64,000 bases of DNA from assembly GCF_963921235.1 (NCBI RefSeq), contig NC_086107.1, forward strand, positions 116,748,001 to 116,812,000, given 5' to 3'. A program made the translations under genes and the position numbers. Below are positions 1 through 64,000 of the stretch, piece after piece. Below the pieces are notes generated by a model. It had not been told where the DNA came from. It did no database searches and worked only from the letters and a program-made list of their open reading frames with translations. Position 1 is the first letter of the stretch. Every line of letters starts with the position of its first letter. The stretch comes from Mobula hypostoma. Lineage: Eukaryota.

Positions 1-405
1 GAGGGGGAAGATCTCATTGAAAAATGAGGGGAGATTTAATAAGAGGTATATAAAATTATGATGGGTATAGATAGAGTGAATGCAAGCAGGCTTTTTCCAC
101 TGAGGCAAGGGGAGAAAAAAACCAGAGGACATGGGTTAAGGGTGAGGGGGGAAAAGTTTACAGGGAACATTAGGGGGGGCTTCTTCACACAGAGAGTGGT
201 GGGAGTATGGAATGAGCTGCCAGACGAGGTGGTAAATGCAGGTTCTTTTTTAACACTTAAGAATAAATTGGACAGATACATGGATGGGAGGTGTATGGAG
301 GGATATGGTCCGTGTGCAGGTCAGTGGGACTAGGCAGAAAATGGTTTAGCACAGCCAAGAAGGGCCAAAAGGCCTGTTTCTGTGCTGTAGTTTCTATGGT
401 TTCTA
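1..405 (+). mobile_element. CR1 LINE 3' fragment
   Basis: ORF2 C-terminus TRGHGLRV...FFTQRVVGVWNELP and a TTTCTATGG-type tail. Confidence 0.9.
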
Positions 406-415
406 AAAGCAGAGG

Positions 416-947
416 GCACTTGGAGTACTGTGTCCAGTTCTGGTCGCCTCACTGTAGGAAGTATGTGAAAGCATTGGAAAGGGTACAGAGGAGATTTACC
501 AGGATGCTGCCTGGTTTAGAGCGTATGCATTATGATCAGAGATTAAGGGAGCTTGGGCTTTACTCTTTGCAGAGAAGGAGGATGAGAGGAGACATGATAG
601 ATGTGTACAAGATAATAAGAGGAATAGATAGAGTGGGTAGCCAGCGCCTCTTCCCCAGGGCACCACTGCTCAATACAAGAGGACAGGGCTTTAAGGTAAG
701 GGGTGGGAAGTTCAAGGGGGATATTAGAGGAAGGTTTTTTACTCAGAGAGTGGTTCGTGCGTGGAATGCACTGCCTGAGTCAGTGGTGGAGGCAGATACA
801 CTAGTGAAGTTTAAGAGACTACTAGACAGGTATATGGAGGAATTTAAGGTGGGAGGTTATATGGGAGGCAGGGTTTGAGGGTCGGCACAACATAGTGGGC
901 CGAAGGGCCTGTACTGTGATGTACTATTCTATGTTCTATGTTCTATG
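416..947 (+). mobile_element. CR1 LINE 3' fragment
   Basis: HLEYCVQFWSP...RRRMRGDMI...FFTQRVVRAWNALP followed by a (TTCTATG)n tail. Confidence 0.92.
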
Positions 948-1289
948 GATGTCTCCAGTAGTGGCATAGACTGTGATCCAATAGCACAGCATCAGTGAAA
1001 GGGACCTCATTTAGAAATGAGACAAGGAGGAATTTCCTCAGCTGTAAGGTGGTGATCAGTGGGATTCGTTGGCAAGGACAGCTGTGGAGGGCTGGTCATT
1101 GATGGTATTTAAGGCAGAGATTGATAGGTTCTTGATGGATAATGGGGGGAACAGAGAGGGTGGGAGAATGGGAATGGGTTAGAATGCATGAGCAGACAAT
1201 GGGCTGAATGGCCTCATTCTGCTCTGATATTGTGGATTACCAAGCCACTGGAAGGCCGAATGAAGGACTGAGGGAATGTCCTCTCCCCA

Positions 1290-1403
1290 TCAGCGGAGTT
1301 TGATCTCAAAGCAGATGCAGTTGGTGGTCTCACAGTCGGGCAGCTGGAAGGCACAGGCACAGTCACAGAGGGGGCAGCAAGGGCAGTTGCCCCGGCCACA
1401 GTC
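1290..1403 (-). CDS. Putative terminal coding exon of an unidentified Cys-rich protein (DCGRGNCPCCPLCDCACAFQLPDCETTNCICFEIKLR*)
   Basis: Polypyrimidine tract plus CAG acceptor at 1404-1406, open frame to TGA at 1290-1292, 10 Cys in 37 aa, non-repetitive DNA. Confidence 0.7.
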   Translation of the reverse strand, partial: DCGRGNCPCCPLCDCACAFQLPDCETTNCICFEIKLR

Positions 1404-2196
1404 CTGGGGAGGGAGGCAGAGAATGAAAAGTTACAGTAAGGAAATCTGCAGAGTGCTGCTGGGGAGACAAGGAGACGATGGGAGTGATGAAGTGGAGACG
1501 GAGACAGAAGATGACAGAGATGGTGAAACAAGGAAGAGACAGGACACGCGGGAAATGGGGTCAGGTGGGGATACGGGGGAGGGCAGGGAGATGAGGGGGA
1601 GACAGGAGTCGGGGTAAGAGGAGACAAGTAAAGACGAGAGATGGGATGTGACAGGGTGAGACAAGCAAGAGACAGGAGACAGATGGGTGAAGACAGTAGA
1701 TGGGGATGGGGGGTGATGAGGAAGAGACAGGGCACAGGATAAAGGGACAGACAGTGGGGAGACAGGAGATGGGGGGGAGTGGTACAGATTCACTGGTGGG
1801 AGGTGGGAGATGGGAAATGGGTGAAGGTGGGAGATTGGAGATGGGGAGACGGGAATTGGTGAGACAAGAGAGAGACAAAACACACCTTGAGAAAGGAGCA
1901 GGCAATCACGAGACATGGAGATGTTGCGGGGGTGTGGGCAAGGACAACACTGGGTGAAGGTGGAGAGATGGGAAATGGGGGTAAAGAGGGGAGATGGGAG
2001 ATGGGGAGAAAGATGCAGACGGTGGGGAGATGGGAGAAAGGGACAGACAGTGGGGAGATGGGAGAAAGATGCAGACGGTGGGGAGATGGGAGAAAGGGAC
2101 AGACAGTGGGGAGATGGGAGAAAGAGGCAGACGGTGGGGAGATGGGAGACAGGAGCCAGGGAAGATGTTCCGGGGATGGGTGTGGTGGAGACTTAC

Positions 2197-2328
2197 CAGT
2201 GACTGACGCGTTAGTCTGAGAGTGGGCAGATGGCAGTCACAACTCTGGGCCAGGGTCAGCAGACATTGGCCACACAGACCGTCCTCAACCAGACCCCCGC
2301 AGTCGCTCTCCCCACACAACCCTCATGC
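2197..2328 (-). CDS. Putative upstream exon of the same Cys-rich gene (..LCGESDCGGLVEDGLCGQCLLTLAQSCDCHLPTLRLTRQSL), with an in-frame TGA at codon 2
   Basis: CTAAC branch-like motif, ctctctgtAG acceptor, CTG|GTAAGT donor; phase 0 joins in frame to 1403; 6 Cys. Confidence 0.55.
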
Positions 2329-3083
2329 CTACAGAGAGGGGGTAGTGTTAGTGTGCAACCCCCCACTCCACCCCTCAATTATCCTTTAACGCACACCCAC
2401 TCTTAACCCATCTCCACCTTCAACTCCTCCACCAGCCCTCCTCTAACCCCTCTCAGCTCCACCCCACCCCTCCTCCTCTCCCATCACCCCTTAATCATCA
2501 CTACCACTCAATCAATCCATCCCCTCAACTCTCTACCTCCCTTCCTTCTCTTCATTCACCCTCCCTACCCTTCTCCAGCCGTCCAGCCCCCCACCCCTCT
2601 CCCTTCCCTCCTCCCCATCCTCCTTTCCTTTCCTGCTCTTCCCAACTTACTTCTCCTAACCCACTCTCATTCCCCACCCTGATCCACCCAATCCCTCAGT
2701 TAACCAGTCCGAACCAACCATAACTACTAGCCCACACTGCCATTAACCAGGGGTGAACCCCTGAGAACTGGGACAATTCTAGACCCAACATTGACTTGAT
2801 CAAAGCGATTAACTGGGCCAATCCATTGACTAGTGCTCACACACCATCAACCAGGATAATTCCTCAGTTAATAAAAGCAAGGATGCTGTAGGCCTTGTTT
2901 ACCACCCTGTCAAAGCTCCAGCAAGTAACTGTGGACTTGGACCCCAAGATCCCTTTGTACATCAACATCTCAGAGAATTTAATCTGGGCTTAGAAATTGC
3001 ACCAATGAAAGCACAAAGAAGGCATGCCAACTTCTTTACTTCAAGAGGATGTCCAGTTGTCATGAAACACACCAACATCACCA

Positions 3084-5850
3084 ATGCTGAGGTTGAGTAG
3101 GTCGAAAAGCTTCAAGTTGCCAGGAGTGAACATCACCAGCAGCCTGCCCTGGTCCACCTGTGCAGATACCGCGGCCAAGAAAGCTCATCAAATCCTCTAC
3201 TTCCTCAGGAGGGTACAGAAATTCAGCATGTCCCTGTCAACTATCTCCAATTTCTACAAATGCACCACAGAAAGAATACATAGAAACATAGAAAATAGGT
3301 GCAGGAGTCGGCCATTCGGCCCTTTGAGCCTGCACCGCCATTCAGTATGATCATGGCTGATCATCCAACTCAGAACCCTGTACCAGCCTTCTCTCCATAC
3401 CCCCTGATCCCTTTAGCCACAAGGGCCATATCTAACTCCCTCTTAAATATAGCCAATGAACTGGCCTCAACTGTTTCCTGTGGCAGAGAATTCCACAGAT
3501 TCACCACTCTCTGTGTGAAGAAGTTTTTCCTAATCTCGGTCCTAAAAAGCTTCCCCTTTATCCTCAAACTGTGACCCCTCGTTCTGGACTTCCCCAACAT
3601 CGGGATTTTATACGTTTCAATCAGATCCCCCCTCAATCTTCTAAATTCCAACGAGTACAAGCCCAGTTCATCCAGTCTTTCATCATATGAAAGTCCTGCC
3701 ATCCCAGGAATTAATCTGGTGAATCTTCTTTGTACTCCCTCTATGGCAAGAATGTCTTTCCTCAGATTAGGGAACCAAAACTGCACACAATACTCCAGGT
3801 GTGGTCTCACCAAGGCCTTGTACAACTGCAGTAGTACCTCCCTGCTCCTGTACTCGAATCCTCTCGCTATAAATGCCAGCATACCATTCGCCTTTTTCAC
3901 CGCCTGCTGTACCTGCATGCCCACTTTCAATGACTGGTGTATAATGACACCCAGGTCTCGTTGCACCTCCCCTTTTCCTAATTGGCCACCATTCAGATAA
4001 TAATCTGTTTTTGCCACCAAAGTGGATAACTTCACATTTATCCACATTAAATTGCATCTGCCATGAATTTGCCCACTCACCTAACCTATCCAAGTCAGCC
4101 TGCATTCTCTTAGCATCCTCCTCACAGCTAACACTGCCGCCCAGCTTCGTGTCATCCGCAAACTTGGAGATGCTGCATTTAATTCCCTCATCCAAGTCAT
4201 TAATATATATTGTAAACAACTGGGGTCCCAGCACTGAGCCTTGCGGTACCCCACTAGTCACTGCCTGCCATTCTGAAAAGGTCCCATTTATTCCCACTCT
4301 TTGCTTCCTGTCTGCCAACCAATTCTCTATCCACATCAATACCATACCCCCAATACCGTGTGCTTTAAGTTTGCACACTTATCTCCTGTGTGGGACCTTG
4401 TCAAAAGCCTTTTGAAAATCCAAATATACCACATCCACTGGTTCTCTCCTATCCACTCTACCAGTTACATCCTCAAAAAATTCTATGAGATTCGTCAGAC
4501 ATGATTTCCCTTTCACAAATCCATGCTGTCTTTGTCCGATGATTTCACCGCTTTCCAATTGTGCTGTTATCACATCTTTGATAACTGACTGTAGCAGTTT
4601 CCCCACCACCGATGTTAGGCTAACTGGTCTATAATTCCCTGGTTTCTCTCTCCCTCCTTTTTTAAAAAGTGGGGTTACATTAGCCACCCTCCAATCCTCA
4701 GGAACTAGTCCAGAATCTAAAGAGTTTTGAAAAATTATCACTAATACATCCACTATTTCTTGGGCTACTTCCTTAAGCACTCTGGGATGCAGACCATCTG
4801 GCCCTGGGGATTTATCTGCCTTTAATCCCTTCAATTTACCTAACATCACTTCCCTTCTAACATGTATTTCCCTCAGTTCCTCCATCTCACTGGACCCTCT
4901 GTCCCCTACTATTTCCGGAAGATTATTTATGTCCTCGTTAATGAAGACAGAACCAAAGTAATTATTCAATTGGTCTGCCATGTCCTTGCTCCCCATAATC
5001 AATTCACCTGTTTCTGTCTGTAGGGGACCTTCATTTGTCTTAACCAATCTTTTTCTTTTCACATATCTATAAAAGCTTTTACAGTCAGTTTTTATGTTCC
5101 CTGCCAGTTTTCTCTCATAATCTTTTTTCCCCTTCCTAATTAAGCCCTTTGTCCTCCTCTGCTGAACTCTGAATTTCTCCCAGTCCTCAGGTGAGCCACT
5201 TTTTCTGGCTAATTTGTATGCTTTTTCTTTGGAATTGATACTATCCCTAATTTCCCTTGTCAGCCACGGGTGCACTACCTTCCTTGATTTATTCTTTTGC
5301 CAAACTGGGATGAACAATTGTTTTAGTTCATCCATGCGATCTTTAAATGCTTGCCATTGCATATCCACCGTCAACCCTTTAAGTGTCATTTGCCTGATCC
5401 ATCAGGGCTCAGTACAGCAACTGCTCTGCCTGTGACCACAAGAAGGAGAGTTGTGGACACAGCTCAGTTGTCTCCCCTCCACGGACTCTGTCTACACTTC
5501 TCACTGCCTCAGTAAATCAGCCAGCATAAGCCAAGACCTACCCATCCTGGACATTCTCCCTTCTCTCCTCTCCCATTAGACAGAAGATACAAAAACCTGA
5601 GAGCACGTACCACCAGGCTGAAGGACAGCTCCTAACTGCTGTTAAAAGAATATTGATCTCACAATCTAGCTCTTGCATTATACTGTCTGCCTGCACCACA
5701 CTCTCTGTGTAACTGTTCCACTCTACTCTCAATTCTGTTATTGCTTTACCTTGTTCTACCACAATGCACTGGTGTGATGATCTGATCCGTATGAACAGTA
5801 TTTGAGACAAGTTTTTCACTGTAGCTCAGTATGTGTAATGATAATAAACC
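3084..5850 (+). mobile_element. Degraded Rex1/Babar-type LINE (3084-3276 and about 5390-5850) split by a CR1 insertion
   Basis: FKLPGVNITSSLPWS...AKKAHQILYFLRR...NFYKCT stops at 3277; similar sequence resumes after 5390. Confidence 0.7.
3278..5389 (-). mobile_element. CR1 LINE, 5'-truncated ORF2 with RT domain, frameshifted
   Basis: ORFs 4379-5389, 3767-4378 and 3370-4080 give [53 protein letters not shown]; (TTCTATGT) tail at about 3278-3296. Confidence 0.95.
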
Positions 5851-6526
5851 AATTCCAGTACAAGATTCTACAGCACAATTTACAGTTGTCCTGTTGGAAG
5901 TGTTCGGACTGGTTGCATCATGGTCTGGTACAGCAATTTGAACGCACAGGAATGTAAGAAGCTGCAGAGAGTAGTGGACTCAGCCCAACATGTCACCGAC
6001 ATATCCCATCCCACTATCAACAAGAGGAGTTGCTGCAAGTCCATCAAAGATCCCCACCGTCTTACAGGTCATACCATCTTCTCACAGCTCCCATTGGGCA
6101 GGAGACATAGAAGCCCACCTCACTAGGTTCACGAATAGTGACTTCCTTTCAACATTTCAGCTCTTGAACCAACTCTCAGCACAGCAACACCATTAATCAC
6201 TTTGTGCTACAATGGACTTTTATTTGGCTTGTGGTCTTTCTTGTAAAAATTGTGAAAAATTAATATTGAATTAACATTTTCCTATGAATGCTGTGACACT
6301 GCTACAAGTAAGTTTTTCATTGCACCTATGCACATAGACCTGGGCATCTGACAACAAACTCCAGTTTGACTTCGACTTTCACTTTCTTTATCCCCACCCC
6401 CTGAACCTCCTTCCCTCCTCTCCCTTTCTTCCTCCCTCTCTCCATTTGCAAATTTTCCAGTAACATCTCTGCAATTTTTCTCTCCACTCTCAGTTTTATT
6501 GATAAGCTTTCCTGCAGGTAGGTGGC

Positions 6527-6695
6527 CAGAGGATGCAGAATGCTGGAGGAGTCAAGCAGGGCAGGCAGCATCGATGGAAGAGAGTCAACAGTTTACGTTT
6601 CATGCTGTGACTCTTCATCAGGCCTGCCCTGCTGAGCTCCTCCAGCATTTTGTTTGTGCTGTTTTGGATTTCCAGCATCTGCAGAATTTGTTTGC
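6527..6695. mobile_element. Penelope-like terminal fragment with inverted arms and hammerhead-like core
   Basis: AATGCTGGAGGAG...CTCCTCCAGCATT arms; the minus strand at 6589-6623 reads CTGATGA...GAAACGTA. Confidence 0.65.
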
Positions 6696-7539
6696 GTTTG
6701 TGACAATACACCAAATTCAGCATCAGTAACAGCTTGTACAACTTCAACATAACATCCCATCTCCTGTAGTCAGTACTTTGATTTATGAAGGTCTATGTGG
6801 CAAAAGCTTTCTTTACGACCCTACCTACCGGTGAAGTCACTTTCAATGAATAATGCACCAGTATTCCCAGACCCTTTTGTTCCACCACACTCCTCAGTGC
6901 CCTACTTACTGTCTAAGTCCTACACTGGTTTGCCCCCCCCCCCCAATACTGATAACTTACAGAATTTTTTAATGTGTTGCACTGTACTGCTGCCACAAAA
7001 CAACAAATTTCAAGACAATTATCAGTGATAATAAACTGATTCTAAGTTCCAATAAAATAATAAACATGATTAGGTCAGAGAGTGAGGTCATGTTCATGGA
7101 CTCAATGTCCATTAAGAAATCTAATGGACCAGGAGAAGAAGATGTTCCTGAATCACTGAGTGTGGGGTCTACATCCTCCCAGTTAAAAAGGAAAGAGGGC
7201 ATGGGGATGTCACCAATGGGACACTGCCTGTTGAAGGTGTCCTCAGTGCTGGGGAGACTGTTGCCCATGATGGAGCTGCCTGTCTGCAGCTTTTTCCGAT
7301 CCTGTGAATTGGAGCCTCCATACCAGACGGTGATACAAACAGCTCTCTGGAGTGGCAGTGGGAGAGAAAGCAGAGAGTGAGGAAAGAGGAGGAACACAGG
7401 AAAGGAGACAGTGTAGGAAAGAGAACGATGAGGAGGAGGGTAGGGAGAGAGGGAAGGAGTGATTAAGGAGGGGCTTGGTTGGGAGAGGGGTTGAGGGAGA
7501 AGTGGAGGGGTGAGGTTCAGGGGGACGGGACAATGTGGG

Positions 7540-7910
7540 ACCAAAGACTCCTGCAACATCCGCCCAATGGCATTAGCAAGAGAGGGAGACACCAGTTTGT
7601 TGTCCGCTCTCGGGTCTCTGCTTAATCTGGCATTGTTTTCTGCTGTCGCGCATCACTGCAATCTCCGCCCCCAGTTACGGTTGTACCTGCCAAGTTCGCC
7701 AAATCCTTCAGATCAAAATCCCCAGTTCGTTTGCTTTAAAAGTACATGTCTTAAAGAGAATTAAAGGGTGCAGGGTGCAGTGACTGTAGTTCAGAAGGAT
7801 ATGTAGCAAGTACCTGGTAGCTCCGTGAGCAGCCCGCCCAATGTCACCGTTTGTTGTCAGTGCCGTCTTTTACGGACGTTCGTTCGTTTTGTGCCGTGTC
7901 TTTCTAGGGC
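7540..7910. promoter_or_regulatory. Candidate CpG-enriched promoter
   Basis: Unique, locally CpG-rich sequence with two CCGCCCAAT motifs (about 7560 and 7835), a GC box CTCCGCCCC (about 7663) and MYB-like CAGTTA/CGGTTG (about 7672-7683). Confidence 0.45.
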
Positions 7911-7959
7911 CAGGGCACAGTTAACGATAGGACCGTCAACAGTATTGACGTACAGATGG

Positions 7960-9630
7960 ATCCTGAAAATGGCCGCACGGGTTGACAGGCATACTTTATT
8001 AGTCGAGGCACCGAGTTCAAAAGTCAGCAAGTTATGTTGCAGCTTTTAAAAACTCTAGTCAGGCCACATCTGGGGCATTGAATTCAGTTCTGGTCGCCCT
8101 ATTACAGGAAGGGTGTGGGGTTTTCGAGAACATGCTGCCTGGATTACAAGGCATGAGCTGTAAGCAGAGGCTGGACAAACTTGGTTGGTTTTCTCTGGAG
8201 CAGCGGATGCTGAGGGGAGATCTGATTGAGGTTTATAAGATCACGAGAGGCACAGATAGAGAACTGGTATCTTTATCCCCAGACTGGAAAGGTCTAAAGC
8301 AGAGGGCATACATAAGATGTGTGTCTGTGGGGGATAAGTTCAAAGGAGATGCCTGGGATAAGTTTATTTTTTTTTACATAGGAGGTCGAGGGTTCAAGAG
8401 GCTGTTAAACACATGGATGTGGAGGGATAGATAGTTATAGACTGTGTAGATAGTGTCTACACGGTAAACGGAAAGGATTAGTTTTGTAAGCTGTTTACTT
8501 AATAGTTTAATGAGTTTGTCACAATATGATGAGCGGAAAGGCCTATTCCTCTCTGCGTTTTGTGTAAGTGAGAGGTAACGGAGAGGATAGTGATGAAAAC
8601 ATTTGATGCCCTTGACTTTTGTAAACTGAGACAGTACAGAAGTTGGGATGTCACTTTGTAGCTGTATACAACATTGGTTGGACCACACTTAAAGAATATT
8701 GTGTACAGTTCTGCTCGCTCCATTACAGGAAGGATGTGGTAGCAACCAAGAGGGTGTAGAATATGTTGTATTAAATGGAAATGTATAATCATAAAACAGA
8801 TCTGTAGTTTCCCACAGAAGGCAGAAGGTGGAGGTTGGTGGTAGATCAAGAGTATTCTGCCCGGAGGTTAGTGACCAGTGGTGTTCCAGTGTCTGTTTCG
8901 AGACCACTGCCCTTTGTGACTTAGAAATGATTTGTATGAGCAAGTGGAAGGGTGGATTAGTAAATCTGCAGATAGCACAAAGGTTGGTGGTGTTGTAGAG
9001 TGTATAATGCTGTCATACGTTACAACAGAACATAGATTTGATGCAGAGCTGGGCTGAGATGAGGTAAATGGAGTTCAATACAGAAAAGTGTGATATGATA
9101 CAGCCTGGAAGGTCGAACTTGAATCCCAGCAGTGTGGAATAACAGAGGGATCTTGAGAACAGCCATAGATCCTTCAAAATTGTTGCACAAGTTGATAGCA
9201 TGGTTAAGATGTAACAGTCTGGGAATGGAGTTGAAAAGCCACAAGGTAATGATGCAGCTCTTTAAAATGCTTGTTAGACCATACTTGGAAGATTGTGTTC
9301 AGTTCTGGTCAGATTATAGGAAGGATGATGAAGCGTTAAGAGAAGGTGCAGAGATTTACCAGGATTACAGAGCATGTCATGAGGAAAGATTGAGCAAGAT
9401 AGGGCTTTTCTCTTTGGAGCAAAGGAGGATGAGAAGAGAATTGATAGAGGTATACAAGATAATGAGGGAGAGGGAGAGGGAGAGGGAGAGAGAGAAAGAA
9501 AAAACAGTCTGCACATTTTTCTCAGGGCGGCAATGGCCAAAATAAGAGGACACTTTTAAGGCAATTGAAGCAGAGGTAGAGGGAGATCCTTGGAGACATT
9601 TAGGCTACTCTGAGAAAGACACATGGATAG
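7960..9630 (+). mobile_element. Degraded CR1 fragments
   Basis: LGWFSLEQRMLRGDLIEVYK, LVRPYLEDCVQFWS and similar remnants with many stops. Confidence 0.8.
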
Positions 9631-11024
9631 TAGCAAACAAGAGGAAATCTGCAGACGCTAGAAATTCAAGCGACACCCACAAAATGCTGGTGGAACGCAG
9701 CATCTATAGGAAGAGGTACACCAGCATTTTGTGTGTGTTGGATTATAGGAAAATGGAGGGCTAGGTGGGAAAATTCAAAAGGGTGAAGAATGCAGGACTG
9801 AAGGAGCTGTATTTAAATGTGTGGAGCATTTGCAATAAGGTGGATGAACTCGTGGTGTAATTACAGATTAGTCGTTATGACGTTATGGGCATCACTAAGT
9901 CGTGGTTGAAATAAGGCCACAGTTGGGGGCTTAACATTAAAGGATATATTTAAGGTGGAAGCTGACCGCTTCCTGATTGGTCAGGGCATCAAAGGATATT
10001 GTGAGAAGGCAGGTATATGGGGTTGAGTGTGATCTGGTATCAGCCATGAGCAGAGCAGACTCGATAAGCTAAATGGCTTAATTCCATTCCTATGACATGG
10101 AGGGAAGGGTTAGATTGATCTAGTAGTTTAAAAGGTCAGTACACCCTGGACCAAAGGGCCTGTGCAGAGTGGGTCTTTAATCTCTTGTATGTCCTCCTGA
10201 TAGTAGTAACGAGAAGAGGATACAGTGTGTCCCAGATGGTGAGGGTCCTTAGTGACTGACATTGCCTGTCTTGGAGACGTCCTCGATAATGGGGAGGATT
10301 TTGCCTGTGATGGAACTGGAACTTGGCTGAGTTTTCAACCCTCTGCAGCCTGCTGTAATCCTGGGCATTGGGAACTCCAGACCAGGTAGTGACACAACCA
10401 GTCGGGATGCTCTCCACTGTACATCGTAGAAATTTGTAAGAGTCTTTGGTGACATCACAAATCTCAAACTCCTAATAAATTAGAGCCACCAGCATGTTCT
10501 CTGAGATGCTGACATCCAGGAACTTGAAACTGCTCACCCTTTCCACTGCCCACCTTTCAACGAGCACTGGTGTGTGTACTTCCAACTTCCCTATGCTTGA
10601 ACAGCTCTGAGCTCAAAGCTGGAAAGTTGGCACTTATAAGAAGTCATGACTTCTTTTTTGAGGCTGCAGTACAGTATAATTCAAGGAATTGAGATGTTGA
10701 AGAACCAGAGTTGTCATTGTGAAATGCTGTTCCTGTTTCTGACTTTCCCTCTCATGTAATGTTAACTGAGGCAACCTCCTGCATATTTCTTTCTGAGAGT
10801 TCCAGGGCTTGTTGCACAGTCACGCAGCAGGTAAACAGGCCATGCCCGTCTGGATCCCTATCTGAGCCAGTCCCATTTGCCTGCATTTGTCCACTATCCA
10901 TCTATATCTTTTCTGTCCATGTACTGTACCTGTCCAACTGTCCTTTAAATGTTGTTAATGTACCTGCCTCGATCACTTCCTCCAGCAGCCCATTCCATTT
11001 ATGGACCACCCTCTGGCTCAGATT

Positions 11025-11615
11025 ATAATCAACAAGCTCCAGAACTTGGGCCTCTATACCCTGCCTCTGCAACTGGATCCTTGACTTCCTCACTGGGAGG
11101 CCAGAGTCTGTGCAGATCAGTAATAACACCTCCTTGGTGACAATCAACACTGTGCAACTCAAGGGTGTGTGCTTAGCCCACTGCTCTACTCTCTTTACAC
11201 CGACAGAGTGGCTAAACACAGCTCAAAAAACATCTATACCTTTGCCGATGACAACTATTGTTGACAGAATTTCAGATAGGTGGAGTGAGACAGATCAGCT
11301 GGTTGAGCGGTATTGCAACAATAACTTTGCTCTCAATGTCAGTAAGATCAAGGAACTGATTATGAACTTCAGGAAGGGGAAGTTAAGGGAACACACACTA
11401 GTTCTCATCGATGGTAGTTTCAGGAACAGTTTCTTCCCCTCTGCCATCAGATTTCAGGGAACCCATGGACACAACCTCACTATTTTACTCTGTTTTTGCA
11501 CTATTTATTTAATATTTCTTGTTGTTACATTGTAATTATTTAAATGTATTGCATTGTGCTGCTGCAAAAAACAACAAATTTCACCATGTCAGTGGTAATA
11601 AACCTGATTCTGATT
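11025..11615 (+). mobile_element. Degraded Rex1/Babar LINE fragment
   Basis: ALNVSKIKELIMNFRK, FRNSFFPSAIR and an AATAAACCTGATTCTGATT tail. Confidence 0.75.
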
Positions 11616-12552
11616 AACAGTACTGCAAGCGCAGTCACACCAACAACTGCAACATGACGTCCCAACTCCTGTATCCAGAGTCCTGACTGATGAAGGCTAA
11701 TGTGCCAAACACCTTCTTTACCGTCCTTTCAGGGGACCTTGTATCTGCATTCCTAGGTCCCTCTGTTCTACAACATTTCCCAGGGTCCTGCCATTCACAA
11801 AGAAAGCACTACTTTGGTTTGTCTTCCCAAAGTTAATACCTCACACTTGCTGGAATTAAGTTTCATTTGCCATTTCTTGGACCACTTTTCCAGCTGATCC
11901 AAGATCCCTCTATAAATCCTGATAACCTTCTCCAATGTGGATGACACCAACTATTTGAGCGTCATTCTCAAACTTTCTATGGTGCATCTGTCAAAAACTG
12001 CCCCTTTAAATCTCTTCCTTCTTATCTTAATCCTCTGCCCTCTATCTTTAGTCTCTCCCACTCTGGGAGAGAACGACTATGACCATTCCCCTTAACTAAA
12101 TCTCTCGTGCTTTTATAAACCTTGTCAGGTAATCCTTCATTCCAAGGAAAACAGTCCTAGATTACCCAGTCTCTCAATCATAGAGCACTATAATACAGAA
12201 ATAGACCCTTCAACTTATCTAGTCCACGATAAACTGTTATTCTGTCTTGTCCCATCAACCTGCACACCATAAGCCTTCCTCACCCTCCCATTCATGTACC
12301 TATCCAAACTTCCCTTATATGTTGCAATTGAACCCACATCCACCATTTGTACCGGCAACTCATAACACACTCCCACTACCCTCTGAGTGATGAAGTTCTC
12401 CCTCATGTTCCTCTTAAACATTTCACACTTCACCCTTAACCTCTACTTGTAGTTTCATCCAACCTCAGTGGAAAAAGCCTGCTTCAATTTACCCTACCTA
12501 TACCCCTCATAAATTTTGTACATCTCTTATCAAATCTCCCCTCATTCTCCTG

Positions 12553-14884
12553 GACTGGTTAGTATTCGAGGACTCAGCAGCTAACCTCGATGAGTATGCC
12601 TCAGCTGTAACGGACTTTATTTGGAAATGCACGGAGGACTGTGTGTCTAGCAAGACGAACCGAGTATTCCCTAACCGGAAACCTTGGATGAATTATGAGG
12701 TCAAGTCCCTTTTAAAGGCTAGAGCTGCAGCTTTTAGGTCTGGGGATACCAGTCGCTACACGGAATCCAGGCGTGAACTCCGGAAAGCCATTAAGGGTGC
12801 CAAGAGGCAATGTCGAGCCAAGTTGGAAGCCCAGGCTAATCAGAGGGATGCCAGTAGACTATGGCAGGGTCTAAGTGAGATCACTGGGCGCGAAGAAAAG
12901 GCTGGGAATATCAATAACTGTGGCGCTTATTCTACGCAAGATTCGAACAGGAGCGTCCCACTCCCTCCGGATGAACCAGACCTGGTGGCATCGAGATTCA
13001 TCGTCACCGAGGAGGATGTTAGAAGGGCATTCCTGAAGATAAATCCAAGGAAGGCGACGGATCCAGAAGGCGTCCTGGGACGGGTTCTCTGGGCCTGTGC
13101 AAGGGAGCTAGCTGGAGTGTTTGCTGACATCTTCAACTGCTCCTTGCTTCAGTCTAAGATCACCTCGTGTTTTAAGAAGGCAAAGATAATCCCAGTGCCG
13201 AAGAAGAGCAAGGTGGCATGTCTGAATGACTATTGACCTGTGGCTCTGACATCAATTGCTGTGAAGTGCTTCGAGAGATTGGTTTTGGCACACATCAACC
13301 ACAGCCTACCGGTCAACCTCGACGCTTTTCAATTCACCTACTGGAGCAACAGGTCAACGGAAGATGCCATCTCTCTGGTCCTACATTCCTCCTTAGAACA
13401 CCTGGAGAATAAAGACGCATACGTAAGGCTCCTTTTCATTGACTACAGCTCCGTCTTTAATACCATCATTCCAAATAAACTGATTCCTCAGCTCCGGAAC
13501 CTGGGCCTTAGCACTCAGATCTGCAGCTGGATCATCAACTTCCTCACAGACAGGACCCAGGCAGCATCTCTAGGAAGAGGTACAGTCGACGTTTCGGGCC
13601 GAGATTTTTCGTCAGGACTAACTGAAGGAAGAGCTAGTGGGCCCTCCCACTTTCAAATCTCTTACTAGCTCTTCCTTCAGTTAGTCCTGACGAAGGGTCT
13701 TGGCCCAAAACGTCGACTGTACCTCTTCCTAGAGATGCTGCCTGGCCTGCTGCGTTCACCGGCAACTTTGATGTGTGTTGCTTGAATTTCCAGCATCTGC
13801 AGAATTCCTCGTGTTTACATGTAAAAATAGGGGAGAAGCTCTCCTCTACAATCTCTCTGAGCACCGGTGCCCCACAAGGCTGTGCACTCAGCCCCCTGCT
13901 GTACTCACTGTACACCCATGATTGTGTAGCCAAGTTTCCATCAAACTCAATATATAAGTTTGCAGATGGCACAACAATTGTAGGCCGTATCTCGGGTAAT
14001 GATGAGTTTGAATACAGAGAGGAAATTAAGAACCTGGTGGCATGGTGCAAAGACAATAACCTATTCCTCAACGCCAGCAAGACGAAGGAATTGGTTCTTG
14101 ACTTCAGAAGGAGTAGCGGACCGCACGACCCAATTTACATCGGCGGTGAGGAAGTGGAACAGGTCAAAAGCTTTAAGTTCCTTGGGGTCAATATCACGAA
14201 TGACCTGACTTGGTCCAACCAAGCAGAGTTCAATGCCAAGAAGGCCCACCAGCACCTTTACTTCCTGAGAAAACTAAAGAAATTTGGCCTGTCCCCTAAA
14301 ACCCTCAATATTTTTATAGATGCACCGTAGGAAGCATTCTTCTAGGGTGCATCACAACCTGGTATGGAAGTTGTCCTGTCCAAGACCGAAAGAAGCTGCA
14401 GAAGATCGTGAACACGGCGCAGCACATCACACAAACCAATCTTCCGTCCGTGAACTCACTTTACACCGCACGCTGTTGGAGCAGTGCTGCCAGGATAATC
14501 AAGGACACGATCCACCCAGCCAACAGACTTTTCGTCCCTCTTCCCTCTGGGAGAAGGTTCAGGAGCTTGAAGACTTGTACGACCAGATTTGGGAACAGCT
14601 TCTTTCCAACTGTGATAAGACTGCTGAACGGATCCTGACCCGGATCTGGGCCGTACCCTCCAAATATCCGGACCTGCCTCTCGGTTTTTTTGCACTACCT
14701 TACTTCCCATTTTTCTATTTATGATTTATAATTTAAATTTTTAATATTTTCTAATTTTAACTATTTTTAATATCTTTAATATTTAATATTTGTAATCCAG
14801 GGAGTGTGAAGCGCAGAATCAAATATCGTTGTGATGATTGTACGTTCTAGTACCAATTGTTTGCCGACAATAAAGTATAAAGTA
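12553..14884 (+). mobile_element. Rex1/Babar LINE, 5'-truncated RT-bearing copy, inserted in a minus-strand CR1
   Basis: FPNRKPWM, IIPVPKK...[56 protein letters not shown]; tail CAATAAAGTATAAAGTA. CR1 sequence lies on both sides (about 12180-12552 and 14885-15060). Confidence 0.92.
13557..13815. mobile_element. Penelope-like short insertion with inverted arms and two hammerhead-like motifs
   Basis: Interrupts the Rex1 RT between FLTDRTQ and VKIGEKLS; the arm at about 13557-13637 is inverted relative to about 13666-13745. Confidence 0.8.
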
Positions 14885-15390
14885 CACACCAAAGAATAAA
14901 GTCTTTACCTATTAAACCCCTTCTTATAACTCAGGTCCTTAAGATTTAGCAAAATCCTTGTAAATTTTTTTTCAATGTTCCTTCAATCTTATTGACATCT
15001 TTCCTGTTGGTAGGTGACTGCAACAATCCAAACTTGGCCTTAACAACATCAACTCCTTATAGGTTAGAATCAGAATCAGGTTCAGAATCATTATCAATGG
15101 TACCTGTTGTGAAATTGGATGTTTTGTGGCAAGACAAAATTTTTTTATAAAGTTACAATGAGCAATTAAAAAAAATAGGTAGTGCAAAATGAGAACAAAA
15201 TCGTGAGTTAGTGTTCATTGACCATTCGCTCTTGAATGGTCCATGAACACTACCTCCCCCCTGACAGTAGTACTAAGAAGAGGGCACAGCTTGGATGGTG
15301 AGGGTGCTTAATGATGGATGCCACCTTCTTGATGCATCGCATATTGAAGATGTCTTTGATAGCAGAGAGGCTAGTTCCCATGATGGAGTA

Positions 15391-16170
15391 ACACACAAAA
15401 TGCTACAGGAATTCAGCAGGTCAAGCAGCATCTTTAGAAAAGAATAAACAGTTGACCTTTTGGGTCAAGACCCTCATCAGGAAAACAGGAAAGTAAGGGG
15501 CCAGAAGTCAGAATAATAGGGTGGGGAGGTGGGTAGGGAAAGAGTACAAGCTGGCCGGTGATTGGTGAAGCTAGGGGGTGAGAGGCGGATCAGTAAAAAG
15601 TTGGAAGATGACAGGGAGAAAAGGTAAAGGGCTGAGAAAGCAGTAATCTGATAGAACAGAAGAGTGTATCATGGAAGTAAGGGAAGGAGGAGGGGCCCTG
15701 GGGGAGGTTATAGGCATGTAACAAGAGAGGAAGTTAAGAGGGGAACCAGAGTGGAGAATGGAAGAAGAGGGGTGGGAGGGCGGAAAATTATCCTGTTAGA
15801 GAAACCAACATACATGCCATCATGTTGAAACTACCCAAACGTTGCTCCTCCAACCTGAGAGTGGCTTCATCGTGGCAGTAGAGGAGGCCGTGGACTGACA
15901 TGACTGAAAGGGAATGGGGACTGGAATTAAAATTACTGACCGGTAGGAAATCCTACTTGCTGCGCACGGAGAGAAGATGCTCCATGAAGCATCCTTCACC
16001 AATGTAGAGGAGGCCACATCTGTAGCACTGGATACAGTAGATGAGTCCAACAGATTCACAGGTGAAGTGTTGCTTCACCTGAAAGGACCTTGTGGGCCCA
16101 TGAATGGACGTGAGGGAGGAGGTGAAAGGGCAGGTGCAGCATGAGCTGGTTGGTCTGTCACCCTCTGGAG
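15391..16170 (-). mobile_element. Penelope-like element 3' part with GIY-YIG endonuclease remnant
   Basis: ORF 15953-16180 contains SFQVKQHFTCESVGLIYCIQCYRCGLLYIGE (GIY-YIG with CxxC); hammerhead-like motif at 15449-15482. Confidence 0.85.
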
Positions 16171-16639
16171 CTTTTCCCAATCCCGTGCATTGGAACCTTC
16201 ATACCAGGTCGTGACACAACCAGTAAGAATACTCTCCGTCGTGCATCCGCAGAAATTTGCTGGTCTCTGTTGACATACAAAACCTCCTCAGCCGTTTGTG
16301 AATTACAGCAGCTGGTATGCCTTCTTCATGACAGCAACCATATGCGGGGCCCAGGACAGACCCTCTGAGATGTCGACACACAGGAACTCAAGCCGTCTGG
16401 ATAAAGTGGCATCCCCCTGTAAATTTCCTGCAATCTTTTCTCCAGCTTAATTACACCCTTCCCAGAGCTGCACACAGTGACCAGCCTCACCAATGGCTTT
16501 TGCAGCAGGAAGCTGATATTCAGGCTCCTGTATTCAAGGAAGAGAGAGGGGGACAGTGAGAGAGCAGGGAGAACTGGGATGGTGAGAGAGAGCGGGGGGG
16601 GGGGAAAACGGGGACGGAGAGAGCGGGGAGGGAACGGGG

Positions 16640-19330
16640 AGGGGGAGAGAGAGCGGGGTGTGGACGGGGCCGGGGAGAGACGGGGTGTGGACGGGGCCGG
16701 GGAGAGACGGGGTGTGGACCGGGGCGGGGAGAGACGGGGTGTGGACCGGGGCGGGGAGAGACGGGGGGGTGGACCGGGGCGGGGAGAGACGGGGGTGGAC
16801 CGGGGCGGGGAGAGACGGGGGGGGGTGGACCGGGGTGGGCAGAACGGGGGGGGGGTGGACCGGGGCGGGCAGAGACGGGGGTGGACCGGGGCGGGGAGAG
16901 ACGGGGGGGGGGGTGGACCGGGGCAGGGAGAGACGGGGGGGGGTGGACCGGGGCGGGGAGAGACGGGGGGGTGGACCGGGGCGGGGAGAGACGGGGGGGG
17001 TGGACCGGGGCGGGGAGAGACGGGGGGGGTGGACCGGGGCGGGGAGAGACGGGGGGGGTGGACCGGGGCGGGGAGAGACGGGGGGGTGGACCGGGGCGGG
17101 GAGAGACCGGGGGGTGGACCGGGGCGGGGAGAGACCGGGGGGTGGACCGGGGCAGTGAAAGCGGGGGCGGGGTAAGAGCGGGGGGTGGACAGAGGTGGTG
17201 TGGGGGACGGGGGTGAGAGCGGGCGGGTGGACAGGGCGGGGTGAGCGGGGGGTGGACGGGGGCGGGGAGAGACGGGGGTGGACGGGGGCGGGGATAGACG
17301 GGGGTGGACGGGGGCGGGGAGAGGCGGGGGTGGACGGGGGCGGGGAGAGGCGGGGTGGACGGGGGCGGGGAGAGGCGGGGTGGACGGGGGCGGGGGGAGG
17401 CGGGGTAGACGGGGGCGGGGAGAGGCGGGGTAGACGGGGGTGGGGAGAGACGGGGTGAACGGGGGCGGGCAGAGACGGGGGTGAACGGGGGCGGGCAGAG
17501 ACGGGGGTGAACGGGGGCGGGGAGAGACGGGGGGGTGGACCGGGGCGGGGAGAGACGGGGGGTGGACCGGGGCGGGGAGAGACGGGGGGTGGACCGGGGC
17601 GGGGAGAGACGGGGGGGTGGACCGGGAGAGACGGGGGGGGGGGTGGACCGGGGCGGGGAGAGACGGGGGGGGGGGTGGACCGGGGCGGGGAGAGACGGGG
17701 GGGGTGGACCGGGGCGGGGAGAGACGGGGGGGGGTGGACCGGGGCGGGGAGAGACGGGGGGGGTGGACCGGGGCGGGGAGAGACGGGGGGGGTGGACCGG
17801 GGCGGGGAGAGACGGGGGGGGTGGACCGGGGCGGGGAGAGACGGGGGGGGTGGACCGGGGCGGGGAGAGACGGGGGGGGGTGGACCGGGGCGGGGAGAGA
17901 CGGGGGGGGGTGGACCGGGGCGGGGAGAGACGGGGGGGGTGGACCGGGGCGGGGAGAGACGGGGGGGGGTGGACCGGGGCGGGGAGAGACGGGGGGGGTG
18001 GACCGGGGCGGGGAGAGACGGGGGGGGGGGGACCGGGGCGGGGAGAGACGGGGGGGGGTGGACCGGGGCGGGGAGAGACGGGGGGGGGTGGACCGGGGCG
18101 GGGAGAGACGGGGGGGGGTGGACCGGGGCGGGGAGAGACGGGGGGGGGTGGACCGGGGCGGGGAGAGACGGGGGGTGGACCGGGGCGGGGAGAGACGGGG
18201 GGGGGGACCGGGGCGGGGAGAGACCGGGGGGTGGACCGGGGCAGTGAAAGCGGGGGCGGGGTAAGAGCGGGGGGTGGACAGAGGCGGTGTGGGGGACGGG
18301 GGTGAGAGCGGGCGGGTGGACAGAGGCGGTGTGGGGGACGGGGGTGAGAGCGGGCGGGTGGACAGGGCGGGGTGAGCGGGGTGTGGACGGGGGCGGGGAG
18401 AGACGGGGGGTGGACCGGGGCGGGGAGAGACGGGGGGTGGACCGGGGCGGGGAGAGACGGGGGTGAACGGGGGCGGGGAGAGACGGGGTGGACGGGGGCG
18501 GGGAGAGACGGGGTAGACGGGGGCGGGGAGAGACGGGGTAGACGGGGCGGGGAGAGACGGGGTAGACGGGGCGGGAGAGACGGGGTAGACGGGGGCGAAC
18601 GGGGGCGGGGAGAGACGGGGGCGAACGGGGGCGGGCAGAGACGGGGGGTGGACCGGGGCGGGGAGAGACGGGGGGTGGACCGGGGCGGGGAGAGACGGGG
18701 GGGTGGACCGGGGCGGGGAGAGACGGGGGGGGGGAACCGGGGCGGGGAGAGACGGGGGGGTGGACCGGGGCGGGGAGAGACGGGGGGGTGGACCGGGGCG
18801 GGGAGAGACGGGGGGGGGTGGACCGGGGCGGGGAGAGACGGGGGGGTGGACCGGGGCGGGGAGAGACGGGGGGGGTGGACCGGGGCGGGGAGAGACGGGG
18901 GGGGGTGGACCGGGGCGGGGAGAGACGGGGGGGGGGTGGACCGGGGCGGGGAGAGACGGGGGGGTGGACCGGGGCGGGGAGAGACGGGGGGGTGGACCGG
19001 GGCGGGGAGAGACGGGGGTGAACGGGGGCGGGGAGAGACGGGGGTGAACGGGGGCGGGGAGAGACGGGGGTGAACGGGGGCGGGGAGAGACGGGGTGAAC
19101 GGGGGCGGGGAGAGACGGGGGTGAACGGGGGCAGGGAGAGACGGGGTGAACGGGGGCAGGGAGAGACGGGGGTGGACTGGGGCGGGGAGAGATGGGGGTG
19201 AACGGGGGCAGGGAGAGATGGGGGTGAACGGGGCAGTGAAAGCGGGGGCGGGGTAAGAGCGGGGGTGTGGACAGAGGCGGTGTGGGGGATGGGGGTGAGA
19301 GCGGGCGGGTGGACGGGGCGGGGTGAGCAG
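16640..19330 (+). repeat. G-rich minisatellite, unit about 27-33 bp, GGTGGACCGGGGCGGGGAGAGACG(G)n
   Basis: Directly visible tandem array with variable G-run length. Confidence 0.97.
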
Positions 19331-21818
19331 GGGGTGGAGAGTGAGGAGGAAGGGAAATGAGGATGTGGTCTGAATGTTTACAGAAGGAGGAAGGGAGAGA
19401 GTAGAGAAAAGCCACAGAACCATCGTTAAACTGAAGCTATTTCAAGATGTTTCTCAACTTCTGTCCCTGTGCCCAATAACTCACAGCCGTCTCTGATGCT
19501 CCCTCACCACTCCTTGAGGTGGATCTGACTGCTCAGAAGTCAGCAAGACAATAAAACCTAAGAATTAGGTTTCTCGGTCCATTGCATCTGCCCCGCCATC
19601 CCATCATGGATGATTTATTATCCCTCAACCCCATTCTTCTGCCTTCTCCCCTTAACGTTTGACACCCTGATTAATCAAGGATCTATCAGTCTCTACCCTA
19701 AAATCCCCAATGACTTGGCCTGTAAAGGCTTCTCTGACAATGAATTCCACAAATTCACCACCCTCTGGCTAAAGAAATTACTCCTCACCTCTGTTCTAAA
19801 TGGATGTGACCTCTGGTTCTAGACTCCCCTAATACAGGGAACGTCCTCCTCCAGAGATCCTGCCAGGATCATGACCAATTACAACTTCTGTCCCTCAACT
19901 CCCTCTTGCCCCCATCCATTATTGACTCAACAGCACAGGTATCTCCTCATCGCTTCACACACCGCGTCCCTCACCCAACACTTACCCCATCCGACCCAAC
20001 AAAACTGGTATCTTCACACTGTTCCAACCCTTTCCCCCATCCCTCTTCCCTTCACCTGTCCTTTACACCCCTCTGACCTAACAAGCCAGAATCTCCTCAT
20101 TGCTCCACACCACCTCCAAAGCCTTCAAAGTATTTTTCCTATGTAAACACGTCACACCTGCTTTGCAGCACCATCTCCGGCTGGGGGCTGGAACTGAAGC
20201 TCGTCTTGCCAAAGTTGACAGTGATCCACCACGGCACGTCAGTACCTCCTACCTCCAATGCCCACCACCCCCCACCCCGTCCCGATCCGGCCCTCAAGCC
20301 ATGGAACAGTACAGCACAGGAATTGGCCCTTTGCCCTACAGTGTTGTGCTGAATTCATTCAAGTGCCCAACTCTAAAATGGGAATGTTATAGAGCTGGAT
20401 CATTATCTTGCAGCTCTTGAACTCAATCTCTTGACTACTGAAGGCCAACACACAATACACCTTTTTAACCACCTTCATATATGAGTGACACTGCAATTCC
20501 TGTACTGATGAGGTCAGCGTGCCAAATATCATCTTCACCGCCCTGTCTACCTGTGACTCCACTTTCAGGGAAGCACTTTCAGGGACCCCAGGTCCCTCTA
20601 ATATTCTCCTGTTTGCAGAATTTCTCCTTGCAGATAATCAGATTTTAGTATCCACTGCCCTGATAGAAAGATCCACTCTATATGTGCCTCTCTGTAAAGC
20701 CACCTGTCCAGTGTGAATACATAACCCAGCCCCCCAAGTCCCGCAACAGCCTCGCAAATCTCCTCTCTACTGTTTTTAGTTTCACGACATCTTTCCTGCA
20801 GAAGGGTGATCAAAACTGAACACAGTGTGGCCTCACAAACATCTCATACAACTGAAACAGAGCATCCCTACCCCTGTACTCAGGGCACCTTCTTCACCAC
20901 CCTGCCTATCTGTACCCAGTGTTCCAGCTGCCTTCCACCTCCATTCTCCTCTCCAATAACTCCGAATGACAGGACAAGGGAAGAAAGAGAGAAAATGAGA
21001 TCTTGTAGGTTTTCATTCCTTTTACTCCCTTCTCACTACAAAACACGCGAAGAAATTGGCAGATTGACAACTGTAGTGAGCTACACCCATCCCCCCATAC
21101 CCCCACCCCCTGAAAACTACTGGATGGCGGTGGGGGTGGGTGGGGAAGTCAATGGACAATCGGTTCTCAGCTTCACGACATGGGTCAATCAGATGGCTAA
21201 CTGGTCAGCCAGTTGGAAGGGGAGCTCCCTGGGCAGCCAGTCAATCAGAACTGGAGCTCTCCTGGCCTATGATTAACTGGGCAGGGAGAGCTGGTAAGGG
21301 AATAAGCCAATAAGAAGGGGAGCTCAGTTTGTAGTCAGCCAACGGAATGAGGAGCTCCTTCTGGGAAGGCGGCCAATCAGAGCCAGGGCAAAGCACAGTG
21401 AGGGCATGACTCGGTCAGACTGGGGCACTCAGAGGAGCCAGCCAATGGGGACGGGAGGGCAGCTGGGTAGCTCAGCATCCGATCCAACCCCCAGGGAGTG
21501 TTGGCCAGTTGACCATGAGCTGCCCTGGTGTGCCAGCCAATTGGATGGCTCGTCCTCCTGGAGGGAAACTGCTCATCTGATCGTAAAGAGGATTGAGGTC
21601 TGGGCTTGGTGCACCAGGTCAAGGGTCAGGACGTTCAGTTACGGTGGGGGGTACACAGAGTCAAGTTGGGAGCCACTTCAGGTCAGGGGTCAGGAGCCAC
21701 TGAGAGACTAGGGCAATGTGCTTGATGGGGTTTCACAAGGACAGGAGTCAGTATTAAGGGTCTGGGGAAGGGGGTCAAGCGGTGTCTGAGGTCAGTAGTT
21801 GATAGTTGGGGTCAGGGA

Positions 21819-22028
21819 TCACTCAGGGATATCGATGACTAGGTCATCATCACCATCGATGGGCTCATCCTCACTGCCTTCACCAGTGGTGCTAAACATC
21901 TGATGGGGGACAGTGCTGAGGATGGTGGCAGGAGGCAGCTTGGATGAGAGGGCAGGGAGAGGGTCCGGGGGGCCTGAGAACGGGAGGCTCACAGAACCCG
22001 GGGGGCTGGAACGTAGTGAGGCTGGAAG
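21819..22028 (-). CDS. INO80E: INO80E last coding exon ([11 protein letters not shown]...[17 protein letters not shown]...[12 protein letters not shown])
   Basis: CAG acceptor at 22029-22031, TGA at 21819-21821; diagnostic C-terminus TILSTVP.QMFS...[12 protein letters not shown]. Confidence 0.96.
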
Positions 22029-22059
22029 CTGGGGGTTGAGGTGTAGGGAGTGAGAGAGA

Positions 22060-22640
22060 GTGGGGCAGGAGACGGGGGAAAACAGGGCAGGGGATGGGGG
22101 AAAACAGGGTAGGGGACGGGGGAGACGGGGCAGGGAACGAGTGGGGTAGGGGACGGGGAGATGGGGCAGGGGATGAGTGGGGTAGGGGACGGGGAGATGG
22201 GGCAGGGGACGAGTGGGGTAGGGGACGGGGAGATGGGGCAGGGGACGGGGAGATGGGGCAGGGGACGAGTGGGGTAGGGGCAGGGGACGAGTGGGGTAGG
22301 GGCAGGGGAGACGGGGCAGGGGACGAGTGGGGTAGGGGATGGGGAGACGGGGCAGGGGACGGGGAGACGGGGCAGGGGATGGGGGAGACGGGGCAGGGGA
22401 CGGGGAGACGGGGCAGGGGACGGGGAGACGGGGCAGGGGACGGGGAGACGGGGCAGGGAACGAGTGGGGTAGGAGACGGGGAGGTGAGGTGGGGGTAGGA
22501 GACGGGGAGGTGAGGTGGGGGTAGGAGACGGGGAGGTGAGGTGGGGTGGGGTGAGGTGAGGTGGGGTGGGGTGAGGTGAGGTGAGGTGGGGTGGGGGGAG
22601 GTGAGGTGGGGTGGGGGTGGGAGACGGGGAGGTGGGGGGA
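22060..22640 (+). repeat. G-rich tandem repeat in the last INO80E intron (GGGGACGGGGAGAYGGGGCA / GAGTGGGGTA / GGTGA units)
   Basis: Directly visible. Confidence 0.9.
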
Positions 22641-23486
22641 AGGAGAGAGAGAGACACACACATAGAATTAAAGAACATCTGTACTCGCTCACAGAACACA
22701 ATGTCACTGAGAATCAGTGGTGCAGCTGAGGCACCTCATTTCCCCCTATTCTTTTACTTTGCCTGTGTCCCACTCAACCCTCCCAATCTCTATGTGTCCT
22801 TCATTCCTGCTCCCCTACTATACCCATTTCTGTCCCCACCATCCCGTCTCCTTCCCCACTCCTCTCAATGACCATACTCTCTCCTCCTCCCGAACCCCTT
22901 CCTCTTCCACATCACTTCCTCTCTCCCCACCCCCCGTACTCTACTCCACTCCGCCCTCATTCCTTCTCCACCATTCCCCACTCCACCCTCATTCCCTCTC
23001 CATCCCCTCCCTCATTCCCCCTCCACCCTCATTCCCTCTCCACCCCCTCCCTCATTCCCTCTCCACCCCTCCACCCTCATTCCTCCACCTTCATTCCCTC
23101 ACCACCCTCCACCCTCACTCCCTATCTCTCCTACTACCACGCTCTGAATTGTCTTTCCTCCCTGGTCTCACTCCCTTCCCCTCCTTCCTCCCAACCCTAT
23201 CTCAACTCTCTTTGCCCTCTCCCTACATCTCCCTCCCTCATTCAAGTCTCACCTATCCTCAACTTATCCTCTCTCCATTCCTCACCCTCCTTCACACTCT
23301 TCTTCCCTTGTTCCTGACTCTCTTTCTTCAAATTACTTTATCCCTCCATCTTTCCCACACACTCCCCCACCCAAACATTCTCTCTGGACCCTTTCAACTT
23401 GTCCCCACTCCCCTTGTCTCTCCATCCCTCACCTACTTGATCCTCCCTCCCTCACCCCTCAGTCCCTCCCACCCTCTCCAGCCTAC

Positions 23487-23648
23487 CTTGCACCTCTTGC
23501 CTTTGGGGGGCTTGCCTCTCTTCTCACGTTTGCCCCGGTCGCCACGAGTGCAGGGGAGGGGGCCGGTGGGGGTTGCAGGGGCTCCCTGGGGATCTGCATA
23601 CGCGGAGAGGTACTCACTGGGGAACTGGGTGAAGTTTGGCGAGCCCAC
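23487..23648 (-). CDS. INO80E: INO80E coding exon 6 (VGSPNFTQFPSEYLSAYADPQG...GKREKRGKPPKGKRCK)
   Basis: CAG acceptor, GTAGG donor, 162 nt, phase 0 to 0; FPSEYL and KREKR motifs correspond to mammalian FPSDYL...KREKR. Confidence 0.9.
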
Positions 23649-23845
23649 CTGTCAATAACACATGGGGGTGAGTGCAGGAACAGACGGGGAGAGGGGATAT
23701 GGGGCGTGGGGTGGGGGGGGGGCGGATGATGGCGTTAGGGACAGAGGGACGTTGGGACAGACAGTGTTGGGGTTTAAGTGTGGGACAGATGGACAGGTGG
23801 AGAGATGGGGGAAAAGAGATTGGTGGCAGACGTTTCTGTACTCAC

Positions 23846-23969
23846 CGTGCCGAGGTAAGGGGATTGTGTTGGGGTGGTACTCCGTGATGCTGGGTACCCT
23901 AGGCTGGGCTGCAGCGACAGGGAAGTGGGTGATGTTGATGCTGAACCCCCGAGCGGTGGACTCCTCTTC
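23846..23969 (-). CDS. INO80E: INO80E coding exon 5 (KKRSPPLGGSASTSPTSLSLQPSLGYPASRSTTPTQSPYLGT)
   Basis: CAG acceptor, GTGAG donor, 124 nt, phase 2 to 0; KRSPPLGG and SPYL motifs. Confidence 0.95.
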
Positions 23970-24109
23970 CTGGGAGGGGTGGAATAGACCCTGGTCAGTG
24001 AACAGGGAAGTATCAGGGAGGGAATCTCTCCACTCACATGGCTATCTTAGCGGTATCTCTCACTCACACACACACAGAACAGGTATCTCTCTGTCTTTTG
24101 CTCTCTCAT

Positions 24110-27100
24110 ACGCACACGGTCATGCACTTTAGTAGAAGAAATAAATGTGCAGACTATTTACTAAATTGGGAGAAAGTACAAAAAGCTGAGATGCAAACGG
24201 GGCTAGGGAGTGCTTGGGAGATGGTGGTAGCTGGGGGCTGAATGTCCATGGTTACACATTATATCGGAGGGATAGGAAGGTAGGCAGAGGGGGTGGCGTG
24301 GCTCTACTGGTAAAGACTGGCATCAAATCAGTAGAAAGATGTGACACAGGATCAGATTATGTTGTGGGTTGAGTTAAGAAACTGCAAGGGTAAAAGGACC
24401 CTAATGGCAATGTATACAGGGCCTGCCAACAGTGGCTGGGAGGTGGACCACAGGTTACAACAGGAAATACAAAAAGGCGTGTTGAAAGGGCAATGTTAAG
24501 GTAGTCATGGGAGATTTTAACATGTAGGGCAATTGGGAAAGTCAGGTTGGTAATGGATCTCAAGAGAGTGAGTTTTGTTGAATGCCTAAGAGATGGCTTT
24601 TCAGAGCAGTTTGTCGTTGAGCCTACTAGGGGATCAGCTATACTGGAATGGGTGTTATGTAATGAACCAGAGGTGATTAGGGAGCTTTAAGTAAAAGAAC
24701 CCTCAGGAACTAGTGATCACAATATGATTGAGTTCAACTTGAAATTTGATAGGGAGAAAGTAAAGTCTGATGTAGCAGTATTTCAGTGAAGTAAGGAAAT
24801 TACAGTGGTATGAGAGGAGTGGGCATGTGGCCAAGTGGTTAAGGCATTGGATTAGCGACCTGAAGGTCGTGAGTTCGAACCCTAGCCGAGGGAGTGTATT
24901 GTGTCCTTGAGCAAGGCACTTAATCACACGTTGCTCTGTGACAACACTGGTGCCAAGCTGTATGGGTCCTAGTGCTCTTCCCGTGGACAACATTGGTGTC
25001 GTGGGGAGGGGCGACTTGCAGCATGGGCAACTACTGGTCTTCCATACAACCTTGCCCAGGCCTGCGCCCTGGAGAGTGAAGACTTTCCAGGTGCAGATCC
25101 ATGGTCTCGCAAGAATAACGGATGCCTTTTTATGAGAGAAGAGTTGGCCAAAGTAAACTGTAAGGCGCTGCTGGCAGGGGTGTCAGCAGAGCAGCAATGG
25201 CGTGCGTTTCTGGGGAAATGAAGGGGCAGGACAGGTGTATTCCAAAAATGAAGAAATACTCAAATGGCAAAATACAACCATGGCTGACAAAGGAAGTCAA
25301 AGCTAATGTAGAAATAAAAGAGAGGGCATACAATAAAGCAAAAATTAGTGGGAAGATAGAGGATTGGGAAGTTTTTAAAAACCTATAGACAGCAACAAAA
25401 AAAAAATCATTAGAAGGTAAAATTGAAATATGAAAGCAAGCTAGCAAATAATATCAAAGTGGATAGTAAAAGTTTTTTCAAGTATGTTAAAAATGAAAGA
25501 GAAATGAGAGTGGATATAGAACTGCTAGACAATGAGGCAGGAGAAATAATAACGTGGTACAAGGAGACGGCTGAGGAACTAAAAGTATTTTGCATCAATC
25601 TTCACTGTGGAAGACACTAGCAGTATGCCTGATGTTGTAGTGTGTGAAGGAAGAGAAGTGGGTGCAGTTACTGTTACTAGAGAGAAGGTGCTCAAAAAGC
25701 TGAAAGACCTAAAGTCACGTGGACCAGATGAACTGCACCCTAGGGTTCCGAAAGAGGTAGCGTTACAGATTGTGGTGGCATTAGAAATAATCTTTTAGAA
25801 ATCATTGGACTCTGGCATGGTGCCAGAGGACTGGAAAATTGCAAATGTTACTCCACTGTTTAAGGACGAGGCAGCAGAAAGGAAATTATAGAGCCAATCG
25901 TTAAGGATGAGGTGATGGAGTACTTGGTGACACAGGACAAGATAGTACAAAGTCAGCATGGTTTCCTTCAGGGAAAATCCTGCCTGACGAACCTGTTGGA
26001 ATTCTTTAAGGAGATTACAAGTAGGATAGATGAAGGGGATTCAGTGGATGTTAAATATTTGGACTTTCAGAATGCCTTTGACAAGGTGCCACACGTGAGG
26101 CTGCTTACCAAGTTAAGAGCCCATGGCATTACAGGAAAGTTACTAACATGGTTAGAGCATTTGCTGATTGGTAGGAGGCAGCGAGAGGGATTAAAAGGAT
26201 CCTTTTCTGGTTGGCTGCCAGTGATGTTCCATGGGGGTCAGTGATGGGACCACTTCCTTTTATGCTGTTTCTAAATGATTTAGATGGAATAGATGGTTTT
26301 GTCGCCAAGTTTGGAGATGATACGAAGAGTGGTAGAGGGGCAGGTAGTGTTGAGGAAAGAGGTAGGATGCAGAAGGACTTAAAACAGATCAGGAGAATGG
26401 GCAAGAAAGTGGCAAATAAAATACAATGTTGAAAAATGCATGGTCATGCACTTTGGAAGTAGAAATAAGTGTGTCGACTATTTTCTAAACAGGGAGAAAA
26501 TCCAGGAATCTGAGATGCAGAGGGAGTTGGGTGTCCTTCTGCAGAACACCCTGAAGGTTAACTTGCAGGTTGAGGAAGGCAAATGCCATGTTAGCACTCA
26601 TATCAAGAGGTCTAGAATACAAGAGCAAAGATGTGATGCTGAGGCTTTATAAAGCACTGGTGAGGTCTCACCTTGAGTACTTTAGGCTCCTCATCTTAGA
26701 AAAGGAGAACACTGGCATTGGAGAGGGTTCAGCAGAGGTTCACAAGGATGATTCCAGGAATGAAAGGGTTATCATATAAGGAACGGTTGATGGCTCTGGG
26801 TCTGTACTCGCTGGAATTCAGAAAGATGAGGTGGAATCTCATTAAAACCTTTTGAATGTTGAAAGGCCTAGACAGAGTAAGTGTGGAAAGTATATTTCCC
26901 ATGGTGGGAATGTCTAGGACAAGAGGGCACAGGCTCAGGATAGAGGGATGCCCTTTCAAAACAGAGATGCGGAGAAATTTCTTTAGCCAAAGGGTGGTGA
27001 ATTTGTGGAATTCGAGGCCAGGTCGTTGGGTGTATTTAAGGCAGATATTGATAGGTTCTTGATTGGATATGGCATCAAAGGCCGAGAACTGGGGTTGAAG

Positions 27101-27195
27101 AGGAGAGGAAAAAAAAAAGAATCAGCCATGATGAAATGGCGTGGCAGACCTGATGGGCCAGACGGCACAATTCTGCCCCAATGTCTTATGGTCTA
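24110..27195 (+). mobile_element. Long degraded CR1 LINE, endonuclease through 3' end
   Basis: PWLTKEVK, GPDELHPRVPKE, QHGFLQGKSCLTNLLEFF, LDFQNAFDKVPH, RNFFSQRVVNLWNS. Confidence 0.9.
24817..25130 (+). mobile_element. tRNA-derived SINE with CORE-like central domain
   Basis: A box TGGCCAAGTGG, B box GTTCGAACC, central GTGTCCTTGAGCAAGGCACTTAA; TSD TATGAGAG at 24809-24816 and 25131-25138. Confidence 0.85.
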
Positions 27196-27799
27196 ATTGC
27201 CTTCTCGCCATATCCTTTAGAAAGTACAGTTGAGGTTCGGCAGGACTCTTTTCCATAGATGATGCTGCCTGGCCTGCTGCTCCTCTAGCATTTTGTGCGT
27301 GTTGCTCAGATTTCCAGCATCTGCAGATTTTCTTGTTTGCCAAATCCCTTGATGCCCCGACTGATAAAGAAATGATCATCTTACACCTTAAATATATGCA
27401 CGACTTGGCCTCCGCCAGTCTGTGGCAGAGCATTCCACAGATTTACTACTCTCTGGCTAAAAAAATTCCTCCTTACCTCTGTTCTAAAAGATCGCCCCTC
27501 AATTTTGAGGCTCTGCCCTCTAGTTCTGGAACCCCCATGAAAGGAAACATCCTCTCCACAACCATCCTATCTAGTCCTTACAACATTTGGATACGAATTT
27601 GTTTAATTTGTTACCACAGGCAGCTGTGGAGGCCAGGCTGTTGGGTGTATTTAAGGCAGAGCTTGAATGGACACGGCATTAAAAGTTGCGGGGAGAAGGC
27701 CAGGGAGTGGGGCTGAAGAGGGGAAAAAAAGGATCAGCCGTCATGAAATGGTGTAGACTTGATGGGCCAAATGCCCCAATTCTACTGCTATGTCATATA

Positions 27800-28629
27800 G
27801 TCACAACACACACAGACAGTAGAGTCTCTATTACACACGTCTCTCCGTCTGTCACAGTACAGGCATCTCTCTCACACAGTACAAGTATTATAAGTATCTC
27901 TCTCAAACACACACACACAGACAGTACAGGTATCTCTCTCACACACAGAGTACTGGTCTCTCTCTCATACACATACACACACACACACCCACACGTGTGT
28001 CCCTCTCTCTCACAGTACAGGTATCTCTCTCACACACAGAGTACTGGTATCTCTATACGACACCACCTATCAGCTCCTTACAATGAAGGCCTAACCTCGC
28101 TACCCACAGTCCTAACCCTGGCATCTCCACAACAGTTCACACTTCTATTTTTGCAAAGGTAAGACTAAAGACCCTCTCATTACCTCGCACACACAGTACA
28201 GGTATCCTTCTCTCTCTCTCACACACAAACAGTACAGATATCTCTCACTCACACACAATACAGGTATTTCTCTCTCTCTGTTCTCACACATGCAAACAGA
28301 ACAGGTATCTCTCACACACACACACAGTATAAGCATCGCGCGCACACACACAGCACAGATATCACTCACACAGACACAGTGCCATCATCTCACAAATATT
28401 ACAGGTATTTCTCTCTCACACGCACACAGCACAGGAATCCCTCTCACATACACACACAGTACGGTTAACTCTCTCATTCACACCATACAGATCTCTCTCG
28501 CAATCTCACACCGTACAGGTCTCTCACACATGCACACAGTACGGGTATCTCACACACGCACACACATACACACACAGGCATCAGTCTCTCTCTCTCACAC
28601 ACGCACACACATACACACACAGGCATCAG

Positions 28630-28662
<33 letters not shown>

Positions 28663-28695
28663 AGTATCAGTCTCTCACACACACACAGGCATCAG

Positions 28696-28731
<36 letters not shown>

Positions 28732-29410
28732 ACCCCTATCTGTCTCTCTCTCACACACACCCGTATCAAACACAGGTATCAGTCTCACACACACACACAC
28801 AGCCATCTGTCCCAGACACACAGCCATCTGTCTCTCACACACACACACACACACATACACAGGTATCAGTCACACACACACCCATGCATCAGACACACAT
28901 AAACACGTATCAGACCGACACACACACAGAGGCACCAGACTCTCTCACACACACGCAGTCGCATACACACAAAGAAAGACAGACGTATGAAATATCAGTC
29001 GCACACACACACACAGGTATCTGTCTCACACACACAGCCACAGCTATCAGACACACACAGAGACACAGGTATCAGTCTATCAACACACACATATCAGGTA
29101 TCAGTCACACACACACACACACACACACAGCCATCTGCCACACAGGTATCAGTCTCTCACACACACACACACACAGCTGTCTGTTACATATATGCAGGTA
29201 TCAGTCTCACACACACACAGGCATTAGTCAAGCACGCAGCTATCCTGTCTCACGTGCTCACACAGCTATGTGTCTACACACACACACACACAGGTATCAG
29301 TCATACACCCACATGCACACAGAGCTATCTGTCTCACGTACACACAGGACTCTGTTTCACACAAACACACACAGATCTGACATGCACACAGGACTCTGTC
29401 ACACACACAC
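27800..29410. repeat. Degenerate (CA)n/(CT)n-based tandem array (CAGGTATCAGTCTCTCACACACA-like units)
   Basis: Directly visible. Confidence 0.9.
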
Positions 29411-29585
29411 ACCTGCCTGCTCCACCCTTTCTATTTCCACATCTCCCTCCCTCTCAGTGTGAGGGCACCTGCTCTGCCTCTGCCATACCTAGCCTGGATA
29501 TCTACAACCCTGACCGCTAACCCTCCCCATTACCACCTTTATTGCAGTGGGTCCCTCCCAGCTGCTCCCCTCTCGTGGGACTCAC

Positions 29586-29661
29586 TTCTTTTGTAGTGGA
29601 GTGTCGAGGAGCTTGGGACCGTCAGGCTCGCTGTTCTCAGATGAGGCTGTGGCATCCGAAT
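29586..29661 (-). CDS. INO80E: INO80E coding exon 4 (DSDATASSENSEPDGPKLLDTPLQK)
   Basis: CAG acceptor, GTGAG donor, 76 nt, phase 1 to 2; DSDATASS motif conserved. Confidence 0.95.
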
Positions 29662-29831
29662 CTGAGTGAGGAACAATAAGAGGGATTCCTGACCTCACAA
29701 TCTACGTGGTTATGATCTTACACTCTTTGTGTGCAGTGCACTTTCCCTCTAGCTGCACTCTGTTATTATTTTCCCTTGTTCTACCTCAATGCACTGTGTA
29801 ATGATCTGATCGGCAGGAGCAGTAGCCACCA

Positions 29832-31038
29832 TAAGCTTATACCAGTACCCAAGAAGAGTACTGTGAGCTCCCTTAATGACTATCGTCCAGTAGTACTCAA
29901 ATCCACAGTGATGAAATGCTTTGACAGGTTGGTCACAGCTACAATCAACTCCTGCCGCAGCAAGGACCTGGACCAACTGCAATTTGTCTATCGCCACAAA
30001 AGATCTATGGCAGACACAATCTCAATGGCTCTTCACACGTCCTTATATCACCCGGACAATACAGACACTCCCACGTCAGGATGCTGTTCATTGACCATAG
30101 CTCAGCGTTTAACACCATCATTGCTATAATCCTGATTGATAAGCTACAGAGTCTGGGCCTCTGTACCTTCCTCTGTAGCTGGATCCTCCACTTCCTAATA
30201 GGGACACCACATAGTGCGGATTGGTAATAATAGCTCCTCCTTGCTGACGATCAACACTAGAGTACCTCAGGGGTGTATGCTTACGTTAGTGCTCTACTCC
30301 CTCTATACCCATGTCTAAGTGGTGATAGCTCAAATACCATCTATAAATTTGCTGATGATACAACCGTTGCTGGTGGGAGAGGGAGAGGGCGCACAGGAGT
30401 GAGATATGCCAGCTAGTCGAATGGTGCTGCAGCTACAACCTTGCACTCAACGTCAGTTAGACCAAAGAGCCGACGGTGGACTTCAGAAAAGGCAGGAAGA
30501 GGGAACACAAACCAATCCTCATAGAGGGATCAGATGTGAAGAGAGTGATGGATTTCAACTTCCTGGCTGTCGAGATCTCTGAGGATCCAACCTGGTCCCA
30601 ACATCGATGCAGCTATAAAGACGGGAAGACAGCAGCTGTATTTCATTAGCAGTTTGAAGAAATTGCGTTCACCTAAAACACTTGGAAACTTCTACAGATG
30701 TAACATGGAGAGCATTCTGACAGGCTGCATTGCTATGTGGTATGGGGGGGGGGTGCTACTGCACAGGATCAAAAGAAGCTACATAAAGTTGTAAAACTAG
30801 TCAGCTCCACTTTGGGTATTCGCCTCTGTAGTATCCAAGAGATGTCCATGGAGTGGTGCCTCAGAAAGACAGTGTTCATTATTAATAACCCAATCACCCA
30901 GTACACGCATCTTCTCTTACCGTAATTGATTGATTGATTTATTTTCTCTATATTATCATGTATTGCATAGTACTGCTGCTGCTGCTAAGTTAACAAATTT
31001 CACAAACTTATGCCAGTAATATGAAACCAGATTCTGAC
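29832..31038 (+). mobile_element. Degraded Rex1/Babar LINE
   Basis: [20 protein letters not shown]...[15 protein letters not shown] and a CAGATTCTGA tail. Confidence 0.85.
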
Positions 31039-31264
31039 TTATCTTTGTCTTTGGTCACTAAGCTGTTCGAAAGGTGACATTACATTGGAACAGGTGCAGA
31101 AAAGATTTATGGGAATGTTACCAGGACTGAAGGACTTAAATTATAAGGAAGACATTTGTCCCTGGATGGTAAGAGGTTGAGGGGCGACCTTATTAAATCC
31201 TGAGGGGAATACATGAGGGATGACGTGGAAAGTCACAGGGTAGGGGAGCATAAAACTCAAGGTA

Positions 31265-31500
31265 TACACTCAGTGGTAAACACTTATTAGGTACTTAGTA
31301 CTAAGTGGCCATTGAGTGTATGTTTGTGGTCTGCTGCTGTAGCCCATCCACTTCAAGTTTGATATCTTGTGCGTTCAGAGATGTTCTTCTGCATAACATT
31401 GTTGAAATGTACAAACTTGGCAACAGAGCCATTAGCTCCGTCAAACAAATCATTAATCCTTATTGAGGATCTCACCCATTTTCTTGCCTCCACACCAAGG
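31265..31500. mobile_element. Probable Tc1/mariner-derived MITE remnant
   Basis: Short TA-flanked inverted ends TACACTCAGTGG...CCATTGAGTGTA at 31265-31320. Confidence 0.45.
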
Positions 31501-31619
31501 AGTCCACTTTGATCTTTGAGGGTCTCTCTCTCTCTCTCCTTCTTCCCTGACAATTTCTTTAATTTGCAGATTCATCACAGTAAAAGGCCTTTGCAGTACA
31601 ATGAGCCTGGGTTGCCTAT

Positions 31620-31797
31620 TTACACCCTTGCGAGTCTGTGGAATGTGGAAGGAAATCGGAGCATCCCAGAGGAAACCCAGATCGTCACAGGAAGAATGCA
31701 CAAGCTCCTTACAAGAGGCAGTTTGAATGTTTGAACTTGGGTTGCTGGTTGCTGGTGCTGTAAAGCATTATGCTAACCACTATGCTACCGTGTCACC
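31620..31797 (-). mobile_element. V-SINE (HE1-like) fragment
   Basis: The minus strand has a tRNA-like head CACGGTAGCATAGTGGTTAGC and a V-domain-like GGGTTTCCTCTGGGATGCTCCGATTTCCTTCCACATTCCA. Confidence 0.75.
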
Positions 31798-32552
31798 CTT
31801 TGGGCATTCTCCCTAATCTTCTCTGCTAAAACTATTCCGTGCCAGGTCTTATCCTTGTTGCTGGAATTAGAGGGCTTGAGCTATAAGGAAAAACTTGGGT
31901 AGTTTTCTCTGGAAAGGCCGAGGCTGAGGTGAGATCTGATAGAGACTGATAAGATAATGAAAGGTACAGATAGAATAGAGAGTTGGTATCTTTTCCCCCG
32001 CAGAGTAGAAATGCCTAATACCAGAGGGCATGTATTTAAGGTCATAGAGGGGAGCTCAAAGATCCAGGGGGAACTGGATAACTGGCTTGACGGTGGGAAG
32101 CAGAGGGTAGGGTAGGGGCAGCAGGTTGTTTCTGGGACTAGAGGCCTGTGTCTGGTGGTATTCCTCTGGGCTCAGTACTGGGCCTATTGCTGCTTTTTCA
32201 TTTCTATGCACAAGATGCTTGTTGAGTATTGCATTCAGTTTTGATCGCCCTGCTGTAGGATAGATACCATGAAGCTGGAAAGAGTGCAGAGGAGACTTAC
32301 AAGGATGTTAGGATTTGAGGGAGGTTGGGCAGGTTAACTTTATTCCTTGGAGCACAGGAGACTGAGGGTGACCTTACAGACATGTATAGAGGGGCACAGA
32401 TAGGATGAATGCACAGTCTTTTCACCCAGTGTTAAGGAATCAGGAACTGGAAGGGACAGGTTTAAAGTGAGAGGGGAGAGATTTAAAAGGGACTTGAGGG
32501 GCAATATTTTTCCACACAGAGGTTGGCAAGTTTATGGAACGGGCTGCCAAAT

Positions 32553-34255
32553 GAAACATAGAAAACCTACCGCACAATACAAACCCTTCGGCCCATAATG
32601 CTGTGCTGAACACGCACTTACTTTAGAAATTACCTAGGGTTACTCATAACCCTTTAGTTTTCTAAGTTCCATGTACCTATCCAGGAGTCTCTTAAAAGAC
32701 CCTATTGTATCTGCCTTAACCACAGTTGCCAGCAGCCCATTCCACGCACTCACCACTCTCTGCGTAAAAAACTTACCCCAGACGTCTCCTCTGTACCTAC
32801 TTCCAAGCACTTTAATACTGTGCCCTCTTGTGTTAGCCATTTCAGCCCTGGGAAAAGGCCTCTGACTATCCACATGATCAATGCCTCTCATCATCTTATA
32901 CACCTCTATCAGGTCACCTCTCATCCTCCGTCGCTCCAAGGAGAAAAGGCCAAGTTCACTCAAACTATTCTCATAAGGCATGCTCCCCAATCCAGGTAAC
33001 ATCCTTGTAAGTCTCCTCTGCATCCTTTCTATAGTCTCCACATCCTTCCTGTAGTGAAGTGATCAGATCTGAGCACGGTACTGCAAGTGGGGTCTGACCA
33101 GGGTCCTATATAGCTGCAACTTTACCTCTCGGCTCTTAAACTCAATTGCATGGTTGATGGAAGGCCAATGTACCATATGCCTTCTTAACCACAGAGTCAA
33201 GCTGTGCAGCAGCTTTGAGTGTCCGATGGACTCAGACCCCAAGATCCCTCTGATTCTCCATACTGCCAAGAATCTTACCATTAATACTATATTCTGCCTA
33301 CCAAAATAAACGGATGAGGAGTTTGGAGAAGGACATAAAGATACAGAAGGCACTGGCATGAAGGGCTATGAACAACATGAAGGAAATCTGGAAGTTGAAC
33401 CTGACCAGAGGGCTTAAAAAGAGGATCTTCATAGCAGTCATAGAGTTCATTCTCATGTACGGATGCGAGACCTGAACACTCACCAAGACTATGCGAAAGT
33501 CTCTAGATGGCTGCTATACACGAATGCTCCGGCTGGCTCTTGACGTGAGTTGGCAACAGCACATGTCGAACGTCGAGCTCCATGACGACCTACCAATGCT
33601 CACCACTAAAATTGAGGCGAGAAGACTGCAACTAGCGGGGCACTGTCTACACCACCCCAAGCTACCTGCCAGCCTAGTCATCATATGGGAGTCCAAGCAT
33701 GGGAGAATGAACCCTGGGCGCCCTCCCAAGACTATGGTCAACATGGTCCTAAAAGATAGCGGCACAGCTAATATAGATGAACTGAACACACTGATGAGGG
33801 AGAGGGAGAAGTGGAGAGTCCGTCATTGTGCCCGACGCCGGCCCCCTAGGCCTGAGTCGACATAGTAGTAAAATGAACCACTTCACACTTATCTGCCACT
33901 TCTCAGCCCAGTTTTGCATCCTATCGATGGCCCACTGCAACCTCTGACAGCCCTCCACATTATACACACCTCCAACCTTTGTGTCATCATCAAATTTACT
34001 AAACCATCCATCCCTCCACTTCCTCATCCAGATTATTTACAAAAATCATGAAGAGAAGTGGTCCCAGAACAGATCCCCAAGGCACACCACTGGTCACCGA
34101 CCACCATGCAGAATATGACCTGTCTACAACCACTCTTTGCCTTTTGTGGGTGAGCCAATTCTGGATCCACAAAGCAAGGTCCCATTGGATCCCATGCCTC
34201 CTTACTTTCTCAATAAGCCTTGCTGAAATCCATATACACTACATCTACTGCTCTA
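32553..34255 (-). mobile_element. CR1 LINE fragment interrupted by an RTE
   Basis: YMDFSKA, KFDDDTKVGG, RRRMRGDLIEVYK...FFTQRVVSAWNGL; TTTCTATGTTT tail. Confidence 0.9.
33312..33869 (+). mobile_element. RTE-clade LINE 3' fragment
   Basis: LDGCYTRMLRLALDVSWQQH...RRLQLAGHC...GRPPKT; (TAG)n tail; imperfect TSD AAAAT(A/G)AAC. Confidence 0.85.
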
Positions 34256-35803
34256 CCGGGACCTAATGGTCTGCATCCCAGGGTACTTAAGGAGGTGACT
34301 TTAGAAATCGTGGACCCATTGGTAATCATTTTCCAATGTTCTATAGATTCAGGATCAGTTCCTGTGGATTGGAGGGTGGCTAATGTTGTCCCTCTCTTCA
34401 AGAAGGGAGGAAGAGAGAAAACAGGGAATTATAGACCGGTTAGCCTGACGTTGGTGGTGGGAAAGATGCTGGAGTCAATTATAAAAGATGAAATTATGAC
34501 ACATCTGGATAGCAGCAACAGGATTGGTCCAAGTCAGCATGGATTTATGAAGGGGAAATCGTGCTTGACTAATCTTCTGGAATTTTTTGAGGATGTAACT
34601 ATGAAAATGGACAAGGGAGAGCCAGTGGATGTAGTGTACCTGGACTTTCAGAAAGCCTTTGATGAAGTCCCACATAGGAGATTAGTGGGCAAAATTAGGG
34701 CACATGGTATTGGGGGCAGAGTACTGACGTGGATTGAAAATTGGCTGGCTGACAGAAAACAAAGAGTAGCGATTAACGGATTCCTTTCGGAATGACAGGC
34801 GGTGACCAGTGGGGTACCGCAGGGTTCAGTGCTGGGACCGCAGCTGTTTACAATATATATTAATGATTTAGATGAGGGAATTGGAAGTAACATTTGCAAA
34901 TTTGCTGATGACACAAAGCTGGGAGGCAGTGTGAAATGTGAGGAGGATGTTATGAGAATGCAGGGTGACTTGGACAGGCTGGGTGAGTGGGCAGATGCAG
35001 TTTAATGTGGATAAGTGTGAGGCTATCCACTTCGGTGGTAAGAACGAGAAGGCAGATTATTATCTAAATGGAGTCAAGTTAAGAAAAGGGGAAGCACTAT
35101 GAGATCTAGGTGTTCTTGTACATCAGTCACTGAAAGCAAGCATGCAGGTACAGCAGGCAGTGAAGAAAGCTAATGGCGTGCTGGCCTTCATAACAAGGGG
35201 AATTGAGTATAAGAGCAAAGAGGTCCTTCTGCAGCTGTACAGGGCCCTGGTGAGACCACACCTAGAGTACTGTGTGCAGTTTTGGTCTCCAAATTTGAGG
35301 AAGGACATTCTTGCTATTGAGGGAGTGCAGCGTAGGTTCACAAGGTTAATTCCTGGGATGGCGGGACTGTCATATGTTGAAAGATTGGAGCGACTGGGCG
35401 TGGAAACACTGGAATTTAGAAGGCTGAGAGGGGATCTTATTGAAACATATAAGATTATTAAGGAATTGGACACGCTGCAGGCAGGAAGCATGTTCCCACT
35501 GATGGGTGAGTCCAGAACCAGAGGTCACAGTTTAAGAATTAGGGGTAGGCCATTTAGAACGGAGTTGAGGAAAAACTTTTTCACCCAGAGAGTGGTGGAT
35601 ATATGGAATGCTCTGGCAATGGAGGCCAAGTCTCTGGATGCTTTCAAAAAAGAGATGGATAGAGCTCTTAAAAATAGTGGAATCAAAGGTTATGGGGATA
35701 AGGCAGGAACTGGATACTGATAGTGGATGATCAGCCATGATCACAGTGAATGGCGGTGCTGGCTCGAAGGGCCGAATGGCCTACTCCTGCACCTATTGTC
35801 TAT
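34256..35803 (+). mobile_element. CR1 LINE, RT domain to 3' end, few lesions
   Basis: ORFs 34220-34795, 34802-35005 and 35142-35720 carry canonical CR1 RT motifs. Confidence 0.95.
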
Positions 35804-36736
35804 TACCTTCACAGGAAGTTGATGAGACAACTACAAGAGTATCGCTGAAGAAGCACTTGAACAGGAACATGGGAGCCAGGATCTTAGAAGGATATGGGCT
35901 AAATGTAGGAAGTTGGGACAAGCTGGGTGGGCACTGTGGTTGGCATGGAATTGATAGGCCAAAGGGCCTGTATCTGTGCTGTGATGTTATTGCTCTATAG
36001 CTGGATGATCAGAACTTCACTAAATACTCCAAAACAGCCTCCACCACTTTGCCCCAAACATCTCCTTTGAACTTCCCCCCTCTCACCTTATATTCGTACT
36101 GGACATTTCCACCCTGGGGAGAAGGATACCAACTGCCTACTCTATGTATGCCTCCTGTAACATTTTAAACTCCTACCAGGTCTCCTCTCAGCCTCCACCA
36201 CTGCAAGGAAAACAACTCGTTTGTCTGACTGCTTCTCATAACTGAGGCTCTCTAATCCAAGCAGCATTCTGGTGAACCTGCCCCTCTCAAATCCTCTCTA
36301 AATCGCTTCTCTCTTCCGTAAAATTTGTCCCTCTGGCGTCTCTCTAGACTTTGAACACCTCTATAAGGTCATCCCTCAGCCTCCTTCACTCCAGGGAAAA
36401 CAGACCCAGCCTGCCCAGTCTCCCATTAACTCATTCCCTCCAGTCCTGGTGACAAGCTGGTGTATTTATTCTGCACCCTCTCCAGCATAATCCCAACCTG
36501 GGTAAGAAGAACTGAACACAATACTCCAGCGTGACCTCGCCCATGTCTTGTACAACTGCAACATAACGTCCCATTTCCTGTACCCAGTCTCCTGACTGAT
36601 GAAGTCCACTGTGCCAATGATTTCTTCACCACCCAGTCCACTTGTGATGCCACTTTCACACTTTCAGGGAGCTTTGCAATTGTACTCTTGGGTCCCTTTG
36701 TTCCACAGGACAATGGAGAGGAAAACAGTTACTTAC

Positions 36737-36789
36737 CAGAGGAATCATCGTTGACATTCTCGTACTCAAGTAATCGATCCAGAAGGAAG
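36737..36789 (-). CDS. INO80E: INO80E coding exon 3 (SFLLDRLLEYENVNDDSS)
   Basis: CAG acceptor, GTAAGT donor, 53 nt, phase 2 to 1; contains the conserved SFLLDRLL motif. Confidence 0.96.
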
Positions 36790-37044
36790 CTGAGTGTTGG
36801 GAAATAAAAGGGGAGGGTGTGGGGTAGAGAAAAAGATTGTTCATCTTCAAATTGGCATTGGTAATTGATTCTCTATGGTCACTTGTACCGACATACAATG
36901 CATGGCATCTAGCCAGAAATCAGATGCACCATAGAAAGAACCCTATCTGGATACATTGTGGCTTGGTACAGCAACTGTTCTGCCCGTGACTGCAAAAAAC
37001 CACAGAGAATTGTGGACATAACTCAGCACATAGTATACAGAATA

Positions 37045-40000
37045 AGCTAGATGATCTTGCAGCACAGTTAGAGATTGGCAGGTACGATGTCATGGGCATC
37101 ACTAAGTTGTAGCTGAAAGTAGATCATTGTTGGGAGCTTAACATCCAAGGATACACATTGTATCAGAGGGACGGGCAGGCAGAGGGGGTGGGGTGTCTCT
37201 GTCGGTGAAAAAAAAGAAACCAAATCTTTAGAAAGTAGTGACATAGGGTTGGAAGATATAGAATCCTCAGGATTAGAGTTAAGAGACTCTGATGAGTTAT
37301 ATACAGGCCTGTGAATAGTAGCCAGGATGTGGCTACAAATTACAACAGGAACACGCACAACACGCTGGAGGAACTCAACAGGTCGGGCAGCATCCATGGA
37401 AATGATCAGTCAACATTTTGGGCCGAGACCCTCCGTCAGGACAGTCCTGCAGGACTGTAGAATGAGATGGCTTTTAGAGCAGCTTGTGGCTGCGCCCACT
37501 GGCAGAAAGGCTATTCTAGTTTGGATGTTGTGTGTAATGAATCAGATTTGATTAGGAAATTTTAAGGTAAAGGAACCCTACAGAGACAATGATCATAATA
37601 TGATAGAATTATGTGTGGTTAGGCATAGCTCAAATACCACCTACACATTTGCTGACGATACAACCATTGTTGGTAGAATCTCAGGTGGTGACGAGAGGGC
37701 GTACAGGAGTGAGATATGCCAACTAGTGGAGTGGTGCCACAGCAACAACCTGGCACTCAACGTCAGTAAGACGAAAGAGCTGATTGTGGACTTCAGGAAG
37801 GGTAAGACGAAGGAGCATATACCAATCCTCGTAGAGGGATCAGAAGTGGAGAGAGTGAGCAGCTTCAAGTTCCTGGGTGTCAAGGTCTCTGAGGATCTGA
37901 CCTGGTCCCAACATATTGATGTAGTTATAAAGAAGGCAAGACAGCAGCTATACTTTATTAGGAGTTTGAAGGGACTTCCCATGTCAACAAATACACTCAA
38001 AAACTTCTATAGTTGTACCGTGGAGAGCATTCTGACAGGCTGCATCACTGTCTGGTATGGAGGGGCTGCTGCACAGGACCGAAAGAAGCTGCAGAGGGTT
38101 GTAAATCTAGTCAGCTCCATCTTGGGCACCAGCCTACAAAGTACCCTGGACATCTTTAGGGAGCGGTGTCTCAGAAAGGCAGCGTCCATTATTAAGGACC
38201 TTCAGCACCCAGGGCATGCCCTTTTCTCACTGTTATCATCAGGTAGGAGATACAGAAGCCTGAAGGCACACACTCAGCGATTCAAGAACAGCTTCTTCCC
38301 CTCTGCCATCCGATTCCTAAATGGACATTGAAACTTTGGATACTATCTCACTTTTTTTACTATACAGTATTTCTGTTTTTGCACATTCTTTTAAATCTAT
38401 TCAATATATGTAATTGATTTACCTGTTTATTATTGTTTTATTTTTTTTTCTTTCTCTCTGCTAGATTATGTATTGCATTGAAGTGCTGCTGCTAAGTTAA
38501 GAAATTTCACGTCACATGCCGTTGATAACAAACCTGATTCTGAATTCACCCTGCAGTTTGAAAGGGAGAAGGTGAAGTCAGATGTATCAGTATTACAGTG
38601 GAGTAAAGGGAATGTGAGAGAAGCTAACCAAAATGAATCGGAGTATCGGAATGGGCCACTGGCAGGGATGAAGCCAGAACAGCAATGGCAGGTGTTTCTG
38701 GGGGCATTTTGGATAGTGCAACATAGACACAGACCAAAGATGATGAAGTATTCCAAAGGGAGAATGAGGCAACTGTTGCTGACAAGGGCAGTCAGACAGT
38801 GTAAAAGCAAAAGGGAGGACATAATAGAGCAAAAATTAGTAAGAAGTTTTTAAAAGCCACAGGCAATTTAAAAAATCCATTAACGCGAGAAAAGATGAAG
38901 GTAAGCTAGCCAATAATATAAAAGAAGATACCATTTTTTTCTCCCCCCCAGAGTGGTTACTGGACAGCTTGAAAATGACACTGGAGAGGTAGTAATAAAG
39001 GACAAAGACATGGTGTATGAACTTAAGTATTTTGTGTAGGTCTTCACTGTGGAAGTCACTAACACTATGCCACATATTCGAGAGTGTCAGGGGGCAGAAG
39101 TGAATGTCGTAGCTATTACTAAGGTGTTTCAGAAGCTGAAAGCTATGACAGTAATTAAGTCACCTGGACCAGACGGACTACATCCCAAGGTTCCGAAAGA
39201 GGTAGCTGATGAGATTCTGGGGGAATTAGTAATGATCTTTAAAGAATCACTACATTCTGAAATGGTACCAGAAACATAGAAAAAAGCCTACAGCACAATA
39301 CAGGCCCTTCGGCCCACAATGCTGTGCCGAACATGTACTTACCTTAGAAATTACCTAGTTACCCATAGCCCTCCATGTACCTATCCAGGAGTCTCTTAAA
39401 AGACCCTATCATATCCGCCTCCAGCCCATTCCACGCGCTCACCACTCTCTGTGTAAAAAGCTTACCCCTGACATTCCCATGGTACGTACATCCAAGCACC
39501 TTAAAACTGTGCCCTCTCATGTTAGCCATTTCAGCCCTGGGAAAAAGCCCCTGACTATCCACATGTTCAATGCCTCTCATCATCTTATACACCTCTATCA
39601 GGTCACCTCTCATCCTCCGTCACTCCAAGGAGAAAAGGCCAAGTTCACTCAACCTAAGGCATGCTCCCCAATCCAGGTAACATCCTTGTAAATCCCCTCT
39701 GCATCCTTTCTATAGTTTCCACATCCTTCCTGTAGTGAGGTGACTAGAACTGAGCACAGTACTCCAAGTGGGGTCTGACCAGGGTCCACAGTACTCCAAG
39801 TGGGGTATGACCAGGGTCCTATATAGCTGTAACATTACCTCTCAGCCCTTAAACTCAATCCCATGGTTGATGAAGGCCAATGCACTGCAGAGTCTTAACC
39901 ACAGAGTCAACCTGCGTAGCAGCTTTGAGTGTCTTATGGACTCGGACCCCGACCCCAAGATCCCTCTGATCCTCCACACTGCCAAGTTTTACCATTAATA

Positions 40001-40790
40001 CTGTATTCTGCTATTATATTTGACCTACCAAAATGAACCACCTCACACTTATTTGGGTTGAACTCCATCTGCCACTTCTCAGGCCAGTTTTGTATCCTAT
40101 CGATGTCCCGCTGTAACCTCTGACAGCCCACCCTACTATCCACACACCCACAACCCATCCCTCCACTTCCTCATCCAGGTCATTTATAAAAATCATGAAG
40201 AGTAGGGGTCCCAGAACAGATCCCTGAGGCACACCACTGGTGATGGACCTCCGTGCAGAATATGACCCATCTACAACCACTCTTTGCTTTCTGTCGGCAA
40301 GCCAATTCTGGATCCACAAAGCAAGGTCCTCTTGGACTTACTTTCTCAATAAGCCTTGCATCGGGTACCTTATCAAATGCCTTGCTGAAATCCATATACA
40401 CTACATCTACTGCTCTACCTTCATCAAGAGGTCTTGAAATTTGGAAATGTTACTCCACTCTTTAAAAAGAGAGGCAAAGAGGCAGAATAAAGGAAATTAT
40501 AGGTCAGTTAGTCTGCCTTAAGTGATTGGGAGGATGTTGGAGTCCATTATTATAGATGAAGTTTCATGGTATTCAGAGACTCACGATAAAATAGGCAAAT
40601 GTCAGCATGGTTTCCTTAAGGGGTAACCTTGCCTGACAAATCTGTTGAGGAAATAACAGGTAGGATAGACAAAGGAGTGTCAGTATACGTTGTGTACTCG
40701 GATTTTCAGAAGGTCTCATTTCAAAAGATGTTACACATGAGGCTACTTAACAAGATAAGAGTCCATGGTATTACAGGAAAGATACTAGCA
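37045..40790 (+). mobile_element. Degraded CR1 hosting nested insertions (Penelope-like about 37350-37445, Rex1 37611-38541, minus-strand CR1 about 39270-40425)
   Basis: Collinear CR1 ORF2 remnants (KSPGPDGLHPKVPKE and others) resume after each insert. Confidence 0.8.
37611..38541 (+). mobile_element. Rex1/Babar LINE 3' fragment with open frame
   Basis: ORF 37600-38331 FADDTTIVGRIS...FKFLGV...FKNSFFPSAIRFLN; AAACCTGATTCT tail; GAATT on both sides. Confidence 0.92.
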
Positions 40791-41648
40791 TAGTCTGGTT
40801 ACATCACAGTCTGGGACTGCAATCTGAATGCACGAGGCAGGTTTTCTATGTTTCTACGAATGGAAATAGCTGCAGAGATAAGTGGACTCAGCATTATATA
40901 TTAAGGGCACATACCTCCCTACCATGGATAAAATGAATAATCAGAGTCTTTATCTCCAGGTTAGGGCAGTCTTCAACAAACGGCACAGGTTTGAAGTGAG
41001 AAGGGAGAGGCAGGTTTTTACCAATGCACCACAGAGATCATTCTATCTGGGTGCATCACAGCCTTGTGTAGCAGTTACTCTGTCCGTGACCAGAACAAAC
41101 TGATGAGAATTGTGGACATCACAGAAACCAGCTGCCCCTACAGGGACTCCTGCACTTCCACTGCCTTGGTAAAGCAGTCAGCATCACTAAAGATCCAACC
41201 AACTCCAGACGTTCCTTCTTCTCCCATCTCTCACCGGGCAGAAGATAAAAAAGCCTGAAAGCATATCTCACCAGGTTCTAGCCCGGCTTCTACTCTACTG
41301 CAAAAAGACCAGTGACCAGTCTCTTTGAACAATGAGATGGACTCTTTTATGATCTTGCAGCTTACTGTCTGCCTGCACTGCCCTTTCTCTGTAACTGTAA
41401 CACTTCATTCAGCATTCTGTTACCAGAAAATGTACAGTCTTTAATGCTGTTGGTTGCTTTAGCAAGGGAGCAGGAAGTGTAGACACAGCCCATGGACGTG
41501 AGGCTGGTTGCCGTGGTGTGCTGAGCTGTGTCCACAACTCTCTGCAGTTTCCTGTGGTCATGGGTAGAGCACAGCAGCCGGGAAGGCGGGGTGAGGAGCG
41601 GAGAGAGAGAGGAATAGGAATGGAGAGGAAAAGAGGGAGGGGAGTCAC

Positions 41649-41719
41649 CTTTTGTCCCGAGACACTTTAATGAATTTTCTCTGGGCCTTGCGGAGTTCCA
41701 GCTGGAAGCATTCCTGTTC
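41649..41719 (-). CDS. INO80E: INO80E coding exon 2 ([23 protein letters not shown])
   Basis: CAG acceptor, GTGAC donor, 71 nt, phase 0 to 2; matches [24 protein letters not shown]. Confidence 0.96.
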
Positions 41720-42371
41720 CTGCATTTGGGAGATGGGATTTGGGAGGTTGGGGGGGGGGGGGGGAGGAGAGAAAAAGAGCATTAGACCAGAATGATGATC
41801 CCTGAGCGAAGAGGGATTAAAGCAGTGGTGAGGGGAAAAATGGATGTGTGGATTTAGGCAGCTGGGACCCTGAGGTATAAGAGAGATATATGAGCAGAGC
41901 AGGTTGGCAGGCCAGAATGCTGTATTGGGACAGATGCTGTACGGGGAGGAACTGTCAAGGCTTTAGGTCAGAATGCTGTATTATACAGAGAGTGGAATAC
42001 AGTGTGGGAGTAGTGGGACACAGAATACAAGGATGGGGTGGGGGGGAAATTGAGCTTGGGAGGAAAGGTCAGAAGGAGATAAACAAGAACACAAAGATTC
42101 TACCAGTCACAGAGTGAGAAAGCACAGAAACAGGCCCTTCGACCCAACTGTTCCATGCTGACACAAATCCTTATCTGTCAGGTTTTGGCCCACCCCAGAC
42201 TGGTTCAAATGATGAAGTTACAGTGCCAGTAGAGTTTAAATCTAGCACGTAGAAAGTACATACTCTCTTTTTGCTGTCTAGGTCATCACTGGCTGGAGGT
42301 GGTGGTGCCATGGAAACAGTAAACAGTGGAGGTGTGCTGCTGTGAAGAGGCCCTGGGCACACACTTCAGAT

Positions 42372-43185
42372 AAGCAACACACATCAAAGTTGCTGGTGAA
42401 TGCATCAGGCTAGGCAGCATCTCTAGGAAGAGGTACAGTCGTCGTTTCAGGCCAAGACCCTTCGTCAGGACTAACTGAAGGAAGAGCTAGTAAGAGATTT
42501 GAAAGTGGGAGGGGGAGATCCGAAATGATAGGAGAAGACAGGAGGGGGAGGGATGGAGCCAAGAGCTGGACAGGTGATTGGCAAAAGGGATATGAGAGGA
42601 TCATGGGACAGGAGGCCCAGGGAGAAGGAAAAGGGGGAGGGGGGAAACCCAGAGGATGAGCAAGGGGTATAGTCAGAGGGACAGAGGGAGAAAAAGAATG
42701 AGCCTCTAACCTGATGGCATGAACACTGACTTCTCAAACTTCCGCTAATACCCCACCTCCCCCTCGTACCCCATCCATTATTTATTTATATACACACATT
42801 CTTTCTCTTTCTCTCCTTTTTTCCCTCTGTCCCTCTCACTATACCCCTTGCCCATCCTCTGGGTTTTTCCCCCCTCCCCCTTTTCCTTCTCCCTGGGTCT
42901 CCTGTCCCATGATCCTCTCATATCCCTTTTGCCAATCACCTGTCCAGCTCTTGGCTCCATCCCTCCCACTCCTGTCTTCTCCTGTCGTTTCAGATCTCCC
43001 CCTCCCCCTCCCACTTTCAAATCTCTTACTAGCTCTTCCTTCAGTTAGTCCTGACGAAGGGTCTCGGCCCAAAATATCAAGTGTACCTCTTCCTAGAGAT
43101 GCTGCCTAGCCTGATGCATTCACCAGCAACTTTTATGTGTGTTGCTTGAAATTCCAGCATCTGTAGATTTCCTCGTGTTTGCGTC
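42372..43185. mobile_element. Penelope-like insertion forming an inverted repeat with arms of about 320 bp
   Basis: 42372-42696 is the reverse complement of about 42816-43147; both arms carry hammerhead-like motifs. Confidence 0.88.
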
Positions 43186-43339
43186 TTTAGATAAACATTT
43201 GTCATTGTATGTATGATCAATGTCTGTTTTGTCCTGTTACCTCGGGCACTCAGTTTAGATAAATATTTGTAACCAAGCATAACTCGAACTTGCATCGCCC
43301 TCCATTCCCCATGTATCCATGATCCATTCCCTGCATGTT

Positions 43340-44510
43340 CAAAAGGATATTATAGGCCAGTTAGATTGACCCAAGTGGTTCAGAAGATGGTGTAGTCAAT
43401 AGTTAAGAATGCCGTTACGGGGTACTTGGCAGCACATGATAAATAGGACATAGTCAGCATTGTTTCCTCAAGGGAAAATCCTGCCTGACAAATCCGTTCA
43501 AATTCTTTGAAGAAATAATAAGCAGGATAGACAAAGGCCATCAGTTGATGAGTGTTGGGAGTGGGAGGGGTCGGGTGGTGGGGAGTATACCCCTCAACAA
43601 TTATGTGGTAAGGTGAACAACTGGAGTGCCACGTGGGTGGCCATAAGTATGGATATGTACAGACGATAAGGGAAAGTATGTAAAGAATGGAAAGTTATTG
43701 AATGGCTTATTGTATATAATTTTATTTTTGAATAAAGTATATTTTGAAATATAAAAAAAATCAGTTGATGAGTGTACTTGGATTTTCAGAAGGCCTTTGA
43801 CAAGGTGCCACATGAGGCTGCTTAACGAGAGCCCATGGTATATTATGGGAAAGATCCTAGCATGGATAAAGCAGTCGCTGACTGGTAGGAGGCAAACAGT
43901 GGGAAGAAAGGGGGCCTTTTCTGGTTGGCTGCCGGTGACTCATGGTGTTCCATAGTGGTCTGTGTTGGACCGATTCTTTTTACATTATACGTCAATGATT
44001 TGTATGACAGAATTGATGGCTTTGTTGCAAAGTTTGCAGATGATACAAAGTAAGGTGGAGGGCAGGGTAGTCTTGAGGAAGTAGAGAGACTACACAGATT
44101 ATGAGAATGGACAAAGAAGTGGTAGATGGAATACAGTGTCCGGAAGTGTATGGTCGTGCACTTTGGTAAAAGCAATGAAAGGGTTGACTATTTTCTTTTA
44201 TAGTCTTTTGGGTAAACAGCGCATTTGACTGCTACTCTTGTTCATTGGCAACCCAACCGCCCCCCCCCCCCCGGTATAGAGAATATACAAAATATAGAGA
44301 AAATACAAAAAACTGAAGCACAAAGTGACTTGGGAGTCCTTGTGCAGGATTCCCTAAAGGTTGAGTCTGTGATGAGGAAGGCAAATGCGATGTTAGCATT
44401 CATTTCAAGAGGACGACCATTAAAAAGAGCAAGGATGTAATGTTGAGACTCGATAAAGCACTGGTGATGCCTCACTTGAGGTATTGTGAGCAGTTTTGAG
44501 CCTCTTATAG
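43340..44510 (+). mobile_element. Degraded CR1 RT fragment
   Basis: LDFQKAFDKVPH, KFADDT and KANAMLAFISRG remnants. Confidence 0.85.
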
Positions 44511-45733
44511 CAGGGGTCCCCAACCTTTTTTGCTCTGCGGACCGGTTTAATATTGACAATATTCTTGCGGACCGGCCAACTGGTGGGGGGGGGGGGCGCG
44601 GTTGGGTTGCCAATGAACAAGAGTAGCAGTCAAATGCGCTGTTTACCCAAAAGACTACAATGACCATGAAGCCTTGCGCGGGCACCAATGCGCATGTGCG
44701 TCGTGACCTGCCGATTCCTCTCCCCCACCCCCCCCCAAACAAATCCTTTTTGGTGATTCTGTTCGTGGGGGTGGGTGTTAATCACTACCGGAATATAGGT
44801 GATAAGTGGGTAATACCCTCAATTCTGTTTCTAAAAGGGTTTATCTAACTAATTTAATATTAAACACACAGTGCATATTTTCCTCACATGGATATAATGA
44901 TAAGTCAGTTATCAGGGGAGCTTGAAGTGTTGAACCAACTTCCAGTAGAAGTGGCAGAAGCAGGTTTGATATGATCATTTAAAGAAAAATTGGATAGGTA
45001 TATGGACAGGAAAGGAATGGAGGATTATGGGCTGAGTGCAGGTCGGCGGGACTAGGTGAGAGTAGCGTTCGGCACGGACTAGAAGGGCCGAGATGGCCTG
45101 TTTCCGTGCTGTAATTGTTATATGGTTATATAGGTCACTTATAAGTCAATAGCATCATCACATTTTAAGTAATATTTGGATATTAAACGCACAGCACATA
45201 TTTTCCCCGTATGAATATATAAAATCATTGCAACACACCAATATCGCTGAATCAGCGGGAGCCCTGGGCTTGTTTCCCTGCAATGACACCGTCCTATCGA
45301 GGGGTGATGGGAGACAGCGATACTCGAAGGGGGTTCCTGATGTCCAGTCTATTCCGCAATTAGTTTTAGTTGCATTCATTGCAGAAAACTCCGCTTAGCA
45401 GAAAAATGTTGGAAATGAAAACAACGTTTTCAGTGCTTGCATGGCTATCTCAGGATATTTAGCCTTGACCTTGATCCAAAATGCCGGCAGAGATGTTATG
45501 TCAAACATACTTTACAGCCTGTCGTCATTTGCAAGCTCGAGGAGTTGATCTCCTTTCCGCCCTGACACGGATGACGTGCAAGTCATGACCTTGCATGCGT
45601 AATGGCTGATCAGTGGCCGTGGCAGGGAATGAGGAACGGTGCAGCTGACCAAATCATATCGCTTCCTCGTGGCCCGGTAGCGCATGCTCTGTGGCCCGGT
45701 ACCGGTCCGTGGCCTGGTGGTTGGGGACCGCTG
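44511..45733 (-). mobile_element. Internally deleted hAT-Charlie-type DNA transposon
   Basis: TIRs CAGGGGTCCCCAACC / GGTTGGGGACCGCTG; perfect 8-bp TSD TCTTATAG (44503-44510, 45734-45741) with central TA; transposase C-terminal remnant on minus (..FSAMNATKT..RNRLDIRNPLRVSLSPITPR..GKQAQGS); CR1 tail inside at about 44925-45130. Confidence 0.93.
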
Positions 45734-45747
45734 TCTTATAGGACCCT

Positions 45748-46710
45748 AAGATATAGGAGCAGAATTAGGCCATTTGGCCCATTGAGTCTGCTCTGCCATT
45801 TCATCACAGCTGAGCCAATTTTCCTCTCAGCCCCAATCTCCTGCTTTCATCCCATATCCCTTCATGCCCTGACCAATCAAGAATCTATTAACCTTTGCCT
45901 TAACTATACATAAAGACTTGGCCTCCACAGCTGTCTGTGGCAATGGATTCCATAGATCCACCACTCTCTGGCTAAAGAAATTCCTCCATTCCAAAAGGAC
46001 GCCCCTCTACTCTGAGGCTGTGTCCTCTGGTCTTTGACTCTCCCACCACAGGAAACATCCTCTCCACATCTACTCTTTCAATGCCTTTCACCATTCAATA
46101 GATTTCAATGAGGTCATCCCTCATTCTTCTGAACTCTCAGAGCCATCAAACATTCTTCATTTGACAAGCCATTCAATCCAGGAACCATTTTCGTGAACCC
46201 CTTTGAACCCTCTGCTGTTTCAGCACCCTCTTTTTTAGATAAGAGGACCAAAACTGCTCACAATACTCCGAGGCCTCACCAGTGCTTTATAAAGTTTCAA
46301 CATTACATTCTTGCTTTTATATTTCTAGTCCTCTTGGAATGAATGCTAACATTGCATTTGCATTCAACACACTCAACCTGCAAGTTAACCTTTAGAGAAT
46401 CCTGCACAAGGACTCCGAAGTCCCTTTGCATCTGATTTTTTTGTATTTTCTTTCCATTTAGAAAATAGTCAACTCTATAATTTTTTTCTACCAAAGTGCA
46501 TGACCATACACTTCCTGACTTCATTCCACCTGCCATTTCTTTGCCCATTCTCCTCACCTAAGCCCTTATGTAGCCTCTCTACTTCCTCAAAACTACCTGC
46601 TCCTCCACCTGTCTTCATATCATCTGCAAACTTTTCAAGAAGGCCATCAATTCCATCATGGAAATCACTGACATACAACGTAAAAAGAATCGGTACCAAC
46701 ACAGACCCCT
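45748..46710 (-). mobile_element. Degraded CR1 fragment
   Basis: KFADDMK, MVMHFGRK and a CR1-type 3' end. Confidence 0.85.
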
Positions 46711-47812
46711 AATAAAGGCAAACGTGCTGTACGCCTTCTTTATCACCGTCACCCAGAGCGGTAACTTTCATGGAGCCATGGACTTAGACCCCAAGATCCC
46801 TATGTACATCAACACTGTTAAGAGTCCTGCCATTAATTGAGTCCTGTCCCTTTACACTTGACCCCCCAAAGTGGAACACCTAACACTTGCCTGGATTAAA
46901 CTCCATCAGCTATTTCTCTGCCAACATTTCCAAGTAATCTATATGCCGCTGCATCCTTTAACAAAGCAAATCTCTATGTTGTCTGTGAATTTAATTAGAA
47001 GCCGTAAGATATCAGATGGCAGATGTTGAAATGCGAAGCAACACACAAACTCTTGGAGGAACTCAGCGGCTTGGGCACTGACTGCAGAGGGACATGCAGT
47101 GGATCAAGGGTACTGAGTGTGAATTTTCTTCCACAGATTCAGCCTGACCAGTTGAATTTCCCCAACTCTGTGCCATGATCAAAAATCAGACAATCTGCAT
47201 TTCATTCAATCTGGTCATTTGTCTAACACACAACAGAGCTGATACCAACAAGTCAGAGAGGGGGCAGGAAAGATTCACCAGGACGTTCCCGGACTGGAGG
47301 GCTTGTGTTACAGGAGAGACTGACAGGCTGGTAGAGTTTTCCCCGGATCAAAGGAGGCTGAGGGGTGACCTTAAAGAGTTCTACAAAACCACGAGGGGCA
47401 CGGATAAGGTGAAAGCGCACAGGGTTGAGGAATCAAGAGCCAGAGGGCAGAAGTTTAAGGTGAAATCTTTAACAGGGACCCATTGGGCAAGTTTTTTCAC
47501 TCAGAGGGTGGTCTGTATATGGAATGAGCTGCCAGAGGAAGTGACTGAGGCAGGTATGTTAACAACATTTGAATGCTATCCTCCCCAACTCCCTCCATTC
47601 CCCACTGCCTTTCCTGCACCTCCTTCCCATTATCCTGTTTTATCTCCTCCCTTCCCTCTTTGCAATGTTAACCCTGATCCACTGACCCTGGTGAACCTCC
47701 ACCCCCTTCCCCACCCCACACTTCTCCCCTTCCTCCCTCCTCTCAACCCTCTATCTCTCTCCACCCCTAAACCTTGCATACACACCATCCCCCCACTCTC
47801 CCCCTTGTCTTA

Positions 47813-50450
47813 GGTAAAGGACCAAACTGCTCTCATTATTCCAAGTGAGGCCTCACCAGTGCTTTATAAAATTTCAACATTACATCCTTGCTTTTATATT
47901 CTAGTCCTCTTGAAATGAATGCTAACATCGCATTTGTCTTCCACACCACAGACTCAACCTGCCCGCACGACAACTCCAAGTTCCCTTGCACCGCAGATTT
48001 TTGAATTTTCTGCCCATTTAGAGAACCTACATTTTTATTCCTTGTACCACGGTGTATGACCATGCACTTCCCTACACTATATTCTACTCCTTTGCCGATT
48101 CTCCTAATCTGTCCAAATACTTTCGTAGCCTCCCTGCTTCCTCAAAACTACCTGCATCTCCACCTTTCACATTGTCCACAGACTTTGCCAAAAAGCCATC
48201 AATTCCATCATATTGCTTAAAAATAAGTGGTTCCAACACAGACTCCTGTGAAACACCAATTTAGACACTGGCAGCAAACCAGAAAAGGTTCCCTTTATTC
48301 CCTCTCTTTGCCTCCTGCCAATCAGCCAATCCTCTATCCATGCTAGTATCTTTCCTGGAAATCTATGGGCTGTTAACTTGTTAAGCAGCCTCATGTGTAA
48401 CACCCAGTCAAAGTCTGCTGAAAATCCAAGTACAGATCATCCACTAATTCTCCTTTGTCTATCCTGCTTGTTATTTCCTCAATGAATTCTAACAGATTTG
48501 TCAGGCAAGATTTTCCCTTCAGGAAACCATGCTGATTTTGTCCTATTTTATCATGTGCCTCCAAGTACTCCACATCCTTAACAATCGACTCCAACACCTT
48601 CCCAACCACTGAGGTCAGGATAACTGGCCGATAATTTCCTCTCTTCTGTCTCCCTCCCTTCTTGAAGAGTGGAGGGACATTTATAATTTTCCAATCCTCT
48701 GGAACCATGCCAGAATCTAATGATTCTTGAAAGGCCATTAATAATGCCGCCACAATCTCTTCAGCTACCTTTTTTAGAACCCTGAGCTGCAGTCCATCTG
48801 GTCCAGGTGACTTACCTACCTTCAGACCTTTCAGCTTCCCAAGCACCTTCTCCCTGCTAATAGCAATTGCATTCACTCCTCTCCCCTCACACTCTCAAAC
48901 TTCCACTGTTCCCCTCCTTCTGACTTTTTTTAAGTTACCTTCTGTTGGTTTCTAAAATCTTCTCAATCTTCCGACTTCCCACTAATTTTAGCTCTATTTT
49001 AAGCCCTCTCTTTTGCTTTTATGTTGCTTCTGATTTCCCTTGCCAGCCATGATTGTGTTATCTTGTCTTTAGAATACTTCTTCCTCTTTGGGATGCATCT
49101 TCTTTGGGATCTCATGTGGTCTGTACACACCAGCTGCGTGGTGAAAAAGGCATAACAGCACCTCTTTCACCACAGATGGTTGAAGAAGTTTGGTATGGGC
49201 CCCCGAATCCTAAGAACTTTCTGCAGGGACACAGTTGAGAGCATCCTGACTGGCTGCATTGCTGCCTGGTGTGGGAACTGTACCTCCCCCAATCACAGGA
49301 CTCTGCAGAGAGTGGTGCGTACAGCCCAGCGCATCTGTAGATGTAAACTTCCTACTATCAGGACATTTACAAAGGCAGGTGTGTAAAAAGGGCCTGAAGA
49401 ATCATTGGGGACCCGAGTTACCCCAACCACAAACTGTTCCAGCTGCTACCATCCGGGAAACGGTACCGCAGCATAAAAGCCAGGACCAACAGGCTCCAGG
49501 ACAGGTTTTTCCACCAGGCTGTCAGACTGATTAATTCATGCTGACACAATTGTATTTCAATGTTATATTGACTGTCCCATTGCACATACTATTTATTACA
49601 AATTACTATAAATTGCACATTTAGATGGAGACGTAACATAAAGATTTTTACTTCTCATGTATACGAAGGATGTAAGTAATAAAGTCAATTCACTATGTCC
49701 TGTGCCTTCTGAATTGCTCCAAGAAATTCCAGCCATATGTGCTCTATTCCTAAAAGTTGCTGGTGGAATGCAGTAGGCCAGGCAGCATCTCTAGGAAGAG
49801 GTACAGTCGATGTTTCAGGCAGAGACCCTTCGTCAGGGTCTTCCTAGAGATGCTGCCTAGCCTGCTGCGTTCACCAGCAACTTTTATGTGTGCTGCTTGA
49901 AATTTCAGCATCTGCAGATTTCCTTGCGTTACTGCTCTATTCCTGCTAGTGGCCCCTTCCAATTTATTTTGACCAGGTCCTCTCTCATGCCTCTGTAATT
50001 CTTTCCTCAACTGAAATACTAATACATCTGACTTTGGCTTCTCCTTCTCAAATTGCAGGGTGAATTCTATCATATTGTCTCCTAAGGGTTCCTTTACCTT
50101 AAGCTCTTTAATCAATTCCAGTTCATTGCACAACACCCAATCCAGAATAGCTGATATATAGTGAGCACAACTATGCTCTAAAAAATAATCTTTATAGGCA
50201 TTTGACAAATTCTCCCTTTGGATCCAGCATCAACCTGATTTTCCCAATCTACCTGCAAATTGAAATCCTCCATGACTATTGTAACATTGTCTTTTTGACA
50301 CAGATTTTCTATATCTCATTGTAATTTGTAGACCACATCCTTAACTGCTCCTAAGGGCACTGTATACAACTCTAATCAGGGTCGTTTTGCCCTTGCAATT
50401 TCTTAACTCTTCCCACAACAAAGTTTCTACATCTTCCAAATCTATGACCA
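47813..50450 (-). mobile_element. Degraded CR1 with nested Rex1 (about 49120-49692, plus) and Penelope-like insert (49752-49932)
   Basis: ORF 48391-48876 KSPGPDGL...NYRPVILTSVVGKVLE...GKSCLTNLLEF; the Penelope-like insert is flanked by TGCTCTATTCCT (49740-49751, 49933-49944). Confidence 0.88.
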
Positions 50451-50523
50451 ACATCTCCCTTCCACCACACCCCTACCTCTCATTCCTCCCCCAACATGAC
50501 TCCCACCCCTTCCCCACATGCCT

Positions 50524-51548
50524 CCCTCACATCTCTCCCCTCCACACCATGACCCGCATCCCCTCACATCTCTCCCCTCCACACCATGACCCGCATCCCC
50601 TCACATCTCTCTCCCCTCCACACCATGACCCGCATCCCCTCACATCTCTCCCCTCCACACCATGACCCACATCCCCTCACATCTCTCCCCTCCACACCAT
50701 GACCCGCATCCCCTCACATCTCTCTCCCCTCCACACCATGACCCGCATCCCCTCACATCTCTCCCCTCCACACCATGACCCGCATCCCCTCACATCTCTC
50801 CCCTCCACACCATGACCCGCATCCCCTCACATCTCTCTCCCCTCCACACCATGACCCGCATCCCCTCACATCTCTCCCCTCCACACCATGACCCGCATCC
50901 CCTCACATCTCTCTCCCCTCCACACCATGACCCGCATCCCCTCACATCTCTCCCCTCCACACCATGACTCGCATCCCCTCACATCTCTCTCCCCTCCACA
51001 CCATGACTCGCATCCCCTCACATCTCTCTCCCCTCCACACCATGACCCGCATCCCCTCACATCTCTCTCCCCTCCACACCATGACTCGCATCCCCTCACA
51101 TCTCTCCCCTCCACACCATGACTCGCATCCCCTCACATCTCTCCCCTCCACACCATGACCCGCATCCCCTCACATCTCTCTCCCCTCCACACCATGACCC
51201 GCATCCCCTCACATCTCTCTCCCCTCCACACCATGACTCGCATCCCCTCACATCTCTCCCCTCCACACCATTACCCGCATCCCCTCACATCTCTCTCCCC
51301 TCCACACCATTACCCGCATCCCCTCACATCTCTCTCCCCTCCACACCATGGCCCGCATCCCCTCACATCTCTCCCCTCCACACCATGACTCGCATCCCCT
51401 CACATCTCTCCCCTCCACACCATTACCCGCATCCCCTCACATCTCTCTCCCCTCCACACCATGGCCCGCATCCCCTCACATCTCTCCCCTCCACACCATG
51501 ACCCGCATCCCCTCACATCTCTCCCCTCCACACCATGACCCGCATCCC
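50524..51548 (+). repeat. 37/39-bp VNTR in INO80E intron 1 (CCCTCACATCTCTC[TC]CCCTCCACACCATGACCCGCATC), about 27 copies
   Basis: Directly visible. Confidence 0.97.
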
Positions 51549-51682
51549 CCTTCATTCCTCTCTCCCTCCATCCTCACTACCTCCTCACACCTCATCATCG
51601 CGCCCTTCCCCGCTTAGCCGTCTACATTCACTCCCATAACCTCCCGCTCCCCATCATCCACTGTTCCACCCTCCGTCCTCAC

Positions 51683-51757
51683 ATAGAGCAGCAGTTTCAG
51701 TTTCCTCTTCAGATTGCGGTACTTGCGCCGATAGTCGCTCTCACCAGGGCCACTCAT
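51683..51757 (-). CDS. INO80E: INO80 complex subunit E, coding exon 1 (MSGPGESDYRRKYRNLKRKLKLLLY)
   Basis: ATG at 51757, GTGAG donor after 51683, 75 nt. Peptide matches the INO80E N-terminal coiled-coil motif (DYKKKYRNLKRKLKFLIY in mammals, recalled from memory). Confidence 0.96.
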
Positions 51758-51759
51758 CC

Positions 51760-51910
51760 CCGACGGCCAGCCCACCACTCGAGCATCGAGGCTCTGGACG
51801 TCGCTGAGGCCTCACCGGAAGTGCCTGTCTGGAATAACAGGACTTCAACTCCCGGCCTGCACCACGGCCGGAAGCATGAGCGATCAACTCAGGCGAAATG
51901 GCTGCGCCCA
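51760..51910. promoter_or_regulatory. INO80E promoter, bidirectional housekeeping type
   Basis: CpG-rich and directly upstream of the ATG. ETS/GABP CCGGAAGTG at 51815-51823 and CCGGAAGC at about 51868; ZNF143/SBS-like GGACTTCAACTCCCGGCCTGCACCACG at about 51840-51866; YY1-like GAAATGGCTGC at about 51895. Confidence 0.8.
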
Positions 51911-52459
51911 TTTATTAGGCGTGTATCTACTCTACGAAACAAATCCAGCAAATACTGGTCCTGCCACCCTGTAATTCTGTCCCCTATGCGGTGACCATGA
52001 CTCTCTCCGTACCCCGGCCGTTTCACTGTAAATTCTCCTGTTTAAAAACCACACCGCTTTACCGTAAGGAGGAGCCTGTAATCACTCCTTCTTAATTTTA
52101 ACTCCGTCCCCTATATTGTAACCCCGCCTCTCCATTGTATCCCGTCCCCTTTATTGTATCCACTCCCTCTCTATCCCCGCATTTTACTGTAACCCTGCCC
52201 CCACTTTAATCCCATTTCTGTAACTCTGCCCCTCCCACTGTAATCTCACTCCTCACTCCTAACTCTGTCCCTCACTGCAACACCACCCCCTTCACAGTAA
52301 CCCAGTGTACATTTCCTCGCTGACCACGCCATTCAATGTAACTCTGGCCCCATTGTAACCTTGTCCACTAACATCATGACCCCTCACATTAACCCTGAAC
52401 CCTCAATCTGAGCACGCCCCACTCTGAATGGAAACACACCCCATCAATGTAACTCTGCC

Positions 52460-52633
52460 AACAACAGGAATTCTGCAGATGCTGGAAATTCAAGCAACAG
52501 ACATCAAAGTTGCTGGTGAACGCAGCAGGCCAAGCAGCATCTATAGGAAGAGGTGCAGTCGACGTTTCAGGCCGAGACCCTTCGTCCTGACGAAGGGTCT
52601 TGGCCTGAAACGTCGACTGCACCTCTTCCTATA
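52460..52633. mobile_element. Penelope-like insertion ending in a near-perfect 92-bp palindrome
   Basis: Arms 52542-52586 and 52589-52633; flanked by AATGTAACTCTGCC at 52446-52459 and 52634-52647. Confidence 0.85.
52584..52617 (+). ncRNA. Minimal type I hammerhead ribozyme motif, Penelope-associated
   Basis: GTC-CTGACGA-A-GGGTCTTGGCCT-GAAAC-GTC-GAC: conserved core boxes, stem II, GUC cleavage triplet and 3-bp stem I. Confidence 0.6.
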
Positions 52634-53049
52634 AATGTAACTCTGCCCCTTGTTCTAAGCATATCTCCACAATGTAATCATACCCCCGCCAACTGAACCA
52701 CATTCCCTTAATGTAATCGATCCCCCTTACTCTAATTGCAACCTCACACTGTAACCATGCTATCTCAATATAACCCACCCTTTCAATGTAACCCACACAC
52801 AATCCACTGTAACTGTGTCCTCACAGTGTGATCCACCACCTTGTATAATCTCACCCCCTCAATGTAACCCTGCCCTCTCATTGTAAACTCGCCCGTTACT
52901 CTAACCACAGCCCTCACTGTAACATCTACCACCACCCCTACTGTACCGCACCCACTCACACTAAATCTAACTCTAATCCCAACCCTCATTCTAACTGTGA
53001 TAAGGACCCTCCCTGGGCACCGAATGCGCCAAGATCCCGTGTGGTGTGT

Positions 53050-54650
53050 AACTGCAGTGAGATCCATATTTGGGCGTGAACTGTGGTAAGAATCACCCCC
53101 CTTCCCCTGATGCTGAACTGTGGTGAGATCCCTCCCTGACACTGAACTGCAGTGAGATCCCTCCCTGGCACTGAACCATGTGAGATCCCTGCTTGGCACT
53201 GAACTGTGGTGAGATCCTTCTCTGGCACTAAACTGTGGCAAGATCCTTCTCTAGGTGCTACACTGGGGCAATATCTTTACCTGGGTGCTTAACTATGATG
53301 AGATTCCTCCCTAGTGCTGAACTCAAGGGAGATCCCTCCCTGTGGCTGAACTCAAAGGAGGTCACTCGCTTGGCATTTCTTCATCTTCGGCTGTCCATCG
53401 ATTTTCAATGTTGACTGAGGCCTGGGCAAGGTTGTATGGAAGACCGGCAGTTGCCCATGCAAGTCTTCCCTCTCCACGTCACCGATGTTCTCCAAGGGCA
53501 GGGCATTAGGATCTATACAGCTTGGCACCAGTGTTGTCGCAGAGCAATGTGTGGTTAAGTGCCTTGCTCAAGGACACAACACGTTGCCTCAGCTGAGGCT
53601 CAAACTCACGACCTTCAGATCACTAGACTGACACCTTAACCCCTTGGCCAAGTGTCACACATTTAACTGTGGAACCTGGACACTAAGCAGTGTTCTCCCC
53701 TTCCCAATGCTGAAGTGGTGAGATCACGCCCCCTCCCCCCCCCCGCTGTGGTAAACTCAGGCAAGATCCTTTCCCATGTGCTGAACTGCACTGAGATCCC
53801 TCGCTAGGTGCTGAACTGTGGTGAGATTCCTCCCTGGCACTGAACTGTGGTGAGATCCCTCCCAGGCACTGAACTATGGAGAGATCCCTCCCTGGTACTG
53901 AACTGTGGTGAGATCCCTCCCTGGCACTGAACTGTGGTGAGATCCTTCCCTGGTGCTGAACTATGGAGAGATCCCTCCCATGTGCTGAACTGCAGTGAGA
54001 TCCCTCCCTGGCACTGAACTGTGGTGAGATCCCTCCCTGGCACTGAACTGTGGTGAGATCCTTCCCTGGTGCTGAACTATGGAGAGATCCCTCCCTGGCA
54101 TTGAACTATGGAGAGATCCCTCCCATGTGCTGAACTGCAGTGAGATCCCTCGCTAGGTGCTGAACTGTGGTGAGATCCTTCCCTGGCACTGAACTATGGC
54201 ATGATCTCTCCCTGGCACTGAACTATGGTGAGATCCCTCCCTGGTGCTGAACTGTGGAGAGATCCCTCCCTGGCACTGAACTGCAGTGAGGTCCCTTCCT
54301 GGCATTGAACTATGGCATGATCTCTCCCTGGCACTGAACTGTGGAGAGATCCTTCCCTGGCATTGAACTGTGGTGAGATCCCTCCCTGGTGCTGAACTGT
54401 GGAGAGATCCCTCCCTGGCACTGAACTGCAGTGAGGTCCCTTCCTGGCATTGAACTATGGCATGATCTCTCCCTGGCACTGAACTATGGCATGATCTCTT
54501 CCTGGCACTGAACTGTGGAGAGATCCTTCCCTGGCATTGAACTGTGGTGAGATCCCACCCTGGTGCTGAACTGCAGTGAGGTCCCTTCCTGGCACTGAAC
54601 TATGCCGTGATCCCTCCCTGGTGCTGAACTGTGGCGAGATCCGTCCCTGG
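53050..54650 (+). repeat. 29-bp minisatellite (GAGATCCCTCCCTGGCACTGAACTGTGGT) interrupted by a SINE
   Basis: Directly visible. Confidence 0.93.
53376..53657 (-). mobile_element. tRNA-derived SINE, same head and body as 24817-25130
   Basis: The minus strand has TGGCCAAG..GTTAAGG...GATCTGAAGGTCGTGAGTTTGAG...GTGTCCTTGAGCAAGGCACTTAAC and a GAAGATGAAGAAA tail. Confidence 0.85.
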
Positions 54651-55099
54651 GTGCGGTCTCTGACCACAGCCTGTGTAGATCATCTTGCCGCGCACGCATT
54701 CATCACCTCCTACATCCTGTCAGCTCTCCTGGCTCTGTGCAGCAACGTCTGATGAGTCTCTGAGATCCCTCACGCGTGTGGTCCCTGCCATCCTTTCCAT
54801 CCAGAAGGACGGACCACCCAGTTCCCGCCACGGTCGAGGCTGGTGTTCCGGTGAGTCGGTCCACGTTTTGGAGAGAGGGAGGCTGGAGGGAGAGAGAATG
54901 TGTGGTGGCAGGGCGAGAGAGAGATTGATGGTGAGTGAGATGGTGGGAGTGGAAAGTGGAAGGGTAGGGATATAGCGAGAGACGAGGGAGGAGGGAGAAA
55001 AGACGAGGGAAGGAAAGAGAGAGTGAGAGGGAGAAAGAAGGGGAGGAAGGGAAAGGGGAAATGGAAAGGAAAAGAAGGGTAGAGAGTGGGAGAGAAAGG

Positions 55100-55420
55100 G
55101 GAGGGGAACGGAAAATGGGCAGAGAGAGAGAGAGACAGACAGAGAGGGAGCGACAGAGACGGGGGGGCGAGACAGAGAGAGAGAGCGAGAGAGAGAGAGA
55201 TAGAGAGAGAGGCAGAGAGAGAGAGCGAGAGAGAGGCAGAGAGAGAGAGATAGAGAGAGAGACAGGCAGAGAGAGAGAGAGAGCAAGAGAGAGGCAGAGA
55301 GAGACAGAGATGGAGAGAGAGAGAGAGAGAGAGACAGAGACGGGGGGGCGAGAGAGAGAGAGACGGACAGAGAGAGAGACAGAGACGGGGGGGTGAGAGA
55401 GAGAGAGAGAAAGAGAGAGC

Positions 55421-55454
<34 letters not shown>

Positions 55455-56750
55455 TAGAGAGAGAGAGATAGAGAGAGGCAGAGAGAGACAATGAGCACGT
55501 AAACAATAGTAGGCCATTGGTGTAACCACATCCCCTTGCTCTAGGTTGGTTCAGACGGTTAAGGGAGGCAGTGAGAGGAAGCATGAAGGAGAGAGAGAGT
55601 GTTGGGGGGAGGGAGGGAGGGAGAGACAGAGGAGAAAAGAGAGGTGACAGAGGGGATAGAGAGTGCAAAAAGGGGAAAGAGAGGGTGAGAGGGAGAGGAT
55701 GGGCGGAAGATGGGGACAGGAGATTAGAGGAAGTTATGGAGAGGGAGATTGGGGATGAGAGACGGAGTGGGACAATGGGGAGAGGAGATTAGAGAGGGTT
55801 GGGGAGAGGGAGATTGGGGAGAGGAGATTAGAGAGGGTTGGGGAGAGGAGATTAGAGAGGGTTGGGGAGAGGGAGTTCGGGGAGAGGAGATTAGAGAGGG
55901 TTGGGGAGAGGAGATTAGAGAGGGTTGGGGAGAGGGAGATTGGGAGAGGAGATTAGAGAGGGTTGGGGAGAGGGAGTTCGGGGAGAGGAGATTAGAGAGG
56001 GTTGGGGAGAGGGAGTTCGGGGAGAGGAGATTAGAGAGGGTTGGGGAGAGGGAGTTCGGGGAGAGGAGATTAGAGAGGGTTGGGGAGAGGGAGTTCGGGG
56101 AGAGGAGATTAGAGAGGGTTGGGGAGAGGGAGATTGGGGATGAGAGATGGAGTGGGGGGAGAGGGGAAGTGGAGAGAGAGGGAGGTGGGTGAGAGGGAGT
56201 GTGGAGAGAAGTCGAAGGAGTAGCGACGAGAGTGGGAGGGTAGATGAGAGAGAGTGAAGAGAGAAGGGGAAGGGGGAGAGAGGATGAGAGAAAGTGGGGA
56301 GAGAATGGGAAGGGGGAGATAAGCAAGTGAAAGGAGAGAGAGGGAGGCGGAGAAGGGGAATGAGGAGAGAGGAAGGAAGGGAGGGAGAGAGTGGGGAGAA
56401 AAGGGGAATGGGGAGAGAGACAGAGGAGGGGATGGGGGTAGGCAAAGGGGAGAGAGGGAGGGAGAGACAGAGGTGATAAGAGGGAAGGGGAAATGAAAGA
56501 ATGGTATGAAAGGGTGTGGAGGGAGTAGTGGGAGGGGAGCGAGGGAATGGGAGGTGTGGGGAGAAGGGGAAGGAGGAGAGAGTGGGGAGAGAAGGTGGAG
56601 GGGAGAGAGAGGGATGAGAGAGTGTGGGGAGGGTAAGGAGGAGAGGGGAGAGAGGGGATGGGAGGTGTGGGGAGAAGGGGAAGGAGGAGAGAGAGTGGAG
56701 AAAGAAGGGGAAGGGGGCATAGTGCAGGAGAGAGTGAGGAGAGCATTTTG
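55100..56750 (+). repeat. Polypurine region: degenerate (GA)n (about 55100-55490) and a 39-bp VNTR GAGGAGATTAGAGAGGGTTGGGGAGAGGGAGTTCGGGGA (about 55770-56150)
   Basis: Directly visible. Confidence 0.9.
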
Positions 56751-58057
56751 CTGACCTTTTAATCCAATATCAATCTAATCCTTCCCTCCCACACAGACTT
56801 CCATTTTTGTATCATTTGCCTGCCTTTCTAAGAGTTTCTGAAAGCCTTTAATGTATCTGCCTCTACCACCACCCATCAGGGTGATCTACACAGCCACCAC
56901 TCTATGTAATAACATGTCTCTATTGTATCTGCCTCTCCCACCACCCCTGGCAGGGCGATCCACACACACCCAGCAAGTTTGTGTACAGAACCCATCTCTG
57001 ACATCCCCTCTGTACTTTCCTCCAATCATTTCATACAAACACCTCTGGCATGAGTCACTCTGGTAAAAAAAAGTGTCTGCTTGTCTGTATTTCTTATCAT
57101 CTTGTACACCTCTATCAAATCACCCCTCATTCTTGATCATTCCAAAGAGAAAAGCCCTCGCTCTCAACCTTTCCTCATTAACCATGTTCGCTAATCCTGA
57201 GCACCCTGATAAATCCCTGCACCCTCTCTAAAGCTTCCACATCCCTCCTATAATGATGCGATCAGAACTGAACAAGTGTGGTCAGACCAGGTTTTTAATC
57301 AGCTGCAACATTACCACCACATCGTATAGAAATGTACAAAATGTTGAGGGGAATAGACAGGGTGAATGCTGGCAGGCTTTTCCCTTCAGCTTTGGTGAGA
57401 CTAGAACCAGAGGACATAGGTTAAAGGTGAAAGGTGGCATATTTAAGGGGAAGCTGAGAGAGAACTTCTTCAGTCAGAGTGTGCAAAGGGCTTCCAGAAG
57501 AAGTGGAGGATGTGAGTGCAACGTGATACGGGTGCAGTTCAATGGGACTAGGCAGAAGACCAGGTCCTCATGGACGAGAGGGGTAAAAGTGTCTGTTTTA
57601 GTACTGTAGTGCTCTATGATTCCATGTCAGTGACCAATCACAGGGGAGCCAGCACCAATCCCTGTGGCACACAACCCACCAGCCAAAAATCACCCACCCA
57701 CTGCCTCCTCCCACCAAGCCGATGTATTTGAAGTTTGCCCACAGGAGCTCACCTCCAGACTGGCCTACTGTGCAGGGCATTCTCAGAAGCCTCACTAAAT
57801 TCCATGTACTTGACAACGAAGCACCACCCTCATCAGCCCTTAGAGTCACCTCTTCTGAAGTAACGCAGTCATACGTATGAGGAGCAATCTCTCACGTGCA
57901 AAGCTCTAGTCAGTCCTTGGCGTTGCAAGTGCTGCTTCATCCTGCCCATCAAAATCCCCTCAGACTGCCAGGCCGACCAGCCTGCAGTTCCCAGTTGTGT
58001 TTTCTGTCTTTCAATAAAGGCATGCCGTTAGCTGCTCTTCCAGTGCATTAGTACATT

Positions 58058-61000
58058 CAGTGGAGGTTTGGAGGGAGCTTCACTCTGTGTCTGACCCTGG
58101 GAGTGTGTGTGATGGGACGGCGTGGAGGGAGATTCACTCTGTGTCTGACCCCGGGAGTGTGTGTGTGATGGGACGGTGTGGAGGGAGATTCACTCTGTGT
58201 CTGACCCCGGGAGCGTGTGATGGAACGGCGTGGAGGGAGTTTCACTCTGTGTCTGACCCCGGGAGTGTGTGATGGGATGGTGTGGAGGGAGATTCACTCT
58301 GTGTCTGACCCCAGGAGTCTGTGATGGGACGGTGTGGAGGGAGTTTCACTCTGTGTCTGACCCCGGGAGTGTGTGATGGGACGGTGTGGAGAGAGATTCA
58401 CTCTGTGTCTGACCCTGGGAGTGTGCGATGGGACGGTGTGGAGGGAGACTCACTCTGTGTCTGACCACGGGAGTGTGTGATGGGACGGTGTGGAGGGAGA
58501 TTCACTCTGTGTCTGACCCCGGGAGTGTGTCATGGGACGGTGTGGAGAGAGATTCACTCTGTGTCTGACCCTGGGAGTGTGCGATGGGACGGTGTGGAGG
58601 GAGTTTCACTCTGTGTCTGACCCCGGGAGTGTGTGATGGGACGGCGTGGAGGGAGATTCACTCTGTTTCTGACCCCGGGAGTGTGTGATGGGACGGTATG
58701 GAGAGAGATTCACTCTGTGTCTGACCCCGGGAGTGTGCGATGGGACGGTATGGAGAGAGATTCACTCTGTGTCTGACCCTGGGAGTGTGCGATGGGACGG
58801 TGTGGAGGGAGTTTCACTCTGTGTCTGACCCTGGGAGTGTGCGATGGGACGGTGTGGAGGGAGATTCACTCTGTGTCTGACCCCGGGAGTGTGTGATGGG
58901 ACGGTCTGGAGGGAGATTCACTCTGTGTCTGACCCCGGGAGTGTGTGATGGGACGGTGTGGAGGGAGCTTCACTCTGTGTCTGACCCCGGGAGTGTGTGA
59001 TGGGACGGTGTGGAGGGAGCTTCACTCTGTGTCTGACCCCGGGAGTGTGTCATGGGACGGTGTGGAGGGAGATTCACTCTGTGTCTGACCCCGGGAGTGT
59101 GTGATGGGACGGTATGGAGAGAGATTCACTCTGTGTCTGACCCTGGGAGTGTGCGATGGGACGGTGTGGAGGGAGATTCACTCTGTGTCTGACCCCGGGA
59201 GTGTATGATGGGACGGTGTGGAGGGAGATTCACTCTGTGTCTGACCCCGGGAGTGTGTGTGTGATGGGACGGTGTGGAGGGAGCTTCACTCTGTGTCTGA
59301 CCCCGGGAGTGTGTGATGGGACGGCGTGGAGGGAGTTTCACTCTGTGTCTGACCCCGGGAGTGTGTGATGGGATGGTGTGGAGGGAGATTCACTCTGTGT
59401 CTGACCCCAGGAGTCTGTGATGGGACGGTGTGGAGGGAGTTTCACTCTGTGTCTGACCCCGGGAGTGTGTGATGGGACGGTGTGGAGAGAGATTCACTCT
59501 GTGTCTGACTCTGGGAGTGTGCGATGGGACGGTGTGGAGGGAGACTCACTCTGTGTCTGACCACGGGAGTGTGTGATGGGACGGTGTGGAGGGAGATTCA
59601 CTCTGTGTCTGACCCCGGGAGTGTGTCATGGGACGGTGTGGAGGGAGATTCACTCTGTGTCTGACCCCGGGAGTTTGTGATGGGACAGTGTGGAAGGAGT
59701 TTCACTCTGTGTCTGACCCCGGGAGTTTGTGATGGGACGGTGTGGAGGGAGATTCACTCTGTGTCTGACCCCTTTTTTTTTAAACAAAATTCTTGATTAC
59801 AAATATCGGTGCTATACAATATATACAAAACAGTGACTAACACAATTACTTCACTGCAAATGGACAATACACATTTAACCAAAATGTTTCCATCTCTATC
59901 AATGATGGCATTTACACCCCGCGGAGCCCAACAGCCCCGGAACGCCTCTCAGGTCACCATGGACAGCGCGTGTTCCTTTTCAATATTCACCCGAACACGA
60001 ACATACCCCCTAACCATTGCCAGGCAGTCTGCCTGGGGACATCCTCCCACCACCCGTTTCCAAGACCCTCAGATGGTTGTTTTCGCCAACCCCAGGAGCA
60101 AGTTGACAAGGACATCCTCATCCCTCTGTGCCCCCCTCCTTACTGGATGACCATATATGAATAGGGTGGGACTGAAATGCAACCAGAAGGCGAGAAGCAG
60201 CCCACGCAAATACGCGAAAAGGGGCTGCAGTCTCACACACTCCGTGTACATGTGGTACACGGTCTCCTCCAGCAGAAGTGACACGCGGCTGGGAGATCCG
60301 TGTACTGACTAAAGAACTTATTGCAGGGCACCGCTTTATGCAGCACCCTCCAGCCGAGATCCCCAAGGTGCATGGGAAGAAACCCATTGTAAGGGGACTT
60401 CCATTGGGGACCCCCCTCACCTCCAGGTGGAAAGACCGACTGCCATGGTGTGTCGGGACGGTGGACAAGGGCTAGGAAGTGGAGGGTGTGGAGCAGCAGC
60501 CCATACAGATACCTCCTGCCTGCATCCCTGAATGAGATTGTGGGTGTCGATGAAAGACGGCTCAAGTTGTGTGGATTCGTCTCTTGGGTAAGGCTGCGGG
60601 GCCTGGGCCCGACGAGCAGCTCAGCCTGAGTCGATCCACACACCTGAGCCGCACCGACATCCGTTGAGGCAGGGCAAGGGTCGGCCAGGACCCCGCCCTC
60701 TGCCAGAGGAGGGGATTCCCGGCCTGAGGCAAACATGTTCCAGACTCTCAGTAGGTCCTGATAGAAGCCTGGCAGCCTCTGCAAAGCAGCACGGCTGACG
60801 CCCGCCGGTGGTAGCTGCATATCTTCGTGAAGGCAGCAGCCCCTCCGGAGGAAGAAAGTCGCCAAGACGTGCCACTGAGAGGGTGCTCGGCGTACAGGAA
60901 TCTCTGCAGGGTCCTGAGGCAGAGAGCTGCCAGTCGTGTGCGTACACACACCAGCGACTGTCCGCCCTCTCCTTCTGGGAGACTCAGAACCGCTGCAGAG

Positions 61001-61818
61001 ACCCAGTGTTTCCTGTTACCCCAGAAAAAGTCCACTAACTTCCTCTGCATTCTAGCAACTAAAGGGGCAGGAGGGGCGAAGGTGACCATCTGGTACCACA
61101 ACACGGAGGCCACCAGCTGGTTTACGACCACCACCCTGCCTCGATAGGAAAGCACCCTGAGAAGGCCTGACCAGCGCCCTAGCCGGCCCATGACCTTTGT
61201 CTCCAGGTCCTGCCAGTTCGCCAGCCAGGTCTCCCCAGAAGGACTCAGGTAGACTCCCAGATAGAGAAGACGACTGGTGCTCCACTCAGAAACTCTCATC
61301 TCCTCCGGCAGGGAGTCCACCTGCCACTGGCCGACTAAGAGTCTGGAACATTTCGCCCAGTTGATCCTAGCAGAGGATGCTGCCAAGAAAACTTCTTGGC
61401 ACTCACGCATCCTCCGCAGGTCTGTCTCACCCTGGGAGTGTGTGATGGAACGGTGTGGAGGGAGCTTCAGTGTGTCTGATCCCAGGAGTCTGTGATGGGA
61501 TGGTGTGGAGGGAGGTTCACTCTGTGTCTGACCCCAGGAGTGTGTGATGGAACGGTGTGGGGGGAGGTTCACTCTGTGTCTGACCCCAGGGCTGTCTGAT
61601 GGTTCGGTGGGGAGGGAGATTCACTCTGTGTCTGACCCCGGGAGTGTGTGATGGGACGGTGAGGAGGGAGATTCACTCTGTGTCTGACCCCGGGAGTGTG
61701 TGATGGGACGGTGTGGAGGGAGTTTCACTCTGTGTCTGACCCCGGGAGTGTGTGATGGGACGGTGTGGAGGGAGTTTCACTCTGTGTCTGACCCCGGGAG
61801 TGTGTGATGGGACGGTAT
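58058..61818 (+). repeat. 52-bp satellite (GGAGGGAGATTCACTCTGTGTCTGACCCCGGGAGTGTGTGATGGGACGGTGT), about 33 + 7 copies, split by a Tx1-like LINE
   Basis: Directly visible head-to-tail units with no unique spacers. Confidence 0.97.
59773..61422 (-). mobile_element. Tx1/L1-clade non-LTR retrotransposon, 5'-truncated and frameshifted ORF2
   Basis: ASSARINWAKCS, YLGVYL, LSYRGRVVVVNQLVASVLWY, DLGWRVLH, zinc knuckle ACHFC..ETVYHMYTEC; poly(A) tail seen as a T-run at 59773-59781. Confidence 0.9.
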
Positions 61819-62359
61819 GCATGTCCGGATAGAATGCTTTCTATGGAATATTGATAAAAATAGGGGGACATGACAAATTTCTTTAGCTTCCTAAGGAAGT
61901 CAAGGTGCTGCTAATGCTTTCTTGGTTTCTATGTGGTTTGACCAAGACAGGATATTGGTGATGTTCAGTCCTTGGACTTTGAAGCTCTCGACGCTTTTGA
62001 CCTCAGTACCGTGGATGTAGATAGGAGGGTGTTGGTAGCTGGAACGTGGTAGTGAGGTCAGAATCAATCAGCATGTTTAGATGGGAACATGTGCACTGCC
62101 CATCTTCCTGAAGTTGATGAGCTTGTTGGTTTTGCTGACGCTGAGGGAAAGGTTGTTGTCAGAACGCCATGTTACTAAGATTTCACTCTCCTTCCTGTAC
62201 TCTGATTTAAGAAGGTTGTTGGTAGAACATCATGTCACTAAGATCTCACTCTCCTTCCTGTCATCTGATTCATTGTTGTTTGAGTGGTTGCATTTGCAAA
62301 CTTGTAGATTTAAGAAGTCAAAAAATTCCTGGGAACTACAGACAATAATTTAAACATGC

Positions 62360-64000
62360 ATGGTCAGTAAGTTGTTGGAGTGGATTCTGTGGTATAAGAT
62401 ATACATACACTTGGAAAGAGAGGGATTGATTAGGGATAATTTGTGTGTAGGAGATCTTGCCTCATAAACTTGACAGAGTTTTCTTCTGAAGGTCGTTGAG
62501 AGCTGAGTAGTAGGCATGGTCTATATGGTGTTCAGTAAGGCCTTTGATAAGGTTCCACATGGTAGGGTGCTCTAGAAGTTTAAATCCAAAGGAATACAGG
62601 GAGAGCAGGACATTTGGACAAACAACTGGCTTGACAGTGGGGAGCAGAGGGTGAGGTTGGGAGGTTGTTTCTTGGACTGGAAGTCCGTGACTAGTGGTGA
62701 TCCTCAGGAGTCAGTGCTGGGCCCTTTGCTGTTGCCATCTGTATCAACTGTTTAGATAAGAATGTACAAGATGTGGTTGTTAAGTTTGTAGGTGACACTA
62801 CAATTGTTTGTGTGGTCATCAGTGCAGATGGCTATCAGGATTTACAGGGGGTTCTTGATCAGCTGGGAAAGTGGGCTGAAAAATGGCAAATGCAGTTTAA
62901 TTCTGATAAGTGCAAGGTGTTGTATTATGGAAAGACAAACCAGGGTAGGGCTTTCACAGTGAATGGCAGGACTCTGGGGAGTATTGTAGAATAGAGAGAC
63001 CAGGGGTTCCCTGAAAGTGGACAGGATGGTGAAAGTGTTTGGTATGTTGGCTTCATCATTCAGGGCATTGAGTACAGGTGTTGGGACGTTAGCTACAAGA
63101 CATTGGTGAGGCCACATTTAGAGTATTGTGTTCAGCTTTGGTTGTTCTACTGTAGGGTAGGTGCCATTGAAGTGGAAAGAGGGCAGAGGAGATTTAAGAA
63201 GATGTTGCTGGGACTCGTAATCTGTACGCTCTAATCCAGGATTGATGGTCTGGAAGTGTGAGGATCAGGTTGTGTCTGTACAGAGAAACTGGGGCAGGAA
63301 GGTAACTGATAAGTGTTGAGCTGTGGATGTTGTCTACATGGACTTTATAGTGGGGTGTTTGACAAGGTCCTTCATGGAAGGCTTAATCAGAAGTTAAGAT
63401 GCATGGGATCCACAGTGAATTGGCTGTTGGGGTTTGCTTGCCCATAGAAGATAGAGGGTGGTGGTTGATGGACTAAATCTGACTGGAGGTCTGTGACCAG
63501 TGGTATTCCACAGGGATCCAGCAGGGACCTCTGCCACTTGTTAGAGATAGAAATAACGTGGATGAAAATGTGAACAGGAGGATTGGTAAGTTTGCAAACA
63601 ATACAAAGATTGGTGGTGTTCTGGATAGTGTAGAAAACTGGCAAAAGATACAGCGGGATATAGATCAGTTTCAGATATGGGCAGAGAATTGTCAGATGGA
63701 GTTTAATCTGGACAAGTGTGAGGGGTTGCACTTTGAGAGATCAAATGTAAAGGGACAGGACAGAGTTAATGGCAGGACCCTTAACAGTGTTGACTTGCAG
63801 AAGGCTCAAGTCCACAGCTCCCTGGTAGGGGCTGCCCAGGTCGACAGGGTGCTAAAGACATACAGCATGCTTAGTTGAGAAGTTGGGAAGTCACACTACA
63901 GCTTTATAAAACTCTGGTCAGGCCAAACTTGGAGTATCACTTTCCCTTCCAAATGCCCCATTATAGGAAGAGCATGGAAGCTTTGGCAGGGTGCAGAAGA
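62360..64000 (+). mobile_element. Two degraded CR1 RT fragments
   Basis: KFVGDTT...WAEKWQMQFNSDKC and KFANNTKIGG...WAENCQMEFNLDKC. Confidence 0.85.

What the first reader, a model, noticed from the sequence alone, without database searches (positions are those of the whole stretch)
1290..2328. Unrecognised spliced gene for a small, extremely Cys-rich protein downstream of INO80E
Seen: two unique-sequence exons with strong splice signals (2328-2197 and 1403-1290, minus) join in phase to give LCGESDCGGLVEDGLCGQCLLTLAQSCDCHLPTLRLTRQSL|DCGRGNCPCCPLCDCACAFQLPDCETTNCICFEIKLR*, with 16 Cys in 78 aa and CxC, CC and CxxC motifs. The last exon's frame is absent from the ORF track. I cannot assign a family. 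Inference: a metal-binding (metallothionein-like) or palmitoylated (I-mfa/MDFI-like) module; both resemblances are compositional only.
Basis: partly seen in the sequence, partly recalled or inferred. Interest (0 to 1): 0.75.

Follow-up and report, generated by a model that had tools for sequence, protein, structure and literature searches.

The report
Unstudied 16p11.2 membrane gene, decayed exon

Summary
Half right. The exon at 1403-1290 is real: its 37 residues equal the end of RefSeq XP_062919498.1 (Mobula, si:ch211-198p11.6), the orthologue of human LOC112694756 near INO80E and ALDOA. The gene is annotated, not unrecognised, and is not a 78-aa peptide: the protein is 143 aa with one membrane helix and a Cys-rich tail.

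It keeps both orthologous splice sites but has TGA at codon 2, 7 differences in 37 codons and five codons fewer. That intact exon and the membrane exon are absent from all 64 kb, which is unexplained.

The family has no Pfam match, no solved relative and no functional paper in my searches, yet reaches molluscs, chelicerates, nematodes and a ctenophore. Charge bias and glycosylation sites put the tail in the cytosol. It is most likely a multiply palmitoylated membrane adaptor; metal binding is the rival. It is not a metallothionein, I-mfa protein or selenoprotein.

The parts
1290..1403 (-). Terminal coding exon (37 aa + TGA) of the LOC112694756 / si:ch211-198p11.6 orthologue
   Evidence: 37 of 37 identical to P0003; spliced contigs in 4 of 4 runs
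1001..1289 (-). 3' untranslated region; its end lies further left and was not mapped
   Evidence: Contigs continuous with the exon reach 1110, 1107, 1005 and 1001 in the four runs (table 8)
1404..2196 (-). Pyrimidine-rich intron between the decayed exon copy and the terminal exon
   Evidence: GT..AG borders; low-depth unspliced contigs in X1, X2, X5; 28/56-nt tandem repeat at 1996-2153
2197..2328 (-). Decayed duplicate of exon 2 (pseudo-exon): orthologous acceptor and donor kept, 44 codons against 49, 6 Cys against 9
   Evidence: 13 or 14 other letters against the expressed exon plus 30-34 replaced letters in all 4 runs
2323..2325 (-). In-frame TGA at codon 2, where intact ray proteins have Arg or Gln (not Cys)
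2329..2353 (-). Branch-point-like CACTAAC, pyrimidine tract and AG of the exon copy
   Evidence: Sequence; the branch-point consensus is recalled
7501..8200 (.). CpG-rich unique segment, possibly this gene's promoter (untested)
   Evidence: CpG observed/expected up to 0.91 against a window median of 0.32
21819..51757 (-). INO80E, the syntenic upstream neighbour on the same strand
   Evidence: PF24237 on two exons, E 3.7e-4 (below the curated cut-off) and 3.4e-8; exon positions; the last exon has no Pfam hit and rests on a recalled motif

Best explanation
The exon at 1403-1290 is the expressed last exon of the ray orthologue of human LOC112694756, whose product is a small single-pass membrane protein that likely has its Cys-rich tail in the cytosol, is likely multiply S-palmitoylated there, and likely works as a membrane-anchored adaptor or auxiliary subunit. 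Shown: orthology, splicing of the last exon to an intact exon 2, the decay of the copy at 2328-2197, and family range from a ctenophore to mammals. Predicted: one helix at residues 31-59 and no signal peptide, with the short N-terminus outside. Inferred: two amphipathic Cys-bearing helices (about 76-87 and 92-102) lie on the inner membrane face once acylated, and the conserved last strand (C-F-E-I-K-L-R pattern) pairs with a partner's beta-sheet. The exon at 2328-2197 arose by duplication of exon 2, decayed, and is skipped; if it were included, its TGA would truncate the protein and likely trigger nonsense-mediated decay.
For: Identity: (45% to the macaque protein, E 1e-32). Synteny: INO80E in the window and the human order INO80E, DOC2A, C16orf92, TLCD3B, LOC112694756, ALDOA (PMC11354020, passages); 5 of 10 longer hits are models fused to aldolase. 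Splicing: 4 of 4 runs. Decay: 30 of the first 37 codons identical, while intact ray exons differ by 1-2 of 49; the copy lacks the segment with C102, kept in 76 of 78 members. Topology: C side more positive in 70 of 84, equal in 11, less in 3 (15 of 99 rows dropped); 25 N-terminal sequons against 15.0 +/- 3.4 in shuffles, 2 of 500. Cys within 12 residues of the helix end in 73 of 78; helical and strand periodicity beat all 500 shuffles. AlphaFold is confident on the membrane helix only.
Against: No acylation, location or partner data exist here. The tail has pLDDT under 50, which fits a metal-dependent fold equally well. P0003 itself has no charge difference across the helix and no sequon, and Trp at the juxtamembrane column where 44 of 78 members have Cys. 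Family members are related, so the shuffle counts are not independent trials. All runs are contigs flagged 'RNA?'. Exon 1 and the intact exon 2 are not in the window, so the cis layout is inferred.
Confidence: 0.5

Rival explanations
1. Same gene and topology, but the cytosolic tail binds Zn or Cu clusters and acts as a membrane-tethered metal buffer or sensor.
For: 19 Cys in 91 tail residues with CxC, CC and CxxC motifs; median 21 Cys in the first 100 tail residues; C121, C130, C135, C137 kept in 61 of 70, 60 of 69, 63 of 72, 65 of 72; no confident apo fold.
Against: No column is invariant in 78 sequences and Cys counts run from 8 to 29; the tail has 12 Leu, 2 Phe, 1 Trp and only 2 Lys; no metallothionein or zinc-finger family among the Pfam matches. 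Acylation and metal binding could split the tail between them.
Confidence: 0.27
2. Reverse topology: the Cys-rich part faces the lumen or outside and forms a disulfide-bonded domain.
For: High, partly patterned Cys content; P0003 alone shows no charge bias.
Against: Family charge bias 70 to 3, and sequons enriched in the N-terminus but not in the tail (74 against 67.5 +/- 6.8); variable Cys number.
Confidence: 0.08
3. The decayed exon is kept as a regulated poison exon that lowers the gene's output by nonsense-mediated decay.
For: Both splice sites are near consensus; the stop lies 126 nt before the last junction; in X5 (organism B) the two contigs over the copy have 1 and 2 differences in 98 and 188 letters, against 6-10 in intron contigs of 186-238 letters.
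Against: No joint to either site in 4 runs, and unspliced contigs cross its borders in 3 of 4; the intron pieces are low-complexity and change fast; numbers are small.
Confidence: 0.12
4. The window holds a 5'-truncated second copy (decayed exon 2 plus exon 3), and the transcripts come from an intact copy elsewhere.
For: Exon 1 and intact exon 2 are absent from 64 kb that hold all of INO80E upstream; all 4 runs differ from the window at 1188 while six intron-side contigs of X1 and X2 show 0 differences.
Against: Exon 3 plus UTR differs from X1 and X2 by only 3 letters in about 295 but from X5 by 9 in 376, although organism B also has the copy beside exon 3; an old dead copy should have drifted further. 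A misjoin or deleted haplotype (about 0.55) or a long intron spanning INO80E (about 0.25) are my other estimates.
Confidence: 0.2
5. One reading: a free 78-aa Cys-rich peptide encoded by these two exons, or a selenoprotein reading the TGA.
For: Strong splice signals and an in-phase join.
Against: No start codon in frame after the stop; no junction in 4 runs; the TGA aligns to Arg/Gln; 0 Rfam matches in 1-24000.
Confidence: 0.02

Closest known systems
Human LOC112694756 / zebrafish si:ch211-198p11.6 family (RefSeq XP_062919498.1, XP_072106224.1, XP_059809309.1)
   Same: Terminal exon 36-37 of 37 identical to the ray proteins; 45% to macaque over 139 aa; same exon-2 borders; INO80E upstream on the same strand.
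   Different: The window carries a decayed exon-2 duplicate and lacks exon 1 and the intact exon 2; DOC2A, C16orf92 and TLCD3B, which lie between the two genes in human, were not searched for here.
MDFIC / I-mfa domain proteins (PMC12940486, passages: a multi-lipidated auxiliary subunit of Piezo1)
   Same: Working model: Cys-rich amphipathic segments that are lipidated and dock on a membrane partner.
   Different: No sequence match in Pfam or PDB searches; this family has its own membrane helix, which MDFIC lacks (recalled).
Metallothioneins
   Same: High Cys content with CxC, CC, CxxC motifs; no stable apo fold predicted.
   Different: Membrane helix, aromatic and many aliphatic residues, few Lys, no Pfam match.
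Type III palmitoylated transmembrane adaptors such as LAT and PAG (recalled)
   Same: Short outer N-terminus, no signal peptide, basic residue and Cys just inside the membrane.
   Different: The ray tail has no Tyr; it is about 21% Cys.

Membership tests
LOC112694756 / si:ch211-198p11.6 | Significant full-length similarity to named members | tested here: met
   atlas feature score 0.96
LOC112694756 / si:ch211-198p11.6 | Conserved C-terminal C..C-x4-NCxCFEIKLR exon | tested here: met
LOC112694756 / si:ch211-198p11.6 | N-terminal membrane helix exon in cis | tested here: inconclusive
   Present in the RefSeq proteins and at the loose end of the X5 contig (read by hand); absent from the window
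LOC112694756 / si:ch211-198p11.6 | Synteny with INO80E | tested here: met
LOC112694756 / si:ch211-198p11.6 | ALDOA directly downstream | not testable with these tools
   The window ends 1.3 kb after the stop and no whole genome is held; shown only for mammalian models
Metallothionein | Soluble, no membrane helix, no aromatic residues (definition recalled) | tested here: not met
   Helix 31-59; Phe 2, Trp 1 in the tail
Metallothionein | Match to a metallothionein profile | tested here: not met
   None among the matches of 19 and 35 members at E up to 10
Metallothionein | Binds metal-thiolate clusters | not testable with these tools
   Needs biochemistry
I-mfa / MDFI | Match to the I-mfa domain in Pfam or to solved MDFIC chains | tested here: not met
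   that the libraries hold such entries is recalled, not checked
I-mfa / MDFI | Multiple S-acylation of an amphipathic helix | not testable with these tools
   Helical periodicity met; acylation untested
Selenoprotein | In-frame UGA at a Cys-homologous position | tested here: not met
   Aligns to Arg/Gln
Selenoprotein | SECIS in the 3' UTR | tested here: not met
   0 Rfam matches at gathering score in 1-24000
Keratin-associated proteins (automatic names of some hits) | Keratin-associated repeat profile, no membrane helix | tested here: not met
   No such Pfam match; the names appear to follow composition

The most novel reading that the evidence does not exclude
An animal-wide family of multiply lipidated single-pass auxiliary subunits, as old as ctenophores, whose human member is an overlooked dosage-affected gene of the 16p11.2 deletion/duplication interval hidden under ALDOA read-through models; in rays a duplicated exon has become a poison exon that tunes its level.
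Probability: 0.15. Interest if true: 0.75.

Novelty: already known. Interest (0 to 1): 0.4.

Why it matters
The gene is annotated, so this is no new gene. It still matters moderately. A protein kept from a ctenophore to mammals has no Pfam model, no solved relative and no functional paper in my ten searches, and its human copy lies in the 16p11.2 copy-number interval, where mammalian gene models fuse it to ALDOA. Expression and pathway tables that list it may therefore be counting ALDOA (inference). The topology and motif map make its function directly testable. The decayed exon is a clear example of exon duplication and decay, and a warning for gene prediction.

Tried and rejected
No whole genome is held, so exons 1-2 could not be located. 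Depth arithmetic leaves about 88 depth x letters unlisted in X5 at 2155-2231 and about 0 in the other three runs; X5 also has a contig starting at 2196. This could be a rare junction or a variant tip; no joint is listed, so it is not used as evidence. Pfam on the two exons and on P0003: 0 families; on members only scattered weak matches, best E 0.0053, none in more than 2 of 35. PDB by sequence: best E 5.1 and 0.23. Atlas, named clusters, tail only: no usable hit. AlphaFold tail pLDDT under 50 with 19 and 78 sequences, so no fold search was run. No complex prediction was run: no partner is claimed. A dilysine or PDZ-type end signal as the general role was rejected: in 22 of 43 members with the motif, 5 or more residues follow it. 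A four-residue likeness near 7830 to the N-terminus of P0005 was judged chance. Earlier findings: none near, by sequence, in the genome or in relatives; the 8 rows concern other genes. Paper searches with 0 hits. Two scripts failed and were rerun (53 as 56; the control part of 70 as 73).

Full report
1. Observation. Both segments exist on the minus strand with AG and GT borders and join in phase 0; the quoted residues hold 16 Cys. Codon 2 (2325-2323) is TGA in that frame, the only ATG there is in another frame that closes after 13 codons, and no Met follows in the Cys frame. The two exons therefore cannot give a free 78-aa protein from an AUG.

2. Identity. The terminal exon found one hit among one candidate in the longer-protein search: XP_062919498.1, si:ch211-198p11.6 of Mobula hypostoma, 143 aa. 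Its 90% cluster holds three ray proteins, and the exon matches them in 37, 36 and 36 of 37 residues. With P0003 as query, 25 of 51 candidates passed, from amphibians, reptiles and mammals; several are named 'LOC112694756 homolog', as is the best atlas cluster (0.96). P0003 and the macaque protein are 45% identical over 139 residues, E 1e-32. INO80E lies upstream on the same strand, 51757 to 21819. The human order is INO80E, DOC2A, C16orf92, TLCD3B, LOC112694756, ALDOA (PMC11354020, table passages). Five of ten longer hits are mammalian models that fuse part of this gene to aldolase A.

3. Transcripts. Eleven runs hold the stretch, none on record as RNA; I laid four, all assembled contigs, from three organisms. 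In 4 of 4 a contig joins the terminal exon to a sequence that follows 2217-2329 with 13 or 14 other letters and has 30-34 different letters at the joint. Read by hand, the 34 letters of X1, X2 and X5 give the end of exon 2 of P0003, and the loose end in X5 gives the end of its membrane exon. The joint 2197/1403 is listed in none. Low-depth unspliced contigs cross the borders of 2328-2197 in three runs; these may be pre-mRNA or DNA. Contigs drop rare forms, so rare inclusion is not excluded.

4. The exon at 2328-2197 is a decayed duplicate. Its borders are the true exon-2 borders: a turtle and another vertebrate model skip exactly this exon (P0029, P0037), and the second isoform P0006 leaves the frame at its end. 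Against the intact ray exon it has 44 codons for 49, 30 of the first 37 identical, 6 Cys for 9, and TGA where the proteins have Arg or Gln. The intact exons of the three rays differ by only 1-2 of 49. The copy lacks the segment with C102, kept in 76 of 78 family members. A CpG change from an Arg codon would explain the stop (inference). Selenocysteine is rejected: the position is not a Cys column and Rfam finds nothing in 1-24000.

5. Unexplained. Neither the membrane exon nor the intact exon 2 is in the 64 kb: a pattern search (0 matches at 3 mismatches), tblastn and two family profiles on six frames (only the two known exons below E 0.3) agree. Exon 3 plus UTR differs from X1 and X2 in 3 of about 295 letters and from X5 in 9 of 376, while organism B also has the copy beside exon 3. 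So the window's exon 3 is probably the expressed one (inference). Against this, all four runs differ from the window at 1188, whereas six intron-side contigs of X1 and X2 show no difference. My estimates: misjoin or deleted haplotype 0.55, long intron spanning INO80E 0.25, second intact copy 0.2. A CpG-rich segment at 7501-8200 may be the promoter, and a 2.7-kb GC-rich array at 16558-19248 is a possible trouble spot; neither was tested.

6. The family. A vertebrate profile found 99 representatives at E up to 0.001 among 1.84 billion; a few are repeats or fragments. I looked up 20 of them: named ones include lamprey, hemichordate, spiders, horseshoe crab, argonaut, pearl oyster, two nematodes, an orthonectid and the ctenophore Mnemiopsis; 8 of the 20 clusters had no name. 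For nine distant members tested, the real score beat all 300 full and all 300 tail-only shuffles, and an invertebrate-only profile scored P0003 at 95 bits against at most 2 for shuffles. The ctenophore hit is weak (E 7e-4) but passes this control. Pfam gives no shared family and the PDB no significant relative.

7. How it likely works. AlphaFold is confident on one helix, 31-59, and not on the tail. Of 99 proteins examined, 84 were kept (15 dropped for length, no start Met or no clear helix); the C side of the helix is more positive in 70, equal in 11 and less in 3. N-glycosylation sequons are enriched in the short N-termini (25 against 15.0 +/- 3.4; 2 of 500 shuffles) but not in the tails. 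P0003 itself is neutral on both tests. This points to N outside and tail in the cytosol, where disulfides are unlikely (established knowledge). A Cys lies within 12 residues of the helix end in 73 of 78; segments 76-87 and 92-102 have helical periodicity, and 119-125 and 137-143 strand periodicity, each above all 500 shuffles (members are related, so these are not probabilities). No column is invariant and Cys numbers vary from 8 to 29. Cys just inside a membrane helix and on amphipathic helices are typical S-acylation sites (recalled). I commit to a multiply palmitoylated adaptor or auxiliary subunit whose last strand binds a partner (0.5), with metal binding as the main rival (0.27). Neither is shown.

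8. Comparison. It is a member of the LOC112694756 family. It may work like MDFIC, described as a multi-lipidated auxiliary subunit of Piezo1 (PMC12940486, passages), but shows no sequence link. It fails the metallothionein, selenoprotein and keratin-associated tests.

9. Literature. 'LOC112694756' is in 9 papers (listing); in the three whose passages I read it appears only in gene lists. 'ch211-198p11.6' is in none, nor are five orthologue identifiers. A recalled Ensembl identifier gave one table row. The recalled label AC093512.2 gave four papers; I read passages of three, and in one it stands between DOC2A and FAM57B, so the label is ambiguous and I draw nothing from it. None of 15 listed of 16 preprints on 16p11.2 and ALDOA uses the LOC name (passages of one read). 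Combined searches found nothing. I opened no supplements, and the library lacks most subscription papers, so palmitoyl-proteome or interaction tables could hold data on this protein.

10. Verdict. Novelty: already known as a gene model; interest 0.4 for the age of the family, its place in 16p11.2 and the testable mechanism.

Noticed in passing
window 7501-8200: Unique CpG-rich segment with GC-box-like words and a minus-strand donor-like site near 7813; may be the promoter or first non-coding exon of this gene or of a neighbour.
   Followed up: partly
window 16558-19248: 2.7-kb GC-rich tandem array of 25-30-nt units, giving three spurious minus-strand frames of about 1000 codons; possible assembly trouble spot.
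   Followed up: partly
window 3370-5401: Fragmented LINE with a reverse transcriptase match (PF00078, E 2.6e-11) about 1 kb upstream of the exon copy.
   Followed up: partly
window 21819-51757: Whole INO80E spread over 30 kb; nothing recognisable as HIRIP3 was seen by eye at 51800-54700.
   Followed up: no
window 2196-2225: In run X5 a contig starts at 2196 and a small depth remainder is unlisted there; may be a rare use of the copy's donor.
   Followed up: partly
window 52980-54650: Tandem array of about 30-nt units upstream of INO80E.
   Followed up: no
proteins P0155, P0156, P0158, P0160, P0161: Mammalian models fuse exons of this gene to aldolase A; real read-through or annotation artefact not tested.
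   Followed up: no
proteins P0029, P0037, P0085: Annotated isoforms that lack exon 2 and join the membrane exon to the last exon in frame, in a turtle and two other vertebrate-like records.
   Followed up: no
window 60233-61620: Broken open frames that look like another retroelement reverse transcriptase region (by eye).
   Followed up: no
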